Shown: positions 1-64,000 of the stretch, one piece after another
Layout of the letters: every line of letters begins with the position of its first letter
How positions within the stretch are numbered: the stretch's first letter is position 1
NCBI GenBank assembly: GCA_037927135.1
Contig: JAXSPP010000001.1
Coordinates: 96,001-160,000, forward strand
DNA from: Candidatus Pampinifervens sinense
GTDB lineage: Bacteria; Aquificota; Aquificia; Aquificales; Aquificaceae
Reading direction: 5' to 3'
Length of the DNA stretch: 64,000 bases
Notes under the pieces: generated by a model
Told to the model about the DNA's origin: nothing
Database searches by the model: none
The model's input: the letters and a program-made list of their open reading frames with translations, nothing else
Position numbers and translations under genes: made by a program

Positions 1-1010
1 GCCTTGATGTAAAAACTGGAGCCATAAGGGCAATGGTGGGAGGCTACTCCTATCTTAGAAGTACCTTCAACAGAGCCGTGTATGCCAAACGCCAGCCCGG
101 TTCTGCCATAAAGCCCATCATATACCTTGCCGCACTTATGAAGGGCTATACCCAAGCCACTCTTATAGATGCTAGTCCAAGGAGCTTTTATGATCCTTCT
201 ACTGGCAAGGAATGGACGCCAGACAATTACGAAGGTGCGGAGTATGGAAAGGTGACCCTAAGGACAGCCCTGGCCAAGAGTATAAACACGGCTACGGTGA
301 ACCTCCTTGCAGATATAGGCTTTGATTTACCTATAGAGATAGGGAGGCTTTTGGGAATTGAGCTAAAGCCCTATTATTCTATGGCCCTTGGCAGTATTGA
401 GGTCACACCCTTACAGCTCACCTCAGCCTATCAGGCCTTTGCTAATCTTGGTGTTTGGTGTAAGCCTTACTTTATAAGAAAGATAGTAGCTCCTGATGGG
501 TCCATACTGGAGGAAAGCTCCCCTCAATGCCAGCAGGTCCTTCCACCTCAAGAGACGAGGGTTTTGGTTGATATGCTAAGGGCTGTGGTGCTAGAGGGCA
601 CAGGTGTAGCCGCGAGCTCACTGCAAAGGATAGTGGCTGGAAAGACTGGCACCACAAACGATTATATGGACGCATGGTTTGTAGGCTTTTCTCCAGACAT
701 TGTGGCTGGTGTCTGGGTGGGCTTTGATATAAAGAGGAGCATGGGTAAGGGTATGGCTGGAGCAAGGGTGGCCTTGCCCATATGGATAGACTACATGTCT
801 GTAGCCAGCTACATGTATCCATATAGAGATTTTCCCATTCCCGATGGTGTAGTGGTGGTAAATTGTCCACAGCCTATGCTCTTTGTGGCGGGCACAGAAG
901 GTGTGTGCAAAGGAGAGGAAGAACCCACTCAGAGCAATGAGCTGGAAGGTATAGTGGACCCTAAATACTTAAAAAGGGAAGAAGGGCCAAAGGTGAAGGA
1001 GGTTCCCTAA
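1..1010 (+). CDS. Penicillin-binding protein 1A family, C-terminal transpeptidase part (5' end lies outside the window)
   Basis: RQPGSAIKP (SxxK), SIN (SxN) and KTGT motifs; frame open to the window edge. Confidence 0.9.
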   Translation, partial: LDVKTGAIRAMVGGYSYLRSTFNRAVYAKRQPGSAIKPIIYLAALMKGYTQATLIDASPRSFYDPSTGKEWTPDNYEGAEYGKVTLRTALAKSINTATVNLLADIGFDLPIEIGRLLGIELKPYYSMALGSIEVTPLQLTSAYQAFANLGVWCKPYFIRKIVAPDGSILEESSPQCQQVLPPQETRVLVDMLRAVVLEGTGVAASSLQRIVAGKTGTTNDYMDAWFVGFSPDIVAGVWVGFDIKRSMGKGMAGARVALPIWIDYMSVASYMYPYRDFPIPDGVVVVNCPQPMLFVAGTEGVCKGEEEPTQSNELEGIVDPKYLKREEGPKVKEVP

Positions 1011-1585
1011 TGAGGGAATTACTCCTGGAGAGCACCTTTATTAGTATAGATGTGGAGGCCACAGGCTTTGACCCATCAAGAGCGGACATTATTGAAATAG
1101 CCTGTGTAAGGGTAGAAGGGGGTATAATCACAGATACGTTCTCTACCCTTGTAAACCCGGGCTACCTTTTGCCAAAAAGGATAACGGAGCTCACGGGCAT
1201 CACAAACGCCATGCTAGTAGGAAAGCCAAAGATAGAAGAGGTCCTTCCTAAGTTTTTAAAATTTATTGGAGACAGCATTTTGGTAGCCCATAGAGTAGAA
1301 AAGGACATAGCTTTTATTGACAAGTATTACAGAAGGCTTTATGGCAAGAGGTTTAGACCTCCCCATATATGCACGCTAAGCCTGGCCAAAAACGTGCTTC
1401 CAAACTTAAGAAGGTATTCTCTTAAGGACCTTGCAGACCAGTTTGGCATAGAGTACAAAAGGGTTCATAGGGCCATGGATGACGCCCAGATAACAGCTTT
1501 GGTATTCCTTGAGCTTCTAAAAATACTTTGGCACAGGCTTGGCATAGGAGACTACCTTGAGGTAAAAAGGCTTTCAAAGGGGTAG
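1010..1585 (+). CDS. dnaQ: DEDDh 3'-5' exonuclease (DNA polymerase III epsilon-like)
   Basis: IDVEATG, VAH and HRAMDDA exonuclease motifs. Confidence 0.8.
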
Positions 1586-2644
1586 TATGCTTTTAATCCT
1601 TTCCACAAGACTACCTCTTGTCTCCACTCCCTCATCCTTCAGTTCTTTTGCCAGCTTCTCCAAAAGACTTCTTAAGTTCCCGCTTACATTCTTTGGCACC
1701 TCTATGCGGAAGATTATTATGAGGTTGCCAGCACCGCTTGGTGTGGGAAAGCCCTTTCCCAGTATGGTCTTTGTGGATCCACATTCTGTACCCGGCTGGA
1801 CAAAAACCTCTATCTCCTCTCCACCAAGTCCTTTTACTCTAAGAGTGCCACCAAGCACGGCCATAGGGAAGGAGATGAACTTTTCCATGTATAGGTCCTT
1901 CCCAACCTTTCTAAAGACCTCATGAGGTTTTAAAACTACCCTCAAGTATAGGTCTCCCGGCTCACCACCCCTTTCTCCCATATGCCCAAAGCCAGGCACC
2001 TTTAAAACCTCACCTTCGTCCGTTCCGGGTGGTATGCTTACCCTCACTTTGCTCCTCTTTGCCACCCTTCCCCTTCCACCGCAGGTGGGACAAAGGTTCT
2101 TTATTATATAGCCCCTACCTTTACAAACAGAACAAGGCCTGGGAAAGTTAAATATACCGCTTACCCTCCTTCCAGTGCCTCCACAGGCGTGGCATGTGAT
2201 CCTTTCCATTTCTCCCCTGTAGCCCTTGCCTTCACAGTCTGGACAGTCTATCCACCTTTCATACTCTATCTCCTTCTCCGTTCCAAAGCCAGCCTCCTCA
2301 AGGGTCAATTCAAGCTTTAGCCTTATATCCTGGCCCCTCTTGGGCTTTGGTGCCCTCCTCATACCTTGCCATATGCTTTCAAGAAAGTCCTGAATATACT
2401 CCATAAAATCTCTGTATCTTTTTTCATCACCGCTCTGCAGTATGCGGTCATACTCTTGTCTTTTTTGTTCGTCTGAGAGAATGTGATAGGCCTCGTTTAT
2501 CTCTCTAAAGCGTTCTTTGGCCTGAGGGTCTGGGTTTATATCTGGGTGCCACTCTTTGGCAAGCCTTCTGTAGGCCTTTTTTATTTCTTCCTTTGTGGCA
2601 TTCCTGCTTACTCCAAGTATCTGGTAGTAGTCCTTTATGGGCAT
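1574..2644 (-). CDS. dnaJ: DnaJ chaperone
   Basis: J domain with HPD, four CxxCxGxG repeats, C-terminal domain; G/F region is short. Confidence 0.9.
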
Positions 2645-2674
2645 GGAATAAAAGTATATGTTAAAATTAAAACC

Positions 2675-3514
2675 ATGCCATTCATAATCCTAATACTGCT
2701 TTTAATGCCCCTTATATCCACAGCAAAGGAGCTTTTACTTGCTTCTACCTATCCCATATACTACCCCTTGAAGTATATAGCGGGAGAGAGGTTTGAGGTG
2801 GATGTGCTAATAAAGGGCCAATCGGACCCACACCACTATGAATTAAAGCCGGGAGACATAAAAAGGATACAAAAGGCAAAGGCCTTTTTCTACCTTGGAG
2901 TGGAAAGCTGGGAGAAAAGGTTGGCAAACAGACTTCCTAAGGGAAAGGCCTATTCCCTTGAAAGAAATATAAGCTTTATAAAAGTAGGCAACAGCCTTGA
3001 CCCACACCTTTGGCTATCACCAAGGGCCTATGCTCAACTTGTGGAGAATATAAAAAAGGCTTTAATTAGCATTGACCCTTCTGGTGCGGAAGAATACAGG
3101 AAAAAGTCTGAGGAGTTTATAAAGAATCTGAGGACCCTTGACGAAGAGTATAAAAAAACACTCTCTAAGTGCCAAAGTAGGACAGTGGTCATCACCCATC
3201 TTTCTGTGCTCTACCTTGGAAGGGATTATGGCCTTGAGGTTATAGGCCTGAGGGGCTTGCATGCGGAAGAGGAGCCAAAGCCTTCGGAGATAAGGAATAT
3301 GGTGGAAAGGATAAAGAGGGCAAAAGTCAAAACACTCTTTCACGAGCTTGGTTATGATGAGGCCTTGGCAAAAAGGATAGCCCAAGAGGTGGGGGCCAAG
3401 ATAGTTCCCTTTAACACCTCTCTTTTCCCAGAAAAGGCGCAGGATGACTATTTTTCCATAATGAAAAGGAATTTGGAAAGGCTTTCTGAGGGTCTGAGTT
3501 GTCCGACAAGGTAA
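2675..3514 (+). CDS. Zn/Mn ABC transporter substrate-binding protein (ZnuA-like)
   Basis: [14 protein letters not shown] and EEEPKPSE motifs; start moved to ATG 2675, which begins a signal peptide and avoids overlapping dnaJ. Confidence 0.85.
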
Positions 3515-4173
3515 TAGAGGTAATAAACCTTAGCTTTAGGTATAAGAGGGATGAGCCACTTATAGAGAATCTGAGCTTTGAAGTAAAAAGGGGAGAGTTC
3601 TTTGGTATCCTTGGCCCTAACGGTGCTGGTAAAAGCACACTCCTTAGGCTCATCCTTGGCTTTTTAAAACCACAAAGTGGTGAGATCAGACTCTTTGGCC
3701 AAAGGCTTGAGAGCTTTTCTCAATGGCAAAGGGTGGGCTATGTGCCCCAAAGGTTTGCGGTAGAGAGGGCCTTTACGGGCAACGTGGAAGAATTGCTCAG
3801 AGCTTCTGCTCCAAAGGAGAAGGTAGGCTGGATAATAGCTTTTTTACACCTTGAAAACGTGCTCAAAAGGCCCTTTACAAAGCTCTCTGGCGGAGAACAG
3901 CAGAAGGTCTTGCTTGCTATGGCCCTTGCCACAAACCCAGACCTAATACTATTGGATGAGCCAATGACAGGGCTGGATATACACGCCCAAGAGCACATAG
4001 AGTATGTGCTAAAAGAGATAGCTAAAGACAGGACAGTGGTAGTAGTCTCTCACGACATTGGCTTTGTTTTGAGAAATGCCACCCAAATTTTATGCCTTGG
4101 TATGCCATTCTGCAAAGTAATCAGGCCCCAAGAGTTTGAAAGTTTGATTAGAGAACTCTACCGGTTGCATTAA
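3499..4173 (+). CDS. Metal ABC transporter ATP-binding protein (ZnuC-like)
   Basis: GPNGAGKS, GYVPQ, LSGGEQQ and LLDEP motifs; no permease gene adjacent. Confidence 0.85.
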   Translation: MSDKVIEVINLSFRYKRDEPLIENLSFEVKRGEFFGILGPNGAGKSTLLRLILGFLKPQSGEIRLFGQRLESFSQWQRVGYVPQRFAVERAFTGNVEELLRASAPKEKVGWIIAFLHLENVLKRPFTKLSGGEQQKVLLAMALATNPDLILLDEPMTGLDIHAQEHIEYVLKEIAKDRTVVVVSHDIGFVLRNATQILCLGMPFCKVIRPQEFESLIRELYRLH

Positions 4174-4185
4174 AATATAATCTCC

Positions 4186-4602
4186 ATGATAAAGTTTTTA
4201 ATCCTTCTTTTCCTTATATTCTCCTGCCAGCCCTTGCCTAAGGATGTGCCTTTGGAAAAGTATAGGAACCAGTTTATAGAAGGGCAGGTACTTTTGGATG
4301 AGGGCCTAAAAGACAAGGTGCCCAAGGGCGACTACTTCCTTATAATCTCTGTAAGGGACTTGGAGAATCCTATGCCCATAGCGGTTCTAAGGGTGAAAAA
4401 TCCTAAGCTTCCTTACCACTTTAAGATAACTGGCAAGCACAAGCTAAGCCATGATAGGATAATGGAGGGTCAAGTGTTGCTAACAGCACGTATAAGCCCT
4501 TCCGATAAGGCGGAGGTTCAAAAGGGAGACCTTATGGGCTTTGCCAATACCCTGGTGGGAACAAGGGGTGTAAAGATAATAGTAAATACAGAGGTGAAGT
4601 GA
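4186..4602 (+). CDS. Lipoprotein, resembles the CcmH/CycH C-terminal Ig-like domain
   Basis: Lipobox-like IFSC; PIAV..P..F, ARIS and GDL.G pattern. Confidence 0.45.
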   Translation: MIKFLILLFLIFSCQPLPKDVPLEKYRNQFIEGQVLLDEGLKDKVPKGDYFLIISVRDLENPMPIAVLRVKNPKLPYHFKITGKHKLSHDRIMEGQVLLTARISPSDKAEVQKGDLMGFANTLVGTRGVKIIVNTEVK

Positions 4603-5072
4603 TGGAGAGGTTGGTTAGATTCTTTGTGGAAAGAGGTAAGGCTATAGCTATACTTCCTGCTCTTAGCCTTTTTATAAGCGCCGTTTTCCTTGGCTTTTAC
4701 GGTGTTTACCTTTCCTTTGAAGCCATCTATAAGGTTTTTACAAGTCCAGAATATCTTGATACGGCTGTGCTTTCTACCAAGTTTATAGCCGTAATGGACA
4801 TACACCTACTTTCCGTTATCCTGTATATCTTTGCCGTAGGCCTCTATGAACTATTTGTGGGTAAGCTAAACGTGCCCGATTGGCTAAAGATTGAGAGCAT
4901 AGACCAGCTAAAAGCAAAACTGGCAAGTGTGGTCATTCTCATCCTTGCCATAACCTTCACCAAGAACGTGGTAAAGTGGAAAGAGCCTATGGAGACTCTC
5001 CTTTTTGGTGTGGCCATTGCTGTAGTGATAGGAGTGCTTATCTTTTATTATAAGGTGAAAGAAGAACACTGA
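4599..5072 (+). CDS. YqhA/UPF0114 family membrane protein
   Basis: Four TM segments; GLYELFV..L..PDWLKIESIDQLKAKL signature. Confidence 0.8.
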   Translation: MMERLVRFFVERGKAIAILPALSLFISAVFLGFYGVYLSFEAIYKVFTSPEYLDTAVLSTKFIAVMDIHLLSVILYIFAVGLYELFVGKLNVPDWLKIESIDQLKAKLASVVILILAITFTKNVVKWKEPMETLLFGVAIAVVIGVLIFYYKVKEEH

Positions 5073-6580
5073 TGGAAAGGAGCTTAAACCTAAGAGAGCT
5101 TACCATAATAAACGAAGTGGCCAAGATCTTGAGTAAAGGCTTTGAGTTTACTAAAAGCTTGGAAGAGCTTTTGAAGGTCCTATACTCCTTTTGGGATGTG
5201 AGGTATAGCTATGTGGCCCTATATTCGCCAGAGATAAAAGCCCTCAAGATAGTTAAAGCCTTTGGGCTAACGGAGGAGGAGGTAGAGAGGGGCATTTTTA
5301 GAAAGGGTGAGGGAGTGGTAGGAAAGGTCTATAAGGATGGTGTGCCCGTATTCCTTTCCGATATAAGGGTAAATGCCTACCTTAACAAAACGGGCTTGAG
5401 GGAAAGGCTTGAGGGTAATATGAGCTTTGTGGCTGTGCCTATTAGGTTGGGTGGGGAGCCCTTAGGTGTGCTTGCAGTGTTCAAAGACTTTGGCGAAGAG
5501 AGTGTAGAAAGGGGTGTGGAGCTTCTTATGATAGTGGGGACTATGATAGGTATGCTGTATAAGTTGGATGAGAAGATGAACCAAGAAAGGCAAGAGTGGG
5601 AGGAGGAAAGGAGACTCTTAACAAAGGCTTTGAGCGAAAGGTATAATGTGGAGGGCATAGTTGGTAAAAGCCTTGCCATAAGGAAGCTTCTTGACCTTAT
5701 AGAGAGGGTGGCGCAAACGGATGTTAACGTGCTTATCACAGGCGAGAGCGGAACGGGCAAAAGCCTTGTGGCAAAGGCCATACACTTTATGAGCAAAAGA
5801 AAGGAAAAGCCCTTTATAACCATAAACTGTAGCGCCATACCGGAGACCCTCCTTGAGGCAGAGCTCTTTGGCTATGAGAAGGGGTCCTTTACGGGAGCTT
5901 ACACTTCAAAGAAGGGCAAGTTTGAGCTGGCAAACGGTGGAACCATTTTCTTGGATGAGATAGGGGATATGCCCCTTTCCATACAGCCCAAAATACTCAG
6001 GGTAATACAGGACAAGGAGATAGAGCGGCTTGGAAGTGAAAAGACCATAAAGGTGGATGTGCGCATCATATCTGCAACAAACAAGGATTTGAGGGAGCTT
6101 GTATCTCAAGGACTATTCAGAGAGGACCTCTACTACAGGCTCAACGTGCTTCCCATACATATACCACCCCTCAGGGAAAGAAAGGAGGATATTCCTGTGC
6201 TTGTGGACCACTTCCTTGAGATATTCAACCAGAGGTATAACAAGAGGGTAAGGATCCATCCGAGGGTGATGGAGATCTTCATGGAGTATCCATGGTATGG
6301 AAACGTTAGGGAGTTGGAAAACACCATAGAGAGGCTTGTTATCTTAAAGGATGGTTTGATAAAGGAATCGGATCTGCCCTCTTACTTTTTTGCCAAGTTT
6401 GAATCTTGGGAACAGAAGAACATTCCTCAAATGATTGAGAACACAGAAAGGGAGGCCATTATAAGGGCTCTTGAGAAGACAGGTTATGTGAAATCTAGAG
6501 CGGCAAGGCTTCTTGGATACACCCTAAGACAGCTTGACTATAGAATAAGAAAGTACAAGATTGAAATAAAGAGGTATTGA
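5072..6580 (+). CDS. GAF-domain sigma54-dependent activator (NifA-like)
   Basis: N-terminal GAF, GESGTGKS, ELFGYEKGSFTGA, FLDEIGD, C-terminal Fis HTH. Confidence 0.9.
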   Translation: MERSLNLRELTIINEVAKILSKGFEFTKSLEELLKVLYSFWDVRYSYVALYSPEIKALKIVKAFGLTEEEVERGIFRKGEGVVGKVYKDGVPVFLSDIRVNAYLNKTGLRERLEGNMSFVAVPIRLGGEPLGVLAVFKDFGEESVERGVELLMIVGTMIGMLYKLDEKMNQERQEWEEERRLLTKALSERYNVEGIVGKSLAIRKLLDLIERVAQTDVNVLITGESGTGKSLVAKAIHFMSKRKEKPFITINCSAIPETLLEAELFGYEKGSFTGAYTSKKGKFELANGGTIFLDEIGDMPLSIQPKILRVIQDKEIERLGSEKTIKVDVRIISATNKDLRELVSQGLFREDLYYRLNVLPIHIPPLRERKEDIPVLVDHFLEIFNQRYNKRVRIHPRVMEIFMEYPWYGNVRELENTIERLVILKDGLIKESDLPSYFFAKFESWEQKNIPQMIENTEREAIIRALEKTGYVKSRAARLLGYTLRQLDYRIRKYKIEIKRY

Positions 6581-6581
6581 G

Positions 6582-7274
6582 GTGAAGGTAAGGATAAAGA
6601 GAAACCCTCCCGGAAGGGAGGAGTTTGAGATAGATGTAGAAAAGGACACTACCCTCCTTGAGGTCCTATACAAGATAAAGGAAGTAGACCCCACCCTCTC
6701 CTTTAGAAGCATGTGTAGGGCTGGCATATGCGGGACTTGTGCAGTAAAGCTAAACGGAAAGCCTGTGCTTGCATGCTCCACAAGGATATCGCCTTCGGAG
6801 GAAGAGGTCTTTATAGAACCCATTGATGGCTTCAGAGTCATAAGGGATCTTGTGGTGGACCACGAAGAGATGTATCTAAAGTTAAAGAGGTCAAAGGCTT
6901 GGCTATGCCCCTCCGAATCAGATGTAAGAGTTGATGAGAGGATAAACCTTAAAAGCTCAAGGAGTTGGGAGTGCATCCTGTGTGGCATATGCGACAGCGT
7001 CTGTCCTGTGCTCTCCACATCTTCCCTTTTTGGAGGACCTCTAATCTTGACAAGACTTTATAAACATCTCATAGACCCAAGGAACGCAAGCCAAGAGGCC
7101 ACCATAAAAACTTTACACTCTCTCAAGCCAGACCTTTGCACCCATTGTATGAACTGCTCTTATGCATGTCCCAAAAGGCTCATGCCTGAAGGCCTCATAA
7201 GAGAGGAGGAGAACCTTCTGGTGGAAAAGGGGCTTTTGCAAAGACAAACAGGTTTTGACTTCTTGAGCTTTTGA
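6582..7274 (+). CDS. Succinate dehydrogenase/fumarate reductase iron-sulfur subunit
   Basis: CRAGICGTC..C 2Fe-2S motif plus two CxxCxxCxxxCP motifs. Confidence 0.85.
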   Translation: MKVRIKRNPPGREEFEIDVEKDTTLLEVLYKIKEVDPTLSFRSMCRAGICGTCAVKLNGKPVLACSTRISPSEEEVFIEPIDGFRVIRDLVVDHEEMYLKLKRSKAWLCPSESDVRVDERINLKSSRSWECILCGICDSVCPVLSTSSLFGGPLILTRLYKHLIDPRNASQEATIKTLHSLKPDLCTHCMNCSYACPKRLMPEGLIREEENLLVEKGLLQRQTGFDFLSF

Positions 7275-7285
7275 AGGAGGAAAAC

Positions 7286-8290
7286 ATGAAAGAGTTTTTG
7301 GACCTTAAACTTTCAGACCTTGGAGTAGGCACATACCTTGGAGAACTTGACCAAAGGACCTCAGATGGCTACAAAGAGGTCATAAGGCTTGCCGTAAGGG
7401 AAGGGATAAATGTGATAGATACGGCCATAGTTTACAGGTATATGAAGAGTGAGAGGGATATAGGGGATGTGCTAAAAGAGATAGGAAGGGAAAGGGTAAT
7501 CCTTTCTACAAAGGGAGGATATATTCCCTACGATGTGGACTCTGGCGTGGACCCAAAGGACTACTTTTATGAGAACTTTGTAAACACAGGCATAGTAAAC
7601 CTCCAAGAGATGACGCCACAGGGTCATTACCTTTCGGCAAGGTTCATAAACTGGTGCTTGGAAAAGAGCCTAGAGAATATGAAGACTTCTTACATAGATG
7701 TGTATTTTCTTCACAATCCAGAGGAGCAGTTGAACTTTGTAAGCAGGGAAACATTTAACAGAAAGATAAGGGAGTGCTTTGAATACTTGGAAGAGGAGGT
7801 AAAAAGAGGTAGGATAAGATACTACGGCCTTGCCACCTGGTCTGGCTTTAGAGTGTCGCCAGCAAGCAGGCAATACCTTAACTTAAAAGAGCTTGTAAGC
7901 ATAGCAAAGGAGGTGGCTGGTGAGGACCACCACTTTAGGTTCATACAGCTCCCTTACAGCCTTGGCATGCCAGAGGCCTATACCCTTAAAAACCAAGAGG
8001 TAAATGGAGAAAAGCTTTCTACCATTGAGGCATGCCAGAGGCTTGGCCTTTATGTATATACGAGCGCCAGCATATACCAAGGTAGGGTGATAGGCAGGGT
8101 GCCAAGGGAGCTAAAGGAAAGGCTAAAGGTGGACAGCGATGTGCTGGCAAGCCTTCAGTTTGTGCTTAGCACGCCTGGTGTGGGCACAGCGCTTGTGGGT
8201 ATGAGTAAGGTAGATCATCTTAGAGAAAACCTAAGGATATTACACACTCCTAGGCTAAGTATTGAAGAGTTTATAAGCCTTTTTAAATAG
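7286..8290 (+). CDS. Aldo/keto reductase
   Basis: LGVGT, IDTA..Y, STKGG and YIDVYFLHNP motifs; SD GGAGG before ATG 7286. Confidence 0.85.
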   Translation: MKEFLDLKLSDLGVGTYLGELDQRTSDGYKEVIRLAVREGINVIDTAIVYRYMKSERDIGDVLKEIGRERVILSTKGGYIPYDVDSGVDPKDYFYENFVNTGIVNLQEMTPQGHYLSARFINWCLEKSLENMKTSYIDVYFLHNPEEQLNFVSRETFNRKIRECFEYLEEEVKRGRIRYYGLATWSGFRVSPASRQYLNLKELVSIAKEVAGEDHHFRFIQLPYSLGMPEAYTLKNQEVNGEKLSTIEACQRLGLYVYTSASIYQGRVIGRVPRELKERLKVDSDVLASLQFVLSTPGVGTALVGMSKVDHLRENLRILHTPRLSIEEFISLFK

Positions 8291-8415
8291 GTACAAAGTA
8301 GGCCAGATTTAGTTAAAGGGCTTTAGGATGTTTGCCCTGTGAAGATCTCTTGATTTGAGGTTGTATAAAAGAAGCAGTAACATTTAAGAAATAAGAAAAA
8401 AGAAGAAGATGGGCC

Positions 8416-9606
8416 ATGAGGGACTTTTTACTTTTTTTAGAAAAGAAGGATAAGTTTGCGGTGGGGCTCTTCAGGCAGTTCAACATTGAAGAAAGTCCAA
8501 ACAGGGTAGTCATCATCACCCCAACCCTTGAACAAAAAAGGTGGGTTATGGAGTATGTAAAGGCTAGACTTTCAGATTATGGAAAGGAGATCTTTGTTAA
8601 AGCTAGGGAGGAAGAAAGAAAGGAAAGCTTTGATTTTAAAGATGGATTACAGCAAAAGTATAGCTTTGAAAACTTTGTGGTTGGAAGGGCAAACGAATTG
8701 GCCTATAAGGTATGCCTTGAGGTCTCTTCCAATCCCGGTGCTTACAGCCCACTTTTTATCTACGGTGGAGTTGGCCTTGGAAAAACCCACCTTCTTCACG
8801 CCATAGGAAATAGGGCCAAATCCCTTGGCTATAAAGTCGCCTACAGACAGCTGAACGATTTTTCCGATGAGATGATAAAGAGTTTAAAGCAGGGTAAGAT
8901 GGAAGAGTTCAGGAGGCTGTACGCAAGCTTGGATATTTTGCTATTGGATGATGTACAGTTCCTTTCTGGTAAAGAGAGGACGCAGGTGGAGCTTTTTAGA
9001 ATCTTTGAAAGTCTTCAGGCAAGAGAAAAACAGATAGTCTTTGTGAGCGATAGGCATCCGAGGGACATGAAGGATGTTTCCGAAAGGCTTCTCAGCAGGT
9101 TTGCTAGCGGGCTTATACTGGAAATAGGTTTGGATGAGGACACAAAGCTGTCCATAGTTAAAAATAAGCTATTGCTCTTTGGACTTCCTTTGGACCAAAG
9201 GTACATAGATTATGTAATGGAAAACACTGGCTGGAGCGTAAGGGAGATAGAAGGCTTCATAAGGACATTAAAGCTTACGGGAATAAGGGAAGAGATAAAG
9301 GGAGGTGTGAAAAGGGAAGAGGAGCTCTTGGCCCTTATAGCCAAGCATTTTATGCTAAGCGTGGAGGATCTAAAGAAGGAGTCAAAGGAGAGGAAGATAA
9401 TAAGGGCAAGGCAGATAGCCATGTACTTTTGCAAAAAGCTACTTAGGATGAGCTACTCGGAGATAAGCAGGCTTTTTGGCAAATCTGATCATACATCAGC
9501 CCTTTATGCCATAAGGAAGGTGGAAGAAAAGAGGTACACCGACAAAAAGTTTGATTACATGCTTCAGGTTTTGGAAAAGAACCTAAGGAGGGTTATAAAG
9601 GAATAA
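8416..9606 (+). CDS. dnaA: Chromosomal replication initiator DnaA
   Basis: KYSFENFVVG, PLFIYGGVGLGKTHLL, LLLDDVQFL and domain IV ARQIAMY..DHTS. Confidence 0.92.
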   Translation: MRDFLLFLEKKDKFAVGLFRQFNIEESPNRVVIITPTLEQKRWVMEYVKARLSDYGKEIFVKAREEERKESFDFKDGLQQKYSFENFVVGRANELAYKVCLEVSSNPGAYSPLFIYGGVGLGKTHLLHAIGNRAKSLGYKVAYRQLNDFSDEMIKSLKQGKMEEFRRLYASLDILLLDDVQFLSGKERTQVELFRIFESLQAREKQIVFVSDRHPRDMKDVSERLLSRFASGLILEIGLDEDTKLSIVKNKLLLFGLPLDQRYIDYVMENTGWSVREIEGFIRTLKLTGIREEIKGGVKREEELLALIAKHFMLSVEDLKKESKERKIIRARQIAMYFCKKLLRMSYSEISRLFGKSDHTSALYAIRKVEEKRYTDKKFDYMLQVLEKNLRRVIKE

Positions 9607-9617
9607 ATTTTATACAA

Positions 9618-11168
9618 ATGCTGGTAAGGTTAAGCCTTGAAAACTTTTTTCTCATAAAGGGTGAAGAGCTCCACTTTGATAAAGGGCTAAACGTGATAAC
9701 GGGTGAGACGGGAACAGGAAAGTCTCTCACTGTCTCTTCACTTCTATTCTTAATGGGTGAAGAGGGTGAATACCCAGAAGGCACATGCGTAGAGGCAGAG
9801 CTTTTCTCCGAGGGTGAAAGTGTGGTTTTAAGAAGGGAGATAGTAAAAGGAAGGAGCAGGTATTACCTTAATGGAAGGGGTAGCAACAGAAGGGTAGTAG
9901 AAGAAATCCTTTCTTCTCAGGTGCTTCTCCAGGGTCAGAACGATAGGACAAAGATAACACGCCTGGACTTTCAGAGGGATGTTTATGATAGGTTTGTGAA
10001 GGCACTTGAGGCAAGGAGCAGGGTGGAGAAGGTTTATGAGGAGGTTTTGGACCTAAGGGAAAGGCTAAGGAATATAAGAGAAAGGAGGATTGAAAGGGAG
10101 ATAAGGAGAAGACTCCTTGAGGAGGAGGTAAAAGAAATAGAAGGCATAGGCCTCTCTCCAGAGTCTTATGAGCAAGTCAAGAAAAGGCTTGAAGAGATAA
10201 ACTTGGCCGAAAGGATAAACAACCTTGTGCTTTCGGCCCTTTCTGGCCTTGAGGCAGGCGCAGAAGGTCTAAAGGTGGCAAGCAAGGCCCTAAGGGAACT
10301 TTCAAGCTTTAAAGATGTAAAGGAACAACTGGAAGGTCTTGAGCCAATAAGGGATGTGCTGTTTGAGATAGAGAGGTCTCTGAAGGCTATGCTTGTCTCC
10401 TACAGCCAAGAGGAGCTTGACAGCCTGAACGAGAAGGTCTTTAAGGTTCAAAGGCTTGAAAGAAGGTATGGCATGAGCTATAGAGAGCTTTGGGACCACA
10501 TGCAAAGGCTAAAGGAGGAGCTAAGGAAACTTGAGGAGGAAGAAAGCCCAGAGAAGCTGGAAGAAGAACTAAAAAGGAAGGAGGAGGAGCTTGAAAGGTT
10601 ATACGATGAGCTAAGCCAGATAAGGCAGAGGGGGAAGGAGGAGTTTGAAAGGAGGGTTTTGGAGTATTTAAAGGATATGGGGCTTGAGAGGGCAAGCTTT
10701 AGGGTGCATTTTGAAGAGAAGGCGGGAAGGTATGGTAAAGAGCAGGTAAAGTTTCTCTTCTCTTCCTATGGGAGGGATGAAAAAGAGATCTCCGATGTGG
10801 CTTCTGGTGGTGAGATATCAAGGCTTTCTCTTGCCCTCTTTATGCTTTCGCCACCTGCCCAGACCTACGTTTTGGATGAGGTGGATGCTGGCATAAGCGG
10901 TATTACTTCCATAAGGCTTGCAAAGCTTTTGAGGGAGCTTTCAAAAAACACCCAGCTTATAGTCATAACTCATCAGCCAGCGGTGGCTTGCGCAGGAGAC
11001 AAGCACTTTACTACAAAAAAAGAATACATGGGGGACATTCCCTTTATCAAAGTGGTTGAACTGCAAGAAGAGGAGCGCCTTGAGGAGATAGCAAGGCTTA
11101 TGGGGAAGGTGAATGAAAACACCCTAAGGGGTGCAAAGGACCTAATAAGGGAGGTTTGCGGTGTTTGA
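9618..11168 (+). CDS. recN: DNA repair protein RecN
   Basis: [10 protein letters not shown], coiled coil, ASGGEISRL, DEVDAG, ITHQP, EIARL. Confidence 0.9.
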   Translation: MLVRLSLENFFLIKGEELHFDKGLNVITGETGTGKSLTVSSLLFLMGEEGEYPEGTCVEAELFSEGESVVLRREIVKGRSRYYLNGRGSNRRVVEEILSSQVLLQGQNDRTKITRLDFQRDVYDRFVKALEARSRVEKVYEEVLDLRERLRNIRERRIEREIRRRLLEEEVKEIEGIGLSPESYEQVKKRLEEINLAERINNLVLSALSGLEAGAEGLKVASKALRELSSFKDVKEQLEGLEPIRDVLFEIERSLKAMLVSYSQEELDSLNEKVFKVQRLERRYGMSYRELWDHMQRLKEELRKLEEEESPEKLEEELKRKEEELERLYDELSQIRQRGKEEFERRVLEYLKDMGLERASFRVHFEEKAGRYGKEQVKFLFSSYGRDEKEISDVASGGEISRLSLALFMLSPPAQTYVLDEVDAGISGITSIRLAKLLRELSKNTQLIVITHQPAVACAGDKHFTTKKEYMGDIPFIKVVELQEEERLEEIARLMGKVNENTLRGAKDLIREVCGV

Positions 11169-11835
11169 GGAGATATTAAAGATAAAGGAAAAGGTAAAGC
11201 CCTATGTGGATAGAAGATTATCTGAGTTTAAAGAGCTGGGGAAGAAGGGAAAAACCATCTTTGATTTTAGACCCTTTGCAGACTACGTGTATGAGGCAGA
11301 CCTTTTTTCCGAGCTTTGCTTTTGCATCCTTACCGCCAACTCTTCTGCCCTGATGGGTATAAAACTGCAGAAGACCATAGGCATAGAGGGCTTCAAAAGC
11401 ATGAGCTTGGAGGAGCTTGAAAAGGCCATATCTTCCGCAGGCCACAGGTTTGCCCGCCAAAGGGCAGAGAGGATAGTCAAGGCAAGGGAGAATTTTCATA
11501 AAGTGATGGAGCTTTTAAAGAACTCAAAGAATGCCAAAGAGATAAGGGAGCTTTTGAGCGATAGCTGTTCCAAGTATAAGGTGGAAGGTTTTGGCCTAAA
11601 GGAGGCCTCTCATTTTCTCAGAAACATAGGCTATGAAAACCTTGCCATAGTGGACAGGCATGTGTTCCGATACCTCAAAGAAAAGGGCCTTTTGCCAGAC
11701 TATAAGACCATCACAAGGAAGATATACCTTGAGGCGGAAAAAAGGCTTGAAGAGGTATGTGAAAGGCTTGGCATGACACAAGCAGAGCTTGACCTTTACG
11801 TTTTTTACTACAAGACGGGGAAGGTGTTGAAGTAG
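11161..11835 (+). CDS. ogg: 8-oxoguanine N-glycosylase/DNA lyase (Ogg2 type)
   Basis: FSELCFCILTAN, GLKEASHFLRN, AIVDRH, C-terminal TGKVLK. Confidence 0.9.
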   Translation: MFEEILKIKEKVKPYVDRRLSEFKELGKKGKTIFDFRPFADYVYEADLFSELCFCILTANSSALMGIKLQKTIGIEGFKSMSLEELEKAISSAGHRFARQRAERIVKARENFHKVMELLKNSKNAKEIRELLSDSCSKYKVEGFGLKEASHFLRNIGYENLAIVDRHVFRYLKEKGLLPDYKTITRKIYLEAEKRLEEVCERLGMTQAELDLYVFYYKTGKVLK

Positions 11836-11879
11836 CTTTATCCCTGCAACACCCCTTTTCTAATCCAAGTCTTTCAAGC

Positions 11880-12063
11880 TTTCCGCGAAGGGGTCAATGG
11901 GCCTATGCTTGTCTGAATTAGATGTATCAAGGCTCAGAAGCATTTTGACATTTTATCTCAATTCCCAACTGGAGGTTCGCGGAAAAACAACCCCACTTGA
12001 AGCACTTGACAAAATTCTAAAGTTGGTGTATTATCTGTATTAGCTTTAGGTGGTAGGTGGTGG
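11880..12063 (+). promoter_or_regulatory. CRISPR leader-like region with sigma70 promoter
   Basis: 10-bp inverted repeat TTTCCGCGAA (11880-11889)/TTCGCGGAAA (11976-11985); TTGACA (12006-12011)-N17-TATTAT (12029-12034) pointing at the repeat. Confidence 0.7.
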
Positions 12064-12129
12064 GTTTTATCTGAACTGTGTGGGATGTAAAGCACTTTTT
12101 AGCATGAGTTTTTCAAAATCTTAAGAGGA
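12064..12129 (+). CRISPR. Solitary CRISPR repeat (29 nt, 12064-12092) plus a 37-nt spacer-like segment
   Basis: GTTTTATCTGAACTGTGTGGGATGTAAAG resembles Aquificae-type repeats as recalled (GTTT...GAAC.GTGTGGG...TAAAG); only one copy seen. Confidence 0.7.
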
Positions 12130-12200
12130 GTGGAAGAGTAAGCAAAGGAAAATAAAGCATAAAAGCATAAATAGAGGTATTCCCTTTTTCGCTTTTCCAC
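12130..12200 (+). other. Long imperfect hairpin closing the repeat-spacer unit
   Basis: GTGGAAGAGT..AAAGGAAAATA (12130-12154) pairs with TATTCCCTTT..GCTTTTCCAC (12178-12200). Confidence 0.55.
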
Positions 12201-12244
12201 AAGGCCTTTTACAAAAACAGCGCCATTAGCCTATATTTATTCCT

Positions 12245-12754
12245 ATGAGAACTATAAGCAAAGAACAGTTAAAGGAACTTTACGATAAGGACTTTCCACT
12301 GTGGGTAGAGATTAACTTAGAGCTTCTCAAGGAAAAAGCCTATGATTTGGTGGACTGGGAAAATCTCCTTGAGGAGATAGAGGATATGGCAAGGTCAGAT
12401 TTAAAAGCTTGTATTAGCTATTTAGCGGTTATTTTGGAACATCTTTATAAGTGGGATCACTTTAGAGAACTCACGAAGGCTGGGAAGGAAAGGGGAGGAC
12501 TAAGCTGGATAAGAAGTGTAGAGAATGCAAGGGATGAAATAGACGTGCTATTCTATAGATACCCAAGCCTAAGGCAAAAGCTACCAAAGGAGCTTCAGTC
12601 TGCTTGGGTTGAAGCCAGAAAGAACTTAAGAAGATGGTTAAGGGAATTGGGAGAGGATACGGACAAGTATTTTATTCCAGAAGATTGTCCATACACCTAC
12701 GAAGAGGCAATGACAAGAGATTTAAGGAAGGAGATGAAAAGGCTTAAAGAATAG
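12245..12754 (+). CDS. DUF29 family protein
   Basis: LYDKDF..W, DWENLLEEIEDM, LEHLYKW and PEDCPY motifs. Confidence 0.85.
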   Translation: MRTISKEQLKELYDKDFPLWVEINLELLKEKAYDLVDWENLLEEIEDMARSDLKACISYLAVILEHLYKWDHFRELTKAGKERGGLSWIRSVENARDEIDVLFYRYPSLRQKLPKELQSAWVEARKNLRRWLRELGEDTDKYFIPEDCPYTYEEAMTRDLRKEMKRLKE

Positions 12755-12765
12755 AATTATATCTC

Positions 12766-14373
12766 ATGAAGCTCTTTATAGTGGAGAGTCCTACTAAAGC
12801 TAAGACTATTGCCAAATATCTTGGGAAGGATTGGACAGTAAAAGCTACCTTAGGGCATATTAAGGATCTTCCTGAGGACCATCTTGGTATTGATGAGGAG
12901 ACCCTAAGGCCCACCTTTGTATGGATTAGAGGCAAAAAGGCCCTTATGGAGCAGATAAAAAGGATAGCTCAAAAGGCGCAGGCTATATATATAGGCACAG
13001 ACCCAGACCGAGAGGGAGAGGCTATTGCTTACTTTGTTTATAAAGAGCTGGAAAAGCTAAAGAAGCCCATAAGTAGAGTGGTCTTTTATGAGATAACAGA
13101 GCGCGCTATAAGGGAGTCTTTGCAGAATCCAAGGGATGTAGATATGAACCTTGTTAAGGCACAGTTTGCCAGAAGAATACTTGACAGGCTTATAGGTTAT
13201 AAGCTTTCACCCTACCTTTGGAAGGCCTTTAACAAGAATACCCTATCCATAGGCAGGGTTCAATCGCCAGCCTTAAGGCTTATTGTGGAAAGAGAAAAAG
13301 AGATACTAAGCTTTAGGAAAAAGGAGTATTACTACATAAAGGTCATCTTTGAAAAGGATGGGATAGAGTTTTCAGCCCTTTGGGACTATAGGTTTGAAAG
13401 GCCAGAAAATGCTAAGCCTTACCTTGAGAAGATAAAAGACGCTCTCTTTGAGGTGGTAGAGTATAAGGAGGAGAGAGAAAGAAAGCAACCGCCAGCACCT
13501 TTTATAACCTCAAGCTTGCAGGCTACAGCCAACAGTCTATTGGGGATGAGCGTGGAGGAGGTGCAAAGGATCGCCCAAAGGCTATACGAGGAAGGCTATA
13601 TAACCTATCCAAGAACAGACAGCCATAGGATGAATCCTCAGAAGGCAGAGGAGTTTATGAAATACATTGAAAGGGTTTATGGAAAGGGTTATGTGGGAAG
13701 GCTGAGAACCTTTAGGGATAGATCGGTGGCGCAGGGTGCTCATGAGTGTATAAGGCCTACTTCTATAGACTATCCACCTTTGCAAGGCAAAGAAAGAGAG
13801 TTGTATGAGCTTATACTGAGGAGAACTCTGGCCAGTCTTATGGCACCAGCCCTTCTTTTAAAGAAGAAGGCTGTTCTTGCACCGCTTTATGAGAGGAAAA
13901 AGGGAGAGAATATGATGTTTGTGGCTAAGGGTAGTGAGCTTGTCTTTGAAGGCTACCTTAAAGCCTACCCAGAAGGTTTGGAGCTTGTCAAACTTCCAAA
14001 CCTCAAAAGGGGTGAGATCCTAAAGCCCAAAAAGATAACCCTTGAAAAGAGGCAAACACAGCCTCCACCAAGGTATACGGAGGGTAGCTTGGTTAAAAAG
14101 CTTGAGGAGCTGGGCATAGGCAGGCCGTCCACTTATGCGGTAATAGTCAAAACGCTAAAAGAAAGGGGTTATATTGTGGAAGAAAAGGGTTATCTTAAGC
14201 CTACGGAGTTGGCCTTTAAGGTAATGGAATTCATACAGGAAAAGTTTCCAAAGGTTGTTGATTACAAGTTTACAGCGAAGATGGAGGAGGGCCTAGATAA
14301 AGTAGAGGAGGGGAAGGAGGATTGGAGGGCCTTGGTAAGGAGCTTCTTCTCTTCCATAGGGGAAGGTCTATAA
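12766..14373 (+). CDS. topA: DNA topoisomerase I (type IA, no C-terminal zinc ribbons)
   Basis: IVESPTKAKTI, DPDREGE, GRVQSPAL, ITYPRTD, GIGRPSTY. Confidence 0.93.
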   Translation: MKLFIVESPTKAKTIAKYLGKDWTVKATLGHIKDLPEDHLGIDEETLRPTFVWIRGKKALMEQIKRIAQKAQAIYIGTDPDREGEAIAYFVYKELEKLKKPISRVVFYEITERAIRESLQNPRDVDMNLVKAQFARRILDRLIGYKLSPYLWKAFNKNTLSIGRVQSPALRLIVEREKEILSFRKKEYYYIKVIFEKDGIEFSALWDYRFERPENAKPYLEKIKDALFEVVEYKEERERKQPPAPFITSSLQATANSLLGMSVEEVQRIAQRLYEEGYITYPRTDSHRMNPQKAEEFMKYIERVYGKGYVGRLRTFRDRSVAQGAHECIRPTSIDYPPLQGKERELYELILRRTLASLMAPALLLKKKAVLAPLYERKKGENMMFVAKGSELVFEGYLKAYPEGLELVKLPNLKRGEILKPKKITLEKRQTQPPPRYTEGSLVKKLEELGIGRPSTYAVIVKTLKERGYIVEEKGYLKPTELAFKVMEFIQEKFPKVVDYKFTAKMEEGLDKVEEGKEDWRALVRSFFSSIGEGL

Positions 14374-14383
14374 TATTAAAGCT

Positions 14384-14914
14384 ATGGAGAAGGCTAAGAT
14401 AGGTGTTTTGACCGTTTCAGACAGGGCAAGCAGGGGAGAGTATGAGGACATCAGCGGTAAGTATATCATAGAGTATCTGAAGGATGTTTTGACATCTCCT
14501 TTTGAAGTTGTATACAGAATTGTTCCAGATGAACAGGATCTGATAGAGGGAGCTCTTATCCATATGGCCGATGTGGAAGGGTGTTGTCTTATTTTGACCA
14601 CAGGCGGGACAGGCCCAGCGCCAAGGGATGTTACACCGGAGGCTACCATGAGGGTATGTCAAAAGATTCTTCCGGGGTTTGGAGAGCTTATGAGAGCTGT
14701 TTCCTTAAAGCAGGTGCCTACGGCCATCCTATCTCGCCAGATAGCAGGTATAAGAAACAAAACGCTTATCATAAACCTTCCTGGTAGGCCCCAATCCATT
14801 AAAGTATGCCTAGATGCGGTGTTTCCAGCCATACCTTACTGCATAGACCTTATAGGTGGTCCATACCTCACCACCGATGAAAGCAAGATAAAGGCCTTTA
14901 GGCCTTCAAAGTAG
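14384..14914 (+). CDS. mog: Molybdopterin adenylyltransferase MogA
   Basis: TVSDRAS, TTGGTGPAPRDVTPEAT, AILSRQ, NLPG. Confidence 0.92.
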   Translation: MEKAKIGVLTVSDRASRGEYEDISGKYIIEYLKDVLTSPFEVVYRIVPDEQDLIEGALIHMADVEGCCLILTTGGTGPAPRDVTPEATMRVCQKILPGFGELMRAVSLKQVPTAILSRQIAGIRNKTLIINLPGRPQSIKVCLDAVFPAIPYCIDLIGGPYLTTDESKIKAFRPSK

Positions 14915-14915
14915 C

Positions 14916-15158
14916 TTACCTTTTTCTGTAAAACCTCAAAAGCTTTCCATCCCTCGCGTCAATTATGGCCGTTCCCTCCGTACCCCTTACCCTATAGTAG
15001 CATTCGCCGGTCTTTTTGTTCTGGGAAAGCTGTGTGGACTGGACTGTTCCAACATACTGCTTTGCACTGCTTATTGCCTGTTCTATGCTTATCACATTTG
15101 GACACTCTAGGGCAAAGGCACAGGCTAATGTAAAGAACATCATATACAAAAGCTTCAT
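14916..15158 (-). CDS. Small exported PepSY-domain protein
   Basis: Signal peptide, ISIEQAI..A, YYRV, IDARDGKLL. Confidence 0.65.
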   Translation of the reverse strand: MKLLYMMFFTLACAFALECPNVISIEQAISSAKQYVGTVQSTQLSQNKKTGECYYRVRGTEGTAIIDARDGKLLRFYRKR

Positions 15159-15203
15159 CTCCCTTACCCCCTGTTTATATCATAAGGGGCCAAAGGCCCC
15201 TTT

Positions 15204-15713
15204 TTATAGGAGCTCTTTTACCTTTCCAACCACCTCGTCGTAGTTGGGCTCTTGAGTTATCTCCGGTACAAGCTGTATGTAAGCTATCTTACCTTCCTTA
15301 TCAACAACAAAGATAGCCCTTGCAAGTATGCCCTTTAGTGCTCCTTCTGATATAAGCACACCGTACTTTTCCATGTCCCTATAGCGAAAATCGGAGGCTA
15401 CCACCACATTGCCGATGTTGAAGCTTTCGCAAAATCTCTTTTGAGCGAAGGGAAGGTCCATGGATACCACATAAACCTCCACGCCTTCCATGCCCGCCAT
15501 AAGTTCGTTAAACTTCTTTGTCTCCGTTTCACATACTGGTGTATCAAGGGAAGGAACGGTTACGATAACTTGCACCTTATCCTTTTTACCGCCTATAGCT
15601 ATCTCCTGCAGATCCTTTGTGACCACATAGGCCACAGGAGCAGGGTCTCCTACCTTCAAAGTTGGTCCGCAAAGGGCCACAGGATTTCCCTTAAGATTTA
15701 CAGTCTGTGCCAT
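15204..15713 (-). CDS. tpx: Thiol peroxidase
   Basis: VPSLDTPVC, SMDLPFAQKRFC, EPNYD. Confidence 0.93.
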   Translation of the reverse strand: MAQTVNLKGNPVALCGPTLKVGDPAPVAYVVTKDLQEIAIGGKKDKVQVIVTVPSLDTPVCETETKKFNELMAGMEGVEVYVVSMDLPFAQKRFCESFNIGNVVVASDFRYRDMEKYGVLISEGALKGILARAIFVVDKEGKIAYIQLVPEITQEPNYDEVVGKVKELL

Positions 15714-15773
15714 GGTATAACCTCCTTTTGTTTTTTGGCTATTTTAAAGGTTTTCCTCTGATCCTTCTATGAT

Positions 15774-18332
15774 TTACATCACCGCTTCCTTCATTTTGCT
15801 TTCTGCTTCAGCTATGGTCAGCATAGTTTTTAGCACCGAGTCAGGGTTTAAAGATATGCTGTCAATGCCTTGCTCAACCAAAAAGACTGCAAAGTCTGGA
15901 AAGTCGGAAGGACCTTGTCCGCATATGCCTACCTTTTTGCCCTTCTCCTTTGCCACCTGTATAAGATGGGCTATAAACCTCTTTACCGCCTCGTTTCTCT
16001 CATCGTAAAGATGGGCCACGAGGCCCGAGTCCCTATCAATACCTAAGGTAAGTTGGGTAAGGTCGTTGGAGCCTATGGAAAAGCCGTCAAAGATTTCAGC
16101 AAACTTGTCCGCAAGGATAACGTTGCTTGGAAGCTCAGCCATCACATAAACTTCCAGGCCATTCTCCCCTCTCTTTAGACCATATTCTTCCATGACCTTT
16201 AGTACCTTTTCACCCTCCTCTGGTGTTCTGCAGAAGGGCACCATAACCTTTGTATTGGTAAGCCCCATCTTATTCCTTACCCTTAGTATGGCTTGACACT
16301 CAAGACCAAAGGCCTCTTTGTACGCATCCGAATAGTATCTTGAAGCACCTCTCCAGCCAAGCATAGGATTTTCTTCCTCTGGCTCAAAAAGCTCACCACC
16401 TATTAAGCCTTTATACTCGTTGGATTTAAAATCGGAAAACCTCACTATCACTGGGTTAGGATAGAAGGCTGCCGCTATTTTAGCAATACCGTAGGAGAGC
16501 TTTTTGACAAAGTATTGTGCCTTGTCCTCATAACCAAAGGTAAGGTTTTCTATATCCTCTATAAGCTTTTGAAGGTTTATCTGCTTTCTATCTTTGCCTT
16601 TTGCCAACTTTTCTGAGAGGGGTGGTTTGGCATATCTGTATATGGTTGACATGCTTACATTACCCTTTTCGTCCAAAAGGCCTTGTGCCTTTAACTCTTC
16701 GTAAAGCCCCTTTATCTCCTCATAATGAAGCAGTGCCAATGGATGTATCTTTATGTAGTTGGCTATTATGAACTCTTCCCTTGCCAAACCTACACCATCG
16801 TTGGGTATGGAAGAGTATTTGAAGGCTGACTCTGGATTTCCAACGTTCATCATAATCTTTGTGCGGGTTTTGGGAAGGCTTTCAAGGTTTATCTCCTCCA
16901 CCTGATAGGGTACATACCCTTCATAAACATAGCCTATTTCTCCTTCTGCACAAGAAAGGGTCACCTCCATGCCAGTTTTTAGTATCTCAGTGGCCTTATG
17001 GGTTCCTACCACAGCAGGAATGCCTAGCTCCCTTGCCACTATGGCTGCATGGGCCGTTCTCCCACCCCTGTTGGTAATTATACCTGAGGCCTTCTTCATT
17101 ATAGGCTCCCAGTCTGGGTCTGTTATGTCGGTGACGAGTATCTCTCCCTCTTGAAACTGTCCGGCGTCCTTCAGATCATGAATTACCCTCACCCTTCCAT
17201 GGGCTATCTTATCCCCTACCGCTATACCGTAAACTATCCTCTTTTTTATCCTCTCTTCCAAGGGCTCTGTAAACTTATAAACCTTTAGAATGTTGGCCTC
17301 CTTCCTTGAATGTACCGTTTCTGGCCTTGCCTGCACTATAAAAAGCTGGTTAAGAAGGCCATCCTTTGCCCATTCTATATCCATAGGCATCCATCTTCCA
17401 TTCTTCTTTGAGTAGTACTCCTCTATAAGTATGCCCCACCTTGCCAGCTGTAGTATCTCATCGTCGGATAAGGCAAAGCGTTTTTGCTCTTGCAGAGGCA
17501 CATTTACGATCTTTACCCTCTCTTGACCCACACCGTATACCATCTTCCTGTCCTTTCTTCCCAACTTCTTCTCTATTATGGCCGAGTAGCCTGCCTGCAG
17601 GGTAGGCTTGAACACCATGTATTCATCTGGGGTCACCATACCTTGCACAAGAAGCTCTCCAAGGCCATAAGAGGCGTTTATGACCACCACATCCTTAAAG
17701 CCCGATTCTGTATCTATGGTGAACATCACCCCAGAGGCTCCAAGGTCAGACCTTACCATCTTTTGGATACCCATGGCTATACCTACCTTAAAGTGGTCAA
17801 AGCCGAAGGATTCTCTGTAGGATATGGCCCTATCGGTAAAGAGGGAGGCAAAGCCATTTTTCACAGCTGTGAGCACATTTTCAGCACCCACCACGTTAAG
17901 GTAGGTCTCTTGCTGTCCTGCAAAGGAGGCGTGGGGTAGGTCTTCTGCCGTTGCTGAAGAACGCACAGCCACATCCACAGCAAAGGAACCATACCTTTCA
18001 GAAAGCTTTTGATAATACTCTTTTATCCCTTCCTCTATCTCTTTAGGGAAGTCTCCACCCTTTATAAGCTCCCTTATTTGATGTCCTCTTCTTGCAAGGT
18101 CCTCCACGTTTTTAGGGTCTAGGCCCTTCAATATTTTCCTTATTTCCTCCTCCAGCCTATTGTACCTTAGAAATTCGTAATAACATTCGGAGGTGACTAC
18201 AAAGCCATAAGGAACATTTACACCTAGGGAAGAGAGGTTTCTTATCATCTCACCTAAAGAAGCGTTCTTGCCCCCCACCAAGGGTATGTCTTCAATACCC
18301 ACTTCATCTAACCAAACTAAATACTTCTTCAT
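15774..18332 (-). CDS. ppsA: Phosphoenolpyruvate synthase
   Basis: VGGKNASLGEM, AVRSSATAEDL, GGRTAHAAI, EENPMLGWRG, IGSNDLTQ. Confidence 0.95.
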   Translation of the reverse strand: MKKYLVWLDEVGIEDIPLVGGKNASLGEMIRNLSSLGVNVPYGFVVTSECYYEFLRYNRLEEEIRKILKGLDPKNVEDLARRGHQIRELIKGGDFPKEIEEGIKEYYQKLSERYGSFAVDVAVRSSATAEDLPHASFAGQQETYLNVVGAENVLTAVKNGFASLFTDRAISYRESFGFDHFKVGIAMGIQKMVRSDLGASGVMFTIDTESGFKDVVVINASYGLGELLVQGMVTPDEYMVFKPTLQAGYSAIIEKKLGRKDRKMVYGVGQERVKIVNVPLQEQKRFALSDDEILQLARWGILIEEYYSKKNGRWMPMDIEWAKDGLLNQLFIVQARPETVHSRKEANILKVYKFTEPLEERIKKRIVYGIAVGDKIAHGRVRVIHDLKDAGQFQEGEILVTDITDPDWEPIMKKASGIITNRGGRTAHAAIVARELGIPAVVGTHKATEILKTGMEVTLSCAEGEIGYVYEGYVPYQVEEINLESLPKTRTKIMMNVGNPESAFKYSSIPNDGVGLAREEFIIANYIKIHPLALLHYEEIKGLYEELKAQGLLDEKGNVSMSTIYRYAKPPLSEKLAKGKDRKQINLQKLIEDIENLTFGYEDKAQYFVKKLSYGIAKIAAAFYPNPVIVRFSDFKSNEYKGLIGGELFEPEEENPMLGWRGASRYYSDAYKEAFGLECQAILRVRNKMGLTNTKVMVPFCRTPEEGEKVLKVMEEYGLKRGENGLEVYVMAELPSNVILADKFAEIFDGFSIGSNDLTQLTLGIDRDSGLVAHLYDERNEAVKRFIAHLIQVAKEKGKKVGICGQGPSDFPDFAVFLVEQGIDSISLNPDSVLKTMLTIAEAESKMKEAVM

Positions 18333-18343
18333 GTCCTACCTCC

Positions 18344-20311
18344 TTAGCTTACTACCTTACTAAAGTCTGCAAATCTATTAAAAAGCTTCTTTATTCTATA
18401 GAGTAAAGCAAGCCTGTTCCTCCTTATGCTTTCATCCTTGTCCATCACAAGCACCTTATCAAAAAAGTCATCAATGGGTTTTTTAAGGAAGGCAAGGGCC
18501 ATTGGGTCCTGGACATCTTCCAAAGATTTAAAAGCATTCCAAAGGGCCTTCTCCTCCTCCTCTCTAAATAAGCTTTCATCTACCATATCCTCCTCCCAGT
18601 TGGAAGGCAGTATCCTTACCACCCTTCTGTAGGCCTCCACTACCTTCTTAAACTCCTCCTCCTCCCTTACGCTAGCAAGCCTTTTTACTTCCTTTATAAT
18701 CCCATAGGGTCTCATATGGTCCTTCACTTCCATAACGGCCCTCACAAGGTCATGGCCGTATGGCTCAAGATAGGCCAAAAGCCTTGCCCTTATAAACTCC
18801 TCCAACTCCTTAGGCACATCCTCAAGAACCTCTCTGAGATCTATATACCACTGGAAAGCTTCCAACACCGCATATACACCATAAGCCAGCCTTCTCATAC
18901 CGTATGGATCGGAGCTACCGCTTGGGAGCTCTCCTACAGCCATCAAGGTATGCAAGCTATCAAGCTTGTCCGCCAAAGATAATACGGCAGATACTTCATT
19001 AGAAGGCATGGGATCTCCAGGTTTGTTAGGAAGGTAGTGCTCATATAGGGCAAGGGCCACCTCAGGATCCTCTCCTTGCTTTAAGGCATAAACGTATCCC
19101 ATATAGCCCTGGAGTTCGTCCAACTCTCTTACCATCTGGGTAAGAAGGTCCGCCTTACAGAGGTAGCTAGCTCTCTCTATTTTCCTTTTCTTTTCTTCAG
19201 GGAGGCCAAGAAGATCTGCGAGCTTGAGGGCAAGGGCACCCACCCTTTGTACCTTTTCCAACATGCTACCAGCCTTGGGATGAAAGATTACACCAGAGAG
19301 GTCCTTTACAAGTTCTTCAAGGGGCCTTTTTAAGTCTTCTCTGTAGAAGAAGAGAGCGTCCTCAAGCCTTGCCCTTATTACCTTCTCATAGCCTTTTACA
19401 ATAACACTGTCCCTTGGATAGTTGTTGCTTATGGCTATAAAGTAAGGAAGGAGCTTTCCATCCTTTTCCACACAGAAGAACCTTTGATGATGGGCTAGCA
19501 CTGTTATTATAACCTTTTGGGGAAGCTCAAGATACTTCTCTTCAAACCTTCCCACCACCGCAAAGGGAAACTCTACAAGGTTTGCTACCTCCTCCTCTAG
19601 GCCCTCTGGATAAATAGGCCTTCCTCCTAAGGCATAAGCTTCATCCTTTAGGAAGGCTAAGATCACTCCAAGCCTTTCTTTATAGTCTGCTATCACATAG
19701 TTGTCCTTAAGAAGGTCTGGATAGCTCTTAGGATCTCTTATCTCTATAGGCCCGGGAGAAAGGATCCTATGTCCATAGGTTATGTTGCTAGCCTTTACCC
19801 TTCCAAAGGATAAGGGAACTACCTCTTCTCCATAAAGGGCGCATATCCATCTTATAGGCCTTGAAAACTTAAGGTTTGAGCTATTCCATCTCATAGTCTT
19901 AGGAAAAGGCACCGATTGTAAAATCTCTTCAAAGGACTGGGAGAGTTTTTCTAAAGGTGTAGCCTCCCTCTGCACCCTTCTTATAGCCACATAGAGGCCT
20001 TCACCCCTTTGAAGATGAACCACCTCATCTAAGCTTGCGGAGTTTCTCTCAAGGAAGGCAAGGAGGGCCTTTGTGGGCCTTCCCTCCTCATAGGCCACCT
20101 TTACCGGAGGCCCCCAAACTATCTCCTCCCTTTCCAAAGGTTTATTTTCAAAGTTTTCAACAAGGAAGGCCAGCCTTCTAGGAGTTGAATAGGTCTTTAT
20201 ATCCTGCCTTTGCAAAACTTCTGCAAACCTTTCTTTTAGATAATCCACTGCCTGATTTATCACCCTTGCCGGCAGCTCTTCTGTACCTATCTCTATAAGA
20301 AGATCCTTCAT
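18344..20311 (-). CDS. glyS: Glycine--tRNA ligase beta subunit
   Basis: LLIEIGTEELP, FSRPIRW, KADL, ELQG.MG, GSSDPYGMRR. Confidence 0.95.
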   Translation of the reverse strand: MKDLLIEIGTEELPARVINQAVDYLKERFAEVLQRQDIKTYSTPRRLAFLVENFENKPLEREEIVWGPPVKVAYEEGRPTKALLAFLERNSASLDEVVHLQRGEGLYVAIRRVQREATPLEKLSQSFEEILQSVPFPKTMRWNSSNLKFSRPIRWICALYGEEVVPLSFGRVKASNITYGHRILSPGPIEIRDPKSYPDLLKDNYVIADYKERLGVILAFLKDEAYALGGRPIYPEGLEEEVANLVEFPFAVVGRFEEKYLELPQKVIITVLAHHQRFFCVEKDGKLLPYFIAISNNYPRDSVIVKGYEKVIRARLEDALFFYREDLKRPLEELVKDLSGVIFHPKAGSMLEKVQRVGALALKLADLLGLPEEKKRKIERASYLCKADLLTQMVRELDELQGYMGYVYALKQGEDPEVALALYEHYLPNKPGDPMPSNEVSAVLSLADKLDSLHTLMAVGELPSGSSDPYGMRRLAYGVYAVLEAFQWYIDLREVLEDVPKELEEFIRARLLAYLEPYGHDLVRAVMEVKDHMRPYGIIKEVKRLASVREEEEFKKVVEAYRRVVRILPSNWEEDMVDESLFREEEEKALWNAFKSLEDVQDPMALAFLKKPIDDFFDKVLVMDKDESIRRNRLALLYRIKKLFNRFADFSKVVS

Positions 20312-20312
20312 T

Positions 20313-20882
20313 TTACTCACCTGCAAGGCTCAAAGCTTGTGCCATGTTGGCAAAATAGGTGTTAGGAGCTTTATCTTTAACTTTAGAGAGGGTCTCTTGC
20401 GCCTCTTTGTCTCTGCCTTCCTTCTTTAGTATTTGAGCCTTCAAAAGCATGGCGCTTGCATAATTAAAATCCTTCTCCCCTATCTTTTCAAGCTCCCTTA
20501 GAGCTTCTGCACTTTTCCCCTGTTTAAAAAGGTAATAGGCATACCTTTCTCTGTAAAGGGCAAGGAGGTCTCTATCTTTCAGACTTGTAAGGATTTCTTT
20601 CAAGACCTTACCTTCATCCACCCTCTCCTTTGAATTTTCTCCAATGTAGAGTTCATAGGACAAAAACAAAGGCTTAAAAGGTCCAGGAGAACCTTCCTTT
20701 TTTATAATCTCCATAGCCTTTGCATAGTTTCCAGCTTGAATTAGCTTACTTATTTCATACTCTTTGTATGAGAGCTTTTCAAGCTTATCCTTTTTGTACT
20801 TGTCCCAAAGAAGACCCCCCCCTACCACAAGCAAGACTACTATTATAAGGCCACCAACCTTTAAAACCACATCTTTCATCAC
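20313..20882 (-). CDS. Membrane-anchored TPR protein (YfgM-like)
   Basis: One N-terminal TM helix followed by TPR-like helices; directly downstream of secF. Confidence 0.55.
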   Translation of the reverse strand: MMKDVVLKVGGLIIVVLLVVGGGLLWDKYKKDKLEKLSYKEYEISKLIQAGNYAKAMEIIKKEGSPGPFKPLFLSYELYIGENSKERVDEGKVLKEILTSLKDRDLLALYRERYAYYLFKQGKSAEALRELEKIGEKDFNYASAMLLKAQILKKEGRDKEAQETLSKVKDKAPNTYFANMAQALSLAGE

Positions 20883-21736
20883 TAAAAATTATACCCTAGC
20901 CTACTCTTTACATCAAAAACTATGGCGCTTGCTACAAAGATGGAGGATAGGGTTCCCACAAAGATGCCTACCACAAAGGCAAACATGATGTTGGAAAGGG
21001 CGGGACCACCAAAGAGGAAAAGGGTAAGGGATACCACAAGGGTGGTCAAAGAGGTCATGAGGGTTCTTGAAAGGGTTTGGTTTATGGATAGGTCAATGAT
21101 TTCCCCAAAAGGTGTACCCTTTCTCAGGCGCAGATTCTCCCTTATCCTGTCAAAGACTACCACCGTATCGGAGACAGAGTAGCCAGCCACTATAAGAAGG
21201 GAAGCCACCACATCAAGGTTTACCTCCCTATAGGTCAAAGAATAGGCACCTACCACTATGAGAACGTCATGCACAAGGGCCAGTATGGCACCAAGGGCCC
21301 AAAGGGGCTCAAACCTGTAGCCAAGGTATAAGAGTATGCCCCCTATGGCTACCAATATGGACCATATGGCCTTTTGTCTTAGTTCTGAGGTTATAATACC
21401 GCCGATGCTTTCTGATCTTATTAGCTGGTAAGCAGAAAGTTCCTTTAAGCCTTCAAGGGCCTTTTCTGTGGGCTCTCCAAGCCTTAGCTTAATGATGGTG
21501 GTGGCTTGGGCTGTATCCTGAACTTGAAAGTGTGAATAGCCAAGACTTTCAAGCTTTTTTCTTACTTCTGCTATGCTTACCTTCTTTTCAAACTTTACCT
21601 CCAAAAGGCTACCACCGGTAAAGTCAAGGCCAAGGTTTAGTCCTCTGTAGGCAAGGGAAAAAAGGCTCAAAAGCAGAAGTATTATGGATATAACATAGGC
21701 ATAGTATCTTAGGCTCATAAAGGGGATGCTTTTCAT
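20882..21736 (-). CDS. secF: Protein translocase subunit SecF
   Basis: [31 protein letters not shown]. Confidence 0.95.
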
Positions 21737-21751
21737 GGTTATAATTGTAGC

Positions 21752-23233
21752 ATGGTTTATTTGCTTGTGGCTTTGGTGCCTTTGCTTTACCTTTTAAACC
21801 TTGGCTACTTTCAGGTTTGGTCTCCCAATGAGGCCTTCTATGCTGATGCTACAAGGACCATGATTCAAAGCGGCAACTTTATAGACCCCTATTACAATGG
21901 AGAACTTAGACTAAACAAGCCTCCCATGACCTATTGGCTTGTGGCTATAGGCTACTACCTTTTAGGTATAAACGAGTGGGGCCTAAGGCTTATGCATGCC
22001 CTTTTGGGCCTTATGACAGGAATAATCACTCTCCTTATAGCAAAAGAAATAACAGGAAGCTACAAGATAGGCCTTTTTAGCTTTCTCATGCTTACCCTTT
22101 CTGTGCAGTTCTTTGCCAACTCTCAATATGCCTCTCCAGAGATTCCTTTCACCTTCTTTATAACCCTAAGCCTATACCTTTGGCTCATCTCTTACAAGAG
22201 AAACAGCCTTCTTTTGCTCTTCTTTGCCTTCCTTTCTTCTTCTCTTGCCATGCTTGTAAAAGGTCCTGCAGGCTTTGTACTGCCCGCTGGCATAGTCTTT
22301 TTATACTTAGTATTTACAGACCCAAAGGAGCTTTTAAAGCTTAGGTATTACATATTTACTGCAATCTCTTTAGTCCTTGGCCTCTGGTGGCACGCTTATC
22401 AGCTTTTGACAAAGGGCCACACCTTTTGGGAAGTCTTCTACAGGGAAAACTTTAAACGAGTTTATGATGGGAAAGACCCCTTTTACTTTTACCTTCTTGA
22501 CCTCAATGTAAGCTTTTTGCCTTATTCCTTCCTTTTCTTTTTTGCCTTCCTTTGGGTAGTGTTAAAAATCAAAAGAGAATACACCTTTCCCATGGTTTGG
22601 CTCCTATTTGTCTACGGCATTTTTAGCCTTGTGGCTCAAAAGATCCCCGTTTATGTGCTTCCTGCCTTTCCTGCCCTTGCCATAATCACCTCTGGCTTTA
22701 TACTATCCCAAGACTGGGAGAGATTAAAAAGTTATGCTATTCTCTTACTCCTTAGTCTTATATCCATAGCCTTAGCCGTTGGCATCTTCCTTTTCTCCCT
22801 GCCTTTGGCCTTCCTTTTACTTGTCCCTCTTCCCTTCTTACTTTTCTTAAAGGACCATAGGCTTTCACCAGCCTTGGCTGGCATGATGTTTATTGTTCTC
22901 TTGAAGTTTGGGCTTTTGACAGGTTTGGAGGAAAAAAGAAAGGTAAAAGAACTTGGAGAGTTTATAAAAAAGCTTGACCCTAAGAGTGCTATGCCCGTGT
23001 ATGAAGTGGGACATTTCCATCATAGCCTACCTTTTTATGTAGAAAGGAAGATAATAAGGGACAAGGAGCCACAGAAGGGGTCCATAGTGGTTTATAAAAG
23101 TGGCACCTTTGAAAAATGTAATTCCATAAAAAGCCTTAGACTCTATACAGGTTCGGAAAGCAGGCTTTTTAAATTCCTAATGGATGCCCGCAAAAACAAA
23201 AACTTTGAGGAATTTTTTGTATGCCTTTATTGA
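21752..23233 (+). CDS. ArnT/PMT-family (GT-C) membrane glycosyltransferase
   Basis: E.FY..M, P.YNG..RLNKPP..YW, KGP, Y.LP.FP; many TM segments. Confidence 0.85.
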
Positions 23234-24225
23234 CCTGGCACCTGTATAACTATGAATTCCACCCTTCTGTTGGTAAGCCTACCTATGGATGTTTCGTTGC
23301 TTACTATATACCTTTCCTTTCCAAAGCCCACTATCTCTATCCTATCCTCCGGAATCCCAGCCTTTACAAGATAATCTTTTACCGCTTTGGCTCTCTTAAG
23401 CGCAAGCCTGTCATTATATGCCTTTGGACCTATGTTGTCTGTGTAGCCCTCAATCCTCACTCTTACGTTTGGGTTTTCCTTTAGGGCTTTTACTACCTCG
23501 TTTAGAAGGGGTATGTATTCTCTTTTTATGTTATATCTGTCAAAGTCAAAATGAACCCTTGCTCTGACCATCAGAGGTTCTTCCTTAACAATTGGTTTTT
23601 CTTTTGGTATTTCCTCCTTTCTTTCACTTGGTTCCACCTTTGCCTCCTCTGGCCTATAGGCTTCGCCTGTATAACATTCAAGCCTTCCTTCCTTGGCTAC
23701 ATTTACCTTTTCAAGGGCCAGATTTAAATCTGCAAAGGCCTTGTTATAGAACTCCATAAGGTTTGCATAGCTTGGATTTGGTTTAGAAAGTTCGTAGGAA
23801 AGGGCTTCATAGTATGCTTCTGCCCTTGCAAGCTCTAAAGGAGCGCAGTTTAGAGCCTTATTTTCCCTCACATACTTGAGCTTTGAGTTGATAGATGCCA
23901 AATCAATAGACGGTATATTTTTATTTAAAAAGTTTATCTCATCTAACTCAAACCTTTCTGAAAGAGCCTTGGACAGCGCATTGAAGCTTTTTACCATAAA
24001 AAGCTTTGATCCAACTTCATCCATGTTGGAGGCTAGGATGTAAGACACATCTTTAGTAGCTTTTGCCTTTTCAAAGTGATATGGATCCTTCTTATCCACC
24101 TTCTTTTCTTTGGCTATCTCTATATTCTTTTGCATCTGGCTTATACCTTCAAGGAGCCTTAGCTGGCTCACCTCCTGGGAAAAGGCCACCACAGAGCCTA
24201 TTAACAACAGGCCTAGTCTTTTCAT
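23227..24225 (-). CDS. OmpA-family peptidoglycan-binding protein
   Basis: Signal peptide; C-terminal HFDFD, IEGYTD, N..L...RA..V, NRRVE. Confidence 0.85.
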   Translation of the reverse strand: MKRLGLLLIGSVVAFSQEVSQLRLLEGISQMQKNIEIAKEKKVDKKDPYHFEKAKATKDVSYILASNMDEVGSKLFMVKSFNALSKALSERFELDEINFLNKNIPSIDLASINSKLKYVRENKALNCAPLELARAEAYYEALSYELSKPNPSYANLMEFYNKAFADLNLALEKVNVAKEGRLECYTGEAYRPEEAKVEPSERKEEIPKEKPIVKEEPLMVRARVHFDFDRYNIKREYIPLLNEVVKALKENPNVRVRIEGYTDNIGPKAYNDRLALKRAKAVKDYLVKAGIPEDRIEIVGFGKERYIVSNETSIGRLTNRRVEFIVIQVPGQ

Positions 24226-24270
24226 ATTTCCCTCCTTTTTTTTAAATATTCTACACTAAAATTCTTATAC

Positions 24271-24714
24271 ATGAGAGCTGTGTTGCAAAGGGTAAAGGAA
24301 TCAAGAGTTTATGTGAACGGACAAGAAGTGGCAAGTATTGGTATTGGTCTTAACATACTCCTTGGTGTGGGTGTAGGCGATGATGAAGGGGACGTAAATA
24401 AGCTGGTGGAGAAAATAGTGAATCTACGTATATTTGAAGATGACTCTGGAAAGCTTAATTTGTCTTTACTTGATGTGAAGGGTTCTGCCCTAGTCGTCTC
24501 CCAGTTTACCCTCTATGCCAATACAAAGAAGGGAAGGAGACCCAGCTTTGAGCTTGCAGAAAGGCCGGAGAGGGCAAAAGAGCTTTATGAGCTTTTTGTG
24601 GAAAAGATGTCTAAGTATGTGCCAACCCAGTGTGGCATCTTTGGTGCCATGATGGAGGTTTATATTCTCAACTGGGGGCCCGTGACCATAATCCTTGATA
24701 GCAAAGAGCTTTAA
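24271..24714 (+). CDS. dtd: D-aminoacyl-tRNA deacylase
   Basis: MRAVLQRV, SQFTL, GRRPSF, NWGPVT. Confidence 0.95.
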   Translation: MRAVLQRVKESRVYVNGQEVASIGIGLNILLGVGVGDDEGDVNKLVEKIVNLRIFEDDSGKLNLSLLDVKGSALVVSQFTLYANTKKGRRPSFELAERPERAKELYELFVEKMSKYVPTQCGIFGAMMEVYILNWGPVTIILDSKEL

Positions 24715-26558
24715 AGCTGGATTTCTACAAGCATACTAAAGGGAACCCCTATGCCGCTTAAGAAAAGATGGCCAGGCTTGAGGGTTGGCAAGAGCCTAAG
24801 CTGGTCCTCTTGGGGGTATTCAAAGAATTGAGAGACTGCCTCTATATCGTTTTGTGTGATAAGCCTAAAGATGGCTTGAGTGTTTAACTGAGATAACACA
24901 TACTTGCTTAGGTTTGCTGGTCTTTGGGAGACTGCCACAAGTCCAAGAGAAAACTTCCTTCCTTCCAAAGCTATCTTCTTTGTCATGTTTATGGCAAGGT
25001 TTTCCCTGCCTGTAGGCACCTCTGTAGCACCTCTTTCTGGTGCAAAGTTGTGGGCTTCTTCTAAGACTATCAGCCTTCTTTCTGGCTTTAGCCTTGCCAT
25101 GGAAAGGATTTCTCTTAGTAGGAGGCCCACAAGGTTTAGCCTTGCGGACATATTTACCATATCCTTTAGGTCCACTATGACTATCTCTTTATCCGAGCTT
25201 AAGGCCTCCTTCAAAAGCTTGAAAACCTTTGGCTGGTTTTCAAGGACTTCTTCTCCAAGCTCTCTGATTACCATCTCAATCACATCAAGCACATCCCTCC
25301 TTAGCCCACCCTTTGAAGCCTCAAGAAGTATATCTTTCAAAGTTTTTTCTCTGTATGCTGATAGGCTCATGCTTGGCTTTAGCTGGCTCCTTATATGTGC
25401 CAAAAAACTCCTCTCTTCCTCACTCCTTTCTTGAAGCACAAAGCCATAATCTCTAAAAAGTTCCTTTATATCCTCCGTCCAAAGGGGAAGAAGAGTGTAT
25501 GGTAGCTTTGCATGATGAACCCTTTGAGGATCAAGCTTGTTAATGTATTCACCAAAGAGGTCAAAGATGATAACCTTACAGCTATTTGGTGGAATGGCGG
25601 ACACGAGTCTTGACACAAAGGTGGTTTTTCCAGAGCCTGTGGTTCCAAGGATTGCCATATGCATGGAAGTGAGCTTTGCAAGGTCTATATAAACGTCCAC
25701 ATCCTTTCCAAGCAGACTTCCAACCCTGAGGGGTATGTCCATAGAATAGCCCGAAAGGTTTGTCTTCATTATCTTTTGAAGGTCCGGCTCTTCTTCCCTC
25801 ACAGGAAGAAGCTGGTCGCCAAGTGAAAGGCTCCTTAGGGGAGTGCCAAAGTATCCTTCCTTTTCACCTCTTAGCTCAAGAAGAACCTTAACCTTTCCCA
25901 TGTAGCCACCAGATCTTATCAAGGAGGTCCTAAGGTAGGCCAAAAGCCATAGCTTATCCTTGTAGAAGCTTTCCGGAACAATAAAGGACTGGCTTTGGGT
26001 ATAAACCTTAGTAAGCTTACAAAGAAGCTTGTAGCCTTCCTTTTCTACCCATAAGAAGGTCTGCTCTGGTATGTTCTCAAAAAGAAAGGCTGTTGCTTCG
26101 GTAGAAGATTCAACAGAAATAACTACAGCCAAAGCATCCTTAAGTAGCCTTACAGAATGCCTTTTGAAGTCTTCAAAAAGCTCGGAGAACTTCTTTACAT
26201 CCTCACCTTCAATGAGGACCATAGCCTCAAGGTTTCCCTCCTCCCGCATGCCCGCACCGGTTAGGTTGGCAGAGCCCACAAGAGCCAAAAGGTCATCCAC
26301 TATTACAAGCTTTGCATGAAGCCTATCGCTAATATAAACATCCGCTCCAAACTTATTTAAGGTTCTAAAGGTCCCTTCTCCAGTGATGGCTAAATCTTTT
26401 AGCTCTTGAGACCTAAGTATTACTTCAATCTTTATACTCTTTGGCAAGACTTCTAAAAGCTTTTCCAAAAGACATTCTTCAATCCATGGAGAGGCTATCT
26501 TCAGGCTTTTTCTTGCCCCAGCTACCCTTTCTTTTAACTTTTCAAAGAGCTCTTTCAT
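24711..26558 (-). CDS. PLD (HKD) nuclease domain fused to a HerA-like ATPase
   Basis: LHAKLVIVD..GSANLT at the N-terminus; HMAILGTTGSGKT, IVLEEAHNFAP, EGRKF and SQRPA at the C-terminus. Confidence 0.85.
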   Translation of the reverse strand: MKELFEKLKERVAGARKSLKIASPWIEECLLEKLLEVLPKSIKIEVILRSQELKDLAITGEGTFRTLNKFGADVYISDRLHAKLVIVDDLLALVGSANLTGAGMREEGNLEAMVLIEGEDVKKFSELFEDFKRHSVRLLKDALAVVISVESSTEATAFLFENIPEQTFLWVEKEGYKLLCKLTKVYTQSQSFIVPESFYKDKLWLLAYLRTSLIRSGGYMGKVKVLLELRGEKEGYFGTPLRSLSLGDQLLPVREEEPDLQKIMKTNLSGYSMDIPLRVGSLLGKDVDVYIDLAKLTSMHMAILGTTGSGKTTFVSRLVSAIPPNSCKVIIFDLFGEYINKLDPQRVHHAKLPYTLLPLWTEDIKELFRDYGFVLQERSEEERSFLAHIRSQLKPSMSLSAYREKTLKDILLEASKGGLRRDVLDVIEMVIRELGEEVLENQPKVFKLLKEALSSDKEIVIVDLKDMVNMSARLNLVGLLLREILSMARLKPERRLIVLEEAHNFAPERGATEVPTGRENLAINMTKKIALEGRKFSLGLVAVSQRPANLSKYVLSQLNTQAIFRLITQNDIEAVSQFFEYPQEDQLRLLPTLKPGHLFLSGIGVPFSMLVEIQL

Positions 26559-27154
26559 TCAAAATCAGACCATAGCTTGAAGACCTTCACCAACTCGGAT
26601 GTCCTTCTTCTTAGGTCTTCCATGCTTCCTCTGTTATCCACTATAAAGTTGGCATACCTTAACTTTTCCTCTGGTGCCATCTGGTATCTCCATCTTCTTT
26701 CAAAATCCTCAGGACTATAGCCCGCCTTTATTGCCCTCTCTTTACATATTTCATAGGGTGCATAGACCAAAACGGTAGCATGATAATTTTTATACGTGCC
26801 CTTTTCAATAAGCAAGCTAGCCTCTACCACCACCACGCTATTTGATGGCAACTTTTCAAACTCTTCTTCTAGCTTTCTATAGAGGGCCTCGTGGGTTATA
26901 TCCTCCAATATTCTTAGCTTTTCTTCCTTCTCAAAGACCACGTCAGCCAATTTCTTCCTGTCAATGTTTCCTGCCTCATCCAATATCTCTTTGCCAAAGG
27001 CTTCTACCACCTTCTTATAAACTTCTCCCTTTTCTTCGTAAAACTGTCTTATTATGCTATCTGCATCAAAGACATAAAAGCCTGCCTCTTGGAAGATCTT
27101 CCCTACCGTTGATTTGCCAGAAGCCAGGTTTCCAGTAAGAGCTATCTTTATCAT
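26555..27154 (-). CDS. coaE: Dephospho-CoA kinase
   Basis: IALTGNLASGKST, DAD, IDRKKL. Confidence 0.93.
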   Translation of the reverse strand: MIKIALTGNLASGKSTVGKIFQEAGFYVFDADSIIRQFYEEKGEVYKKVVEAFGKEILDEAGNIDRKKLADVVFEKEEKLRILEDITHEALYRKLEEEFEKLPSNSVVVVEASLLIEKGTYKNYHATVLVYAPYEICKERAIKAGYSPEDFERRWRYQMAPEEKLRYANFIVDNRGSMEDLRRRTSELVKVFKLWSDFE

Positions 27155-27179
27155 AAGAAATATTTTAAAACAGTCTCTA

Positions 27180-28664
27180 TCATCCCCCGTATTCTCTGCT
27201 GGCTATATAGCGTATCCATTTTAATGGGCTTACGGGACCTTCTGGAGATATGCCAAAGAAAAGGGTAAGAAAAGCCGTTATTAAGGGAGGTATGAGCATA
27301 AGAGGGCTTACCTCTAATTTTCTTCCTTTTACTTCCTCTTTAATTTTACCAAACCAAGCTTTAAAGACTATGGGAATAAGATAAAGGGTGCTTAGGATAG
27401 AGCTAATATAGAAAACGTAAACAACCCACTCTTCCCCCGCACTTTTAGCTCCAGCTTCCAAATATTTCTTTGTTAAATATCCAGCAGTCATTGGCACGCC
27501 TATGAGGCCAAGGGATGCTATGGTAAAAGCAAGAGTGGTAAAGGGCATTCTTCTACCAACTCCGTCCAACTCCTTAAATTTATGCACATCATATTTTTCT
27601 GCGTAATTACCCAGGCACATAAAAAGGGTTATCTTCATTATGCCGTGATTGACAAGATGCAAAAGGGCACCCATGGTAGAAAGCTGCCCAGGCAATAAAA
27701 CACCCAGAATTATATAGGATATGTGGCTTATGGTAGAATAAGCTAACCTTTTCTTTAACTCCTCCTGAAAGATGGCCATGGATGAACCAAAAAGTATGGT
27801 AAAGGCCGTAAGGTAAGCCAATGGTTGCCACAGATTCATACTCTGTACCAAGTCAACACCATAGAGTTCATACACAAGCCTAACAATACCAAAAGCTCCC
27901 GCCTTCACTACAGCGACAGCATGCAGTAGAGCACTTACGGGAGCAGGGGCTACCATAGCTTTAGTTAACCATTGATGTAATGGAAAAACTGCAGACTTTA
28001 CAGCCATTGCAAAGAAAAAGCCATAAAAGAGGATCTTAGCCATAAGAGAGTTTTCCATGGCCCAATTTTTTACCTTTGGATTTCCTCCTGTATAAAAGTT
28101 GCCATCTCCCACAAACACATAAAGGAGAACAAGACATAGCATAAAGAGGGAGCCGCCGAGAATGGTATAAAGGAGATAAATCCCGCCAGCTTTTAAAGCT
28201 TTTGATGTGCCTCTATGCACTACCAATGGATAAGTGCTAAGTGTAAGAAGCTCATAGAATAGAAAAAAAGTAAATATATTGCCTGCAAGAGCTATACCCA
28301 TAGTAGAGGTAACTGCAAGATTAAAGAAGGTAAAAAACCTTCTTCTATTGGGAGATCCTTCAAGATATCCTATGGCATAGATAGTAGTAAGGAGCCAAAG
28401 AAAAGAGGATAAACTAACAAAAAGAAGAGCAAGGGGGTCTATTCTTAGATAAAAATCTGCAAAGGGTACCATAGGATAGCGTATTTCAAAGGTAATTCCC
28501 TTGTATACACTCCATATAAGGTAAGAAATAACAAATAGTTTGTAAACAGCGGCTACAACATTTACCAAACTTCTTAGAAATACTCTCTCCTCCTTAAGTA
28601 AGCTTATAATGATGCTTGCAAAAAAGGAGCTCAGTAATAAGCTTAAAACCGCCAATTTTTCCAT
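27180..28664 (-). CDS. Mrp-type Na+/H+ antiporter subunit (MrpA'/MrpD-like)
   Basis: Proton_antipo_M motifs WL..AMVAPAPVSALLH and KKRLAYSTISH. Confidence 0.85.
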   Translation of the reverse strand: MEKLAVLSLLLSSFFASIIISLLKEERVFLRSLVNVVAAVYKLFVISYLIWSVYKGITFEIRYPMVPFADFYLRIDPLALLFVSLSSFLWLLTTIYAIGYLEGSPNRRRFFTFFNLAVTSTMGIALAGNIFTFFLFYELLTLSTYPLVVHRGTSKALKAGGIYLLYTILGGSLFMLCLVLLYVFVGDGNFYTGGNPKVKNWAMENSLMAKILFYGFFFAMAVKSAVFPLHQWLTKAMVAPAPVSALLHAVAVVKAGAFGIVRLVYELYGVDLVQSMNLWQPLAYLTAFTILFGSSMAIFQEELKKRLAYSTISHISYIILGVLLPGQLSTMGALLHLVNHGIMKITLFMCLGNYAEKYDVHKFKELDGVGRRMPFTTLAFTIASLGLIGVPMTAGYLTKKYLEAGAKSAGEEWVVYVFYISSILSTLYLIPIVFKAWFGKIKEEVKGRKLEVSPLMLIPPLITAFLTLFFGISPEGPVSPLKWIRYIASREYGG

Positions 28665-28666
28665 GT

Positions 28667-30106
28667 TTATCTCCTTGCAATTCCTTCAAGTAAAAAGCCT
28701 GTTATCATTCCAGAAGAAAAGGCTAAAAAGCCAAGCAAGAAGGCAGATATCTCCATAAGCTGTGGTATTGGCTTATCGTAAAATTTGGTAGGATGAGAGG
28801 AAAAGCACTCTTTCCAGATGGGATACACGTACAAGCTTGCAAGCAAACTCCCTAAAAGCATTATTCCACCATGAAGGAAAAAGCCAAGCTTGATAGAAAG
28901 CTCCAGAAAGAGAAACTTAGCCACAAAGCCTGCACTTAAAGGAAGGCCTATCAAAGTAGCACCAGAAAAGAAGAGGGCAAAGAAGGTGAATGGGTGGCTA
29001 TGGGCAAAGCCAGGCATGTATGAAAGCTCATCCCTTTTTGCCACGTATATAGCATTCCCAGAAGATAGGAACATGCTTGCCTTTGCAAGAGCGTGGGAAA
29101 AGACTTGAAGGGCAAAGGCTTGAAACACTGCTTCTTTAAGCATCCCACCATGATAATAAATGGGGGCCATAAGGAAAAGATAACCCATCTGGGCAACGGT
29201 AGAATAAGCCAAGAGCCTTTTTATAGTCTTTTGTCTTATAGCATAGTAGGATCCTATAAAGATAGCCAGCGCACCCATTATGCTTAAAACTATACTAAGA
29301 TACTCAAGGCTTTTATCCTTAGGCAACACCTCCATCCAAAGTCTTAGCATAAGGTATGCAGGTGGCTTTATCACTAAGGAAGATAAAAGGGCGCTTGCGG
29401 GTGCCACCGTGCTTGAATGAGCTGGGGGTAGCCAAAAGTGGAAGGGTAAGAGGGCAGATTTTATAGCAAGGGCTATGGTTATGGGAAAAAGGGCATAGAT
29501 AAACTCTTGAGTGTCAGAAAGCTTTTGCGATAGTAAGCTCATACTAAGCACACCATAGTTGGCATAGAGCATGGCAATGCCAAGCAGGTAAAACATAGAG
29601 GCAAGTATGGAAAGGAAAAGGTAGTTTAAAGATGCTTTTATGGCTTTTTTGTATCCCGGAAGGGCGACCAGGATAACAGCGGTAAGAGAAAGCACCTCAA
29701 GGGCAACGTACAGGTTAAAAAGGTCTTCAGAGAGGAAAAAGGCGTTCAAACCAGCCCACAGAAAGAAGAAGAAAAACCAAAAGAACCTACCTTGTCTTTT
29801 ATACTCTACGTTAAAGAAGCTAATAGAGTAGAGGGCTACAAAAAGGCTAACGATTCCAATCATAAGCAGGAAAAAACCGCTAAGGCCATCTAAACGGAGA
29901 CCTATGCCTAAGGGTGGGGTCCATCCACCTATCCATTGATAAAGAGGTGTGTTATCCCTTAAAGTGTAAAGGAAAGAATATACAGACAACAAGAAGGAAA
30001 GGAGGCTGAAGGCTAAGGCTATGTAAACCCTGATAGGGCTTATAAGGGAAAAGATGGATGCCAAAAGGGGAAGGACTATCAAATAGCCCAAATCAAAGGA
30101 GATCAT
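28667..30106 (-). CDS. mrpD: Mrp antiporter subunit D
   Basis: DLFNLYVALE, PFHFWLP.AH, KRLLAYST, HALAK. Confidence 0.85.
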   Translation of the reverse strand: MISFDLGYLIVLPLLASIFSLISPIRVYIALAFSLLSFLLSVYSFLYTLRDNTPLYQWIGGWTPPLGIGLRLDGLSGFFLLMIGIVSLFVALYSISFFNVEYKRQGRFFWFFFFFLWAGLNAFFLSEDLFNLYVALEVLSLTAVILVALPGYKKAIKASLNYLFLSILASMFYLLGIAMLYANYGVLSMSLLSQKLSDTQEFIYALFPITIALAIKSALLPFHFWLPPAHSSTVAPASALLSSLVIKPPAYLMLRLWMEVLPKDKSLEYLSIVLSIMGALAIFIGSYYAIRQKTIKRLLAYSTVAQMGYLFLMAPIYYHGGMLKEAVFQAFALQVFSHALAKASMFLSSGNAIYVAKRDELSYMPGFAHSHPFTFFALFFSGATLIGLPLSAGFVAKFLFLELSIKLGFFLHGGIMLLGSLLASLYVYPIWKECFSSHPTKFYDKPIPQLMEISAFLLGFLAFSSGMITGFLLEGIARR

Positions 30107-30375
30107 TCCTCCTCCTTGTTAAGGTGTAGTATTAGTGAGACGGCTATGGCAGTTGCACTCACGGCTACCACTATACCGGTCAATACAAGGGCATGAGGCA
30201 CAGGGTCTGGGCTTTCTGTATTGGTATTTTTTGCAGTAGTTATAAAGAAAAGGAACACTCCAGAACCAAGTATGTTTAAGGCTATAAGGCGCTTTACATA
30301 ATTCCTTGCCACTATAAAGTGATAGAGGCTTATAATCACAAGAAGAATAGCCAAAATGTAGTAAAACCATATCAT
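30103..30375 (-). CDS. mrpC: Mrp antiporter subunit C
   Basis: DPVPHALVLTGIVV. Confidence 0.9.
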   Translation of the reverse strand: MIWFYYILAILLVIISLYHFIVARNYVKRLIALNILGSGVFLFFITTAKNTNTESPDPVPHALVLTGIVVAVSATAIAVSLILHLNKEEE

Positions 30376-31238
30376 AGCTTACCCCTGTAGGCAGTGTATA
30401 GAAGAAAGGCTGTAGATATCCATATGGAGAGTTCAATAATCATTATAGAAATGGTAGAAAGTTCAAGGGGATAGGTAAGAAAGCCATAGCCCAAAAGGGC
30501 ATACAGTAGTCCAATCAAGGAGAAAACACCCAAGCCAGCCATCATAAAGATGTATATTATTGAAGCTTTTAAAGGTAAGGCTTGGCCAGCCAAGGCAAAA
30601 ATCACAAGACCACCAGCGAGTAAAGCACCACCTTGAAAGGCACCACCTACAGAGAAGGTTCCAAGGTAGGTAATGTATAAGGAGAAGAAAACTATAAAGG
30701 GCAATAAAAGCCTTGAAAAACCTTTCAAAAGTGGATTATCCCAGTAATAAGCCTCCCTTTTTAGACCAAGAGATAAAAGGCCGAATATAGCCAAAGTAAT
30801 AACACCCACTTCAAGCAAGGTATCATAGCCTCTAAAGTTAAGAAGGACGGCATTTACCGCACTATCCACACCACTCTTATGTAGGTTTTCAAAGACAAGA
30901 CTGGCAATCCTATCTTGTCTTTCTATAGTGGTAAGGTGAAAAAGCATAAAGATGAGAATTAAAAAGGAGATAAAGCCAGCCCAAAGTCTGGTAAAGGTAA
31001 AAGCTTTAAGATCTTTTTGCTTTGAACCTTTCACAAGCTTGAAGATTAAAAGGCCCGTTATGGCAGAACCAAGTATGATCTCCACCAAGGCTACATCTGG
31101 AGCCTCAAGGCGCACCCATATTAGACCACTCAAAAAGCCAAAGATTATGAAAAACACCCCACTTTTCATCGTATCTTTGCTGTGTAAAGAGAGAAGAGCT
31201 GAGACAAAAAGCATAAGGCCCAAAGCCAAGTCAAGCAT
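30372..31238 (-). CDS. mrpB: Mrp subunit B fused to DUF4040 (the MrpA C-terminal part)
   Basis: APDVAL.E, VNAVLLNFRGYDTLLE, GGAFQGG; start moved to ATG 31238. Confidence 0.8.
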   Translation of the reverse strand: MLDLALGLMLFVSALLSLHSKDTMKSGVFFIIFGFLSGLIWVRLEAPDVALVEIILGSAITGLLIFKLVKGSKQKDLKAFTFTRLWAGFISFLILIFMLFHLTTIERQDRIASLVFENLHKSGVDSAVNAVLLNFRGYDTLLEVGVITLAIFGLLSLGLKREAYYWDNPLLKGFSRLLLPFIVFFSLYITYLGTFSVGGAFQGGALLAGGLVIFALAGQALPLKASIIYIFMMAGLGVFSLIGLLYALLGYGFLTYPLELSTISIMIIELSIWISTAFLLYTAYRGKL

Positions 31239-31509
31239 ATCTTTTTTTCCTGTTTGCCAAAGCATAACCAACAAGGGCGCTGTAGGAGATGGCTAAAAGC
31301 CAAACAAGGAGTAGCTTTATCCAATGGGATAAAAGGTCTGTGGATAATATACAGGATAGGACGATAAAACCAAAGCCAAGTACATCGGCTTTTGTAAGAG
31401 CATGAAGCCTGCTGTAGGTATCTTTTAACCTTATAAGACCTATACTACCCGCAAGTAAAAAGATAGCACCTATAAACATAAAGGCTATGGAAAGGATTTC
31501 AAATGCCAT
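31231..31509 (-). CDS. mrpG: Mrp antiporter subunit G
   Basis: GSIGLIRL.D.YSRLHA.TKA. Confidence 0.88.
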   Translation of the reverse strand: MAFEILSIAFMFIGAIFLLAGSIGLIRLKDTYSRLHALTKADVLGFGFIVLSCILSTDLLSHWIKLLLVWLLAISYSALVGYALANRKKRYA

Positions 31510-31771
31510 CCTTAGACTTCCCTAAAATTATTATAGCAAAGGCAACGCCAACCACGCCTGCAAGAAGGGCAAAACCAAGGGCTAAATTTATGTAGTAAGC
31601 CTCTTTTGTAATCTTAAAAAAGGCAAGGAGTAAAGCAGTGCCACCCGTACCAAGCAGTAAAGAAGCCATCATACTATCCACCAACTCTGGACCTCTAAAA
31701 ACCCTTACAAGTCCAAGCAGGAGGTTTAACACAAGCAAAAACAATAGAAGACCGTATACCAAATCCATCAT
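31499..31771 (-). CDS. mrpF: Mrp antiporter subunit F
   Basis: Three TM segments, R..RGP...D motif, operon position. Confidence 0.8.
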   Translation of the reverse strand: MMDLVYGLLLFLLVLNLLLGLVRVFRGPELVDSMMASLLLGTGGTALLLAFFKITKEAYYINLALGFALLAGVVGVAFAIIILGKSKDGI

Positions 31772-32214
31772 GTAAATATTTTATCTATAAGGCTTTCCAT
31801 ATACTTGAGCTTTTCCTCATCGTAGCTGTTTTTGTCAAGGGTGTGTATCAAAATAGTATCCTCTCCTATTTCAACAGAAAGAGTGCCGGGTGTTAGGTTT
31901 ATTACCATAGAAAGTAAGAATTTTACTACTTGCTTGTTTGTGTTTAACTTATAAATAACAAAGCCTGGGTCTACCAGAAGCTTGGGGCTTAGCACCCTTC
32001 TTGCCACATCCAAACCGCTGAGGAAAGATTGGCCGAGGAAATAAAATAAGAACCTCGTAAGAGCAAAAAAGTTTATTGGAGGAAGTTTTATATTTAGGAG
32101 TTTATGAGTCAACAGTGCAGAAGATACAGCAATAGCGCCAAAAAATAAGGACTTCCACTCAATGCCCGCAACAAAAATCCACAGCAGGCTGTAGAATGCA
32201 GCAAGTGCAATCAT
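31768..32214 (-). CDS. mrpE: Mrp antiporter subunit E
   Basis: INLTPGTL, IH.LD. Confidence 0.88.
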   Translation of the reverse strand: MIALAAFYSLLWIFVAGIEWKSLFFGAIAVSSALLTHKLLNIKLPPINFFALTRFLFYFLGQSFLSGLDVARRVLSPKLLVDPGFVIYKLNTNKQVVKFLLSMVINLTPGTLSVEIGEDTILIHTLDKNSYDEEKLKYMESLIDKIFT

Positions 32215-32241
32215 GGTTATATTTTATCCTAGGAGGTGGTC

Positions 32242-32490
32242 ATGAAAAAGTTAGTTATTTTTACGGTTTTAATAAACTTATCCTTTGCCAGTGATGGCGA
32301 GATGATATTCAAAAACTCCTGCATGAGATGCCACACGGAAAAAGACAAAAAACCACTTAGCTACCTAAAGGAAAAGTATAAGGGCAGGCCGGAGGCCGTT
32401 ATGGAGCTTGCTAAAAGGTGTCCATGGGGTAGAGGCCTTTCAAACATGGAGATAGAGATCGTAAGCAAGTGGTTGGCAGGTAAGGAATAA
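32242..32490 (+). CDS. Small periplasmic monoheme cytochrome c
   Basis: Signal peptide, CMRCH, C-terminal LS..EI..V..WL; SD GGAGG. Confidence 0.8.
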   Translation: MKKLVIFTVLINLSFASDGEMIFKNSCMRCHTEKDKKPLSYLKEKYKGRPEAVMELAKRCPWGRGLSNMEIEIVSKWLAGKE

Positions 32491-32508
32491 AAAGTTATAA
32501 TTACTCTC

Positions 32509-33714
32509 ATGCTTACACCTTATGAGGAGGCCTTTGAACTACTTATCCAGAGGGTGGAAAGGCTTCCCACAGAAAAGATTCTACTGTGGAATGCCTTGGG
32601 AAGGGTCCTTGCGGAAGATGTATATGCGGACAGGGACAATCCGGCCTTTGACAACTCTGCAATGGACGGCTATGCCATAAGGTCGGAGGACCTAGAAAAC
32701 TTGCCTGCAAGGCTTAAGGTTGTGGGCGAGGTGCCAGCTGGTGGCGAGTGGAAGGGCGTGGTAGAAAGGGGCTGTGCCATAAAGATATTTACCGGCGCAC
32801 CCATACCAAATGGTGCGGATGCGGTGGTGCCAGTGGAGTTTGTAAGGGAGGAAGGGGAGTATATAATCGTTGAAAAGCCCTTTAAAAAGGGTGCCAACGT
32901 AAGATACAAGGGCGAGGAGATAAAGGCTGGAGACATATTACTAAAAGCTGGAACAAGGATAAGGGGGTATGAAATAGGTCTTTTGGCCTTTGCCAACAAG
33001 GTTTTTGTGGAAGTTTATCAGAGGCCAAGGGTGGCCATACTCTCCACGGGAGATGAGATAAAAGAGCCAGGGGAGACGATAGAAAAGCCTTCACAGATAA
33101 GAAGCACAAACAACCACCTTTTGTATGCCAAGGCCTTGGAGCTTGGCTGTGAGGTCCACCAGCTTGGCATTGTTCCAGACAATCCAGAGCTTATAGCCAA
33201 AGCCCTTGAAAGGGTGGAAGATTATCATGTTTTTATAACCACCGGTGGTGTCTCCGCTGGTGATAAGGACTTTGTGCATAAGCTTGTAAAGGAGATGGGC
33301 TTTGAGGTGGTTTTTCATAAGCTAAGGATAAAGCCTGCCAAGCCCGTGCTTTTTGCAAAAAAGGACAAAACCCTCTTTTTTGGACTTCCGGGAAATCCTG
33401 TATCTTGTGCCATGGCCTTTGACCTTCTTGTTAAACCAGCCTTGTTAAAGATGCAAGGTGTGGAAAACTTCAAACCGCAAGCCTATAAGGCAGAGCTTTT
33501 AAGGGACTTCTCACGAAGGGATGCGGAGCGTAGGGAGTTTGTGAGGGCAAGGTTCATACAGAAGGATGGGAAATTATACTGCGATTATTCACCAAAGACC
33601 CAGTCCCATATGCTGACTTCCTATGTGGATGCCAACTGTTATATGGTGGTTTATGAAGGGGTAAAGGAGATAAGGGCTGGGCAGGAGGTGGATATCCTGC
33701 CATTTGATTGGTAA
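32509..33714 (+). CDS. moeA: Molybdopterin molybdotransferase MoeA
   Basis: FDNSAMDGYA, TGAPIP, STGDE, GLPGNPVS. Confidence 0.95.
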   Translation: MLTPYEEAFELLIQRVERLPTEKILLWNALGRVLAEDVYADRDNPAFDNSAMDGYAIRSEDLENLPARLKVVGEVPAGGEWKGVVERGCAIKIFTGAPIPNGADAVVPVEFVREEGEYIIVEKPFKKGANVRYKGEEIKAGDILLKAGTRIRGYEIGLLAFANKVFVEVYQRPRVAILSTGDEIKEPGETIEKPSQIRSTNNHLLYAKALELGCEVHQLGIVPDNPELIAKALERVEDYHVFITTGGVSAGDKDFVHKLVKEMGFEVVFHKLRIKPAKPVLFAKKDKTLFFGLPGNPVSCAMAFDLLVKPALLKMQGVENFKPQAYKAELLRDFSRRDAERREFVRARFIQKDGKLYCDYSPKTQSHMLTSYVDANCYMVVYEGVKEIRAGQEVDILPFDW

Positions 33715-34725
33715 TCAGAACCTTATAACAGTCCTTTTCCTTTCCATATAGCCCTTCCTTAGCTTGTAGCCTTCCTCTGGATATAGGCCATAGAAGAGGT
33801 TTTGCACGTGGTTTCCTTCAACAAAGAAGCACCACCTTTCCAAAAGGCTACCTATTACAAGGCTTGCAAAGGTTATGGTATAAAAGACATAGTTGTGATT
33901 GCCCGTGATCCAAGAGTATAGCACAAGGAATAGGGGGACCACAAAGGTCAAAATATAAGCCACTGGAAGCACAGACCCAAGAATATCCTTACCCTTTTTG
34001 TAATAAAACTCTGTGGTGCAGTAGTTGTTGGTGGTAGTGCCCGTATCCAGAACCCTTATGGGTCTGTTGTGGGGAAGGTTTAGGGCTTCATTTATGGTGG
34101 GCCTTGAAATGATAAACTGTCTTATGTTAAAAGCTATTCTAAAGGCAAGCCCAAGGGAGACAAAGAGGAAGGTAAGGAAAAGATAGTTGGGTATGAACTC
34201 TGGCTTGTAATGGTATGTTAGGGCCAAAAAGGCGGAAGAGCCAAGCATAAGGTACATGTTAAGGTAGTATAGGACGGTGAGGGGTGTGTGCCACTCAAGG
34301 ACGAACCTGTTGCTTGCATATATCATGGCTGTGGAAAAGGCGGAAAGCCAACCAAGTATGTAGGCTATTATTCCAAAGGTGTGTTGCACAAAAGGTGAAG
34401 CGTTCAAGTAGTAGCTTATACCATAAAGGAGGAGCATGAATCCATAGGCACCACTAAAGACGGCCTCACGGGAAAGCCAAGAGGTATGGAAGCGCTTTAT
34501 GGCCTTCCAAGCCCTAAGCTTGTGTCCAAGGTGGAAGCTTGCACCTATGGCACCAAGTCCTATTAGCACCAAAGAAATTATAAGGGCGGTTAGCACAGCC
34601 TCCCTTGGCATGGCCGTGTTTTTACCAAAGAGGGTCAAAAATTCCATAAAGTAAACAAAGTTAAAAAGGCCTATGGATGTGCCAGCCGTTAAAAAGAACC
34701 ATATGAGGGACAGGGGTGGATGCAT
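33715..34725 (-). CDS. DmsC/SoeC-type membrane anchor of a molybdoenzyme
   Basis: MHP..SLI.F, S.FHLG...RAW, SWLSRE, T.MIYAS, ERW.FF.E. Confidence 0.8.
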   Translation of the reverse strand: MHPPLSLIWFFLTAGTSIGLFNFVYFMEFLTLFGKNTAMPREAVLTALIISLVLIGLGAIGASFHLGHKLRAWKAIKRFHTSWLSREAVFSGAYGFMLLLYGISYYLNASPFVQHTFGIIAYILGWLSAFSTAMIYASNRFVLEWHTPLTVLYYLNMYLMLGSSAFLALTYHYKPEFIPNYLFLTFLFVSLGLAFRIAFNIRQFIISRPTINEALNLPHNRPIRVLDTGTTTNNYCTTEFYYKKGKDILGSVLPVAYILTFVVPLFLVLYSWITGNHNYVFYTITFASLVIGSLLERWCFFVEGNHVQNLFYGLYPEEGYKLRKGYMERKRTVIRF

Positions 34726-34746
34726 CCTTCTACCTCCTTTAGAATA

Positions 34747-35715
34747 TTATAGCTTTACATCCTTTATCCAGTCCCAGTTTTCTATGGTCCACTCCACAGT
34801 CCTTTTTATACCTTCCTCAAGGCTCACCCTTGGTTCCCAGCCAAGAAGGCTTTTAGCCTTGCTTATATCAGCCCAAGTGGCCTTCATATCAGCCTTGTGA
34901 AAGTCCCTCATTTCAAGCTTTGCCTTCTTGCCCGTGTATTTTTCTATAAGGCCTATCATCTCTAAGAGGCTGTGAGGCCTGTTGTTGCCAAGGTTTATGA
35001 TCTCATAGCCCAAGGGCCTTGTGGCCAGGATGGTGCCTTCTGCAATATCATCTATGTAGGTAAAGTCCCTGCTCTGAGATCCATCGCCAAAGACTTCTAA
35101 AGGTTTATCTTCCAATATCCACTTTATGAACCTAAAGACGCTCATGTCTGGCCTTCCCGCTGGGCCATAGACGGTAAAATATCGGACTACAGAAACATCA
35201 ATACCATAAAGGTAATGGTAGGTATAGCAAAGCACTTCTGCAGACTTTTTGGAGGCTGCATAGGGTGATATAGGTGTGTTTACAGGTAGGTCTTCACTAA
35301 AAGGCATATTTTGGCCAGCGTAGATGGAGGAGGTGGAGGCAAGTACAAACTTCTTTACCCCAAAATCCTTACACAATTCAAGAAGGTTAAGGGTGCCAAT
35401 AACGTTGGTCGTAAAGTATACATAAGGGTTCTCCATAGAATATCTCACACCCGCCCTTGCAGCCTCGTTTATAACACAGTCAAAGGAGTGCTTTTTAAAG
35501 ATATCCTTTAGCTCCTCTCTACTCTCTATGTCAACCTTATAAAACACAAAGTTGGGATATTCTTTTAGCCTTTCCAGCCTGTAGGCCTTTACTCTAATAT
35601 CGTAGTAATCGTTAAGGTTGTCTACACCTACTACCTTATGACCCCTTTCTAAAAGCTTTTCGGAAACCTTCCAGCCTATAAAGCCAGCACAACCTGTAAC
35701 AAGAAAGGATTGCAT
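34747..35715 (-). CDS. NAD-dependent nucleotide-sugar epimerase (UDP-glucuronate 4-epimerase-like)
   Basis: TGCAGFIG, DNLNDYY, AGVRYS, YAASK, YGPAGRPDM. Confidence 0.88.
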   Translation of the reverse strand: MQSFLVTGCAGFIGWKVSEKLLERGHKVVGVDNLNDYYDIRVKAYRLERLKEYPNFVFYKVDIESREELKDIFKKHSFDCVINEAARAGVRYSMENPYVYFTTNVIGTLNLLELCKDFGVKKFVLASTSSIYAGQNMPFSEDLPVNTPISPYAASKKSAEVLCYTYHYLYGIDVSVVRYFTVYGPAGRPDMSVFRFIKWILEDKPLEVFGDGSQSRDFTYIDDIAEGTILATRPLGYEIINLGNNRPHSLLEMIGLIEKYTGKKAKLEMRDFHKADMKATWADISKAKSLLGWEPRVSLEEGIKRTVEWTIENWDWIKDVKL

Positions 35716-35744
35716 AAATGGAATTTTATCACAGCCTTAGGAGT

Positions 35745-36008
35745 TTAAAAGCCAAAGGTCATTGGAATATCCATATTAACGTCCTTCACTTCCTTTATTT
35801 CAGGAAACTTGCTTTTTAGTGCCCTTTCTATGCCCGCCTTTAGCGTGAGCACAGACATACCACAGCCAGAACAAGCTCCTATCATCCTCACTAGAACGGT
35901 GCCATCCTCCTTTACATCCACAAGCTCTACATCGCCACCGTCAAACCTCAAGGCTGGCCTAATCTCATCAAGCACAGCTTCAATCTCTTCCCTTGTTGGC
36001 ATAGCCAT
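35745..36008 (-). CDS. NifU-C/NfuA-domain Fe-S carrier
   Basis: IRP.L..DGGDVEL, GACSGC. Confidence 0.9.
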   Translation of the reverse strand: MAMPTREEIEAVLDEIRPALRFDGGDVELVDVKEDGTVLVRMIGACSGCGMSVLTLKAGIERALKSKFPEIKEVKDVNMDIPMTFGF

Positions 36009-36051
36009 TTTTGCTCCTCCTTACAAAGTTTTTTAACTAAACTATTAGTAT

Positions 36052-36579
36052 ATGGAGAGAAAGGATGTAAGCAATGAGGAAAATCAGTATGTGGTTATAG
36101 GAAAGGTAGTTGATACTTACGGTCTTAAAGGAGATTTAAAGGTAGAGCCCTACCTTAAGCCAAAGCATTGGCAGAAGATAAAAAGGGTATTTTTAAAACA
36201 CAGGCAAAAAGGTTATATAGCTTTTGACCTTGTTATGGTAAAACCCCATGGAACAAGGTACCTGCTTTTACACTTTGAAGGCTATGATAGCTTGAGTCAA
36301 GTGGAAAGGTTTAAAGGAGCGAAGATCTTCTTACCAAGAGATGAGATACCACCAAGGGAAGAGGATGAGTATTATTACTTTGAGCTTGAAGGTCTTGAGG
36401 TGTTCACCGAAAGTGGGAAGTCTATGGGAAAGATCACAGGCATTTTAGAACAGAGACCTTACGATCTTTTAGAGATAGACAACGGAAGGCTTTACATACC
36501 CTTCGTGAAGGCCTTGGTAAAAGAGGTAAAATTAGAAGAGGGAAAGGTGGTGGTTGATGAGAGCCTTTCAGACCTTTAG
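36052..36579 (+). CDS. rimM: 16S rRNA processing protein RimM
   Basis: IGKVV..YGLKG, EYY..EL.G, IPFV. Confidence 0.9.
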   Translation: MERKDVSNEENQYVVIGKVVDTYGLKGDLKVEPYLKPKHWQKIKRVFLKHRQKGYIAFDLVMVKPHGTRYLLLHFEGYDSLSQVERFKGAKIFLPRDEIPPREEDEYYYFELEGLEVFTESGKSMGKITGILEQRPYDLLEIDNGRLYIPFVKALVKEVKLEEGKVVVDESLSDL

Positions 36580-37967
36580 TGTCTTTTTGCCCATGTTATG
36601 GACCCAAAATGTATCTCCATACTAGCCTGACCTATTGCCTCCGATAAGGAAGGATGGGAATACATGGCCTTGGAAAGAAAATCTACTTTTAGGCCAGCCT
36701 TCATTACGTGTAGAAACTGGTGCAGTAGTTCCCCAGCATGAGGACCGACTATATGACAACCTAAAAGTCTTCCTTCATTGTCGGCCACTATTCTTACAAA
36801 ACCTTCATTTTCTCCATCATCCATAGCCTTTGGATTGGACACAAAAGAGACCACACCAACTTTTACATCGTAGCCTTCTTCCTCAGCTTGGTCTTCCGTA
36901 AGTCCTACACTTGCAACTTCATAAGCAGAGTAGATGATCTTCGGCACTATCCTTTCATCCCTTTTTAGTTCTTCCTCACCAAGCATGTGGCTTATGGCCA
37001 CCTTTGCCTCATACATAGATTTGTGGGCAAGCATCAAGGGAGAGGTTATATCGCCGCAGGCGTAGATGTTTGGAATGCTCGTTTGACAAAATTCGTTTAC
37101 CTTTATAAAGCCTTTAGCATCTCTTTCTACCCCCACCTCCTCAAGGCCTATGCCTTCTGTGTTTGGTTTCCTTCCTACACCAAGAAGGATAATATCAACC
37201 CTTACTTCAGAGCCATCGGAGAGTAAGGCCTCTACACCACCTTCGCAAACTTCCCAGTTTTGCACCGTTGTCTTTAGCCTCACATCTACTCCCAACTTTT
37301 TAAGCTTTCTTGCAAGATATCTAGAGGACTCCTCTGGAATGTCTGCAGAAGGAAGGAGTCTCTCCTTTATCTCTACAAGGATTACCTCAGATCCATACAT
37401 CCTGAATATGTAAGCAAACTCCACACCAACCGCTCCCCCACCCACTATTAGAATCCTTTTAGGAAACCCTTCCAAATTCCATATCTGGTCTGTATCATAA
37501 ACATGTTTACCGTCTGGTATAAGATTTCCTAGGGCTGTAGTAGAAGAGCCAGTGGCCAAAAGTATATACCTACCTTTTAACTCTTCTCCGGAAGGTTCTA
37601 CAACCACCGTGTTTTTATCCTTTAGTACACCTTTGCCGTAAAATATGGGGATCTTCAGGTGTTGAGCAAACTTTTTAAAGTTTTCTCTTATGGTAATAAC
37701 AACCCTATCCCTACCTTCTTTTAGCTTTGACATATCAAGGTCGTAGCCCTTTAGAAATATGCCATATTCCTTTAGCCTTTCAAACTTTTCTAACATATAT
37801 GCTCCATATCTCATATACTTTGACGGTATACATCCTCTATTTAGACAGTTTCCACCCACAGTATCTGGGCTTAGCTCCACAAGGGCTACCTTCATACCCC
37901 TTCTATGGGCATACAATGCTCCTTCGTAGCCCCCACTTCCCGCACCTACTATGATAAGGTCATACAT
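36576..37967 (-). CDS. lpdA: Dihydrolipoamide dehydrogenase
   Basis: GAGSGG, GGNCLNRGCIPSK, GGGAVG.E, LAHK, HPSLSE. Confidence 0.88.
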   Translation of the reverse strand: MYDLIIVGAGSGGYEGALYAHRRGMKVALVELSPDTVGGNCLNRGCIPSKYMRYGAYMLEKFERLKEYGIFLKGYDLDMSKLKEGRDRVVITIRENFKKFAQHLKIPIFYGKGVLKDKNTVVVEPSGEELKGRYILLATGSSTTALGNLIPDGKHVYDTDQIWNLEGFPKRILIVGGGAVGVEFAYIFRMYGSEVILVEIKERLLPSADIPEESSRYLARKLKKLGVDVRLKTTVQNWEVCEGGVEALLSDGSEVRVDIILLGVGRKPNTEGIGLEEVGVERDAKGFIKVNEFCQTSIPNIYACGDITSPLMLAHKSMYEAKVAISHMLGEEELKRDERIVPKIIYSAYEVASVGLTEDQAEEEGYDVKVGVVSFVSNPKAMDDGENEGFVRIVADNEGRLLGCHIVGPHAGELLHQFLHVMKAGLKVDFLSKAMYSHPSLSEAIGQASMEIHFGSITWAKRH

Positions 37968-38160
37968 TCTTCTTCCTCCTTTCCTTATAGACCGATTGCC
38001 TACAGCTTTTGATGATCTTTTTATACTTGTAATAAACCGATGGTATGTTTATAGGAAGTTTATAGTATCTCTCGAGCATGATCATAATCTCCTCAGTGGT
38101 CATGTATTTGTGGTTCCTTATTAAACTTTTTATATACTTTACTATACGCGTCTCACGCAT
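37960..38160 (-). CDS. Small basic hypothetical protein
   Basis: 66-aa ORF overlapping the lpdA start; fills an otherwise empty gap. Confidence 0.6.
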   Translation of the reverse strand: MRETRIVKYIKSLIRNHKYMTTEEIMIMLERYYKLPINIPSVYYKYKKIIKSCRQSVYKERRKKNV

Positions 38161-38257
38161 AACAGGCTTTAACTATTTTACACTAAAACTACAGATTTTC
38201 AAAGATTTCTGATATTTGTCATTGAAGTTGAAAAAAGACAAGTATAAAGTGTGAAAA

Positions 38258-38803
38258 ATGCAACAGGAGCATTGGGATTTTATAAATATTCTGGTCATAG
38301 TGGCAAGGTTCATTCAAGTATTAGGCTTCTTTTTTGCTATCCTTATGCTTATAAAGGAGTTTCCATTGACCTACACCTTTGCAGTTTTTTCTATAAACCT
38401 TGTAGGCTTTTTCTTAATACTAGCTGGAATTTTGGCAAAGATATTTACTCTTAAGGAAGTCCTTTTAGCGGATGCTATTATTATAGGTGCTAGTATGGCT
38501 CTTTTCATAAAGGCATATAAGGTAAAGAAGGAAAAAGAAAAGTTTCCTGCACCACCAAAGAAGGGAACACGCTGTCCTGTATGTGGAGCATATATACACC
38601 CCCATATGGATTACTGTGTGCTCATGGATAGCAAAACACTCCTTTACTTTGACAGTAAGGACCACCTTTTGGCCTTTTTACAAGAGCCACACAGATACAA
38701 AATTTCAAAGGAGATTAACTATGATGGAGTAAAAAGGATTTGTTTTGATAAAAAGGAAGGTTGGATAGAGTGGGGGCAAAGCCCCCAAGAGCTTACTTTA
38801 TAA
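38258..38803 (+). CDS. Membrane protein with a C-terminal CxxC (TRASH/NosL-like) domain
   Basis: Three TM segments, then CPVCG and YFDS..HL..F. Confidence 0.55.
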   Translation: MQQEHWDFINILVIVARFIQVLGFFFAILMLIKEFPLTYTFAVFSINLVGFFLILAGILAKIFTLKEVLLADAIIIGASMALFIKAYKVKKEKEKFPAPPKKGTRCPVCGAYIHPHMDYCVLMDSKTLLYFDSKDHLLAFLQEPHRYKISKEINYDGVKRICFDKKEGWIEWGQSPQELTL

Positions 38804-39428
38804 AATCCTTTAGAGCTTCGTAGGCTTTCATAGCCTTTTCAAACCTTTCGTTTATCACATCCCAGTTTAGGTTTTGTAAAAAGGCATCTATATAAGGGGG
38901 TCTTTTGTTCTTGTAATCTACATAATAGGCATGCTCGTAAGTATCTAAGACTATTATAGGTATAAGGCCGGTGTAGTTATAAACGTTGTGAGCATCAAGA
39001 CCGTTTACTACAAGCCTTCCAGAGAATATGTCAAGACCCAATATGGCCCATCCCCTAAAAGCCACACCCGCTGCTTTTATCTCTTGAACACAGGCATCCC
39101 AAGAACCAAAATCCTCCTCCACCTTCTTCTTGAAGGCCTCCGATGGCTGTCCCTTTGCTCCAAGGTGTCCAAAATATAGCTCATGGAGCACCACACCCAT
39201 GTAATTGAAGGTCTCTTCTACCTTTAGTTCTCTGTACTCAGAATAATTTTGATTTGCCTTGCTCCTGTCGGAGAAGTTAAGGTCTGCAAGCTTCTCTTGG
39301 ATTTCGTTATACTTAGCCACATAGCCCTTATAATGAGCTTCAAAATGAGGCTCTATTTGCTCGTTAGAGATGCCGTTGAGGTTGGAAGGCTTTAGATGGT
39401 CCTTTGGCTGCAGCTTATGAACTGGCAT
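38793..39428 (-). CDS. sod: Fe/Mn superoxide dismutase (Aquifex Fe-SOD type)
   Basis: H..AHYKGYV, LHELYF, DTYEHAYY. Confidence 0.93.
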   Translation of the reverse strand: MPVHKLQPKDHLKPSNLNGISNEQIEPHFEAHYKGYVAKYNEIQEKLADLNFSDRSKANQNYSEYRELKVEETFNYMGVVLHELYFGHLGAKGQPSEAFKKKVEEDFGSWDACVQEIKAAGVAFRGWAILGLDIFSGRLVVNGLDAHNVYNYTGLIPIIVLDTYEHAYYVDYKNKRPPYIDAFLQNLNWDVINERFEKAMKAYEALKDFIK

Positions 39429-39506
39429 GGTTCCACCTCCTTGCAGTTTTATAGCACATTATAAACCTTCTCAAAATACACAAAATATGAGAAAGCTCAA
39501 TATAGC

Positions 39507-39938
39507 TTAGTGGTGATTGTGCATATGTCCACCCATGCCCTTCTTTACAGGAGCTTGCACCTTTATCTCTCCAGACTTTTCAAACTTGAGGGTCATCTCC
39601 ACCTTATCCCCTTCCTTCAAAGGTCTGTTTAAGTTTATGAGCATAATGTGGTAGCCTCCAGGCTTTAGTTCTACCTTTCCCCCTGCTGGCACTTCAATGG
39701 CCTTCACCCTTCTCATTTTCCCTTCTATGGTTTCATGTATCTCTGTTATCTTAGATGCATTGCTTATGGCATCCAAAAGTCTGTCCGCTTCTTTACCCTT
39801 GTTCTCTATCACCATGTAAGCTGCCGACATTTTAGACGTGGGTGGCACTTCTCTTACCCAAGCATCTTTTACTTCAATCCTTGGTTGTGCAAAGACAAAG
39901 GCTGTCATAAGAAGACTGCCAAGCATAAACCTCTTCAT
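39507..39938 (-). CDS. Periplasmic copper chaperone PCu(A)C
   Basis: DAWVR, AAYM, EIHET..M, LKPGGYHIML, His-rich tail; SD AGGAGG before ATG 39938. Confidence 0.9.
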   Translation of the reverse strand: MKRFMLGSLLMTAFVFAQPRIEVKDAWVREVPPTSKMSAAYMVIENKGKEADRLLDAISNASKITEIHETIEGKMRRVKAIEVPAGGKVELKPGGYHIMLINLNRPLKEGDKVEMTLKFEKSGEIKVQAPVKKGMGGHMHNHH

Positions 39939-40003
39939 CCCTTTCACCTCCTGGTGAATTTAAAGATAATTTTATGGGATATTTTGTGAATATTCAATTA
40001 AAG

Positions 40004-40077
40004 CCAGCCCGGCGGGATTCGAACCCGCAACCTTGGGATCCGTAGTCCCACGCTCTATCCAGTTGAGCTACGGGCCG
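40004..40077 (-). tRNA. tRNA-Arg (ACG), CCA not encoded
   Basis: Acceptor CGGCCCG/CGGGCTG, D arm AGCTCAACTGGATAGAGC, anticodon stem TGGGA-CTACGGA-TCCCA, T loop GGTTCGAATCC. Confidence 0.96.
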
Positions 40078-40100
40078 TTTGGTATATATTATATGCCATA

Positions 40101-41273
40101 ATGGTAAAGGATACCATAGACCCACTGGCCCTTCAATACGACTTTGCCAAGAGATACTTCAAAGAATTCTTATCACAAAGACATTACCTACTACCTTACC
40201 TGCACCCATCCAAAACACCCCTCTTGCTTGTAGATCTTCATGGTGTTAAAAGTCGGTATTTGGAAATTAAGTACCATTTTCCACAGTTTAAGGTTTATTA
40301 CGCGGTTAAAGCCAACGATCACATAGACATACTCAGAACGCTTGCAGAATTAGGCTGTGGTTTTGAAGTGGCTTCTATTCAAGAACTTGAAAGGGTTTTG
40401 AGCCTGGGTGTAAAGGGGGACAGGATCATATCCAGCAATCCAGTTAAACCACCAGATTTTATAGATTTCTGCTATAGGTCTGGTGTAAACAGGTTTGCCA
40501 TAGATTCCTTTACAGAGGTGGATAAGATAGCGAAGATAGCTCCAAGATCAAGGGTTTACGTTAGGCTTGAGGTTCCCAATGAGGGAAGCGATTGGCCCCT
40601 TTCAAAGAAGTTTGGCGTAGATGTGGATGTGGCTCTTGACTTACTTGAGTACGCACAGGAAAGAGGTCTTATTCCTTACGGTATTACTTTCCATGTTGGA
40701 TCACAGTGCAACAACTTTAGAAACTGGCTTATAGGTATAAAAAGGGCAAGCGAACTTTGGCAGAAGGCAAAGCTTAAAGGCTTAAGGTTGCAGATGCTTA
40801 ATATTGGCGGCGGAATTCCCGTCAAATATACCTACGAAGCTCTAAAGGTGGAAGACATAGCCTACTATGTAAAAGGTCTTATACAGAAGTTTATGCCTAA
40901 TGTGCCTCATGAACTTCAGATGGAGCCAGGTAGAGGTATGGTGGGGGACCAGGGGATAATGGTATGTAGGGTAATAGGGAAGGCAAAAAGAGGGGGAGAG
41001 AACTGGCTTTATATAGACACGGGTGTATTCAACGGCTTGGCAGAAGCTTTGGGTGGTATAAGATATCCCTTTTACATGGAAAGGGAGGGAGAGTTAAAAG
41101 AGTGGACCATAGGCGGTATCTCATGTGATAGTATGGATGTGATAGCACGCATGGTACCACTACCAGAGCCAGAAGTAGGAGACTACATATACATCCTTTC
41201 CGCTGGGGCTTACACAACTGTATATGCAGCAGAGTTTAACGGCTTTCCTAAGCCTGAGGTTCTATGTGTTTAA
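40101..41273 (+). CDS. Fold-type III PLP decarboxylase (ornithine/arginine/lysine)
   Basis: YAVKAN, FEVAS, KFG, FHVGSQ, IGGG, EPGR, CDSMD, GAYT. Confidence 0.9.
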   Translation: MVKDTIDPLALQYDFAKRYFKEFLSQRHYLLPYLHPSKTPLLLVDLHGVKSRYLEIKYHFPQFKVYYAVKANDHIDILRTLAELGCGFEVASIQELERVLSLGVKGDRIISSNPVKPPDFIDFCYRSGVNRFAIDSFTEVDKIAKIAPRSRVYVRLEVPNEGSDWPLSKKFGVDVDVALDLLEYAQERGLIPYGITFHVGSQCNNFRNWLIGIKRASELWQKAKLKGLRLQMLNIGGGIPVKYTYEALKVEDIAYYVKGLIQKFMPNVPHELQMEPGRGMVGDQGIMVCRVIGKAKRGGENWLYIDTGVFNGLAEALGGIRYPFYMEREGELKEWTIGGISCDSMDVIARMVPLPEPEVGDYIYILSAGAYTTVYAAEFNGFPKPEVLCV

Positions 41274-42081
41274 AATCAATGATAAAAAGCCCTTTTTCGT
41301 CTTTTTGTAAACTAACCAAAGCCCTTAGATATTTTTCAACTTCCTTTAGAAAAGCATCCTCCACAAAGGGTGCATTCAGAAGTATGAACGTTCCCTCCTC
41401 TAATAGCCTTTTAAGATATTCCATTTCTCTACTAGCTGATACTTCTCTTTGCGATATGAAAATTATATCTGGATTTATATAAAACGCATCCTTTAACCCT
41501 TCTTCAAAGCTTTCCACGTCTGTTCCAATCTCCCTTTGTATCACAAGAGATTGCCCGTGTTTCAAAAGGAAGTTCAAAGGACTTTCAAGTATATATATCA
41601 CTTTACTGTTCAATTCACAATAGTTTTGCAAAAAGGAATAAATGAAAGTACTTGACATAACTTGATTTTTACATTGAAAGACTATTATACCAGAGTTATA
41701 AAGTCTCATAATTTCTTCCAACTTTTCAACCTTACCTTTATCTTGGCATATATGTTGAATACTAGGTATATGGAAAGGAGTCTTTATTATATGAACCACA
41801 TAACTCCCTCTTTGGGTCATATAACTTACCCTAAACCTTCCCACATTCTGAATACCAAAAGAGAACATACCTTCCCTTCCTAAAGGACCAAGGGTCAAAG
41901 GAGAATGACTTCTTAACGCTACCAGTGTATCCCTTATATCCTCAGGGCTAAGCAGATCATCCGAAAGCTTGACAAGCTTTCCTCCCCTTCTTTCCATTAT
42001 AAAAGCTCTAGGAACTAGATATATTTCTGTTACGTCCTCCCTACTTCCAAGGTAGCTTATTATCTGCGGTGCATAATTCAT
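41248..42081 (-). CDS. Degenerate PilT/PilU-like protein
   Basis: GRFRV, LESP, V.QREIG.D.ESF..GL..A...PDII match PilT; Walker A is absent. Confidence 0.7.
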   Translation of the reverse strand: MNYAPQIISYLGSREDVTEIYLVPRAFIMERRGGKLVKLSDDLLSPEDIRDTLVALRSHSPLTLGPLGREGMFSFGIQNVGRFRVSYMTQRGSYVVHIIKTPFHIPSIQHICQDKGKVEKLEEIMRLYNSGIIVFQCKNQVMSSTFIYSFLQNYCELNSKVIYILESPLNFLLKHGQSLVIQREIGTDVESFEEGLKDAFYINPDIIFISQREVSASREMEYLKRLLEEGTFILLNAPFVEDAFLKEVEKYLRALVSLQKDEKGLFIIDFKHIEPQA

Positions 42082-42161
42082 CCCTCAACCTCGTTTCTTT
42101 GATACTGCTCATACAACCTCTTTGGAATAATAATTATATTGAAAAATCAAAGGAGGATAGG

Positions 42162-43196
42162 ATGGCTGTAAAGGACATAATGGATGCTTTAAGGGATATG
42201 GTTGTAGAAAATTCACGTCTATCGGAGCTTGTAAAGGATATTAAGCTTATAGGAACAACTCTTGAAATAGTTTATAGACTCCCTAAAAAAGGTATAGAGG
42301 AGGATATTGTAGAAAAGACGCGTTTGGCCCTTGAAAAGGTGCCGGATGTGGAAGATGTGAAGGTGAGGTTTGTAGAAGATATTCCAGCTCAACAAGTTAT
42401 GGCTTCTCCTATCTTCACAAGAAGAAAGGTGCCAGGGATAAAGCATTTGGTGGCTGTGGGAAGCGGAAAAGGTGGAGTAGGTAAATCTACCGTATCTGCC
42501 AATTTGGCCCTTGCCTTATCAAAGCTGGGCTATAGAGTAGGCCTGCTTGATGCGGATATATATGGTCCAAGCATTCCCACCATAATGGGTGTAAAGGGAC
42601 AAAGGGTATATGTGGACGAGGATAACAAGATTATACCTTTGGAAAAGTATGGAATAAAGCTTCTTTCTATAGGCTTTTTGCTTCCTTCGGAAGATACACC
42701 AGTCATATGGCGAGGCCCTATGCTTATGAAAGCCCTCACTCAATTCCTTTTTGATGTAAAGTGGGGAGATTTGGACTATCTTATCCTTGACCTACCACCT
42801 GGCACAGGAGACGTTCAGCTTACCCTTGCTCAGAATGTGCAGATGAGTGGTGCTGTGGTAGTTACCACTCCCCAGGATGTGGCCTTGGCAGATGTGAAAA
42901 AGGCCGTTGCCATGTTTAGAGAGGTTCAAATACCTGTTTTAGGTGTTATAGAAAACATGGCTTACTTTATCTGTCCAGACAGTGGTAAAAAGTACTATAT
43001 CTTTGGGAAAGGTAGGGTGGCAGAGTTTGCCGCAGCCTATGGCCTAAAGATACTTGGATCCATACCCATAGACCCAGAGCTCTCAGAGACCTCAGACAAG
43101 GGCATACCGGTAGTAGAGAGCCATCCAGATTCGGATACGGCAAGGGCCTTTATAGGTATAGCAAAGTTATTGAGCGATCTTACAGAAAGGAGGTGA
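42162..43196 (+). CDS. Mrp/ApbC (NBP35) Fe-S cluster carrier ATPase
   Basis: GSGKGGVGKST, DADIYGPS, WRGP, DLPPGTGD, ENM...CP; SD GGAGG before ATG 42162. Confidence 0.92.
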   Translation: MAVKDIMDALRDMVVENSRLSELVKDIKLIGTTLEIVYRLPKKGIEEDIVEKTRLALEKVPDVEDVKVRFVEDIPAQQVMASPIFTRRKVPGIKHLVAVGSGKGGVGKSTVSANLALALSKLGYRVGLLDADIYGPSIPTIMGVKGQRVYVDEDNKIIPLEKYGIKLLSIGFLLPSEDTPVIWRGPMLMKALTQFLFDVKWGDLDYLILDLPPGTGDVQLTLAQNVQMSGAVVVTTPQDVALADVKKAVAMFREVQIPVLGVIENMAYFICPDSGKKYYIFGKGRVAEFAAAYGLKILGSIPIDPELSETSDKGIPVVESHPDSDTARAFIGIAKLLSDLTERR

Positions 43197-43199
43197 AAC

Positions 43200-44420
43200 A
43201 TGTTTATACAAAAGGCTGGTAAAAGGGTGGTCTATTTGGACCACATAGCCACAACGCCTGTAGCGCAGGAAGTGATTGAAGCTATGCTCCCATACTTTAG
43301 AGAGCACTTTGGAAACCCCACATCTCTTCATAGCTTTGGGCAAGTTGCCAAAAAGGCTATAAATGGTGCAAGAGAAAAGCTGGCTGCTTTAATAAATGCC
43401 AACTCTCCGGAGGAGATAATTTTTACCTCTGGTGGTATAGAAGCGAACAATCTGGCCATTAAAGGTATAGCAGAGGCCTATGAAAAGAGGGGAAGGCATA
43501 TAATTACCACGGAGATAGAGCATCACTCCATACTCCATCCTGTTAAAAGCTTAGAAAGAAAAGGTTGGGAAGTGACATACTTGAAGCCAGACAAATATGG
43601 CCTTATACATCCAGACCAGCTTGCAGAGGCCATAAGGCCAGATACAGTATTAATTAGCATAGGGCACTCCAACAGAGAGATAGGAACCATTCAGAACATC
43701 AAAGAGTTGGTAAGGGTAGCAAAGGAGAAGAATCCAAAGGTCATATTCCATACAGATGCTTGTCCAACACTTGGACACTATCCTGTAGATGTAAAAGATT
43801 GGGGTGTGGATGCTGCTTCCTTTACAGCCCATCTTATGTATGGTCCAAAAGGCGTGGGAGCCCTTTGGACAAGGAAGGGAGTGAAGATAAGGCCTCTTAT
43901 AGAAGGTGGAACTCAAGAGAGGGGTGTGAGAGCTGGTACAGAAAACGTGCCCGGCATAGTGGGCTTTGGTGCGGCATGCGAGCTTGCTATGAAAGAACTT
44001 CCAGACAGGATGGAAAGGCTCTCTCGCTACAGAGACAGGCTAAGAAAAGGCCTTGAGGAAAAACTTGACATGATTGAATTCACAGGACATCCTACTCAAA
44101 GACTTCCCCACCACCTTTCTTTGATAGTTCACCTTATAGAAGGTGAAGCTATGCTTTTGAGGCTTGACCTTATGGGTATTGAAACGGCCTCTGGCTCCGC
44201 CTGCGTATCCTTGGCCTTAAAGCAATCCCACGTCCTCTTTGCCATTGGAGTGCCAAAGGAAGTGGCAAATGGTTCCATAGTCTTTAGTTTTGGAAGGGAC
44301 AACACAGATGAAGATGTGGATTACGTATTGGAAGAGTTTCCAAAGACGGTAAAGCTGCTCAGAGAACTCTCTCCCTTTACACCAGAAAACTGGGAGCAGT
44401 ATGTAAAGGGCAAAAAATGA
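43200..44420 (+). CDS. IscS/NifS-like cysteine desulfurase homologue lacking the PLP lysine
   Basis: YLD..ATTP, GNPTS.H, EH.S, GG.QE, SGSAC; TAHL in place of SxHK. Confidence 0.85.
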   Translation: MFIQKAGKRVVYLDHIATTPVAQEVIEAMLPYFREHFGNPTSLHSFGQVAKKAINGAREKLAALINANSPEEIIFTSGGIEANNLAIKGIAEAYEKRGRHIITTEIEHHSILHPVKSLERKGWEVTYLKPDKYGLIHPDQLAEAIRPDTVLISIGHSNREIGTIQNIKELVRVAKEKNPKVIFHTDACPTLGHYPVDVKDWGVDAASFTAHLMYGPKGVGALWTRKGVKIRPLIEGGTQERGVRAGTENVPGIVGFGAACELAMKELPDRMERLSRYRDRLRKGLEEKLDMIEFTGHPTQRLPHHLSLIVHLIEGEAMLLRLDLMGIETASGSACVSLALKQSHVLFAIGVPKEVANGSIVFSFGRDNTDEDVDYVLEEFPKTVKLLRELSPFTPENWEQYVKGKK

Positions 44421-45661
44421 AGATATTGGTGCATATCTGCTGCGCGCCTGATGCGGTCTATTTCCTAAAGAGGCTTAGGGAAGACTATCCCAGGGCCCAT
44501 ATAGTGGGCTTTTTCTATGACCCAAACATTCACCCTTATGAGGAGTACAAACTCAGGCTTATAGAGACTCAAAGAATATGCAAAGAGTTAAACATAGAAC
44601 TGCACGAAGGTGAATACGATGTGGAGAACTGGCTTTCTTATGTGAAAGGCTATGAAGATGAGCCAGAAAGGGGCAAAAGGTGTGCCCTTTGCTTTGACTA
44701 TAGGCTTTTGAGGAGCTTGGAATTTGCTAAAGAAATAGGGGCCACCCACCTTACCACCACCCTACTTATGAGCCCAAAGAAGGAGTTTTTGATGCTAAAA
44801 GAGAGCGGAGAAAAGGTGTGCGAAGGCTCGGGCATTGAGTTTCTTGCATTGGATTACAGAAAAGGTGGCGGCACGCAAGAGATGTTTAGCCTTTCCAAAA
44901 AACTGGAACTATACCATCAGGACTACTGTGGCTGTATATACGGACTTTTCAAACAGAAAAAGGAAAAGGCTCAATGGGACCTTTTGACCTTTGGAGGAAG
45001 AAGGCCCGGAAGCAAGGAGGAGATGATATTCATAAAAGAAATAAGGCTCTTTGCGGAAGAGGAGCTTTCTCTTTCATGTAAAGAGTGGGAGTTTGGCTTC
45101 TTAAACTGGAAAGTGGTTATGGGTAAGATAGAGGTACAAGGCCAGACCATTCCATCTTTGGTAAGACCTTTCTCTTCTTCTATTAGAGGCCTCTTGAAGG
45201 CAGACCCTGTGGAAAAGGTAGGGAATGTTATCTACTACAACAAGGGGGGTTTGAGAGTAATCCTAAAAGAAAGGCTGGAAGACGAACCCATAGAAAGGAT
45301 AGATGGCCTTTGCAATCCCACCTTTATTGTTTCCAAAGAGTATGAGGAGATTCTCTTGAAAAACAGAGTCAGTGCCATGTTGCAGACGGAGATAACACCG
45401 GATAAATCCTTGGTGCTTTTGGTAGGAAGCCAAGAGGCGGAGGAAATTTTTAAGGTTCCTGCGGATACTTTGCAGGACGGAAGAGGAATAAGCTTGGAAG
45501 AGGTAAAAGATCTTCTTTTAAGAGATGCAAAGGATATAGCCATAGGCAAAAGGGCCTATCTTTTAGTGGGTGCAAGCAGCCTTGGAGACCCCGGCACAAA
45601 GTTTTTTGAAGAAAGAACGGGAAGAAAGGTTAGCCCTCTTCTTTGTAGTCAAACTCCTTAG
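44417..45661 (+). CDS. queH: Epoxyqueuosine reductase QueH with a C-terminal extension
   Basis: HICCAPD, PNIHP.EEY, PE.G.RC..C, YHQDYCGC. Confidence 0.85.
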   Translation: MKILVHICCAPDAVYFLKRLREDYPRAHIVGFFYDPNIHPYEEYKLRLIETQRICKELNIELHEGEYDVENWLSYVKGYEDEPERGKRCALCFDYRLLRSLEFAKEIGATHLTTTLLMSPKKEFLMLKESGEKVCEGSGIEFLALDYRKGGGTQEMFSLSKKLELYHQDYCGCIYGLFKQKKEKAQWDLLTFGGRRPGSKEEMIFIKEIRLFAEEELSLSCKEWEFGFLNWKVVMGKIEVQGQTIPSLVRPFSSSIRGLLKADPVEKVGNVIYYNKGGLRVILKERLEDEPIERIDGLCNPTFIVSKEYEEILLKNRVSAMLQTEITPDKSLVLLVGSQEAEEIFKVPADTLQDGRGISLEEVKDLLLRDAKDIAIGKRAYLLVGASSLGDPGTKFFEERTGRKVSPLLCSQTP

Positions 45662-46388
45662 CCTCCATCCAAAGCTTTTCCATCTCCTCAAGGCTCATAT
45701 CTTTTAGATTTTTGCCAAGTTCCTTTGCCCTTTTTTCCATATACCTAAACCTCTTTTCAAACCTGTCGTTGGCCTTTTGAAGACAAAGCTCTGCATCAAG
45801 ACCCAAAAGTCTACCAAGCTCTACCACCGCTGTTAGAATGTCCCCAAGCTCATGCTCAAGCTCTCTCCTGTCTTTTAAAGTCATAGCACCTTTTAACTCC
45901 TCTATCTCTTCCATAAGCTTTTCCAAGACTTGCTCTGGCCTTTCAAAATCAAAGCCCACAAGGCTTGCCCTGTCTTGTAGCTTTTGGGACCTCATAAGAG
46001 CAGGAAGGCTCTTTGGCACACCGTCCAACACACTCTCCCTCTCTTTTAGCTTCCTCTCCTCCCAATTTTTGAGAACTTCCTCCGGGCTTTCACATCCAAA
46101 AACATGTGGGTGTCTTTCTATTAGCTTTTTGTTTAACTCCTTTATCACATCCCATATATCAAAGGCTCCCCTTTCTTTGGCAATCTGAGAGTGGAAAACC
46201 ACCTGCAAAAGAAGGTCTCCAAGCTCTTCTTTTAGCTTTTTATCGTCTTTAGAGTCTATAGCATCCAAAAGCTCGTAAGCTTCTTCTATGAGGTACTTTT
46301 TCAAACTCTCATGGGTTTGGCTTTTGTCCCAAGGACATTTTGCCCTCAGTTCTTCCATTATTTTGAGGAGCTCTTCAAAAGGTTGCAT
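45630..46388 (-). CDS. mazG: Nucleoside triphosphate pyrophosphohydrolase MazG
   Basis: CPWD..QT, EEAYE, EELGDLL.Q, RHPHVF, second domain E.GD, F.KRF. Confidence 0.95.
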   Translation of the reverse strand: MQPFEELLKIMEELRAKCPWDKSQTHESLKKYLIEEAYELLDAIDSKDDKKLKEELGDLLLQVVFHSQIAKERGAFDIWDVIKELNKKLIERHPHVFGCESPEEVLKNWEERKLKERESVLDGVPKSLPALMRSQKLQDRASLVGFDFERPEQVLEKLMEEIEELKGAMTLKDRRELEHELGDILTAVVELGRLLGLDAELCLQKANDRFEKRFRYMEKRAKELGKNLKDMSLEEMEKLWMEAKEFDYKEEG

Positions 46389-46406
46389 GGAAGTATATTA
46401 TAGTCT

Positions 46407-47612
46407 ATGGTCAGAGAAGCACTAAAACTGCTCTTTCTTATAACAGCCTATAACTTCATATTGCATTACCTATCAGACTTTTTGCCCTTTGACCTGTTTC
46501 CCAAAAATTTGGAAGACATATTAATAGTCCTATCCATTGTGTCCGCCTTATACCTCGCTTGGCTTTTTGGATATAGGGAAAAGACAGTCATATGGCTGGC
46601 CTATGTGTCCTTTTTTCAAGTATTAGGCCTTTCTTTAGTAAGACAGGATTATACGGTTATAACCCAGTTTGTTCCTTCACTGCTTATAACACTTTTGCTC
46701 CTTTGGCTTTTTGAATCACCAGTAGAAAAAAGAACTAAAGAGCTTGAAGAAAGTAGGAAAAAACTTGAGGATGAACTGTTAAAGAATGAGGAAGAATTGA
46801 GGAAGCTTACAGAGCAAATAAACCTTTTAAAAGAGCTTACAAAAAGGCTTTATAGAGAAAAAAGATTTATAGAAGAACAGCTAGAAAGGTTAAAAGAAGA
46901 GGAAAGTGCAGAAAGAAAAGCCTTAGAGAGGGAAAGGGAAGAGCTTAGTGAAAAGCTTACTTATACTCAAAAAAAGCTTCAAGATTACATGGAGAGGCTT
47001 GAGAGGTTGACCAAAGTTAACAGAGAACTCTTTGAAATGCTTGAAGCTATACAAGATACAAGACACAATGATGGAAAGGAAGAGCTTTCAAGATTGAGAC
47101 AGGAGAGAAAGAGGTTGTCAAAGGAGCTTATACAACTCCAAGAACTTCTTGAAACTTTGTCTAAAGAAAACATGGAGCTAAGTAAAAAATATGATGAGCT
47201 AAAACAGGCTTTTGAAAAAGAGAGGAAAGAAAAAGAGCTTTTGAAATTAGAGATTGAGGATCTGAAAAGCACGCAAAAGAAAACTAAAGAAGTCTATGAA
47301 GATATACTTGAAATAATCTTTGATAATTTAGAGTTTGAGGAAAGGGCTATTAAGGAGTTTACAGAGCTAAGCTATGAAGCAAAGAAGGAGTTTATAAAAG
47401 AGCTCCTTCTTTTAGATATGAAGAGCTATGAGGAAAGATTTGAAAGCGTGAGGGGCTATAAGAATGTTTTTAAATTGAAGCCAGCGGGTGGAAGGATATA
47501 CTTCACCTTTGGAGAAAGAAAAAGGTGGAAGATTTTAGGTATGCTGTGGGGTGAAGATACAAAGACAAAGAATAGATATATTAGGGATCTTTTGGTAAAA
47601 TATAAAGACTAA
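46407..47612 (+). CDS. Membrane-anchored coiled-coil protein with a C-terminal RelE/ParE-like domain
   Basis: About four N-terminal TM helices, ~190 aa E/K/L heptad coiled coil, then LEFEERAIKEFTEL...RGYKNVFKLKPAGGRIYF...KILGM. Confidence 0.6.
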   Translation: MVREALKLLFLITAYNFILHYLSDFLPFDLFPKNLEDILIVLSIVSALYLAWLFGYREKTVIWLAYVSFFQVLGLSLVRQDYTVITQFVPSLLITLLLLWLFESPVEKRTKELEESRKKLEDELLKNEEELRKLTEQINLLKELTKRLYREKRFIEEQLERLKEEESAERKALEREREELSEKLTYTQKKLQDYMERLERLTKVNRELFEMLEAIQDTRHNDGKEELSRLRQERKRLSKELIQLQELLETLSKENMELSKKYDELKQAFEKERKEKELLKLEIEDLKSTQKKTKEVYEDILEIIFDNLEFEERAIKEFTELSYEAKKEFIKELLLLDMKSYEERFESVRGYKNVFKLKPAGGRIYFTFGERKRWKILGMLWGEDTKTKNRYIRDLLVKYKD

Positions 47613-47635
47613 AGGCTGTAAGAGGAGGAAAGGAG

Positions 47636-48853
47636 ATGAGAAGTCTGAAAGAGGCCATTGAGACCCTTCTGTCTTTCAAGCCAAACGATTATATGATCAC
47701 AAATCTTTACCTTAGGCTTGATGTAGAAGACAGAGAAAATAGAAAGTATCTTAAGAACTTTAAGGATCTTGTAAAGGTTCATAAAGAATACTTGGAAAGG
47801 CGAAACTTAAGGAAGGAAGTTCTAGAGTCAATAGAGGAGGATTTTAAAAAGATGGAAGAGTTCTTATCGGAACCTGATAATCTAAAGGGTTGTAGAGGTA
47901 TAGCTATATTTTCATCTTCCGCAAGGGGTATATTTGAGGTGATAAAACTACCTTATGTATACAGAAACAGGTTAATGCTTTCTCACGATCCACTTTTGAG
48001 AGAAATAGCTTCTATAGATGAGGAGTTGGGAAGAGTAGGTATACTTCTGGTGGATAGAAAACATGTTAGGTTCTTCCTTATGGATCTTGAGGGTTTGGTG
48101 GAGGTAGTTGATTTTGTTGAGCCTATAGCCACAAGAGCTCATAAGTTTCACTCTGGTGGTGGCCTTTTGAAAGGAGCGGAAGGTATGATGAGGTTCTCTA
48201 TGCCTCAGAGGATAGGTGGTCCAAATATGGTACAGCATTCCTTTGGTGAGTATAGGTTTCATATGAGGATAAGAGAGGAAAAGCATAGGCTTTTTAAAAT
48301 AGCATGCGATGCTCTCATGGAAGCGTGGAAAGAAAGCAAATTTGACAAATTGGTAATAGGTTCAGACAGGGAGGATATAGAGGAGATAGAAAACCATCTT
48401 CACACATACCTAAAGGAAAGGCTTATTGGCTACATAAGGGTCAATCCATCTTATGTAGAGGAAAATGATTTGAGAGAGAAGGTCTTTGACCTTCTTATTC
48501 AAAAAAGCAGGGAGGAAGAAAGGGAGTTGATAAAGGAGCTTGAAGAGCTTCAGGGAAAAGGTTTAGCAGTCAATGGAACTTCAAAGGTAGTAGAACAGCT
48601 ATATATGGGCAATGTTAGGGTATTACTTGTACCAGAAGATTTTCATAAACCTGGTTATGTATGTGAAAATTCTCATCTACCACTCCTTACTTCAAACTGT
48701 CCTACCGATGAAAAGGTTTATGAGGTACCGGATGTGGTAGAAGAGATTATTGAGATGGCTCTAGAAGAGAGGGCAAGGGTAAAGGTGCTCTTTTTAGAGG
48801 AAACTAAGAGGAAGATAGATGGACTTGCTTGTCTCATGCGGTTCGCTCTATGA
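47636..48853 (+). CDS. Bacterial aRF1/eRF1-like (baeRF) protein
   Basis: ITNLYL, GIAIFSS, RNaseH-like GILLVDR, L7Ae-like C domain GLAVNG..V...L..G.V, terminal GLACLMRF. Confidence 0.75.
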   Translation: MRSLKEAIETLLSFKPNDYMITNLYLRLDVEDRENRKYLKNFKDLVKVHKEYLERRNLRKEVLESIEEDFKKMEEFLSEPDNLKGCRGIAIFSSSARGIFEVIKLPYVYRNRLMLSHDPLLREIASIDEELGRVGILLVDRKHVRFFLMDLEGLVEVVDFVEPIATRAHKFHSGGGLLKGAEGMMRFSMPQRIGGPNMVQHSFGEYRFHMRIREEKHRLFKIACDALMEAWKESKFDKLVIGSDREDIEEIENHLHTYLKERLIGYIRVNPSYVEENDLREKVFDLLIQKSREEERELIKELEELQGKGLAVNGTSKVVEQLYMGNVRVLLVPEDFHKPGYVCENSHLPLLTSNCPTDEKVYEVPDVVEEIIEMALEERARVKVLFLEETKRKIDGLACLMRFAL

Positions 48854-49446
48854 GCTATGAGAGGGTAGTGATTTTTATTGATGGGTCTAACCTTTTTCAT
48901 GCTATAAGGTATTTGAATGTAAGGATAGATTATCAAAAGCTTATTGCCTTTTTGGCAGAGGACAGAAAGCTCATAAGGGCTTACTTTTATGGAGCTGTTC
49001 CACAGGAAAAGGATCTGAAGAAGAACTCTCCTGAATGGGAAAGTTATCTAAGGCAGAGAAGGTTCCTTGAAGAACTTTCGCTCCAGGGTATAAAGGTAAA
49101 GTTGGCAAAATTGAGGAGGCTTCCTTCTGGTGAGTATGTAGAAAAGGAAGTGGATATCATGCTTGCCACAGATATGTTAAGCATGGCCTATATGAATGTT
49201 TTTGATACGGCTGTGCTTGTGAGCGGAGATAGCGACTTTTCTTACACTGTGGAGGAGGTGCAGAGGATAGGTAAAAGGGTTGAGAATGCTTCTTTTAAAA
49301 GGACAAGTTCTTACCATCTTAGGAAGGTGTGCGATAGGTTTGTGCTTTTGGATGATTATTTGGATAGGTTTGTGATAGAAGAGAGGCTGGAAATTACACA
49401 GGAGGTTAGCTTTTGGGAAAAGATAAAAAGGCTATGGAAAAGGTAA
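48850..49446 (+). CDS. NYN-domain (LabA/DUF88, PIN-like) ribonuclease
   Basis: IFIDGSNL, EKEVD..LA.D, LVSGDSDF; ATGA overlap with the baeRF stop. Confidence 0.88.
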   Translation: MSYERVVIFIDGSNLFHAIRYLNVRIDYQKLIAFLAEDRKLIRAYFYGAVPQEKDLKKNSPEWESYLRQRRFLEELSLQGIKVKLAKLRRLPSGEYVEKEVDIMLATDMLSMAYMNVFDTAVLVSGDSDFSYTVEEVQRIGKRVENASFKRTSSYHLRKVCDRFVLLDDYLDRFVIEERLEITQEVSFWEKIKRLWKR

Positions 49447-50378
49447 AATCCTTAAGGACAAGCAGGAGTGGATGTATAAAGGGTTTAGTTTGTATAGAAG
49501 GTGAGGAGAGCGATACGGTTATCACCGTAGGCAACTTTGATGGGGTTCATCTTGGACATAGATCCCTATTAAATAGGGTTAAAAAGATAGCTGAAGAGAA
49601 GGGTCTAAAAAGTGTAGTTCTTTCCTTTTATCCACATCCCATTAAGGTACTTAGTCCTTCTCAAGCTCCCTGCGAGCTTACAAACCTTTATGAGAAGGCA
49701 GAGCTTATACTTCAAGAGGGTATTGAAAGCGTAGTCTTTATAAAGTTTGACAAAAGCTTTGCTACTCTTAGTGCAGAGGATTTTATAAGGGAGGTTATAG
49801 TTCAAAGGCTAAAATGTAAACACCTTGTAGTAGGATACGATTGGAGGTTTGGCTACAGACGTGAGGGGGAAATAGAGCTGGCAAGGGAGATGGGAAGGGA
49901 GCTAGGCTTTGAGGTGGAGGAGGTACAGCCTTTTAGAATCAACGGCCATATAGTGAGTAGCACATTGATAAGAAGGCTTTTACATATGGGTAGGCTTGAA
50001 GAGGCCTCTTTGTATCTTGGGAGAAATTACTCAATAAGGAGGCGTGTGGTAAAAGGAGATGGGAGAGGTTCTTCTCTTGGCTTTCCCACAGCAAACCTTG
50101 AAAACACGGAAGATCTTTGCCTAAAGGAAGGTGTTTATGTGGTAAAAGTGGAGGGGAATCTGTTAGGCGTGGCAAATTACGGTAGAAGGCCTACTTTTGA
50201 TGGCCACAGAAAGGTGCTTGAAGTGCATATACTTGATTTTGATGGAGACCTAAGAGGGAAGCATATAAAGGTGGAGTTTTTAAAGTTCTTAAGGGAGGAG
50301 AAGAAGTTTAGCTCGGTGGAAGAACTTGTAAAACAGATACAGGAAGATATATCAAGAGCTAGATTGTTCTTCCGTTAA
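49434..50378 (+). CDS. ribF: Riboflavin kinase/FAD synthetase
   Basis: GNFDGVHLGH, VSST.IR, GFPTAN, RPTF, LEVH, LREEKKF; start uncertain. Confidence 0.93.
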   Translation: MEKVKSLRTSRSGCIKGLVCIEGEESDTVITVGNFDGVHLGHRSLLNRVKKIAEEKGLKSVVLSFYPHPIKVLSPSQAPCELTNLYEKAELILQEGIESVVFIKFDKSFATLSAEDFIREVIVQRLKCKHLVVGYDWRFGYRREGEIELAREMGRELGFEVEEVQPFRINGHIVSSTLIRRLLHMGRLEEASLYLGRNYSIRRRVVKGDGRGSSLGFPTANLENTEDLCLKEGVYVVKVEGNLLGVANYGRRPTFDGHRKVLEVHILDFDGDLRGKHIKVEFLKFLREEKKFSSVEELVKQIQEDISRARLFFR

Positions 50379-50636
50379 GTATCCTATGTAAAGAACTTTT
50401 CCGTCTTCCGAAAGTCCAAAGGCCTTTTCCATCTTGTCCTTCAAACCCTTCTTATTCTCCAGAAAATCCTTCAAGGTTTTTGGTTCTCCATGGGCTCTTA
50501 GCATATACTCCCTTACCTCTCCATTGTCAAAGTAGATTTTTACAGGGAGGCAATAAAACTTGGCATTTTCTCCATCATGGCACCTATTTATCTCTCCGAT
50601 CACCTCAATACTCACACTCCTTGCTACAATTCTCAT
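50352..50636 (-). CDS. Hypothetical protein
   Basis: 94-aa ORF with TAAAAT 7 nt before the ATG. Confidence 0.6.
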   Translation of the reverse strand: MRIVARSVSIEVIGEINRCHDGENAKFYCLPVKIYFDNGEVREYMLRAHGEPKTLKDFLENKKGLKDKMEKAFGLSEDGKVLYIGYLTEEQSSS

Positions 50637-50646
50637 AGCTTATATT

Positions 50647-52215
50647 TTAACTCATCCCTAGCTCTTTAAGTTTCCTCCACAATGTGGTCCTATGGATGCC
50701 TAACATTCTAGCCGCTAAGCTTTTGTTTCCACCGGCCTCTTCAAGGGCCTTTTTAATCTTCTCCCTTTCATCTACCACGTTCACAGAAAGGCTTTCCACC
50801 TCAATCTGAAGGTCTTCGGGTTTTATAAGGGCACCTCTACAGGTTATGACCGCATGTTCTATAATGTTTTCAAGCTCCCTTACATTTCCAGGGAAGCTAT
50901 GGGAGAGGAGGATCTTCATAGCTTCTGAGGTAATACCCCTTATTCCTCTTGAGTATTTCCTTGAGTATTTTTCTATAAAATGGCTTACAAGGGGAGGAAT
51001 GTCTTCTTTTCTTTCTCTTAATGGTGGGATATGGAGCTTTACAACGCTAAGTCTATAGTATAGGTCCTCCCTGAACAAACCTTGTTTTATAAGGTCTTTT
51101 AAATTTTTGTTTGTGGAGGCTATGATACGAACGTTAGCCCTTCTAGTCCTTGTATCTCCAAGCCTTTCAAACTCCTTTTCCTGAACCAAATGTAGTATTT
51201 TTGCCTGCAGGTGCAAAGGCATATCCCCTATCTCGTCCAGAAATAGCGTTCCTCCTTCCGCCAGCTCCACCTTTCCCGGTTTATCCCTCATGGCACCGGT
51301 GAAGGCACCTTTGACATAACCAAAAAGCTCTGCCTCCAATAGGCTCTCAGGTATGGCTGCACAGTTCACCTTTACAAAGGGACCATCCCTCCTCGGAGAA
51401 AGGTAATGTATATACTTGGCAAGGAGGCTTTTCCCTGTGCCAGTCTCACCCTCTATAAGCACGTTAACATCGTACTCGGCAACCACCTTTGCCGTATCTA
51501 AAACCTTTTGGAAATTGGGGTTTCTAGTTATTATCTTTTCTTCGCTTTCAAACTCGCATATATCTATATCTTTTACAACGTAAAGAGAAACTACATAGCC
51601 AAATCCAGAGGTCATAGGAGAGACAAGGAGGGAAGCCTTTTGTCTTCCACAAGGAGTTTCCACAAAAATGTCTGCCCTTTCCCCTTCTGGAGGAAGATCC
51701 TCCAAGGAAAGGTTTATAAGGTCCTGTATATGCCTACCCACCAAGACCTCATCCTCCTCTCTGCATAGCATCCTACTTGCCACTTTGTTATGCTCCACCA
51801 CCTTCCCTTCTGGGTCAAGCACAAGTATGGCTTCCACTATGGAGTTTAGTATGGTCTCCTTGTAGGTCCTTTGGCGCTCCGCTTCCACTATACAATGAAC
51901 CACATTGCTAACATCCTTAAAAACCTCTATTACACCCACAAACTCACCCTCTTCATAGAGGGGAGACATACTCCAACATACATGCTTAGAGTTCCTTAGA
52001 GTGGTGTCATAGACCTGGACTCCTTCCCTTTCCTCTTTCACATACTCAAAGGGACAATGTTCACATATAGAGAATAGCCCTCTACAGCTTTTCCCTTCTA
52101 AAGCTTCTCCCAGAAGCTCCTTCGCAGATCTATTAGCATAAACAACTTTAAAATCTTTGTCTATGATCAAGACACCATCAAAGAGACTTTCAAAAGGGAG
52201 GAAGTTTAACTTCAC
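50647..52215 (-). CDS. PAS-domain sigma54-dependent activator
   Basis: Two PAS-like domains (Cys-rich), [21 protein letters not shown], Fis HTH. Confidence 0.9.
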
Positions 52216-52463
52216 TCCTTTTTACCGTAGTGCTTATAGAGATACTCCACAATGGGTCCTATATCCTCCTGTTTTATAGGGGCTCCAAAGACCTTTATCA
52301 TCTTATTTACGCTCGCTTCCCACCCCTTTTTATCAAGGAAAGGTGAGTTCATCTGGATGTAGTCAAGACTGTGGCAGACTGAGCAGTTGGCTTCAACCAG
52401 CTCTTTACCTACAGCTACAAACCCCCCTAAACCACTTTTAATAAGATCCCTTCTACTTAGCAT
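52212..52463 (-). pseudogene. Chimeric ORF: Tat signal fragment fused to a SorB-like cytochrome c
   Basis: MLSRRDLIK twin-arginine motif with a truncated h-region joined directly to GKELVEANCSVCHSLDYIQMN..W...V.KM...GAP. Confidence 0.55.
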
Positions 52464-52564
52464 TTCTTAACCTCCCTCTAAATATACACAGGTTTAATCA
52501 TAGATTCAGGTTTTAGGCTTTTGCAATAAAAAAATATTATCTAATCCATAAGCCTACCTTATAA

Positions 52565-52951
52565 TCATACACTCCAATCCGTTGGCACTCTAGACATCAT
52601 ACGTAGGCTTTCTTCAAAGGCAGACATATACTTCATGGCTGTTATCATAGACCCCTTAAACTTTAACCTTTTGGTTAGCATGGCGGCGCGTGGCCCCATT
52701 TCTCCAGTGGCAAGCCTTTTCCAGTTTTCTAGGCTTGCCCAAAGTTCAAAGTCATATTTATGAGAGTTGGCCCTTCCTGCAGACTTGGCTATGCCTTTAT
52801 CCACGATTAGCTCCACCGCATCTTCTTCCCTTCCTTCCACATAGTACTTTATGCTGGCGGAAAAGTCTTTGAGCTCTGATTTCAATTTTTCGTTTTTGTT
52901 CCACTCTTCCGCATAGGCCTTTATCCATTCTTCAGAAAGGAATCTGTACAT
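52565..52951 (-). CDS. SCP2 sterol/lipid-binding domain protein
   Basis: FLSEEWI, W..L..G...P..A....LK.KG.M pattern. Confidence 0.75.
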   Translation of the reverse strand: MYRFLSEEWIKAYAEEWNKNEKLKSELKDFSASIKYYVEGREEDAVELIVDKGIAKSAGRANSHKYDFELWASLENWKRLATGEMGPRAAMLTKRLKFKGSMITAMKYMSAFEESLRMMSRVPTDWSV

Positions 52952-52976
52952 GATAAGCCTCCCTATAAAAAGTAAG

Positions 52977-52999
52977 AGGGGAGGCTCAGGACCTCCCCT
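52977..52999 (-). terminator. GC-rich hairpin, possible terminator or mRNA stabiliser
   Basis: AGGGGAGG/CCTCCCCT 8-bp stem with a 7-nt loop, followed on the minus strand by CTTACTTTTT. Confidence 0.5.
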
Positions 53000-53005
53000 T
53001 TGCCC

Positions 53006-53341
53006 TTACTTCCCAGCCTCCTCCCTCAAAGCCTTAAATATCTCGTTAAAAGACACCTCATCGTTGTTTACAAAAACACCCACATTGCCCACTACACATA
53101 CGGAGTATTTGGGACCAGTAACAGCCCATCCTATGAGGGGTGTCCACTCTTGACCAGAAAAGGCTGTATACCCATCGCATTCCATCCTTGCCATCATGTT
53201 GTTTGCTGCACACATCATGGCAGCCATGGCTGCATGCTCTTCAGAAAGCGGACCTTTGTAAGCTACAAGCTTTCCATCATCGGTAAATTCACCCGCAGCC
53301 CAAACGCCTTTAATTTGCATTAGCCTGTCAAGGTTTGCCAT
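53006..53341 (-). CDS. DUF2173 family protein (paralog 2)
   Basis: LM..KGV.AAGEF.DDGKL, A.MCAAN, GWAVTG..Y.VC..GN.GVFV; SD GGAGG. Confidence 0.7.
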   Translation of the reverse strand: MANLDRLMQIKGVWAAGEFTDDGKLVAYKGPLSEEHAAMAAMMCAANNMMARMECDGYTAFSGQEWTPLIGWAVTGPKYSVCVVGNVGVFVNNDEVSFNEIFKALREEAGK

Positions 53342-53356
53342 GGTTCTCACCTCCTT

Positions 53357-53698
53357 TTAGATGTATTTGGAAAGGATTTCAAAGGTTTTGTCAAAGTCTG
53401 CCTTATCAAGCTCTACAAAGACTCCTACATTGCCCATTATGCATGCAGCATACTTACCACCGGCTACAGCAAAGCCATACACGGGATAAAAGCCACCCTG
53501 CCCTGTGTAGGCACTCCAACCCTTTGCTTGCATGTTGGCCATAAGCTTATTAGCAGCACACATCAGGGCGGCTATCTCTGCCGCTTTTTCATCAATGTTG
53601 CCATAGTAAGCAAGGAGCCTCCCATCATCGGAAAACTCTCCCGCCGCAATAGCTCCCGGTATAGACATAAGCTCTTTTAGCTTGCTAAGTGTTGCCAT
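53357..53698 (-). CDS. DUF2173 family protein (paralog 1)
   Basis: Same motifs as the neighbouring paralog; SD GGAGG before ATG 53698. Confidence 0.7.
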   Translation of the reverse strand: MATLSKLKELMSIPGAIAAGEFSDDGRLLAYYGNIDEKAAEIAALMCAANKLMANMQAKGWSAYTGQGGFYPVYGFAVAGGKYAACIMGNVGVFVELDKADFDKTFEILSKYI

Positions 53699-53735
53699 GG
53701 TTGCACCTCCTTCAAAGGTTTTCACCCATTTATTT

Positions 53736-53751
53736 TGCAAAGAAGATGCCA
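53736..53751 (-). promoter_or_regulatory. Sigma54 (-24/-12) promoter
   Basis: Minus strand TGGCAT-CTTCT-TTGCA matches TGGCAC-N5-TTGC; 37 nt upstream of the DUF2173 ATG. Confidence 0.8.
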
Positions 53752-53812
53752 TTTTTACCTTTTTGAAAATGGCTTAAATCAAGGCTTTTAGTAGAGTAGA
53801 GGAAGATAAGAG

Positions 53813-53840
53813 TGTTTCATGTTGCAACAGTGTTGCAACG
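53813..53840. promoter_or_regulatory. Upstream activator sequence for a sigma54 activator
   Basis: TGTTTCA-TGT-TGCAACA overlapping tandem palindromes TGTTGCAACA and TGTTGCAACG, about 60-90 bp upstream of the -24 element. Confidence 0.65.
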
Positions 53841-53887
53841 CTTTAGGGTCTTGAAAGGCAAGGGAAAAGGAATAAACTTTTATCCTT

Positions 53888-54394
53888 ATGGTAAGGGAAA
53901 TAATAAAGTACCCACATCCCATACTTAAGGCGCCTACGCAAAAAGTGGATGTTATAGATAGGGAAGTAAGGGAGATAATAAGGGATATGTTTGAGACCAT
54001 GTATCATGCTGAAGGGGTGGGACTTGCCGCAAATCAGATAGGCATCAGCCTAAGGATCATGGTAATAGATACTTCCCCTAAGAAGGAAAGTCCACCTTTA
54101 AAGCTTGTCCTTATAAATCCAGAGGTTATAGAGAAGGAGGGAAGCATAAAGTATAAGGAAGGGTGTCTTTCTTTTCCAGGCCTTACGGTAGAGGTAGAAC
54201 GCTACAAAAGTGTAAAGGTTAAAGCTCTTAATGAACATGGGGAGGAGGTGTTTTACCATTTTGAAGGCTTTCCCGCCATAGTTTTCCAGCACGAGATGGA
54301 CCACCTTGAAGGGATCACCTTTATAGATAGGGTAAATGGGTTGAGAAGAAGGCTAGCCCTTGAAAAGTATGCTAAGCTTCAAAGGCAAAGGTGA
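53888..54394 (+). CDS. def: Peptide deformylase
   Basis: GVGLAANQIG, EGCLS, QHEMDHL. Confidence 0.96.
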   Translation: MVREIIKYPHPILKAPTQKVDVIDREVREIIRDMFETMYHAEGVGLAANQIGISLRIMVIDTSPKKESPPLKLVLINPEVIEKEGSIKYKEGCLSFPGLTVEVERYKSVKVKALNEHGEEVFYHFEGFPAIVFQHEMDHLEGITFIDRVNGLRRRLALEKYAKLQRQR

Positions 54395-54654
54395 AGGTAG
54401 AGCTGGTAAATTTTTACCCTTTTGAGTTCTCTACAAGAAGACCAAGGCTGCTGGCCTATGCGGATGTAAGGCTTGATGGCAAAATACTTATAAGGGGTAT
54501 AAGGCTATATGAAGCCAAAAACGGAGGGCTTTTTATAGTTATGCCTGAGTTTAGCCCAGAGAGTAGAAGGGCTATAGTGGAGATAGAGGATAGGGAGCTT
54601 TTGGAAAAGATAAGGAGGGTGGTGGTGGACCGTTATAAAGAGAGTCTTTCATGA
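54391..54654 (+). CDS. SpoVG-family nucleic-acid-binding protein
   Basis: LLAYADV.LD..I.IRGIRL.E.KNGGLFIVMP, I...V...Y. Confidence 0.7.
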   Translation: MKVELVNFYPFEFSTRRPRLLAYADVRLDGKILIRGIRLYEAKNGGLFIVMPEFSPESRRAIVEIEDRELLEKIRRVVVDRYKESLS

Positions 54655-54857
54655 CTAAGGAGGAAAAGCTTTCAAAAGCTAAAACTCTTCTATTAGAGCA
54701 TATGGATTACATAAAGAAAAACTTTAGTGTTTCAAACGTGGGAGTGGTCATTGTGGATGATGAAATAATCGTGGTAGTGGATGGGAAATTTGATCCTGAG
54801 GGTTTAAAAAGCTTAAAGGCTTATCTTGAAGAAGTTTTGAAGGAAGTAGAGGAATAA
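54651..54857 (+). CDS. Small hypothetical protein
   Basis: 68-aa ORF with ATGA overlap to the upstream gene. Confidence 0.55.
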   Translation: MTKEEKLSKAKTLLLEHMDYIKKNFSVSNVGVVIVDDEIIVVVDGKFDPEGLKSLKAYLEEVLKEVEE

Positions 54858-54914
54858 GAAATCAATCACTCTAACACAAGAGGCTCTAATATGCCCCCAT
54901 CTTTTTATCCATAA

Positions 54915-54942
54915 TGTTAATATAATTGCTATTATATTAACA
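54915..54942. other. dif-like tyrosine recombinase site (11-6-11)
   Basis: TGTTAATATAA-TTGCTA-TTATATTAACA; perfect inverted arms with the inner ATAA-N6-TTAT core. Confidence 0.7.
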
Positions 54943-54958
54943 CCTACTTCCCCTATCC

Positions 54959-55007
54959 TTTGACAGTCATTGACACTTAATAGTAGATGATATAAAATAC
55001 TGTCAAA
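54959..55007 (+). promoter_or_regulatory. Sigma70 promoter bracketed by an inverted operator
   Basis: TTGACA (54970-54975)-N17-TAAAAT (54993-54998), flanked by TTTGACAGT (54959-54967) and ACTGTCAAA (54999-55007). Confidence 0.65.
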
Positions 55008-55026
55008 AGCTTGAAAGGAGGCTATC

Positions 55027-55659
55027 ATGGAAAGTGGCAAAAATGTTGTCAAAGTGAAGGCATCCGAGTACGCTATGCTAACAGACCTATCTCTAAACAC
55101 GGTTAAGAACCGTATAAGGGCCGGTGTGCTAAAGGGTGGTAAGGAGGAAGACGGTATATGGTATGTTTATCTCACTCAGGAAGAATTGGACCACCTAAGA
55201 AATCTAAAGGAGGCTCAAGAGGAAAAGGATAAAAAGCTACAGTCAAACCTTGAGGGTCTCAAATCTACCTTGGAAGGAAGCCTTATCGCTACCTACATGT
55301 CTGCACTTATGCAAAAGGAACAACAAAAGGAACAGCTCCTGCATGAGCTTTCCAGTCTTTACACTCTGCTTGCTATAAGAGAAAAGGAGATGGAGTTCCT
55401 TGTAAAGGAGTTAGCAAACGTAAAGGAAAAGTGTTTAGAAAAAGAAAGAGAGTGCGAAAAATTAAAAGAAAGCCTTGGTGAAAAAGAAAAGAGGATAAGG
55501 GAGCTTGAAGAAGCCCTAAGGGAAAAGGACTATATACTTAACCAAAAAGAGCTTGAAATTCAAAGGGTTATACTGGATAAGGACAAGGAGCTTTTGAGTA
55601 AAGAGATGGAATTATCAGCTCTTAGGATGGAGTTAGAGAAAAGGAAGAAGAAGGAATAA
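55027..55659 (+). CDS. HTH (excisionase/MerR-like) plus long coiled-coil protein
   Basis: SEYA.L..LS..TV..RIR.G.L...K..GIWYV winged HTH, then ~150 aa coiled coil; SD AAGGAGG. Confidence 0.7.
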   Translation: MESGKNVVKVKASEYAMLTDLSLNTVKNRIRAGVLKGGKEEDGIWYVYLTQEELDHLRNLKEAQEEKDKKLQSNLEGLKSTLEGSLIATYMSALMQKEQQKEQLLHELSSLYTLLAIREKEMEFLVKELANVKEKCLEKERECEKLKESLGEKEKRIRELEEALREKDYILNQKELEIQRVILDKDKELLSKEMELSALRMELEKRKKKE

Positions 55660-55669
55660 AATTTTAAGT

Positions 55670-56533
55670 ATGGATAGGCTTTTGGACCTGTGGCTTAAAA
55701 GTCTAAGCAGGGCAAAAAGCCAGAGGACCATAATAACTTACAAAACGTGCCTTAGCACCTTTCAAAAGCATTTGGGAGAGGGTAAAAGCCTGCTTGAGGC
55801 GGAACAAGGAGATATATACTCTTACATAGACTCCACAAACCTTTCTGTGTCTTCCATACTTACACATCTATCTGCCATAAAGCACTTTTACAGGTTTGCC
55901 TTTAGAAGGGGTTGGCTTGATAAAGAACGCTATTCGGATATAGAGTCTGTAATAGAGGATATTAGGGATGAGTTTTCTACTTCAAGGCTCCAAAGGAGCC
56001 CAAGGGCGCTTACAAAGGAAGAACTCCAAAGAATATTTCAATCTGTAAAGAACACAAAATACGAACGGGTTTATACACTCTTCCTGTATAGTGGTATTAG
56101 GCTATCCGAGTATGCAAAGCTCAGTAGTGAGTTCTTCCGTAAAGATTCAGAAGGTATATACTGGTTGAGGCTTCCCGCGGAAATCACCAAAAGGAAGAAG
56201 GAAAGGATGGTACCTTTGATTGGCCCCACAAAGGAAGAAAGCTTAGAGATAAGCCAAAAGCTTGACCTTTGGCTTGAAGACTACGAAAAATACATAAAAG
56301 TAAACACAGGGTCCTTACAAGTTTTTACCAACAGGCTATCTCAAAGGCTTGGTATTCCTTTCTCAGTTCATAGCTTCCGGCATACCTACATAACAAACCT
56401 TGTTAATGCTGGCTTTCCTGCGGAGGTGGTAAAGGAGTTCGCCGGCCACTCTAACGTAAAGACCACCATAGACATATACTATAGGTTTAGCCAAGACAGG
56501 GCAAAAAACCTTGTAAAGAGCTTTCTTAGATGA
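55670..56533 (+). CDS. Tyrosine recombinase (Xer-like)
   Basis: SAM-like N domain; catalytic R (SGIRLSE), K (TKR), HSFRH, AGH and Y (TTIDIY) all present. Confidence 0.9.
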   Translation: MDRLLDLWLKSLSRAKSQRTIITYKTCLSTFQKHLGEGKSLLEAEQGDIYSYIDSTNLSVSSILTHLSAIKHFYRFAFRRGWLDKERYSDIESVIEDIRDEFSTSRLQRSPRALTKEELQRIFQSVKNTKYERVYTLFLYSGIRLSEYAKLSSEFFRKDSEGIYWLRLPAEITKRKKERMVPLIGPTKEESLEISQKLDLWLEDYEKYIKVNTGSLQVFTNRLSQRLGIPFSVHSFRHTYITNLVNAGFPAEVVKEFAGHSNVKTTIDIYYRFSQDRAKNLVKSFLR

Positions 56534-57306
56534 AGTTCTTTGTGCTTACCATTTTCCCTCAGGTGATAAATTGTTATGCAGAGTATGGTATAGTAAAGCA
56601 AGCCATAAAAAAAGGATCGCTTGAGCTTTATACCGTAGACATAAGAAGGTATGCCCATAAGGGACAAGTGGACGATACGGCCTACGGTGGTCATCCCGGT
56701 ATGGTCATAAAGCCCGAACCAGTCTTTTTTGCCTATGAGGAACTGGTAAAGCTGCATGGAAGACCACATACCATAATTCCACAGCCATGGGGCAAAAGGA
56801 TAGATCAGATGGATTTAGATAGACTTTCAAAGCTTGAAAGTATAGCCGTAATATGTGGAAGGTATGAAGGTTTGGACGAAAGGATAAGCACTCTTGCCGA
56901 TGAAGAGCTGTCTTTGGGAGACTTTGTTTTGGCAGGGGGAGAGCTTTTTGCCCTTGTACTTTTGGAAGGCATTGCAAGGCTTTTGCCAGGCGTTTTAAGT
57001 GAACCAGAAAGTATAAAAAGAGATTCCTTTAGAAGATGGCTTGGCTCTCCAGTTTATACAAGACCTGCGGACTTTAGAGGAATGAAGGTGCCGGATGTTC
57101 TTCTCTCTGGAAACCACCAGCTTATAAGGCTTTGGGAGCTTTGGCATTCTATAGAGAGGACATTAAGGCTAAGGCCGGACCTTGTGCCAAAAGATCTGAC
57201 AGAGTTAGAAAGCTCCATTCTTACAGCCATAAAGGAGGGCCTTACCTTTGAGGGCTGGCTTGAAAGGGTAGGCTATGAGAAGGCAATAAGGATGCTTAAA
57301 GATTAA
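56530..57306 (+). CDS. trmD: tRNA (guanine37-N1)-methyltransferase
   Basis: VDD..YGG.PGM, CGRYEG.DER, GDFVL.GGE, YTRP, VPDVLLSGNH. Confidence 0.95.
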   Translation: MKFFVLTIFPQVINCYAEYGIVKQAIKKGSLELYTVDIRRYAHKGQVDDTAYGGHPGMVIKPEPVFFAYEELVKLHGRPHTIIPQPWGKRIDQMDLDRLSKLESIAVICGRYEGLDERISTLADEELSLGDFVLAGGELFALVLLEGIARLLPGVLSEPESIKRDSFRRWLGSPVYTRPADFRGMKVPDVLLSGNHQLIRLWELWHSIERTLRLRPDLVPKDLTELESSILTAIKEGLTFEGWLERVGYEKAIRMLKD

Positions 57307-58378
57307 CATATTCTAAGGCCACATCTTCTTCAAACCTTTTTATTTCCCTGAGGCGTAGCCTTTTGGCCTCCTGCAAAGCTTCTACATTAAGCTCTCCTAT
57401 CCTTTTGCCTTCTCCTATCAAAAGGGGTGCCACAAAGACCCAAAGCCTGTCAAAAAGTCCCTCTCTTATAAAAGTGGTATGGGTAATAGAACCCCCTTCC
57501 ACCAAAAGGTGCATAACCTCCATAAAGTAAAGCTCCCTTAAAACTTCCTTCAAATCCAATCTCCCATCCTTTGAAGGTGCCAAAAGGACCCTTATACCCA
57601 TCTCTTCCAGCCTTTGTATTTTTTCCCTGTTTTCACTGGCCGTTATTATTATGGTAGGTGCCTTGCCATCCCTTATCAGTTTTAAGTCTTCCCTTATCCT
57701 GAGCTGTGGGTCAAGGACTATCCTTATAGGCTGTCTTTCCCAAGGGAAGGCCCTTATGGTTAGCTCAGGGTCATCTCTCAAAGCTGTGTTTATACCCACA
57801 AGCACGGCCGTTGCTTCCGCCCTTAGCCTGTGAGCAAAGACTCTTGACTCTTGAGAACTTATCCATTTGCTTTCCCCTGTCTTTGTAGCCATAGACCCAT
57901 CTATGCTCTGGGCCCACTTTAGGGTTATGTAAGGCCTCTTTTGCGTTATGTAGATAAAAAAGTCTTCGTTTAGCCTTTTTGCCTCTTCTTCCAACACACC
58001 CACAGACACCTCAATGCCAGCCCTTTTTAGCCTCTCTACACCTTTGCCAGAAACAAGGGGGTTTGGGTCCAATGTGGCAATAACTACCCTCTTTAGCCCA
58101 GCTTTTATTATGGCATCGGTGCAAGGAGGAGTCCTACCATAGTGGGTGCAAGGCTCAAGGGTTACATAAAGGGTAGCTCCTCTGGCCATCTCTCCAGCTT
58201 GCTGTAGGGCTACCACTTCTGCATGAGGCATACCAGCCCTTTCGTGATAGCCTTCACCCACCACCTTTCCATCCTTTACTATTACACAACCCACCGTTGG
58301 ATTTGGATGAGTAAGACCCTTGCGCTTTTGGGCAAGCTCAAGGGCTCTTTTCATAAACTCAAGATCTTTATCTTTCAT
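57296..58378 (-). CDS. ribD: Riboflavin biosynthesis deaminase/reductase
   Basis: PNPTVG, HAE, TLEPC.H.GRTPPC, LVEGG. Confidence 0.95.
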   Translation of the reverse strand: MKDKDLEFMKRALELAQKRKGLTHPNPTVGCVIVKDGKVVGEGYHERAGMPHAEVVALQQAGEMARGATLYVTLEPCTHYGRTPPCTDAIIKAGLKRVVIATLDPNPLVSGKGVERLKRAGIEVSVGVLEEEAKRLNEDFFIYITQKRPYITLKWAQSIDGSMATKTGESKWISSQESRVFAHRLRAEATAVLVGINTALRDDPELTIRAFPWERQPIRIVLDPQLRIREDLKLIRDGKAPTIIITASENREKIQRLEEMGIRVLLAPSKDGRLDLKEVLRELYFMEVMHLLVEGGSITHTTFIREGLFDRLWVFVAPLLIGEGKRIGELNVEALQEAKRLRLREIKRFEEDVALEYVNL

Positions 58379-58650
58379 CAGTCAAATATATCAAAAAGCT
58401 CATCAAAGATGGATTTTCTCTTCTTCTTGTATTTGTATTCCTCATACTTTCTGTAAACATCAGGGTAATCCTTAGTTATTAATCTTAGCTCTTCATCCAA
58501 GCTATTTTCTGCCCTGCGTATGGCCTCTATTATCTTTGACAGTTCTCCCTTATCAAGCCACATGCCACCGCAAGAGGGACAAACATCCACCAGCACACCA
58601 TACCTGTTTACTTCCAAAAGGTCTACATCCACGCATCTAGGACACTTCAT
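58378..58650 (-). CDS. zf-TFIIB zinc-ribbon protein
   Basis: CPRC...CPSCGGMWLDKGEL, KKRKS...LFD tail. Confidence 0.85.
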   Translation of the reverse strand: MKCPRCVDVDLLEVNRYGVLVDVCPSCGGMWLDKGELSKIIEAIRRAENSLDEELRLITKDYPDVYRKYEEYKYKKKRKSIFDELFDIFD

Positions 58651-58654
58651 ACTG

Positions 58655-59080
58655 CTACCTCCTTAAAAACTCCAGCATATCAACGTAGATTATTTTAAAA
58701 GCTTCATCCACAGCCTGCCTTCTGGGCAAATCTCCCAAGGCACCACTGGCTTGTGTGTATGGCACCACCACATGAAAGCTCCTACTTTTCTCATCAATAG
58801 ATAGGCTTACTTTAAGCTCTAAGTTGTAAGCACTTACTCTCTGTTGGGGTGTATAGGCAATAGGCATATCCTTTAAAGCTTCTACTCTTAACCTCACCTC
58901 CTTTGAACCATCATAGCAGCCTATCGTATATCCATCTTCCAAAAGAGCTCTTTCTACAACCTTTCTGAAGGCATAGCTAACGTAGGGCTCACCATACGGA
59001 TTTTGAACTTCTTTTATACAAATGGGTTGCGAGAAAGCAAAGGAAATAAAAGCACACATTGAAAGAAGAAGACCGCGCAT
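58655..59080 (-). CDS. Exported protein, possibly LptE-like
   Basis: Signal peptide; I.I..V.N, alpha/beta pattern, SAY.L.L.V. Confidence 0.4.
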   Translation of the reverse strand: MRGLLLSMCAFISFAFSQPICIKEVQNPYGEPYVSYAFRKVVERALLEDGYTIGCYDGSKEVRLRVEALKDMPIAYTPQQRVSAYNLELKVSLSIDEKSRSFHVVVPYTQASGALGDLPRRQAVDEAFKIIYVDMLEFLRR

Positions 59081-59100
59081 AATTTAAATATGTGGTATAA

Positions 59101-60664
<1,564 letters not shown>

Positions 60665-60679
60665 GTTATAATAGACACT

Positions 60680-61381
60680 ATGGGAAAAAAGATAGGTTTA
60701 GCGCTCTTGTTCGGATCTGTTTTCATCTTTTCCTGTGGTGGTATAACAAAGGAAGAGTTTGATAAAAGAATGCAAGGCGTGGAGGGAAGACTTGCACAGA
60801 TTGAAGAAAGGCAGAGACTACTTGAAGAAAGGAGTCTAAAGACGGAAAGTAGAATAGATACACTATCGGAAAGCATAGCAAGTATAAGGTTAGAGATTGA
60901 AAGGTTAAAGGTAAACAGGGTGCAAGCTCCTACAAAACTTCCCGAACCAAAAAGGGAAGAAGCAAAGCTTCCTCAAGAAAATAAGCCTGCCGTGCAAGAG
61001 GACTATCAGAAGGAGTACGATGAGGCTTACAGGCTTTACAACCTAAGACAGCTCAACCAGGCCAGGGATAAGTTTATAGAGTTTATAAAGAAATATCCCA
61101 AAACGCCTCTGACAGACAATGCCTATCTGTGGCTTGGTGTAATATACAGGGACCTAGGAGAGTTAAACAAGGCTGAAGCCGTGTGGCTTACCCTTGTGGA
61201 AAGATGTCAAAGAAGGGAGATGGTAGACTGCAATAAGGCACCTTCCGCTTTGCTACAATTGGCAAGGCTTTATGAACAAAGGGGAGATGAGAAAAAGGCA
61301 AAGGAGTTTTATGAAGCTATATTAAAGGATTATCCTCTTTCTGAAGAGGCAAGCATAGCAAAGACAAAGCTTGGAAGGTAA
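60680..61381 (+). CDS. YbgF/CpoB-like TPR lipoprotein
   Basis: Lipobox FSC, coiled coil, TPRs (FIKKYP...DNA.LWLG). Confidence 0.8.
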   Translation: MGKKIGLALLFGSVFIFSCGGITKEEFDKRMQGVEGRLAQIEERQRLLEERSLKTESRIDTLSESIASIRLEIERLKVNRVQAPTKLPEPKREEAKLPQENKPAVQEDYQKEYDEAYRLYNLRQLNQARDKFIEFIKKYPKTPLTDNAYLWLGVIYRDLGELNKAEAVWLTLVERCQRREMVDCNKAPSALLQLARLYEQRGDEKKAKEFYEAILKDYPLSEEASIAKTKLGR

Positions 61382-61382
61382 T

Positions 61383-62063
61383 ATGAAAATACCAAGGCAT
61401 TTGGCCGTTATAATGGATGGAAATGGAAGATGGGCAAGGGAGAGAGGCTTGCCAAGGATAGCTGGACATTACCAAGGTGTAAAGAGGGCAGAGGAGCTGG
61501 TTGATGCCTGTTTAGAGTTAGGTATAAGGTGGCTCACCTTCTTTGCCTTTTCTACTGAAAACTGGAAAAGGCCTGAGGCTGAAGTTAGAGCCTTGATGAG
61601 GTTGTTGGAAGTCTATCTGCGGGAAAACTCTCACAAGCTTCTAGAAAAGGGTATAAAGCTTTCTTTCATAGGAAGGAGGGATAGGTTGCCAAAGAGTCTT
61701 GTGGAGGAAATGGAAAAGGCAGAAAGGCTTACTCCCAAACAGGAAAGATTACACGTCCTTCTTGCCGTTGATTATGGTGGAAGGGATGAGATAATAAGAA
61801 CGGCTAAAAAGTTGGTGGAGGCCGGAGTAGATATTAAAGAAGAAACCTTTAAAAACTTTTCAGACCTTGCCAACGTACCAGATCCAGACCTTCTTATAAG
61901 GACCGGTGGAGAAAAGAGAATATCCAACTTCCTTTTGTGGCATTTGGCTTACACTGAACTGTACTTTACCGATGTCTATTGGCCGGACTTTACAAAAGAA
62001 GAACTTCTTAAGGCTATAGAAGACTTTTCAAAGAGGGCAAGGAAGTTTGGTGCAGTTCTCTAA
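61383..62063 (+). CDS. uppS: Undecaprenyl diphosphate synthase
   Basis: HLAVIMDGNGRWA, FSTENWKRP, DLLIRTGGE.RISNFLLW. Confidence 0.96.
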   Translation: MKIPRHLAVIMDGNGRWARERGLPRIAGHYQGVKRAEELVDACLELGIRWLTFFAFSTENWKRPEAEVRALMRLLEVYLRENSHKLLEKGIKLSFIGRRDRLPKSLVEEMEKAERLTPKQERLHVLLAVDYGGRDEIIRTAKKLVEAGVDIKEETFKNFSDLANVPDPDLLIRTGGEKRISNFLLWHLAYTELYFTDVYWPDFTKEELLKAIEDFSKRARKFGAVL

Positions 62064-62763
62064 AGGTAGGGAAGGTATAGGCATACTTATAGGAGTGGTG
62101 ACTATTTTAATCAGTCTGTCTCCTTATGCTATATTTTACCTCGCCTTGCTACTCCTTTCCTCTCTTATAGGATACGAAATTTCAAAAGCTATAGGTTTAA
62201 GGCACTTTTATATAGCACCAACCATCTTTATAGTCTATTCCTTCTCCAAAGAGCTAGCAATATCATTTCTCTTACTTGTATCCCTCTACGTAGGTTGGAA
62301 GTCATGGGATTTTCAAAAGTTTTTAAAATCCATACTGGTAGCTGTGTATGCTGGCCTTCTTCCATCTATTCTGTTGGATATCAAGTCTGCAGAAGACTTT
62401 AACCTTGTAAAACTACTACTTTTTGTTTGGGCTGTGGATATCTTTTCATACTATACAGGCAAGAGGTATGGGAAAAGGCAACTTGCACCTAGGCTTTCTC
62501 CAAAGAAAACATGGGAAGGTTTGTTGGGTGGAGCCTTAGCTGGAAGCCTTATCCTTATGCTTTTTTATGGGCTTGATGGACTTCTCTGGTCTCCTCTAAT
62601 GGTAGCTTCCGCAGTAATGGGGGACCTTTTTAAAAGCTATATTAAAAGAAGCGTTGGTATAAAGGATTTTTCCCATATACTGGGAGAGCATGGTGGTTTT
62701 ACCGATAGGTTTGACTCCCTTATATTTACAGCACCCATCTACCTTTTTCTCTTAAAATTTTAG
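62047..62763 (+). CDS. cdsA: Phosphatidate cytidylyltransferase
   Basis: SPKKTWEG, GDL..S..KR...KD......HGG..DRFDS. Confidence 0.92.
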   Translation: MVQFSKGREGIGILIGVVTILISLSPYAIFYLALLLLSSLIGYEISKAIGLRHFYIAPTIFIVYSFSKELAISFLLLVSLYVGWKSWDFQKFLKSILVAVYAGLLPSILLDIKSAEDFNLVKLLLFVWAVDIFSYYTGKRYGKRQLAPRLSPKKTWEGLLGGALAGSLILMLFYGLDGLLWSPLMVASAVMGDLFKSYIKRSVGIKDFSHILGEHGGFTDRFDSLIFTAPIYLFLLKF

Positions 62764-62765
62764 AC

Positions 62766-64000
62766 ATGGACATTAAGGCGTGGGTTGAGGAAGGGTTAAA
62801 AGGCGGTTATGAATACGAGGTGTATTTGGAGAGAAAGAAGAAGACCGTTATAGAAAGTTCGGAAGAAAAACTTGAAAACCTTATAAGATCTCAGGAGGTA
62901 GGCATAGGTATAAGAGTTTTCAAGGAAAATAAGATGGGCTTTGCCTATACTACAGACCTCAGAAGGGAATCGGTAATAGAGTGTGTTAGAATAGCCATGG
63001 ATATCTGTAATATAACACCTAAGGATGAAGGCTTTGCCCTTGGGGCATGTCAGGCTCTTGGTAAGCTGGAAAGTTATTATGATAAGGAAGGACTTGATAT
63101 TCCCCTTGAAGAGAAGATAGAAACAGTTATCGGTCTAGAAAGGAGAGCAAAGAGTATAGACAAAAGAATAAAGGGTGTGAGAAAAGTTAGCCTGAAGGAA
63201 GTGGAGCTTGAAGTGTCCTGCTTTAACTCCTGCGGGCTCTTCTACGACTATAGGGGGACATGGTATAGCTCTATGATAGCCGTTCTTGCGGAAGAGGATG
63301 GAGATCAGTCCATCTCCTATCACTTTGTAGGTGCCAGAAGTCTTTCTGACCTTCCCATAGAAGACATGGTAGAAGAGGCGGTTTTTAAAGCCACTTCAAC
63401 CCTTAAACCTTCACCCTTTGAAACAAAAAGGATGCCTGTAGTTCTCTATAGGGATGCTTCCGCTATGATATTGGAGGCTTTTAGCCCAATCTTTCTCGGT
63501 GATTCTTTGGTGAAGGATAGGACATTTCTAAAGGGAATGGAAGGAGAGAGGGTTTTCTCTGAAAAGCTCAGCATAGTTGATGATGGTACATTAAAAGGAG
63601 GTTTTATGAGCCTTCCGGTGGATGCGGAAGGGTACCTGACCCAGAAGAAGTTTGTAGTAGAAAAGGGAGTATTTAAAGAGTTTTTACACAGTACCTATAC
63701 TGCCCTTAAGGCAAAAAAAGCCCCAACGGGTAACTCGGTGAGGGAAAGTTTTAAAAACTTACCAACTTCTGGCATAACAAACCTTTACATCCAACCGGGA
63801 GATACAAGCCTTGAGGATATGCTTCAGGAAGAGGTCTTTTTAATAACGGACCTTATGGGCTTGCATACAGTAGATCCCGTTTCAGGTGATTTTTCTCTAG
63901 GAGCTTCTGGTATAATATACAAGGGAGGAAAGAAGAAGCAGAGTGTGAGGGGTGTAGTGATAGGGGGGAATATTAAGGAACTCTGGAATCAGATAAAAGC
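62766..64000 (+). CDS. TldD/PmbA family protein (PmbA-like; 3' end outside the window, missing from the ORF track)
   Basis: Own translation from ATG 62766: MDIKAWVEE..GIGIRV...MGFAYT..., later GLHTVDPVSGDFSLGASG. Confidence 0.85.
   Translation, partial: MDIKAWVEEGLKGGYEYEVYLERKKKTVIESSEEKLENLIRSQEVGIGIRVFKENKMGFAYTTDLRRESVIECVRIAMDICNITPKDEGFALGACQALGKLESYYDKEGLDIPLEEKIETVIGLERRAKSIDKRIKGVRKVSLKEVELEVSCFNSCGLFYDYRGTWYSSMIAVLAEEDGDQSISYHFVGARSLSDLPIEDMVEEAVFKATSTLKPSPFETKRMPVVLYRDASAMILEAFSPIFLGDSLVKDRTFLKGMEGERVFSEKLSIVDDGTLKGGFMSLPVDAEGYLTQKKFVVEKGVFKEFLHSTYTALKAKKAPTGNSVRESFKNLPTSGITNLYIQPGDTSLEDMLQEEVFLITDLMGLHTVDPVSGDFSLGASGIIYKGGKKKQSVRGVVIGGNIKELWNQIK

Follow-up and report, generated by a model that had tools for sequence, protein, structure and literature searches.

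The question raised by this locus is what a lone CRISPR repeat is doing between the 8-oxoguanine DNA glycosylase gene ogg and a DUF29 gene. The DNA analyzed here (the window) is the whole stretch of 64,000 nt, G000:C1:96001-160000, in which G000 denotes the genome and C1 one of its contigs. An earlier account made from the letters of the window alone (the sequence-only reading) had pointed to a 409-bp gap between the two genes, which the open reading frame list and Pfam confirm, and had preferred to see in it a transcribed crRNA-like regulator made up of one repeat, one spacer, and a hairpin. In our assessment, positions 11856-12092 are probably the remnant of a type I-B CRISPR array, with an intact leader and promoter and one repeat but no spacer, the cas operon having been lost. 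The features on which the argument turns are collected in Table 1.

Table 1. Features of the locus, of related loci, and of the metagenome contigs that cover it (window positions unless a contig is named)
Feature	Position or gene order	Strand	Remarks
ogg, 8-oxoguanine DNA glycosylase	11161..11835	+	Pfam PF22175 Ogg-HhH, E 2e-58; upstream neighbor
CRISPR leader, “cas2-adjacent” subtype	11856..12063	+	homology to G015 leader; 208 nt
10-bp perfect inverted repeat inside the leader	arms 11880-11889 / 11976-11985		86 nt between arms
Leader promoter TTGACA-N17-TATTAT	12006..12034	+	11/12 consensus positions
Single CRISPR repeat, type I-B family	12064..12092	+	Rfam RF01352 CRISPR-DR43
Repeat flank and 5' region of DUF29	12093..12244	+	not spacer plus repeat
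“37-nt spacer” of the sequence-only reading	12093-12129	+	flanking DNA
Imperfect AT-rich stem	12130-12200		fold of 12093-12244
Promoter-like TTTACA-18-TATATT	12208-12237	+	directly before DUF29
DUF29 gene	12245..12754	+	Pfam PF01724, E 1.9e-33; downstream neighbor
topA	12766-14373		after DUF29; Topoisom_bac, E 2e-126
Repeat copies in G000	window 12064-12092 (1); C2 mini-array (2); C6 (1)		≤8 mismatches
G015 cas locus	DHOD-like / 9.4-kb cas operon / leader / 11 repeats / RNaseH-like / speE		gene order
G000 C2 locus	DHOD-like / leader / repeat-spacer-repeat / DUF29 / RNaseH-like / speE		gene order
Exact X2/X4 contigs	11634-11985; 11958-12090 (depth 35); 12063-12400 (depth 24); 12382-12800		tile 11634-12800

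The repeat, its neighbors and its leader

The 29-mer picked out in the sequence-only reading is indeed a CRISPR repeat. It reaches 37.8 bits against Rfam RF01352 (gathering threshold 35, E 4e-4, model positions 1-29 of 29) and matches the family consensus; allowing up to three mismatches, it is found once in the window and in 0/100 shuffles. Rfam calls the match on the minus strand, and it is the leader, together with the arrays of relatives, that sets the biological direction as plus. Within three mismatches the repeat occurs in seven of 41 related genomes (G000 counted) and in four of the 24 other genomes of the genus, and an exact search of IMG/VR returned 0 matches. An identical repeat stands first in an array of variant repeats on a Bacillus pfraonensis contig, and identical copies are also part of arrays on contigs assigned to “Bathyarchaeota”; one of these contigs starts inside a leader of the Aquificaceae type found here and may be mis-binned.

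Upstream of ogg, Pfam identifies dnaA and a recN-like gene, and downstream the DUF29 gene (one of seven copies in the genome) is followed by topA. By these annotations the repeat is surrounded by core genes (dnaA, recN-like, ogg, topA) and lies outside any mobile element. In the complete genome of a sister species of the same genus (G015), the region G015:1127238-1130661 is 89% identical to window positions 8406-11834, and homology stops at the ogg stop codon. The topA gene of G015 is 37 kb off and on the other strand, and the order ogg-DUF29-topA is specific to G000. Divergence between the two genomes at fourfold sites (window 8416-11835) is 52% in dnaA (56/107) and 17% both in the recN-like gene (32/185) and in ogg (13/76), and the abrupt drop from dnaA to the recN-like gene next to it points to a recombination boundary there.

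The sequence in front of the repeat is an array leader. It is 89-90% identical over 200-237 nt to the cas2-adjacent leaders of G015 and of three metagenome contigs; homology starts at the G015 cas2 stop codon, and the best match in that genome (90% over 200 nt) lies directly 3' of cas2. The 204 nt 5' of the window repeat match at six places in G015, each followed by an array or by one repeat only. G000 has another leader copy, on contig C2, that is 84% identical to that of the window over 152 nt. Aligned with one another, the leaders fall into two subtypes that have the proximal ~150 nt in common, including the promoter, and differ in the distal part; the window leader belongs to the cas2-adjacent subtype.

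Two elements reported in the sequence-only reading, an inverted repeat and a TTGACA-N17-TATTAT promoter, are present where it placed them, and both can now be assigned to this leader. Most of the aligned leader copies retain all or most of both arms of the inverted repeat, with no compensatory changes, and the element may bind a protein or be part of the leader architecture. Both promoter hexamers are identical in seven of 11 aligned leaders, variant in two, and lost in two, and promoter-like sites are no more numerous in the region than in shuffles (2 vs. 1.4 ± 1.2). Going by the usual spacing, transcription would start near 12041, some 22 nt 5' of the repeat. At 11951-11961 the leader carries an 11-nt copy (TTTTATCTCAA) of the 5' end of the repeat, with one mismatch. 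A conserved leader open reading frame (48 aa, 11897-12043) was considered and set aside, as it has no Pfam match and the gaps between subtypes there are not multiples of three.

With the other leaders as outgroups, 13 substitutions in the window leader are assigned to the branch of G000 and 11 to that of G015, with one ambiguous site; for the C2 leader the counts are seven and seven, again with one ambiguous site. Total leader divergence is ~10.5%, compared with 17% at the fourfold sites of ogg and the recN-like gene. The leader and repeat show no decay, a point against a relic, although it fits a recent loss as well as continued constraint.

Sequence downstream of the repeat

According to the sequence-only reading, the repeat was followed by a 37-nt spacer and then by a long hairpin in place of a second repeat, and neither element stands up. 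No second repeat, even a degenerate one, is found at the expected offsets, where the best score is 12/29 (at 12129); for comparison, the best of six consecutive offsets scores 13 or more at 12% of window positions. Since only one repeat is present, the 37-mer is no spacer but flanking DNA; a functional array has at least two repeats with a spacer between them, and the window unit does not. The supposed hairpin is an imperfect stem in a region (12093-12244) whose minimum free energy, −23.5 kcal/mol, is that of ordinary sequence (dinucleotide shuffles −23.9 ± 3.1, z 0.12, with 107 of 200 folding at least as well), and including the repeat leaves the result unchanged. No terminator-like site was found in 11700-12400.

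Nor did the proposed guide have a target in the sequences searched. With blastn-short, the 37-mer gave chance-level matches only (≤18 nt) in the G000 genome and all fetched loci, and its best match in the G015 cas operon and the region upstream of it was 15 nt (E 0.75). The best match among 50,697 phage records (blastn) had an E value of 2, and an exact search of IMG/VR gave 0 matches. The larger region 12093-12244 likewise has no homologue elsewhere in the genome or in the fetched loci, apart from 16 nt upstream of the start of the DUF29 gene on C2.

Arrays and cas genes in the genome and its relatives

The G000 assembly comprises 1,546,113 bp in 12 contigs and is 99.96% complete. Even with up to eight mismatches allowed, it contains only four copies of the repeat, namely that of the window, two in a mini-array on C2 (two repeats, one spacer, and a leader of its own), and a lone trailer repeat, without a leader, on C6. 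A genome scan for other regularly spaced repeats found no other array. The comparison with further arrays of the genome that the sequence-only reading had envisaged thus yields a related leader and repeats on C2 and the lone repeat on C6, but no full array. The C2 spacer matches only itself in the genome and has no exact match in IMG/VR; the notion that it, or the 37-mer, might be an “anti-cas” spacer was dropped, as neither matches the G015 cas operon.

The sequence-only reading had seen no cas genes in the window, which is correct, and none were detected in the rest of the genome either. Models for Cas1 (PF01867), Cas6_C (PF01881), RAMP (PF03787), Cas6 (TIGR01877), and Cas2 (PF09827) gave 0 matches each in G000, and each of these family searches was positive in named control genomes. 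With the Cas3 core model, only helicases came up (≤45 bits, against a cut-off of 102), and tblastn with all nine Cas proteins of G015 had a best E value of 0.2, except for a generic helicase match of Cas3 (26% identical, E 7e-5). The cognate cas genes of a functional array are thus missing from G000 as assembled, in 12 contigs and possibly as a metagenome bin; if it is such a bin, a cas island on an unbinned contig would escape these searches. Hot-spring metagenome runs do contain G000. Its 12 contigs end in shared repeat elements: most of the ends of C1-C12 are copies of two elements, which are not CRISPR repeats and are probably insertion sequences. An AT-rich intergenic region elsewhere in the genome (G000:C7:52900-53370) contains a cluster of a 12-13-nt motif (GGGTGTGAAATTC-like), with at least nine copies in direct and inverted orientation, and looks like a set of iterons or an origin.

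The sister species carries the same repeat (one mismatch) and the same leader, including promoter and inverted repeat; unlike G000, it also has a nine-gene operon and full arrays, of 8, 16, 10, and 11 repeats (65-68-nt periods), plus one solitary copy. The operon, cas6-cas8b-?-cas7-cas5-cas3-cas4-cas1-cas2, is of type I-B by NCBIfam (which leaves unnamed the two genes after cas6, the first of them in the cas8b place, and names cas1 as cas1b). In G015, cas2 is followed by the leader and then by an array. Three JGI metagenome contigs have the same cas2-leader junction; two of them run into an array and the third ends inside the leader, and the leader-proximal spacers of the two arrays differ from each other and from those of G015. 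This suggests that the cas2-adjacent leader type heads spacer-acquiring arrays in cas-bearing populations. By homology, then, the leader and repeat of the window are of the family found downstream of cas2 in the sister species, at the head of arrays whose spacers vary between strains, and G000 retains three remnants of this family only, with no detectable cas gene. A second cas locus in G015 (G015:C1:1225449-1231000) encodes Cas3 and Cas6 proteins 49% and 52% identical to those of the first; the leader copy that belongs to this locus has a degraded promoter, and its repeat is strongly diverged.

The proteins that flank the C2 locus are 90-95% identical to those that flank the G015 cas locus (gene orders in Table 1), and because these flanks match, the position of the cas operon can be said to be assembled in G000 and free of cas genes. 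The lone C6 repeat corresponds to the 8-repeat array of G015 at 324 kb (flanks 95% identical). Beside ogg of G015, where the sequence is 89% identical up to the stop codon, lies an ordinary 10-repeat array that is oriented the other way and headed by the other leader subtype, a result of the comparison with relatives that weighs against a regulatory unit at this place. The C2 locus, the counterpart of the cas locus by position, carries the other leader subtype, and leader subtype and chromosomal position are swapped between both G000 loci and their G015 counterparts. Judging from this arrangement, the history is more than a simple deletion. Two simple rearrangements, an inversion between two oppositely oriented arrays of a G015-like ancestor and a deletion between two arrays flanking the cas operon, were considered, and each fails to explain both G000 loci at once.

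Copies of DUF29 lie at the trailer end of both leader-bearing remnants (window 12245-12754 and G000:C2:112444-112950). The first starts 152 nt past the repeat on the same strand, and the second ends 25 nt from the last repeat and is convergent with the array; in G015, the RNaseH-like gene of the matching locus follows the array with no DUF29 copy in between. The association may be fortuitous, or arrays may be sites at which DUF29 cassettes insert or recombine. A unit of ~225 nt, consisting of a truncated leader and a single repeat, is also present in G015 (C1, ~865.9-866.1 kb) and absent at G000:C1:232916-232920; its flanks are 90-91% identical between the two genomes, and there is no evident target-site duplication.

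Elsewhere in the genus, Cas1 scores above the cut-off in eight of the 24 other genomes, and a relative of Cas6 is found in 17 of them. Another species, G005 (96% complete), has leaders with two-repeat arrays and no Cas1 or Cas6 match.

Known units and rival explanations

It is well documented that genomes without cas genes may retain leaders and minimal arrays, for example at loci of E. coli and Enterococcus faecalis, and the CRISPR2 locus of the latter is reportedly an orphan. Loci with a single repeat were counted by Touchon and Rocha (2010; PMC2886076). The window unit is like such orphan arrays: it has a leader with its promoter and a minimum of repeats, its genome has no cognate cas genes, and at matching loci its cas-bearing relatives carry full arrays; it differs in having one repeat and hence no spacer. 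What defines an orphan or relic is that a genome devoid of cas genes carries a true leader and repeat with homologues in cas-bearing relatives; this is the combination found here, and the unit is of this known kind, an orphan, collapsed, or zero-spacer type I-B array.

Other units with a single repeat are less similar. In Shmakov et al. (bioRxiv 10.1101/2023.03.03.530964), solitary repeat units and mini-arrays are located within or near the cas loci of cas-bearing genomes, and the spacers of many are partly complementary to cas promoters. The window unit shares with these a single repeat nearly identical to array repeats and the lack of a recognizable downstream repeat; unlike them, it has no cas locus, no target that we could find, and a full array leader. 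Because of that leader, it is a former or empty array rather than a standalone repeat. Racrs, which are reportedly encoded in viral genomes (Nature 2023, PMC10651486), also consist of a solitary CRISPR repeat with its own promoter, but the window unit is chromosomal, lying between ogg and topA in a host that has no Cas proteins to inhibit, and a Racr is by definition encoded by a virus or mobile element, for which neither the core neighbors nor the 0 exact matches in IMG/VR give any sign. A CreA/CreR-type RNA has two repeat-like elements, a spacer partly complementary to the promoter of a cas or toxin gene at a site with a PAM, and Cascade and Cas6; none of these was found for the window unit, the complementarity having been searched for with blastn-short only. 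The unit resembles orphan arrays and lacks the defining features of solitary repeat units and Racrs.

Metagenome data bear on whether the single repeat is real. Four hot-spring runs contain 98% of the sampled words of the stretch and may include its source; two of these, X2 and X4, gave identical tables and are possibly one data set, and possibly the source of the assembly. One of their contigs (12063-12400) joins the repeat, its flank, and DUF29 without a break, and among the loose ends listed (there are 23 more), the only spacer between two repeat copies is that of C2, at depth 27. A true single repeat together with the C2 mini-array would give the picture seen in X2/X4, the single-repeat form and no extra spacers. 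The suspicion of a collapsed array, raised in the sequence-only reading, is thus answered by contigs that favor the single-repeat form, although they are no proof, as the runs are maybe not independent of the assembly. In runs X5 and X6 only parts of the DUF29 and ogg regions are represented, and neither the leader nor the repeat is; RNA runs contain at most 6% of the sampled words, and an exact search of JGI metagenome contigs for the repeat-flank junction gave 0 matches, which is no measure of the frequency of the single-repeat form. X2/X4 also contain a 2,255-nt contig (depth 25.5; window 11634-12036) in which the end of ogg, with 11 differences in 201 nt, is joined to an inverted piece of leader; it probably derives from a co-occurring relative with a G015-like ogg arrangement.

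Several other explanations must be weighed. That the assembler collapsed a multi-spacer array into one repeat seems very improbable: repeats are a classic source of collapse and the assembly is in 12 pieces, but the contigs end in shared, mobile-element-like repeats and not in CRISPR repeats, and the X2/X4 contigs tile the leader, the repeat, and DUF29, with the C2 spacer as the only other exit among the loose ends listed. We give even less credence to the preference of the sequence-only reading, that the unit makes a crRNA-like regulator of the CreA/CreR type or an RNA anti-CRISPR of the Racr type. A promoter does lie directly 5' of a consensus repeat, and regulatory solitary repeat units and mini-arrays have been described in type I loci, including I-B (bioRxiv 10.1101/2023.03.03.530964). 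Yet the genome offers no Cas6 or Cascade by which the RNA could be processed or used, and a second repeat-like element is lacking; for the 37-mer, the genome, the G015 cas operon, and phage records gave chance-level matches at best and IMG/VR no exact one, and the repeat, likewise without an exact match in IMG/VR, sits among core genes. The regulatory reading fails because no Cas6 was found and the sister species has an ordinary array at this place, two outcomes that it had itself named as refuting it. The second alternative of the sequence-only reading, a naive or collapsed array, comes close to the evidence. A leader with one repeat is a minimal integration substrate and might be kept in readiness, to be used again once I-B cas genes are present, whether from unassembled DNA or through horizontal transfer. 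We consider this unlikely, though it deserves some weight: the leader, promoter, and repeat are undamaged with no excess of substitutions on the cas-less branch, cas-bearing G015 also keeps a leader with a single repeat (G015:866099), the state recurs in G005, and Cas6-like genes are common in the genus. Against it stand the lack of any cas gene in a genome that is nearly complete and the cas locus position that is assembled and empty, and a leader divergence of ~10.5% is not far below the 17% at fourfold sites, so that the intact leader may reflect a simple lack of time and recent loss would explain it as well as constraint does.

The strong leader promoter may instead have been put to a new use, driving DUF29 and topA with the repeat as part of the 5' untranslated region, which we think is rather unlikely. 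The promoter points at these two genes, nothing resembling a terminator intervenes (the AT-rich stem being not unusually stable), and the gene order is specific to G000, G015 having its topA elsewhere. On the other side, a second promoter-like site lies directly before DUF29, and ~20 nt before the DUF29 start are common to the C2 copy, which suggests that DUF29 brings its own signals; on C2, moreover, array and DUF29 converge, so that such a role is impossible there. A more speculative idea, to which we attach a similarly small chance, is that units of a leader and a single repeat are discrete modules of ~225-240 nt that Aquificaceae without cas keep intact as docking or standby arrays for I-B cas cassettes that are gained and lost, the arrays also being recombination sites that reshuffle the chromosome. 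Compatible with it are the presence of the unit in two cas-less species (G000 and G005) and in cas-bearing G015, one clean difference in presence and absence between G015 and G000, and a leader substitution rate that is no higher in the cas-less genome. If true, it would explain both the mismatch of leader subtype and position between G000 and G015 and the DUF29 copies at both trailer ends.

Most likely, the unit is inert, the residue of an immune system that has been lost, and does not act as a regulatory RNA. As we picture its origin as a relic, the cas operon was presumably lost from G000, and recombination between repeats would have shrunk the arrays until one spacer or none was left. Being intact and near consensus, the leader promoter probably still fires at ~12041, and as no terminator precedes DUF29, transcripts probably continue past the repeat into DUF29 and topA. 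Without Cas6, the repeat would remain uncut and no crRNA or crRNA-like RNA would be made, which would leave the unit with neither an immune nor a regulatory role.

Taken alone, this matters little, being a further documented case of CRISPR-Cas loss that left leader-repeat relics, here in a hot-spring lineage of Aquificaceae, but it does correct a tempting reading of such a unit as a regulatory RNA. It also provides a natural series, from a full I-B locus, to the same place with two repeats and no operon, to single repeats, that could be used to study how arrays erode after the loss of cas genes and whether empty units are still competent for spacer uptake.

Follow-up and report, generated by a model that had tools for sequence, protein, structure and literature searches.

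In the archaeal XerA/dif system of Pyrococcus abyssi, the Thermococcales and Sulfolobus, one recombinase acts without FtsK on a 28-bp site of 11-6-11 form, whose arms are nearly perfect and whose core reads ATATAA-N6-TTATAT (PMC2958812, PMC5357621). The xerA gene is located beside dif in some species and far from it in others, and the hosts have highly rearranged genomes without usable skew (PMC2958812, PMC5357621). XerS of streptococci and lactococci has been described as an FtsK/Xer system (PMC2965235), and difSL as a 31-bp site with unequal arms and an 11-bp centre (PMC5357621). In the Legionellales, XerL is a single recombinase that has diverged past the reach of Xer homology searches; the inverted arms of its dif site are long and uninterrupted, and the site is shared throughout the clade amid varying flanks (PMC9765430). 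GC skew places this site at the terminus, and an FtsK homologue is present in Legionella (PMC9765430). The cer core site is flanked by accessory sequences that are occupied by DNA-binding proteins, and XerCD recombination at this site is independent of FtsK (PMC5357621). Nothing on Xer/dif in Aquificae was found in the open papers that were searched, although the predicted-dif lists in the supplements of PMC3025954 might include members of this group.

In this study, a locus within a 64,000-nucleotide stretch of the genome of Candidatus Pampinifervens sinense, a member of the hot-spring family Aquificaceae, was analyzed (Table 1); this stretch is hereafter called the window. On the directly observed anatomy, conservation, co-distribution and intact catalytic residues, a 28-bp palindromic site and a 287-amino-acid tyrosine recombinase probably constitute the chromosome-dimer resolution (dif/Xer) system of the Aquificaceae, a reading to which we give a probability of roughly 0.65.

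Table 1. Features of the locus, in window coordinates unless marked C1.
Feature	Position	Strand	Details
Inverted duplication (2.37 kb), copy A	52581-54937	.	SCP2, two DUF2173 genes, def, spoVG, orf68; its end falls within the site's right arm
Inverted duplication, copy B	C1:82341-79977		Outside the window
68-aa ORF (context)	54651-54857	+	Variable stretch between spoVG and site; among inspected loci, seen here and in G015 alone
Intergenic gap around the site	54858-55026		ORF calls
28-bp dif-like core site	54915-54942	.	TGTTAATATAA-TTGCTA-TTATATTAACA; perfect 11-bp inverted arms, asymmetric spacer TTGCTA
Perfect 9-nt inverted repeat	54959-55007	+	TTTGACAGT / ACTGTCAAA; brackets the promoter-like element
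Promoter-like element	54970-54998	+	TTGACA-17-TAAAAT; within 54959-55007
HTHcc, 210-aa winged-helix and long coiled-coil protein	55027-55659	+	ORF, predicted fold
Xer-like tyrosine recombinase, 287 aa	55670-56533	+	SAM-like core-binding domain and catalytic domain, no arm-binding domain
trmD (context)	56530-57306	+	4-bp overlap with recombinase ORF

The 28-mer is intergenic and AT-rich, and its 11-bp inverted arms and 6-bp centre have the generic form of an Xer/dif site. The perfect 11-6-11 arrangement with a TTGCTA spacer described in an earlier note on this DNA is indeed present, with perfectly pairing arms; read strictly, the palindrome is 12-4-12. The distance of 727 bp from the end of the site to the start of the recombinase ORF was also given correctly there, but the interval is not the empty gap that was supposed, most of it being occupied by an overlooked ORF for a 210-amino-acid protein (HTHcc). 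In sequence, each arm is similar to the XerD arm of classical dif as well as to archaeal dif. The arm TTATGTTAACA has 10 of the 11 bases of one classical XerD arm (listed in PMC2731167), and 15 of the 22 arm positions of the 28-mer are the same in the P. abyssi dif oligonucleotide (PMC2958812).

Given the AT-richness of the region and the frequency of short palindromes between genes, the 28-mer might be thought a functionless chance inverted repeat. At up to three mismatches, however, the sole matches in the window were the 28-mer itself on its two strands, and zero matches were obtained in 100 shuffles of the window. At the same threshold the site was matched in 50 of 58 Aquificaceae genomes, mostly in single copy and over 11 genera, with 0 matches for the reversed control, and such conservation rules out a chance repeat, the probability of which we consider negligible. 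The remaining 8/58 genomes gave no match at this threshold. Among genomes of the same genus, exactly one copy was present in 20/24, every matching relative being single-copy, and the site is therefore kept in relatives, as the earlier note had anticipated. A tighter core pattern (at most one mismatch) was found in 42/57 Aquificaceae genomes versus 0/25 genomes of three other families; in a fourth family it occurred in 8/35 genomes, where the reversed control fires too. The spacer differs among species, with 16 distinct spacers among 24 distinct 28-mers, while the arm conservation within this set is partly circular because the sites were chosen by their arms. The genes flanking the site also vary from species to species. 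Further site-like matches in relatives were uninformative: one overlaps a series of direct repeats that are similar to TGTAATCA and resemble plasmid iterons, on a 4.37-kb circular contig, and, in our own reading, three lie within a 678-amino-acid ORF resembling flhA and one is on a 7-kb contig with a methylase-like ORF.

The recombinase is intact and overlaps trmD, as had been claimed, and the pairing of recombinase and trmD is kept at 13/18 loci of other genera. Its two domains score above the cut-offs (PF02899, 45.6 bits; PF00589, 65.2 bits), and the residues R144, K174, H234, R237, H260 and Y270 show no variation among 17 orthologues and line up with the motifs of P. abyssi XerA. This archaeal protein (4a8e) is also the closest solved relative, which, together with the agreement at the arm positions, bears out the label `archaeal-like' that had been attached to the locus. 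Full-length orthologues, one in each genome, are present in 56/57 Aquificaceae genomes with identity graded from 78% to 45%, and none was found in other families of the phylum. A co-loss of site and recombinase was considered for G017, the sole genome missing the recombinase, and was rejected; this genome lacks trmD as well, and the absence is therefore an assembly gap.

Two PF00589 genes are present in the genome: that of the recombinase and one encoding 366 amino acids, which has ~100 extra N-terminal residues, adjoins rtcB close to a contig end and, in our own reading, is a phage-type integrase. No second Xer and no separate canonical xerC/xerD was found in the PF00589 search of this genome. 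As to FtsK, PF01580 gave only a 29.5-bit partial match in this genome, within a PLD-HerA fusion, the best E value for the gamma domain (PF09397) was 0.36, and among 118 genomes of the phylum every match covered 119 or fewer of the model's 221 positions. The recombinase scored 84.3 and 88.8 bits on TIGR02224 and TIGR02225, respectively (cut-offs 335 and 330). With a single Xer-like gene, scores below the cut-offs and no FtsK found, the locus does not fit a classical XerC/XerD plus FtsK system. The proposal in the earlier note of dimer resolution by one Xer on a symmetric site gains support from these searches: one Xer-like gene was counted and no ftsK was found, and neither a loss of conservation nor a canonical xerC/xerD pair elsewhere, the two in-silico outcomes that would have spoken against it, was encountered.

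Site and recombinase were adjacent at 20/57 loci having enough upstream DNA; thus, although both are conserved, the adjacency that had been expected beside orthologous recombinases is not a rule of the family. In the complete genomes G041, G045, G062, G064, G072 and G075 they are 178-674 kb apart and the site would therefore work in trans, as dif does. No replication signal was detected in the genome of Ca. P. sinense by GC skew, by GC3 skew by gene strand or by gene-strand bias. In addition, no polar 4-7-mers converge on the site, the top |z| being ~3.7 among ~1400 words and the same at a control point (C1:115000); the stronger polar-word signals elsewhere in the genome track gene orientation. 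The distance from dnaA to the site in 11 complete genomes was 0.4-45% of the chromosome (median 17%), not ~50%, where dnaA may not mark the origin. Archaeal dif is likewise not at 180° from the origin (PMC5357621).

The Aquificaceae locus thus resembles archaeal XerA/dif in having one recombinase, no FtsK, a 28-bp 11-6-11 site and variable linkage between gene and site, as well as in the position of the site, not at 180° from dnaA, and the lack of usable skew in the genome analyzed here. Unlike the archaeal system, it belongs to a bacterial family, no polar words pointing to the site were found, and a dedicated coiled-coil gene, predicted to encode a DNA-binding protein, is tied to the site. 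Furthermore, on the XerA model NF040815 the recombinase reaches 88.4 bits, the cut-off being 220, and is therefore no XerA equivalog; although outside the membership of this model, it may nevertheless work like XerA, by analogy. With XerS/difSL it shares the use of one recombinase and, in this genome, the combination of gene and site in one module, whereas the site differs (28 bp with a 6-bp centre), XerS has 356 amino acids compared with 287 here and the XerS model NF003462 gives 40.6 bits (cut-off 267). The likeness to XerL/dif, drawn by description, lies in a single diverged recombinase, long inverted arms, a clade-wide site and varying flanks; the differences are that no FtsK was found for the Aquificaceae and that the genome of Ca. 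P. sinense gives no GC-skew signal.

The more unusual part of the locus is the neighbouring gene for the winged-helix coiled-coil protein, for which a new observation is that it accompanies the site rather than the recombinase. In all genomes in which HTHcc was found, it is linked to the site. The distance from the site to its start codon is 84-104 bp in all 12 HTHcc-type genomes measured, and in five of the eight genomes with an HTHcc match the site stays by HTHcc while the recombinase is far off. In two other genera an unrelated RHH coiled-coil gene replaces HTHcc at the same distance, and in G041, G055 and G057 the site is kept with neither gene adjacent. The N-terminal domain of HTHcc is predicted to be a beta-alpha-alpha-beta-beta winged helix, followed by a helix of ~160 amino acids. 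This domain gave one weak HTH_17 (excisionase-type) match (E = 0.023) and weak Foldseek matches, including the RacA-DNA complex (probability 0.87) and BldC (0.98), none of them at E ≤ 0.001. Searches for an HTHcc family in Pfam, NCBIfam, PHROGs and the PDB returned coiled-coil noise and no family.

This association raises the question of whether the palindrome is instead the binding site of the neighbouring protein, either as an operator or activator site or as a site for chromosome organization or fork arrest comparable to matS/MatP, ram/RacA or Ter/RTP, in which case the recombinase would have nothing to do with it. The fixed distance before the HTHcc start would suit a regulatory site, a palindrome fits a dimeric binder, and the persistence of the site by HTHcc despite a distant recombinase, the RHH gene at the same distance and the weak RacA and BldC matches all point in the same direction. 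However, the same core stands beside genes for two unrelated folds or beside neither, and the repeats next to it are type-specific, TGACA with HTHcc and GTAATAC with RHH, with no cross-occurrence; the 28-mer is therefore unlikely to be the operator of its neighbour. The site also lies ~28 bp upstream of the -35 hexamer and not over the promoter, its 11-6-11 form and XerD-like arms are features of dif, and within the phylum it is distributed like the recombinase. We consider this explanation unlikely. A candidate for the binding region of HTHcc, as an accessory sequence or operator, is the stretch bounded by the 9-nt inverted repeat (54959-55007). TGACA/TGTCA, a motif picked after inspection, occurs 27 times in 1111 bp beside the core over 12 genomes, compared with a shuffle mean of 2.3 and a maximum of 8.

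For the dif/Xer reading, we infer binding, catalysis and a role in dimer resolution, together with any role of the neighbouring protein, from these data. One recombinase would bind both identical arms and form a homotetramer on two synapsed sites, and strand exchange across the 6-bp spacer would convert a chromosome dimer into monomers; as with archaeal XerA, the reaction would need no FtsK. The product of the site-adjacent gene would be a dimer-type DNA-binding coiled-coil protein, HTHcc here and the RHH version in two genera, which probably recognizes repeats of its own within the ~100 bp adjoining the core and may either control the timing or mode of recombination at the site or tether the site. 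HTHcc may thus be an accessory factor of the site. Accessory factors at cer/psi make the reaction selective for resolution. As in XerCD recombination at cer/psi with ArgR and PepA, type-specific repeats are present in the ~100 bp beside the Aquificaceae core and FtsK would not be involved; unlike cer/psi, the site is chromosomal, a single enzyme would act and the candidate accessory proteins, whose binding is predicted, are unrelated to ArgR and PepA. RacA of Bacillus subtilis consists of a winged helix and then a long coiled coil, an order shared by HTHcc, which also gave the weak N-terminal fold match to the RacA-DNA complex, while MatP of Escherichia coli has the RHH and coiled-coil architecture of the neighbour in the two other genera. 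In contrast to RacA and MatP, with which no sequence homology was found, the arrangement here is a single gene beside a single site, instead of numerous sites spread over a macrodomain. We tentatively suggest, at well below even odds, that in this phylum, in which no FtsK was found, chromosome unlinking at a palindromic dif is under the control of a small coiled-coil protein that binds DNA and whose gene lies ~100 bp from the site, the winged-helix form being exchanged for RHH in some genera, and that this protein binds the repeats beside the core and either acts as a topological filter, as at cer/psi, or tethers the site to the division machinery, as with MatP/RacA.

If the dif/Xer reading is correct, it would define such a system for the Aquificaceae, with thermostable proteins, and would extend to bacteria an FtsK-independent dimer resolution on a symmetric site that has so far been a feature of archaea, to which the Legionellales offer a partial parallel. 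The site would be a fixed landmark in genomes without usable GC skew. The question of how dimers can be resolved, and not also formed, by a single Xer that acts on a symmetric site without FtsK also becomes open to experiment. The control that is missing from this picture has a concrete candidate in the site-linked coiled-coil protein, which exists in two unrelated versions; if this protein does govern unlinking, this would be a new way of giving Xer recombination direction and timing.

The 28-mer had been expected to be unique in the genome, and this does not hold: a second copy, inverted and truncated by an IS element, is present outside the window at C1:79972-79999, 71 kb from the site. This copy bears on another explanation, namely that site, HTH protein and recombinase are a domesticated or relic attP-xis-int module serving integration/excision or inversion, such as a flip of the 71-kb segment, and not dimer resolution. 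The gene order is similar, the winged-helix N-terminal domain with its HTH_17 match would suit an excisionase, PHROG integrase families match the recombinase and the orientation of the site relative to genes varies among species; in addition, the two inverted copies lie at the ends of the 2.37-kb inverted repeat, with homology ending inside the site. On the other side, the recombinase has no arm-binding domain and is a vertically inherited chromosomal core gene; the module lies by trmD throughout the genus, and the recombinase has diverged about as much as trmD (66-78% versus 75-81% identity at 12 loci other than G015). The absence of a tRNA att site and of cargo genes that had been noted previously was confirmed, with no tRNA in window positions 45000-64000 and no cargo genes seen. 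Half-sites bounding the variable DNA that separates spoVG from the site, an IMEX signature, were not found, and with a single site in 20 relatives and family-wide presence the locus does not fit an integrative element. We regard the reading as an att-xis-int module as quite improbable. Next to the second copy, neither Rfam nor tRNA scans returned a match; the DNA there is an IS element, and the copy ends where this element sits, which by itself accounts for the limit of the homology. This copy is peculiar to the present genome, and the two junctions of the 71-kb segment have 224 identical bases in common.

As the earlier note inferred, the 28-mer and the tyrosine recombinase encoded near it are best explained as a dif/Xer system with a single recombinase, a predicted function to which we assign a probability of about 65%; the system would be independent of FtsK and shared by the Aquificaceae as a family. 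The palindrome reported in the earlier note is present, its arms pair perfectly, and no other match occurs in the window at ≤3 mismatches or in 100 shuffles. The intact recombinase overlapping trmD was likewise confirmed, and a tRNA scan of window 45000–64000 found none, in agreement with the claimed lack of a tRNA att site. However, the stretch between site and recombinase contains an ORF, overlooked in the earlier note, for a winged-helix and coiled-coil protein (HTHcc), and the true intergenic gap around the site ends before this ORF. About 28 bp separate the end of the site from the −35 hexamer of a downstream promoter-like sequence, which is flanked on either side by TTTGACAGT and ACTGTCAAA.

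Coordinates of the features discussed (window positions unless a contig or locus is named; G000, source genome; C1, its contig)
Feature	Position	Remarks
dif-like 28-mer TGTTAATATAA-TTGCTA-TTATATTAACA	54915–54942	
Intergenic gap holding the site	54858–55026	
Promoter-like TTGACA-17-TAAAAT	54970–54998	
HTHcc ORF	55027–55659	210 aa
Recombinase ORF	55670–56533	287 aa; 4-bp overlap with trmD
Two tandem DUF2173 genes	53006–53752	divergent from def-spoVG
SCP2-domain gene	52565–52951	divergent from def-spoVG
PLD-type nuclease/HerA-type ATPase fusion	24711–26558	minus strand
Duplication copies	52581–54937 and G000 C1:79977–82341	inverted, 71 kb apart
Second, partial site	C1:79972–79999	inverted; outside the window
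IS-like element	G000 C1:79451–79977 (L003:9451–9977)	outside the window

The recombinase joins a SAM-like core-binding domain to a catalytic one and lacks an arm-binding domain. Residues R144, K174, H234, R237, H260 and Y270 are invariant in 17 orthologues and align to the motifs of XerA; among proteins of known structure, Pyrococcus abyssi XerA (4a8e) is closest in sequence. The nearest NCBIfam models are XerD (88.8 bits), XerA (88.4) and XerC (84.3); since these scores are all far below the cut-offs, the protein is classed by sequence as Xer-like, yet outside these three equivalogs. The earlier note had proposed a count of xer paralogs; the source assembly (12 contigs, 99.96% complete) has only one other PF00589 gene, a 366-aa ORF with ∼100 additional N-terminal residues, located beside rtcB near a contig end and read as a phage-type integrase.

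The site resembles known dif sequences. Both arms are like the XerD arm of classical dif, and the common arm variant TTATGTTAACA shares 10 of 11 bases with the Sulfurimonas arm listed in PMC2731167. The P. abyssi dif oligonucleotide (PMC2958812) agrees with the site at 15 of 22 arm positions and has its ATATAA-N6-TTATAT core as well, and the archaeal-like label given in the earlier note holds. In the proposed reading the Aquificaceae system would work like archaeal XerA/dif without being a member of it, and by sequence it lies outside every named Xer equivalog; the open literature searched contained no description of it. Among 24 distinct 28-mers there are 16 spacers, differing between species, a variability that would fit a strand-exchange region; arm conservation in this set is partly circular because the sites were chosen by their arms.

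An FtsK partner was also sought, as the earlier note had proposed. The best PF01580 match in the source genome is partial (29.5 bits) and the FtsK γ domain has no match there; in 118 genomes of the phylum, PF01580 matches cover at most 119 of 221 model positions. The 615-aa PLD-nuclease/HerA fusion that carries the partial match is the only FtsK-superfamily match of the source genome, and ORFs of ∼615–680 aa across the phylum show the same one. As to a terminus position of the site, the source genome shows neither replication skew nor gene-strand bias, convergence of polar words at the site was not seen, and the dnaA-to-site distance is 0.4–45% of the chromosome in 11 complete genomes. According to the review PMC5357621, archaeal dif is likewise off 180° and XerA functions without FtsK.

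The comparison included Hydrogenobacter, Thermocrinis, Aquifex, Hydrogenobaculum and Candidatus Pampinifervens (Aquificaceae). A single full-length recombinase orthologue (45–78% identity) occurs in 56 of 57 Aquificaceae genomes, whereas top matches from the phylum's other families have 22–32% identity. True loss in the one negative genome was rejected, as trmD is missing too and the region is simply not assembled. The site (≤3 mismatches) is found in 50 of 58 Aquificaceae genomes (reversed control 0). Within the genus, 20 of 24 relatives have it, each in exactly one copy. A stricter core pattern matches 42/57 Aquificaceae genomes versus 0/25 across three other families; it also matches 8/35 genomes of a fourth family, but there the reversed control matches as well. 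The range of the site thus coincides with that of the recombinase. With respect to HTHcc and the recombinase gene, the whole site occurs in either orientation; its spacer is TTGCNA in G000, G015, G006, G011 and G023, whereas the others show the reverse complement, and the site of G006 is exactly reverse-complementary to the most frequent form. This orientation pattern would not result from inversion between two sites.

Conservation of the site beside the recombinase, a check proposed in the earlier note, was found within the genus, where the order site–HTHcc–recombinase–trmD is kept in 13/13 loci inspected; across the family, the site precedes the recombinase by 721–769 bp in 20 of the 57 loci for which 850 bp or more of upstream sequence was available. 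Six complete genomes have site and recombinase 484 (G041), 269 (G045), 185 (G062), 178 (G064), 674 (G072) and 613 kb (G075) apart, and the putative recombination site would act in trans. A lone conserved site unlinked to its enzyme gene is expected for dif and unexpected for att. The far flank is variable (def-spoVG in 8/13 same-genus loci, unrelated DNA in 5/13), with spoVG 54–1038 bp from the site; the DUF2173/SCP2/def-spoVG block is kept beside the site in 8/13 same-genus loci. G062 and G064 (L058, L059), whose true sites are 178–185 kb away, both keep a degenerate 28-mer (seven arm mismatches) ∼915 bp ahead of the recombinase gene, and the best site-like matches in four further loci, L144–L147 (Hydrogenobaculum or Aquificaceae; 6–7 mismatches), lie at the same distance; the degenerate 28-mer may be a relic of an earlier linked position.

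HTHcc matches no family in Pfam, NCBIfam or PHROGs. None of its 67 detectable relatives has a functional name, and those with a taxon given are Aquificaceae-type except for one bin labelled Acidobacteria. Its AlphaFold model (mean pLDDT 89) has a β-α-α-β-β winged helix (residues 7–50) followed by a ∼160-aa helix; Foldseek gave nothing at E ≤ 0.001, and the best-probability small-domain matches were BldC, a RacA–DNA complex and MerR-type regulators. In G062, G064, G072, G074 and G075 HTHcc starts ∼90–110 bp from the site with the recombinase elsewhere: the gene tracks the site rather than the recombinase. Six genomes of two other genera (G045, G050, G052, G054, G079, G080) have an unrelated RHH coiled-coil gene in this position (PF01402, 32–37 bits in the four scanned), while G041, G055 and G057 retain the site with neither gene adjoining. 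Between core and gene, TGACA/TGTCA occurs 27 times in the HTHcc type (12 genomes, 1111 bp; shuffle mean 2.3, maximum 8) and GTAATAC/GTATTAC not at all; in the RHH type (six genomes, 558 bp) the counts are 0 and 10 (shuffle mean 0.13, maximum 2), the motifs having been picked post hoc and the genomes being kin. These type-specific repeats, together with those around the promoter, make it unlikely that the 28-mer serves either protein as an operator. Probably each one binds a set of repeats of its own alongside the shared core, which would serve either autoregulation alone or recombination.

Unique in the window, the 28-mer has a partial second copy elsewhere in the genome, where the earlier note had asked for its uniqueness to be confirmed. 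In this copy the left arm and spacer are intact and six bases of the right arm remain. It terminates an inverted duplication (2.37 kb) that spans the SCP2/DUF2173/def/spoVG/orf68 block and is 85% identical overall, but identical at 223 of its last 224 bases; the homology ends at the start of an IS-like element. The duplication copy at C1:79977–82341 shares 96% identity with G015, as does uvrC; trmD and ribD are ∼96% and the HTHcc and recombinase proteins 99.5–100% identical, whereas the remaining DNA is only 81–85% identical. The pattern suggests recent inter-species exchange around the site, with a 71-kb inversion later dividing the exchanged region; alternatively, an assembly chimera may be the source of the duplication and mosaic identity. 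Since G015 and the other matching relatives have one copy at the stringency used, the second is treated as a local accident outside the system. The IS-like element (∼990 bp; terminal inverted repeats ACGCCGGGTGAGAAATT; 282-aa ORF with no Pfam family match) has ∼25 copies in G015 (copies in L037–L048), and nearly every contig end of the source assembly carries it. Its target duplications are unusually long (∼20 bp), often ending right before a start codon; the copy beside the second site lacks one and has therefore been rearranged. Finally, contig L161 (G043:C20, 4518 bp) has a 151-bp terminal direct repeat and is probably a circular element of ∼4.37 kb, with a 727-aa ORF, another with an RHH-like motif by reading, and four TGTAATCA-like direct repeats of iteron-like appearance.
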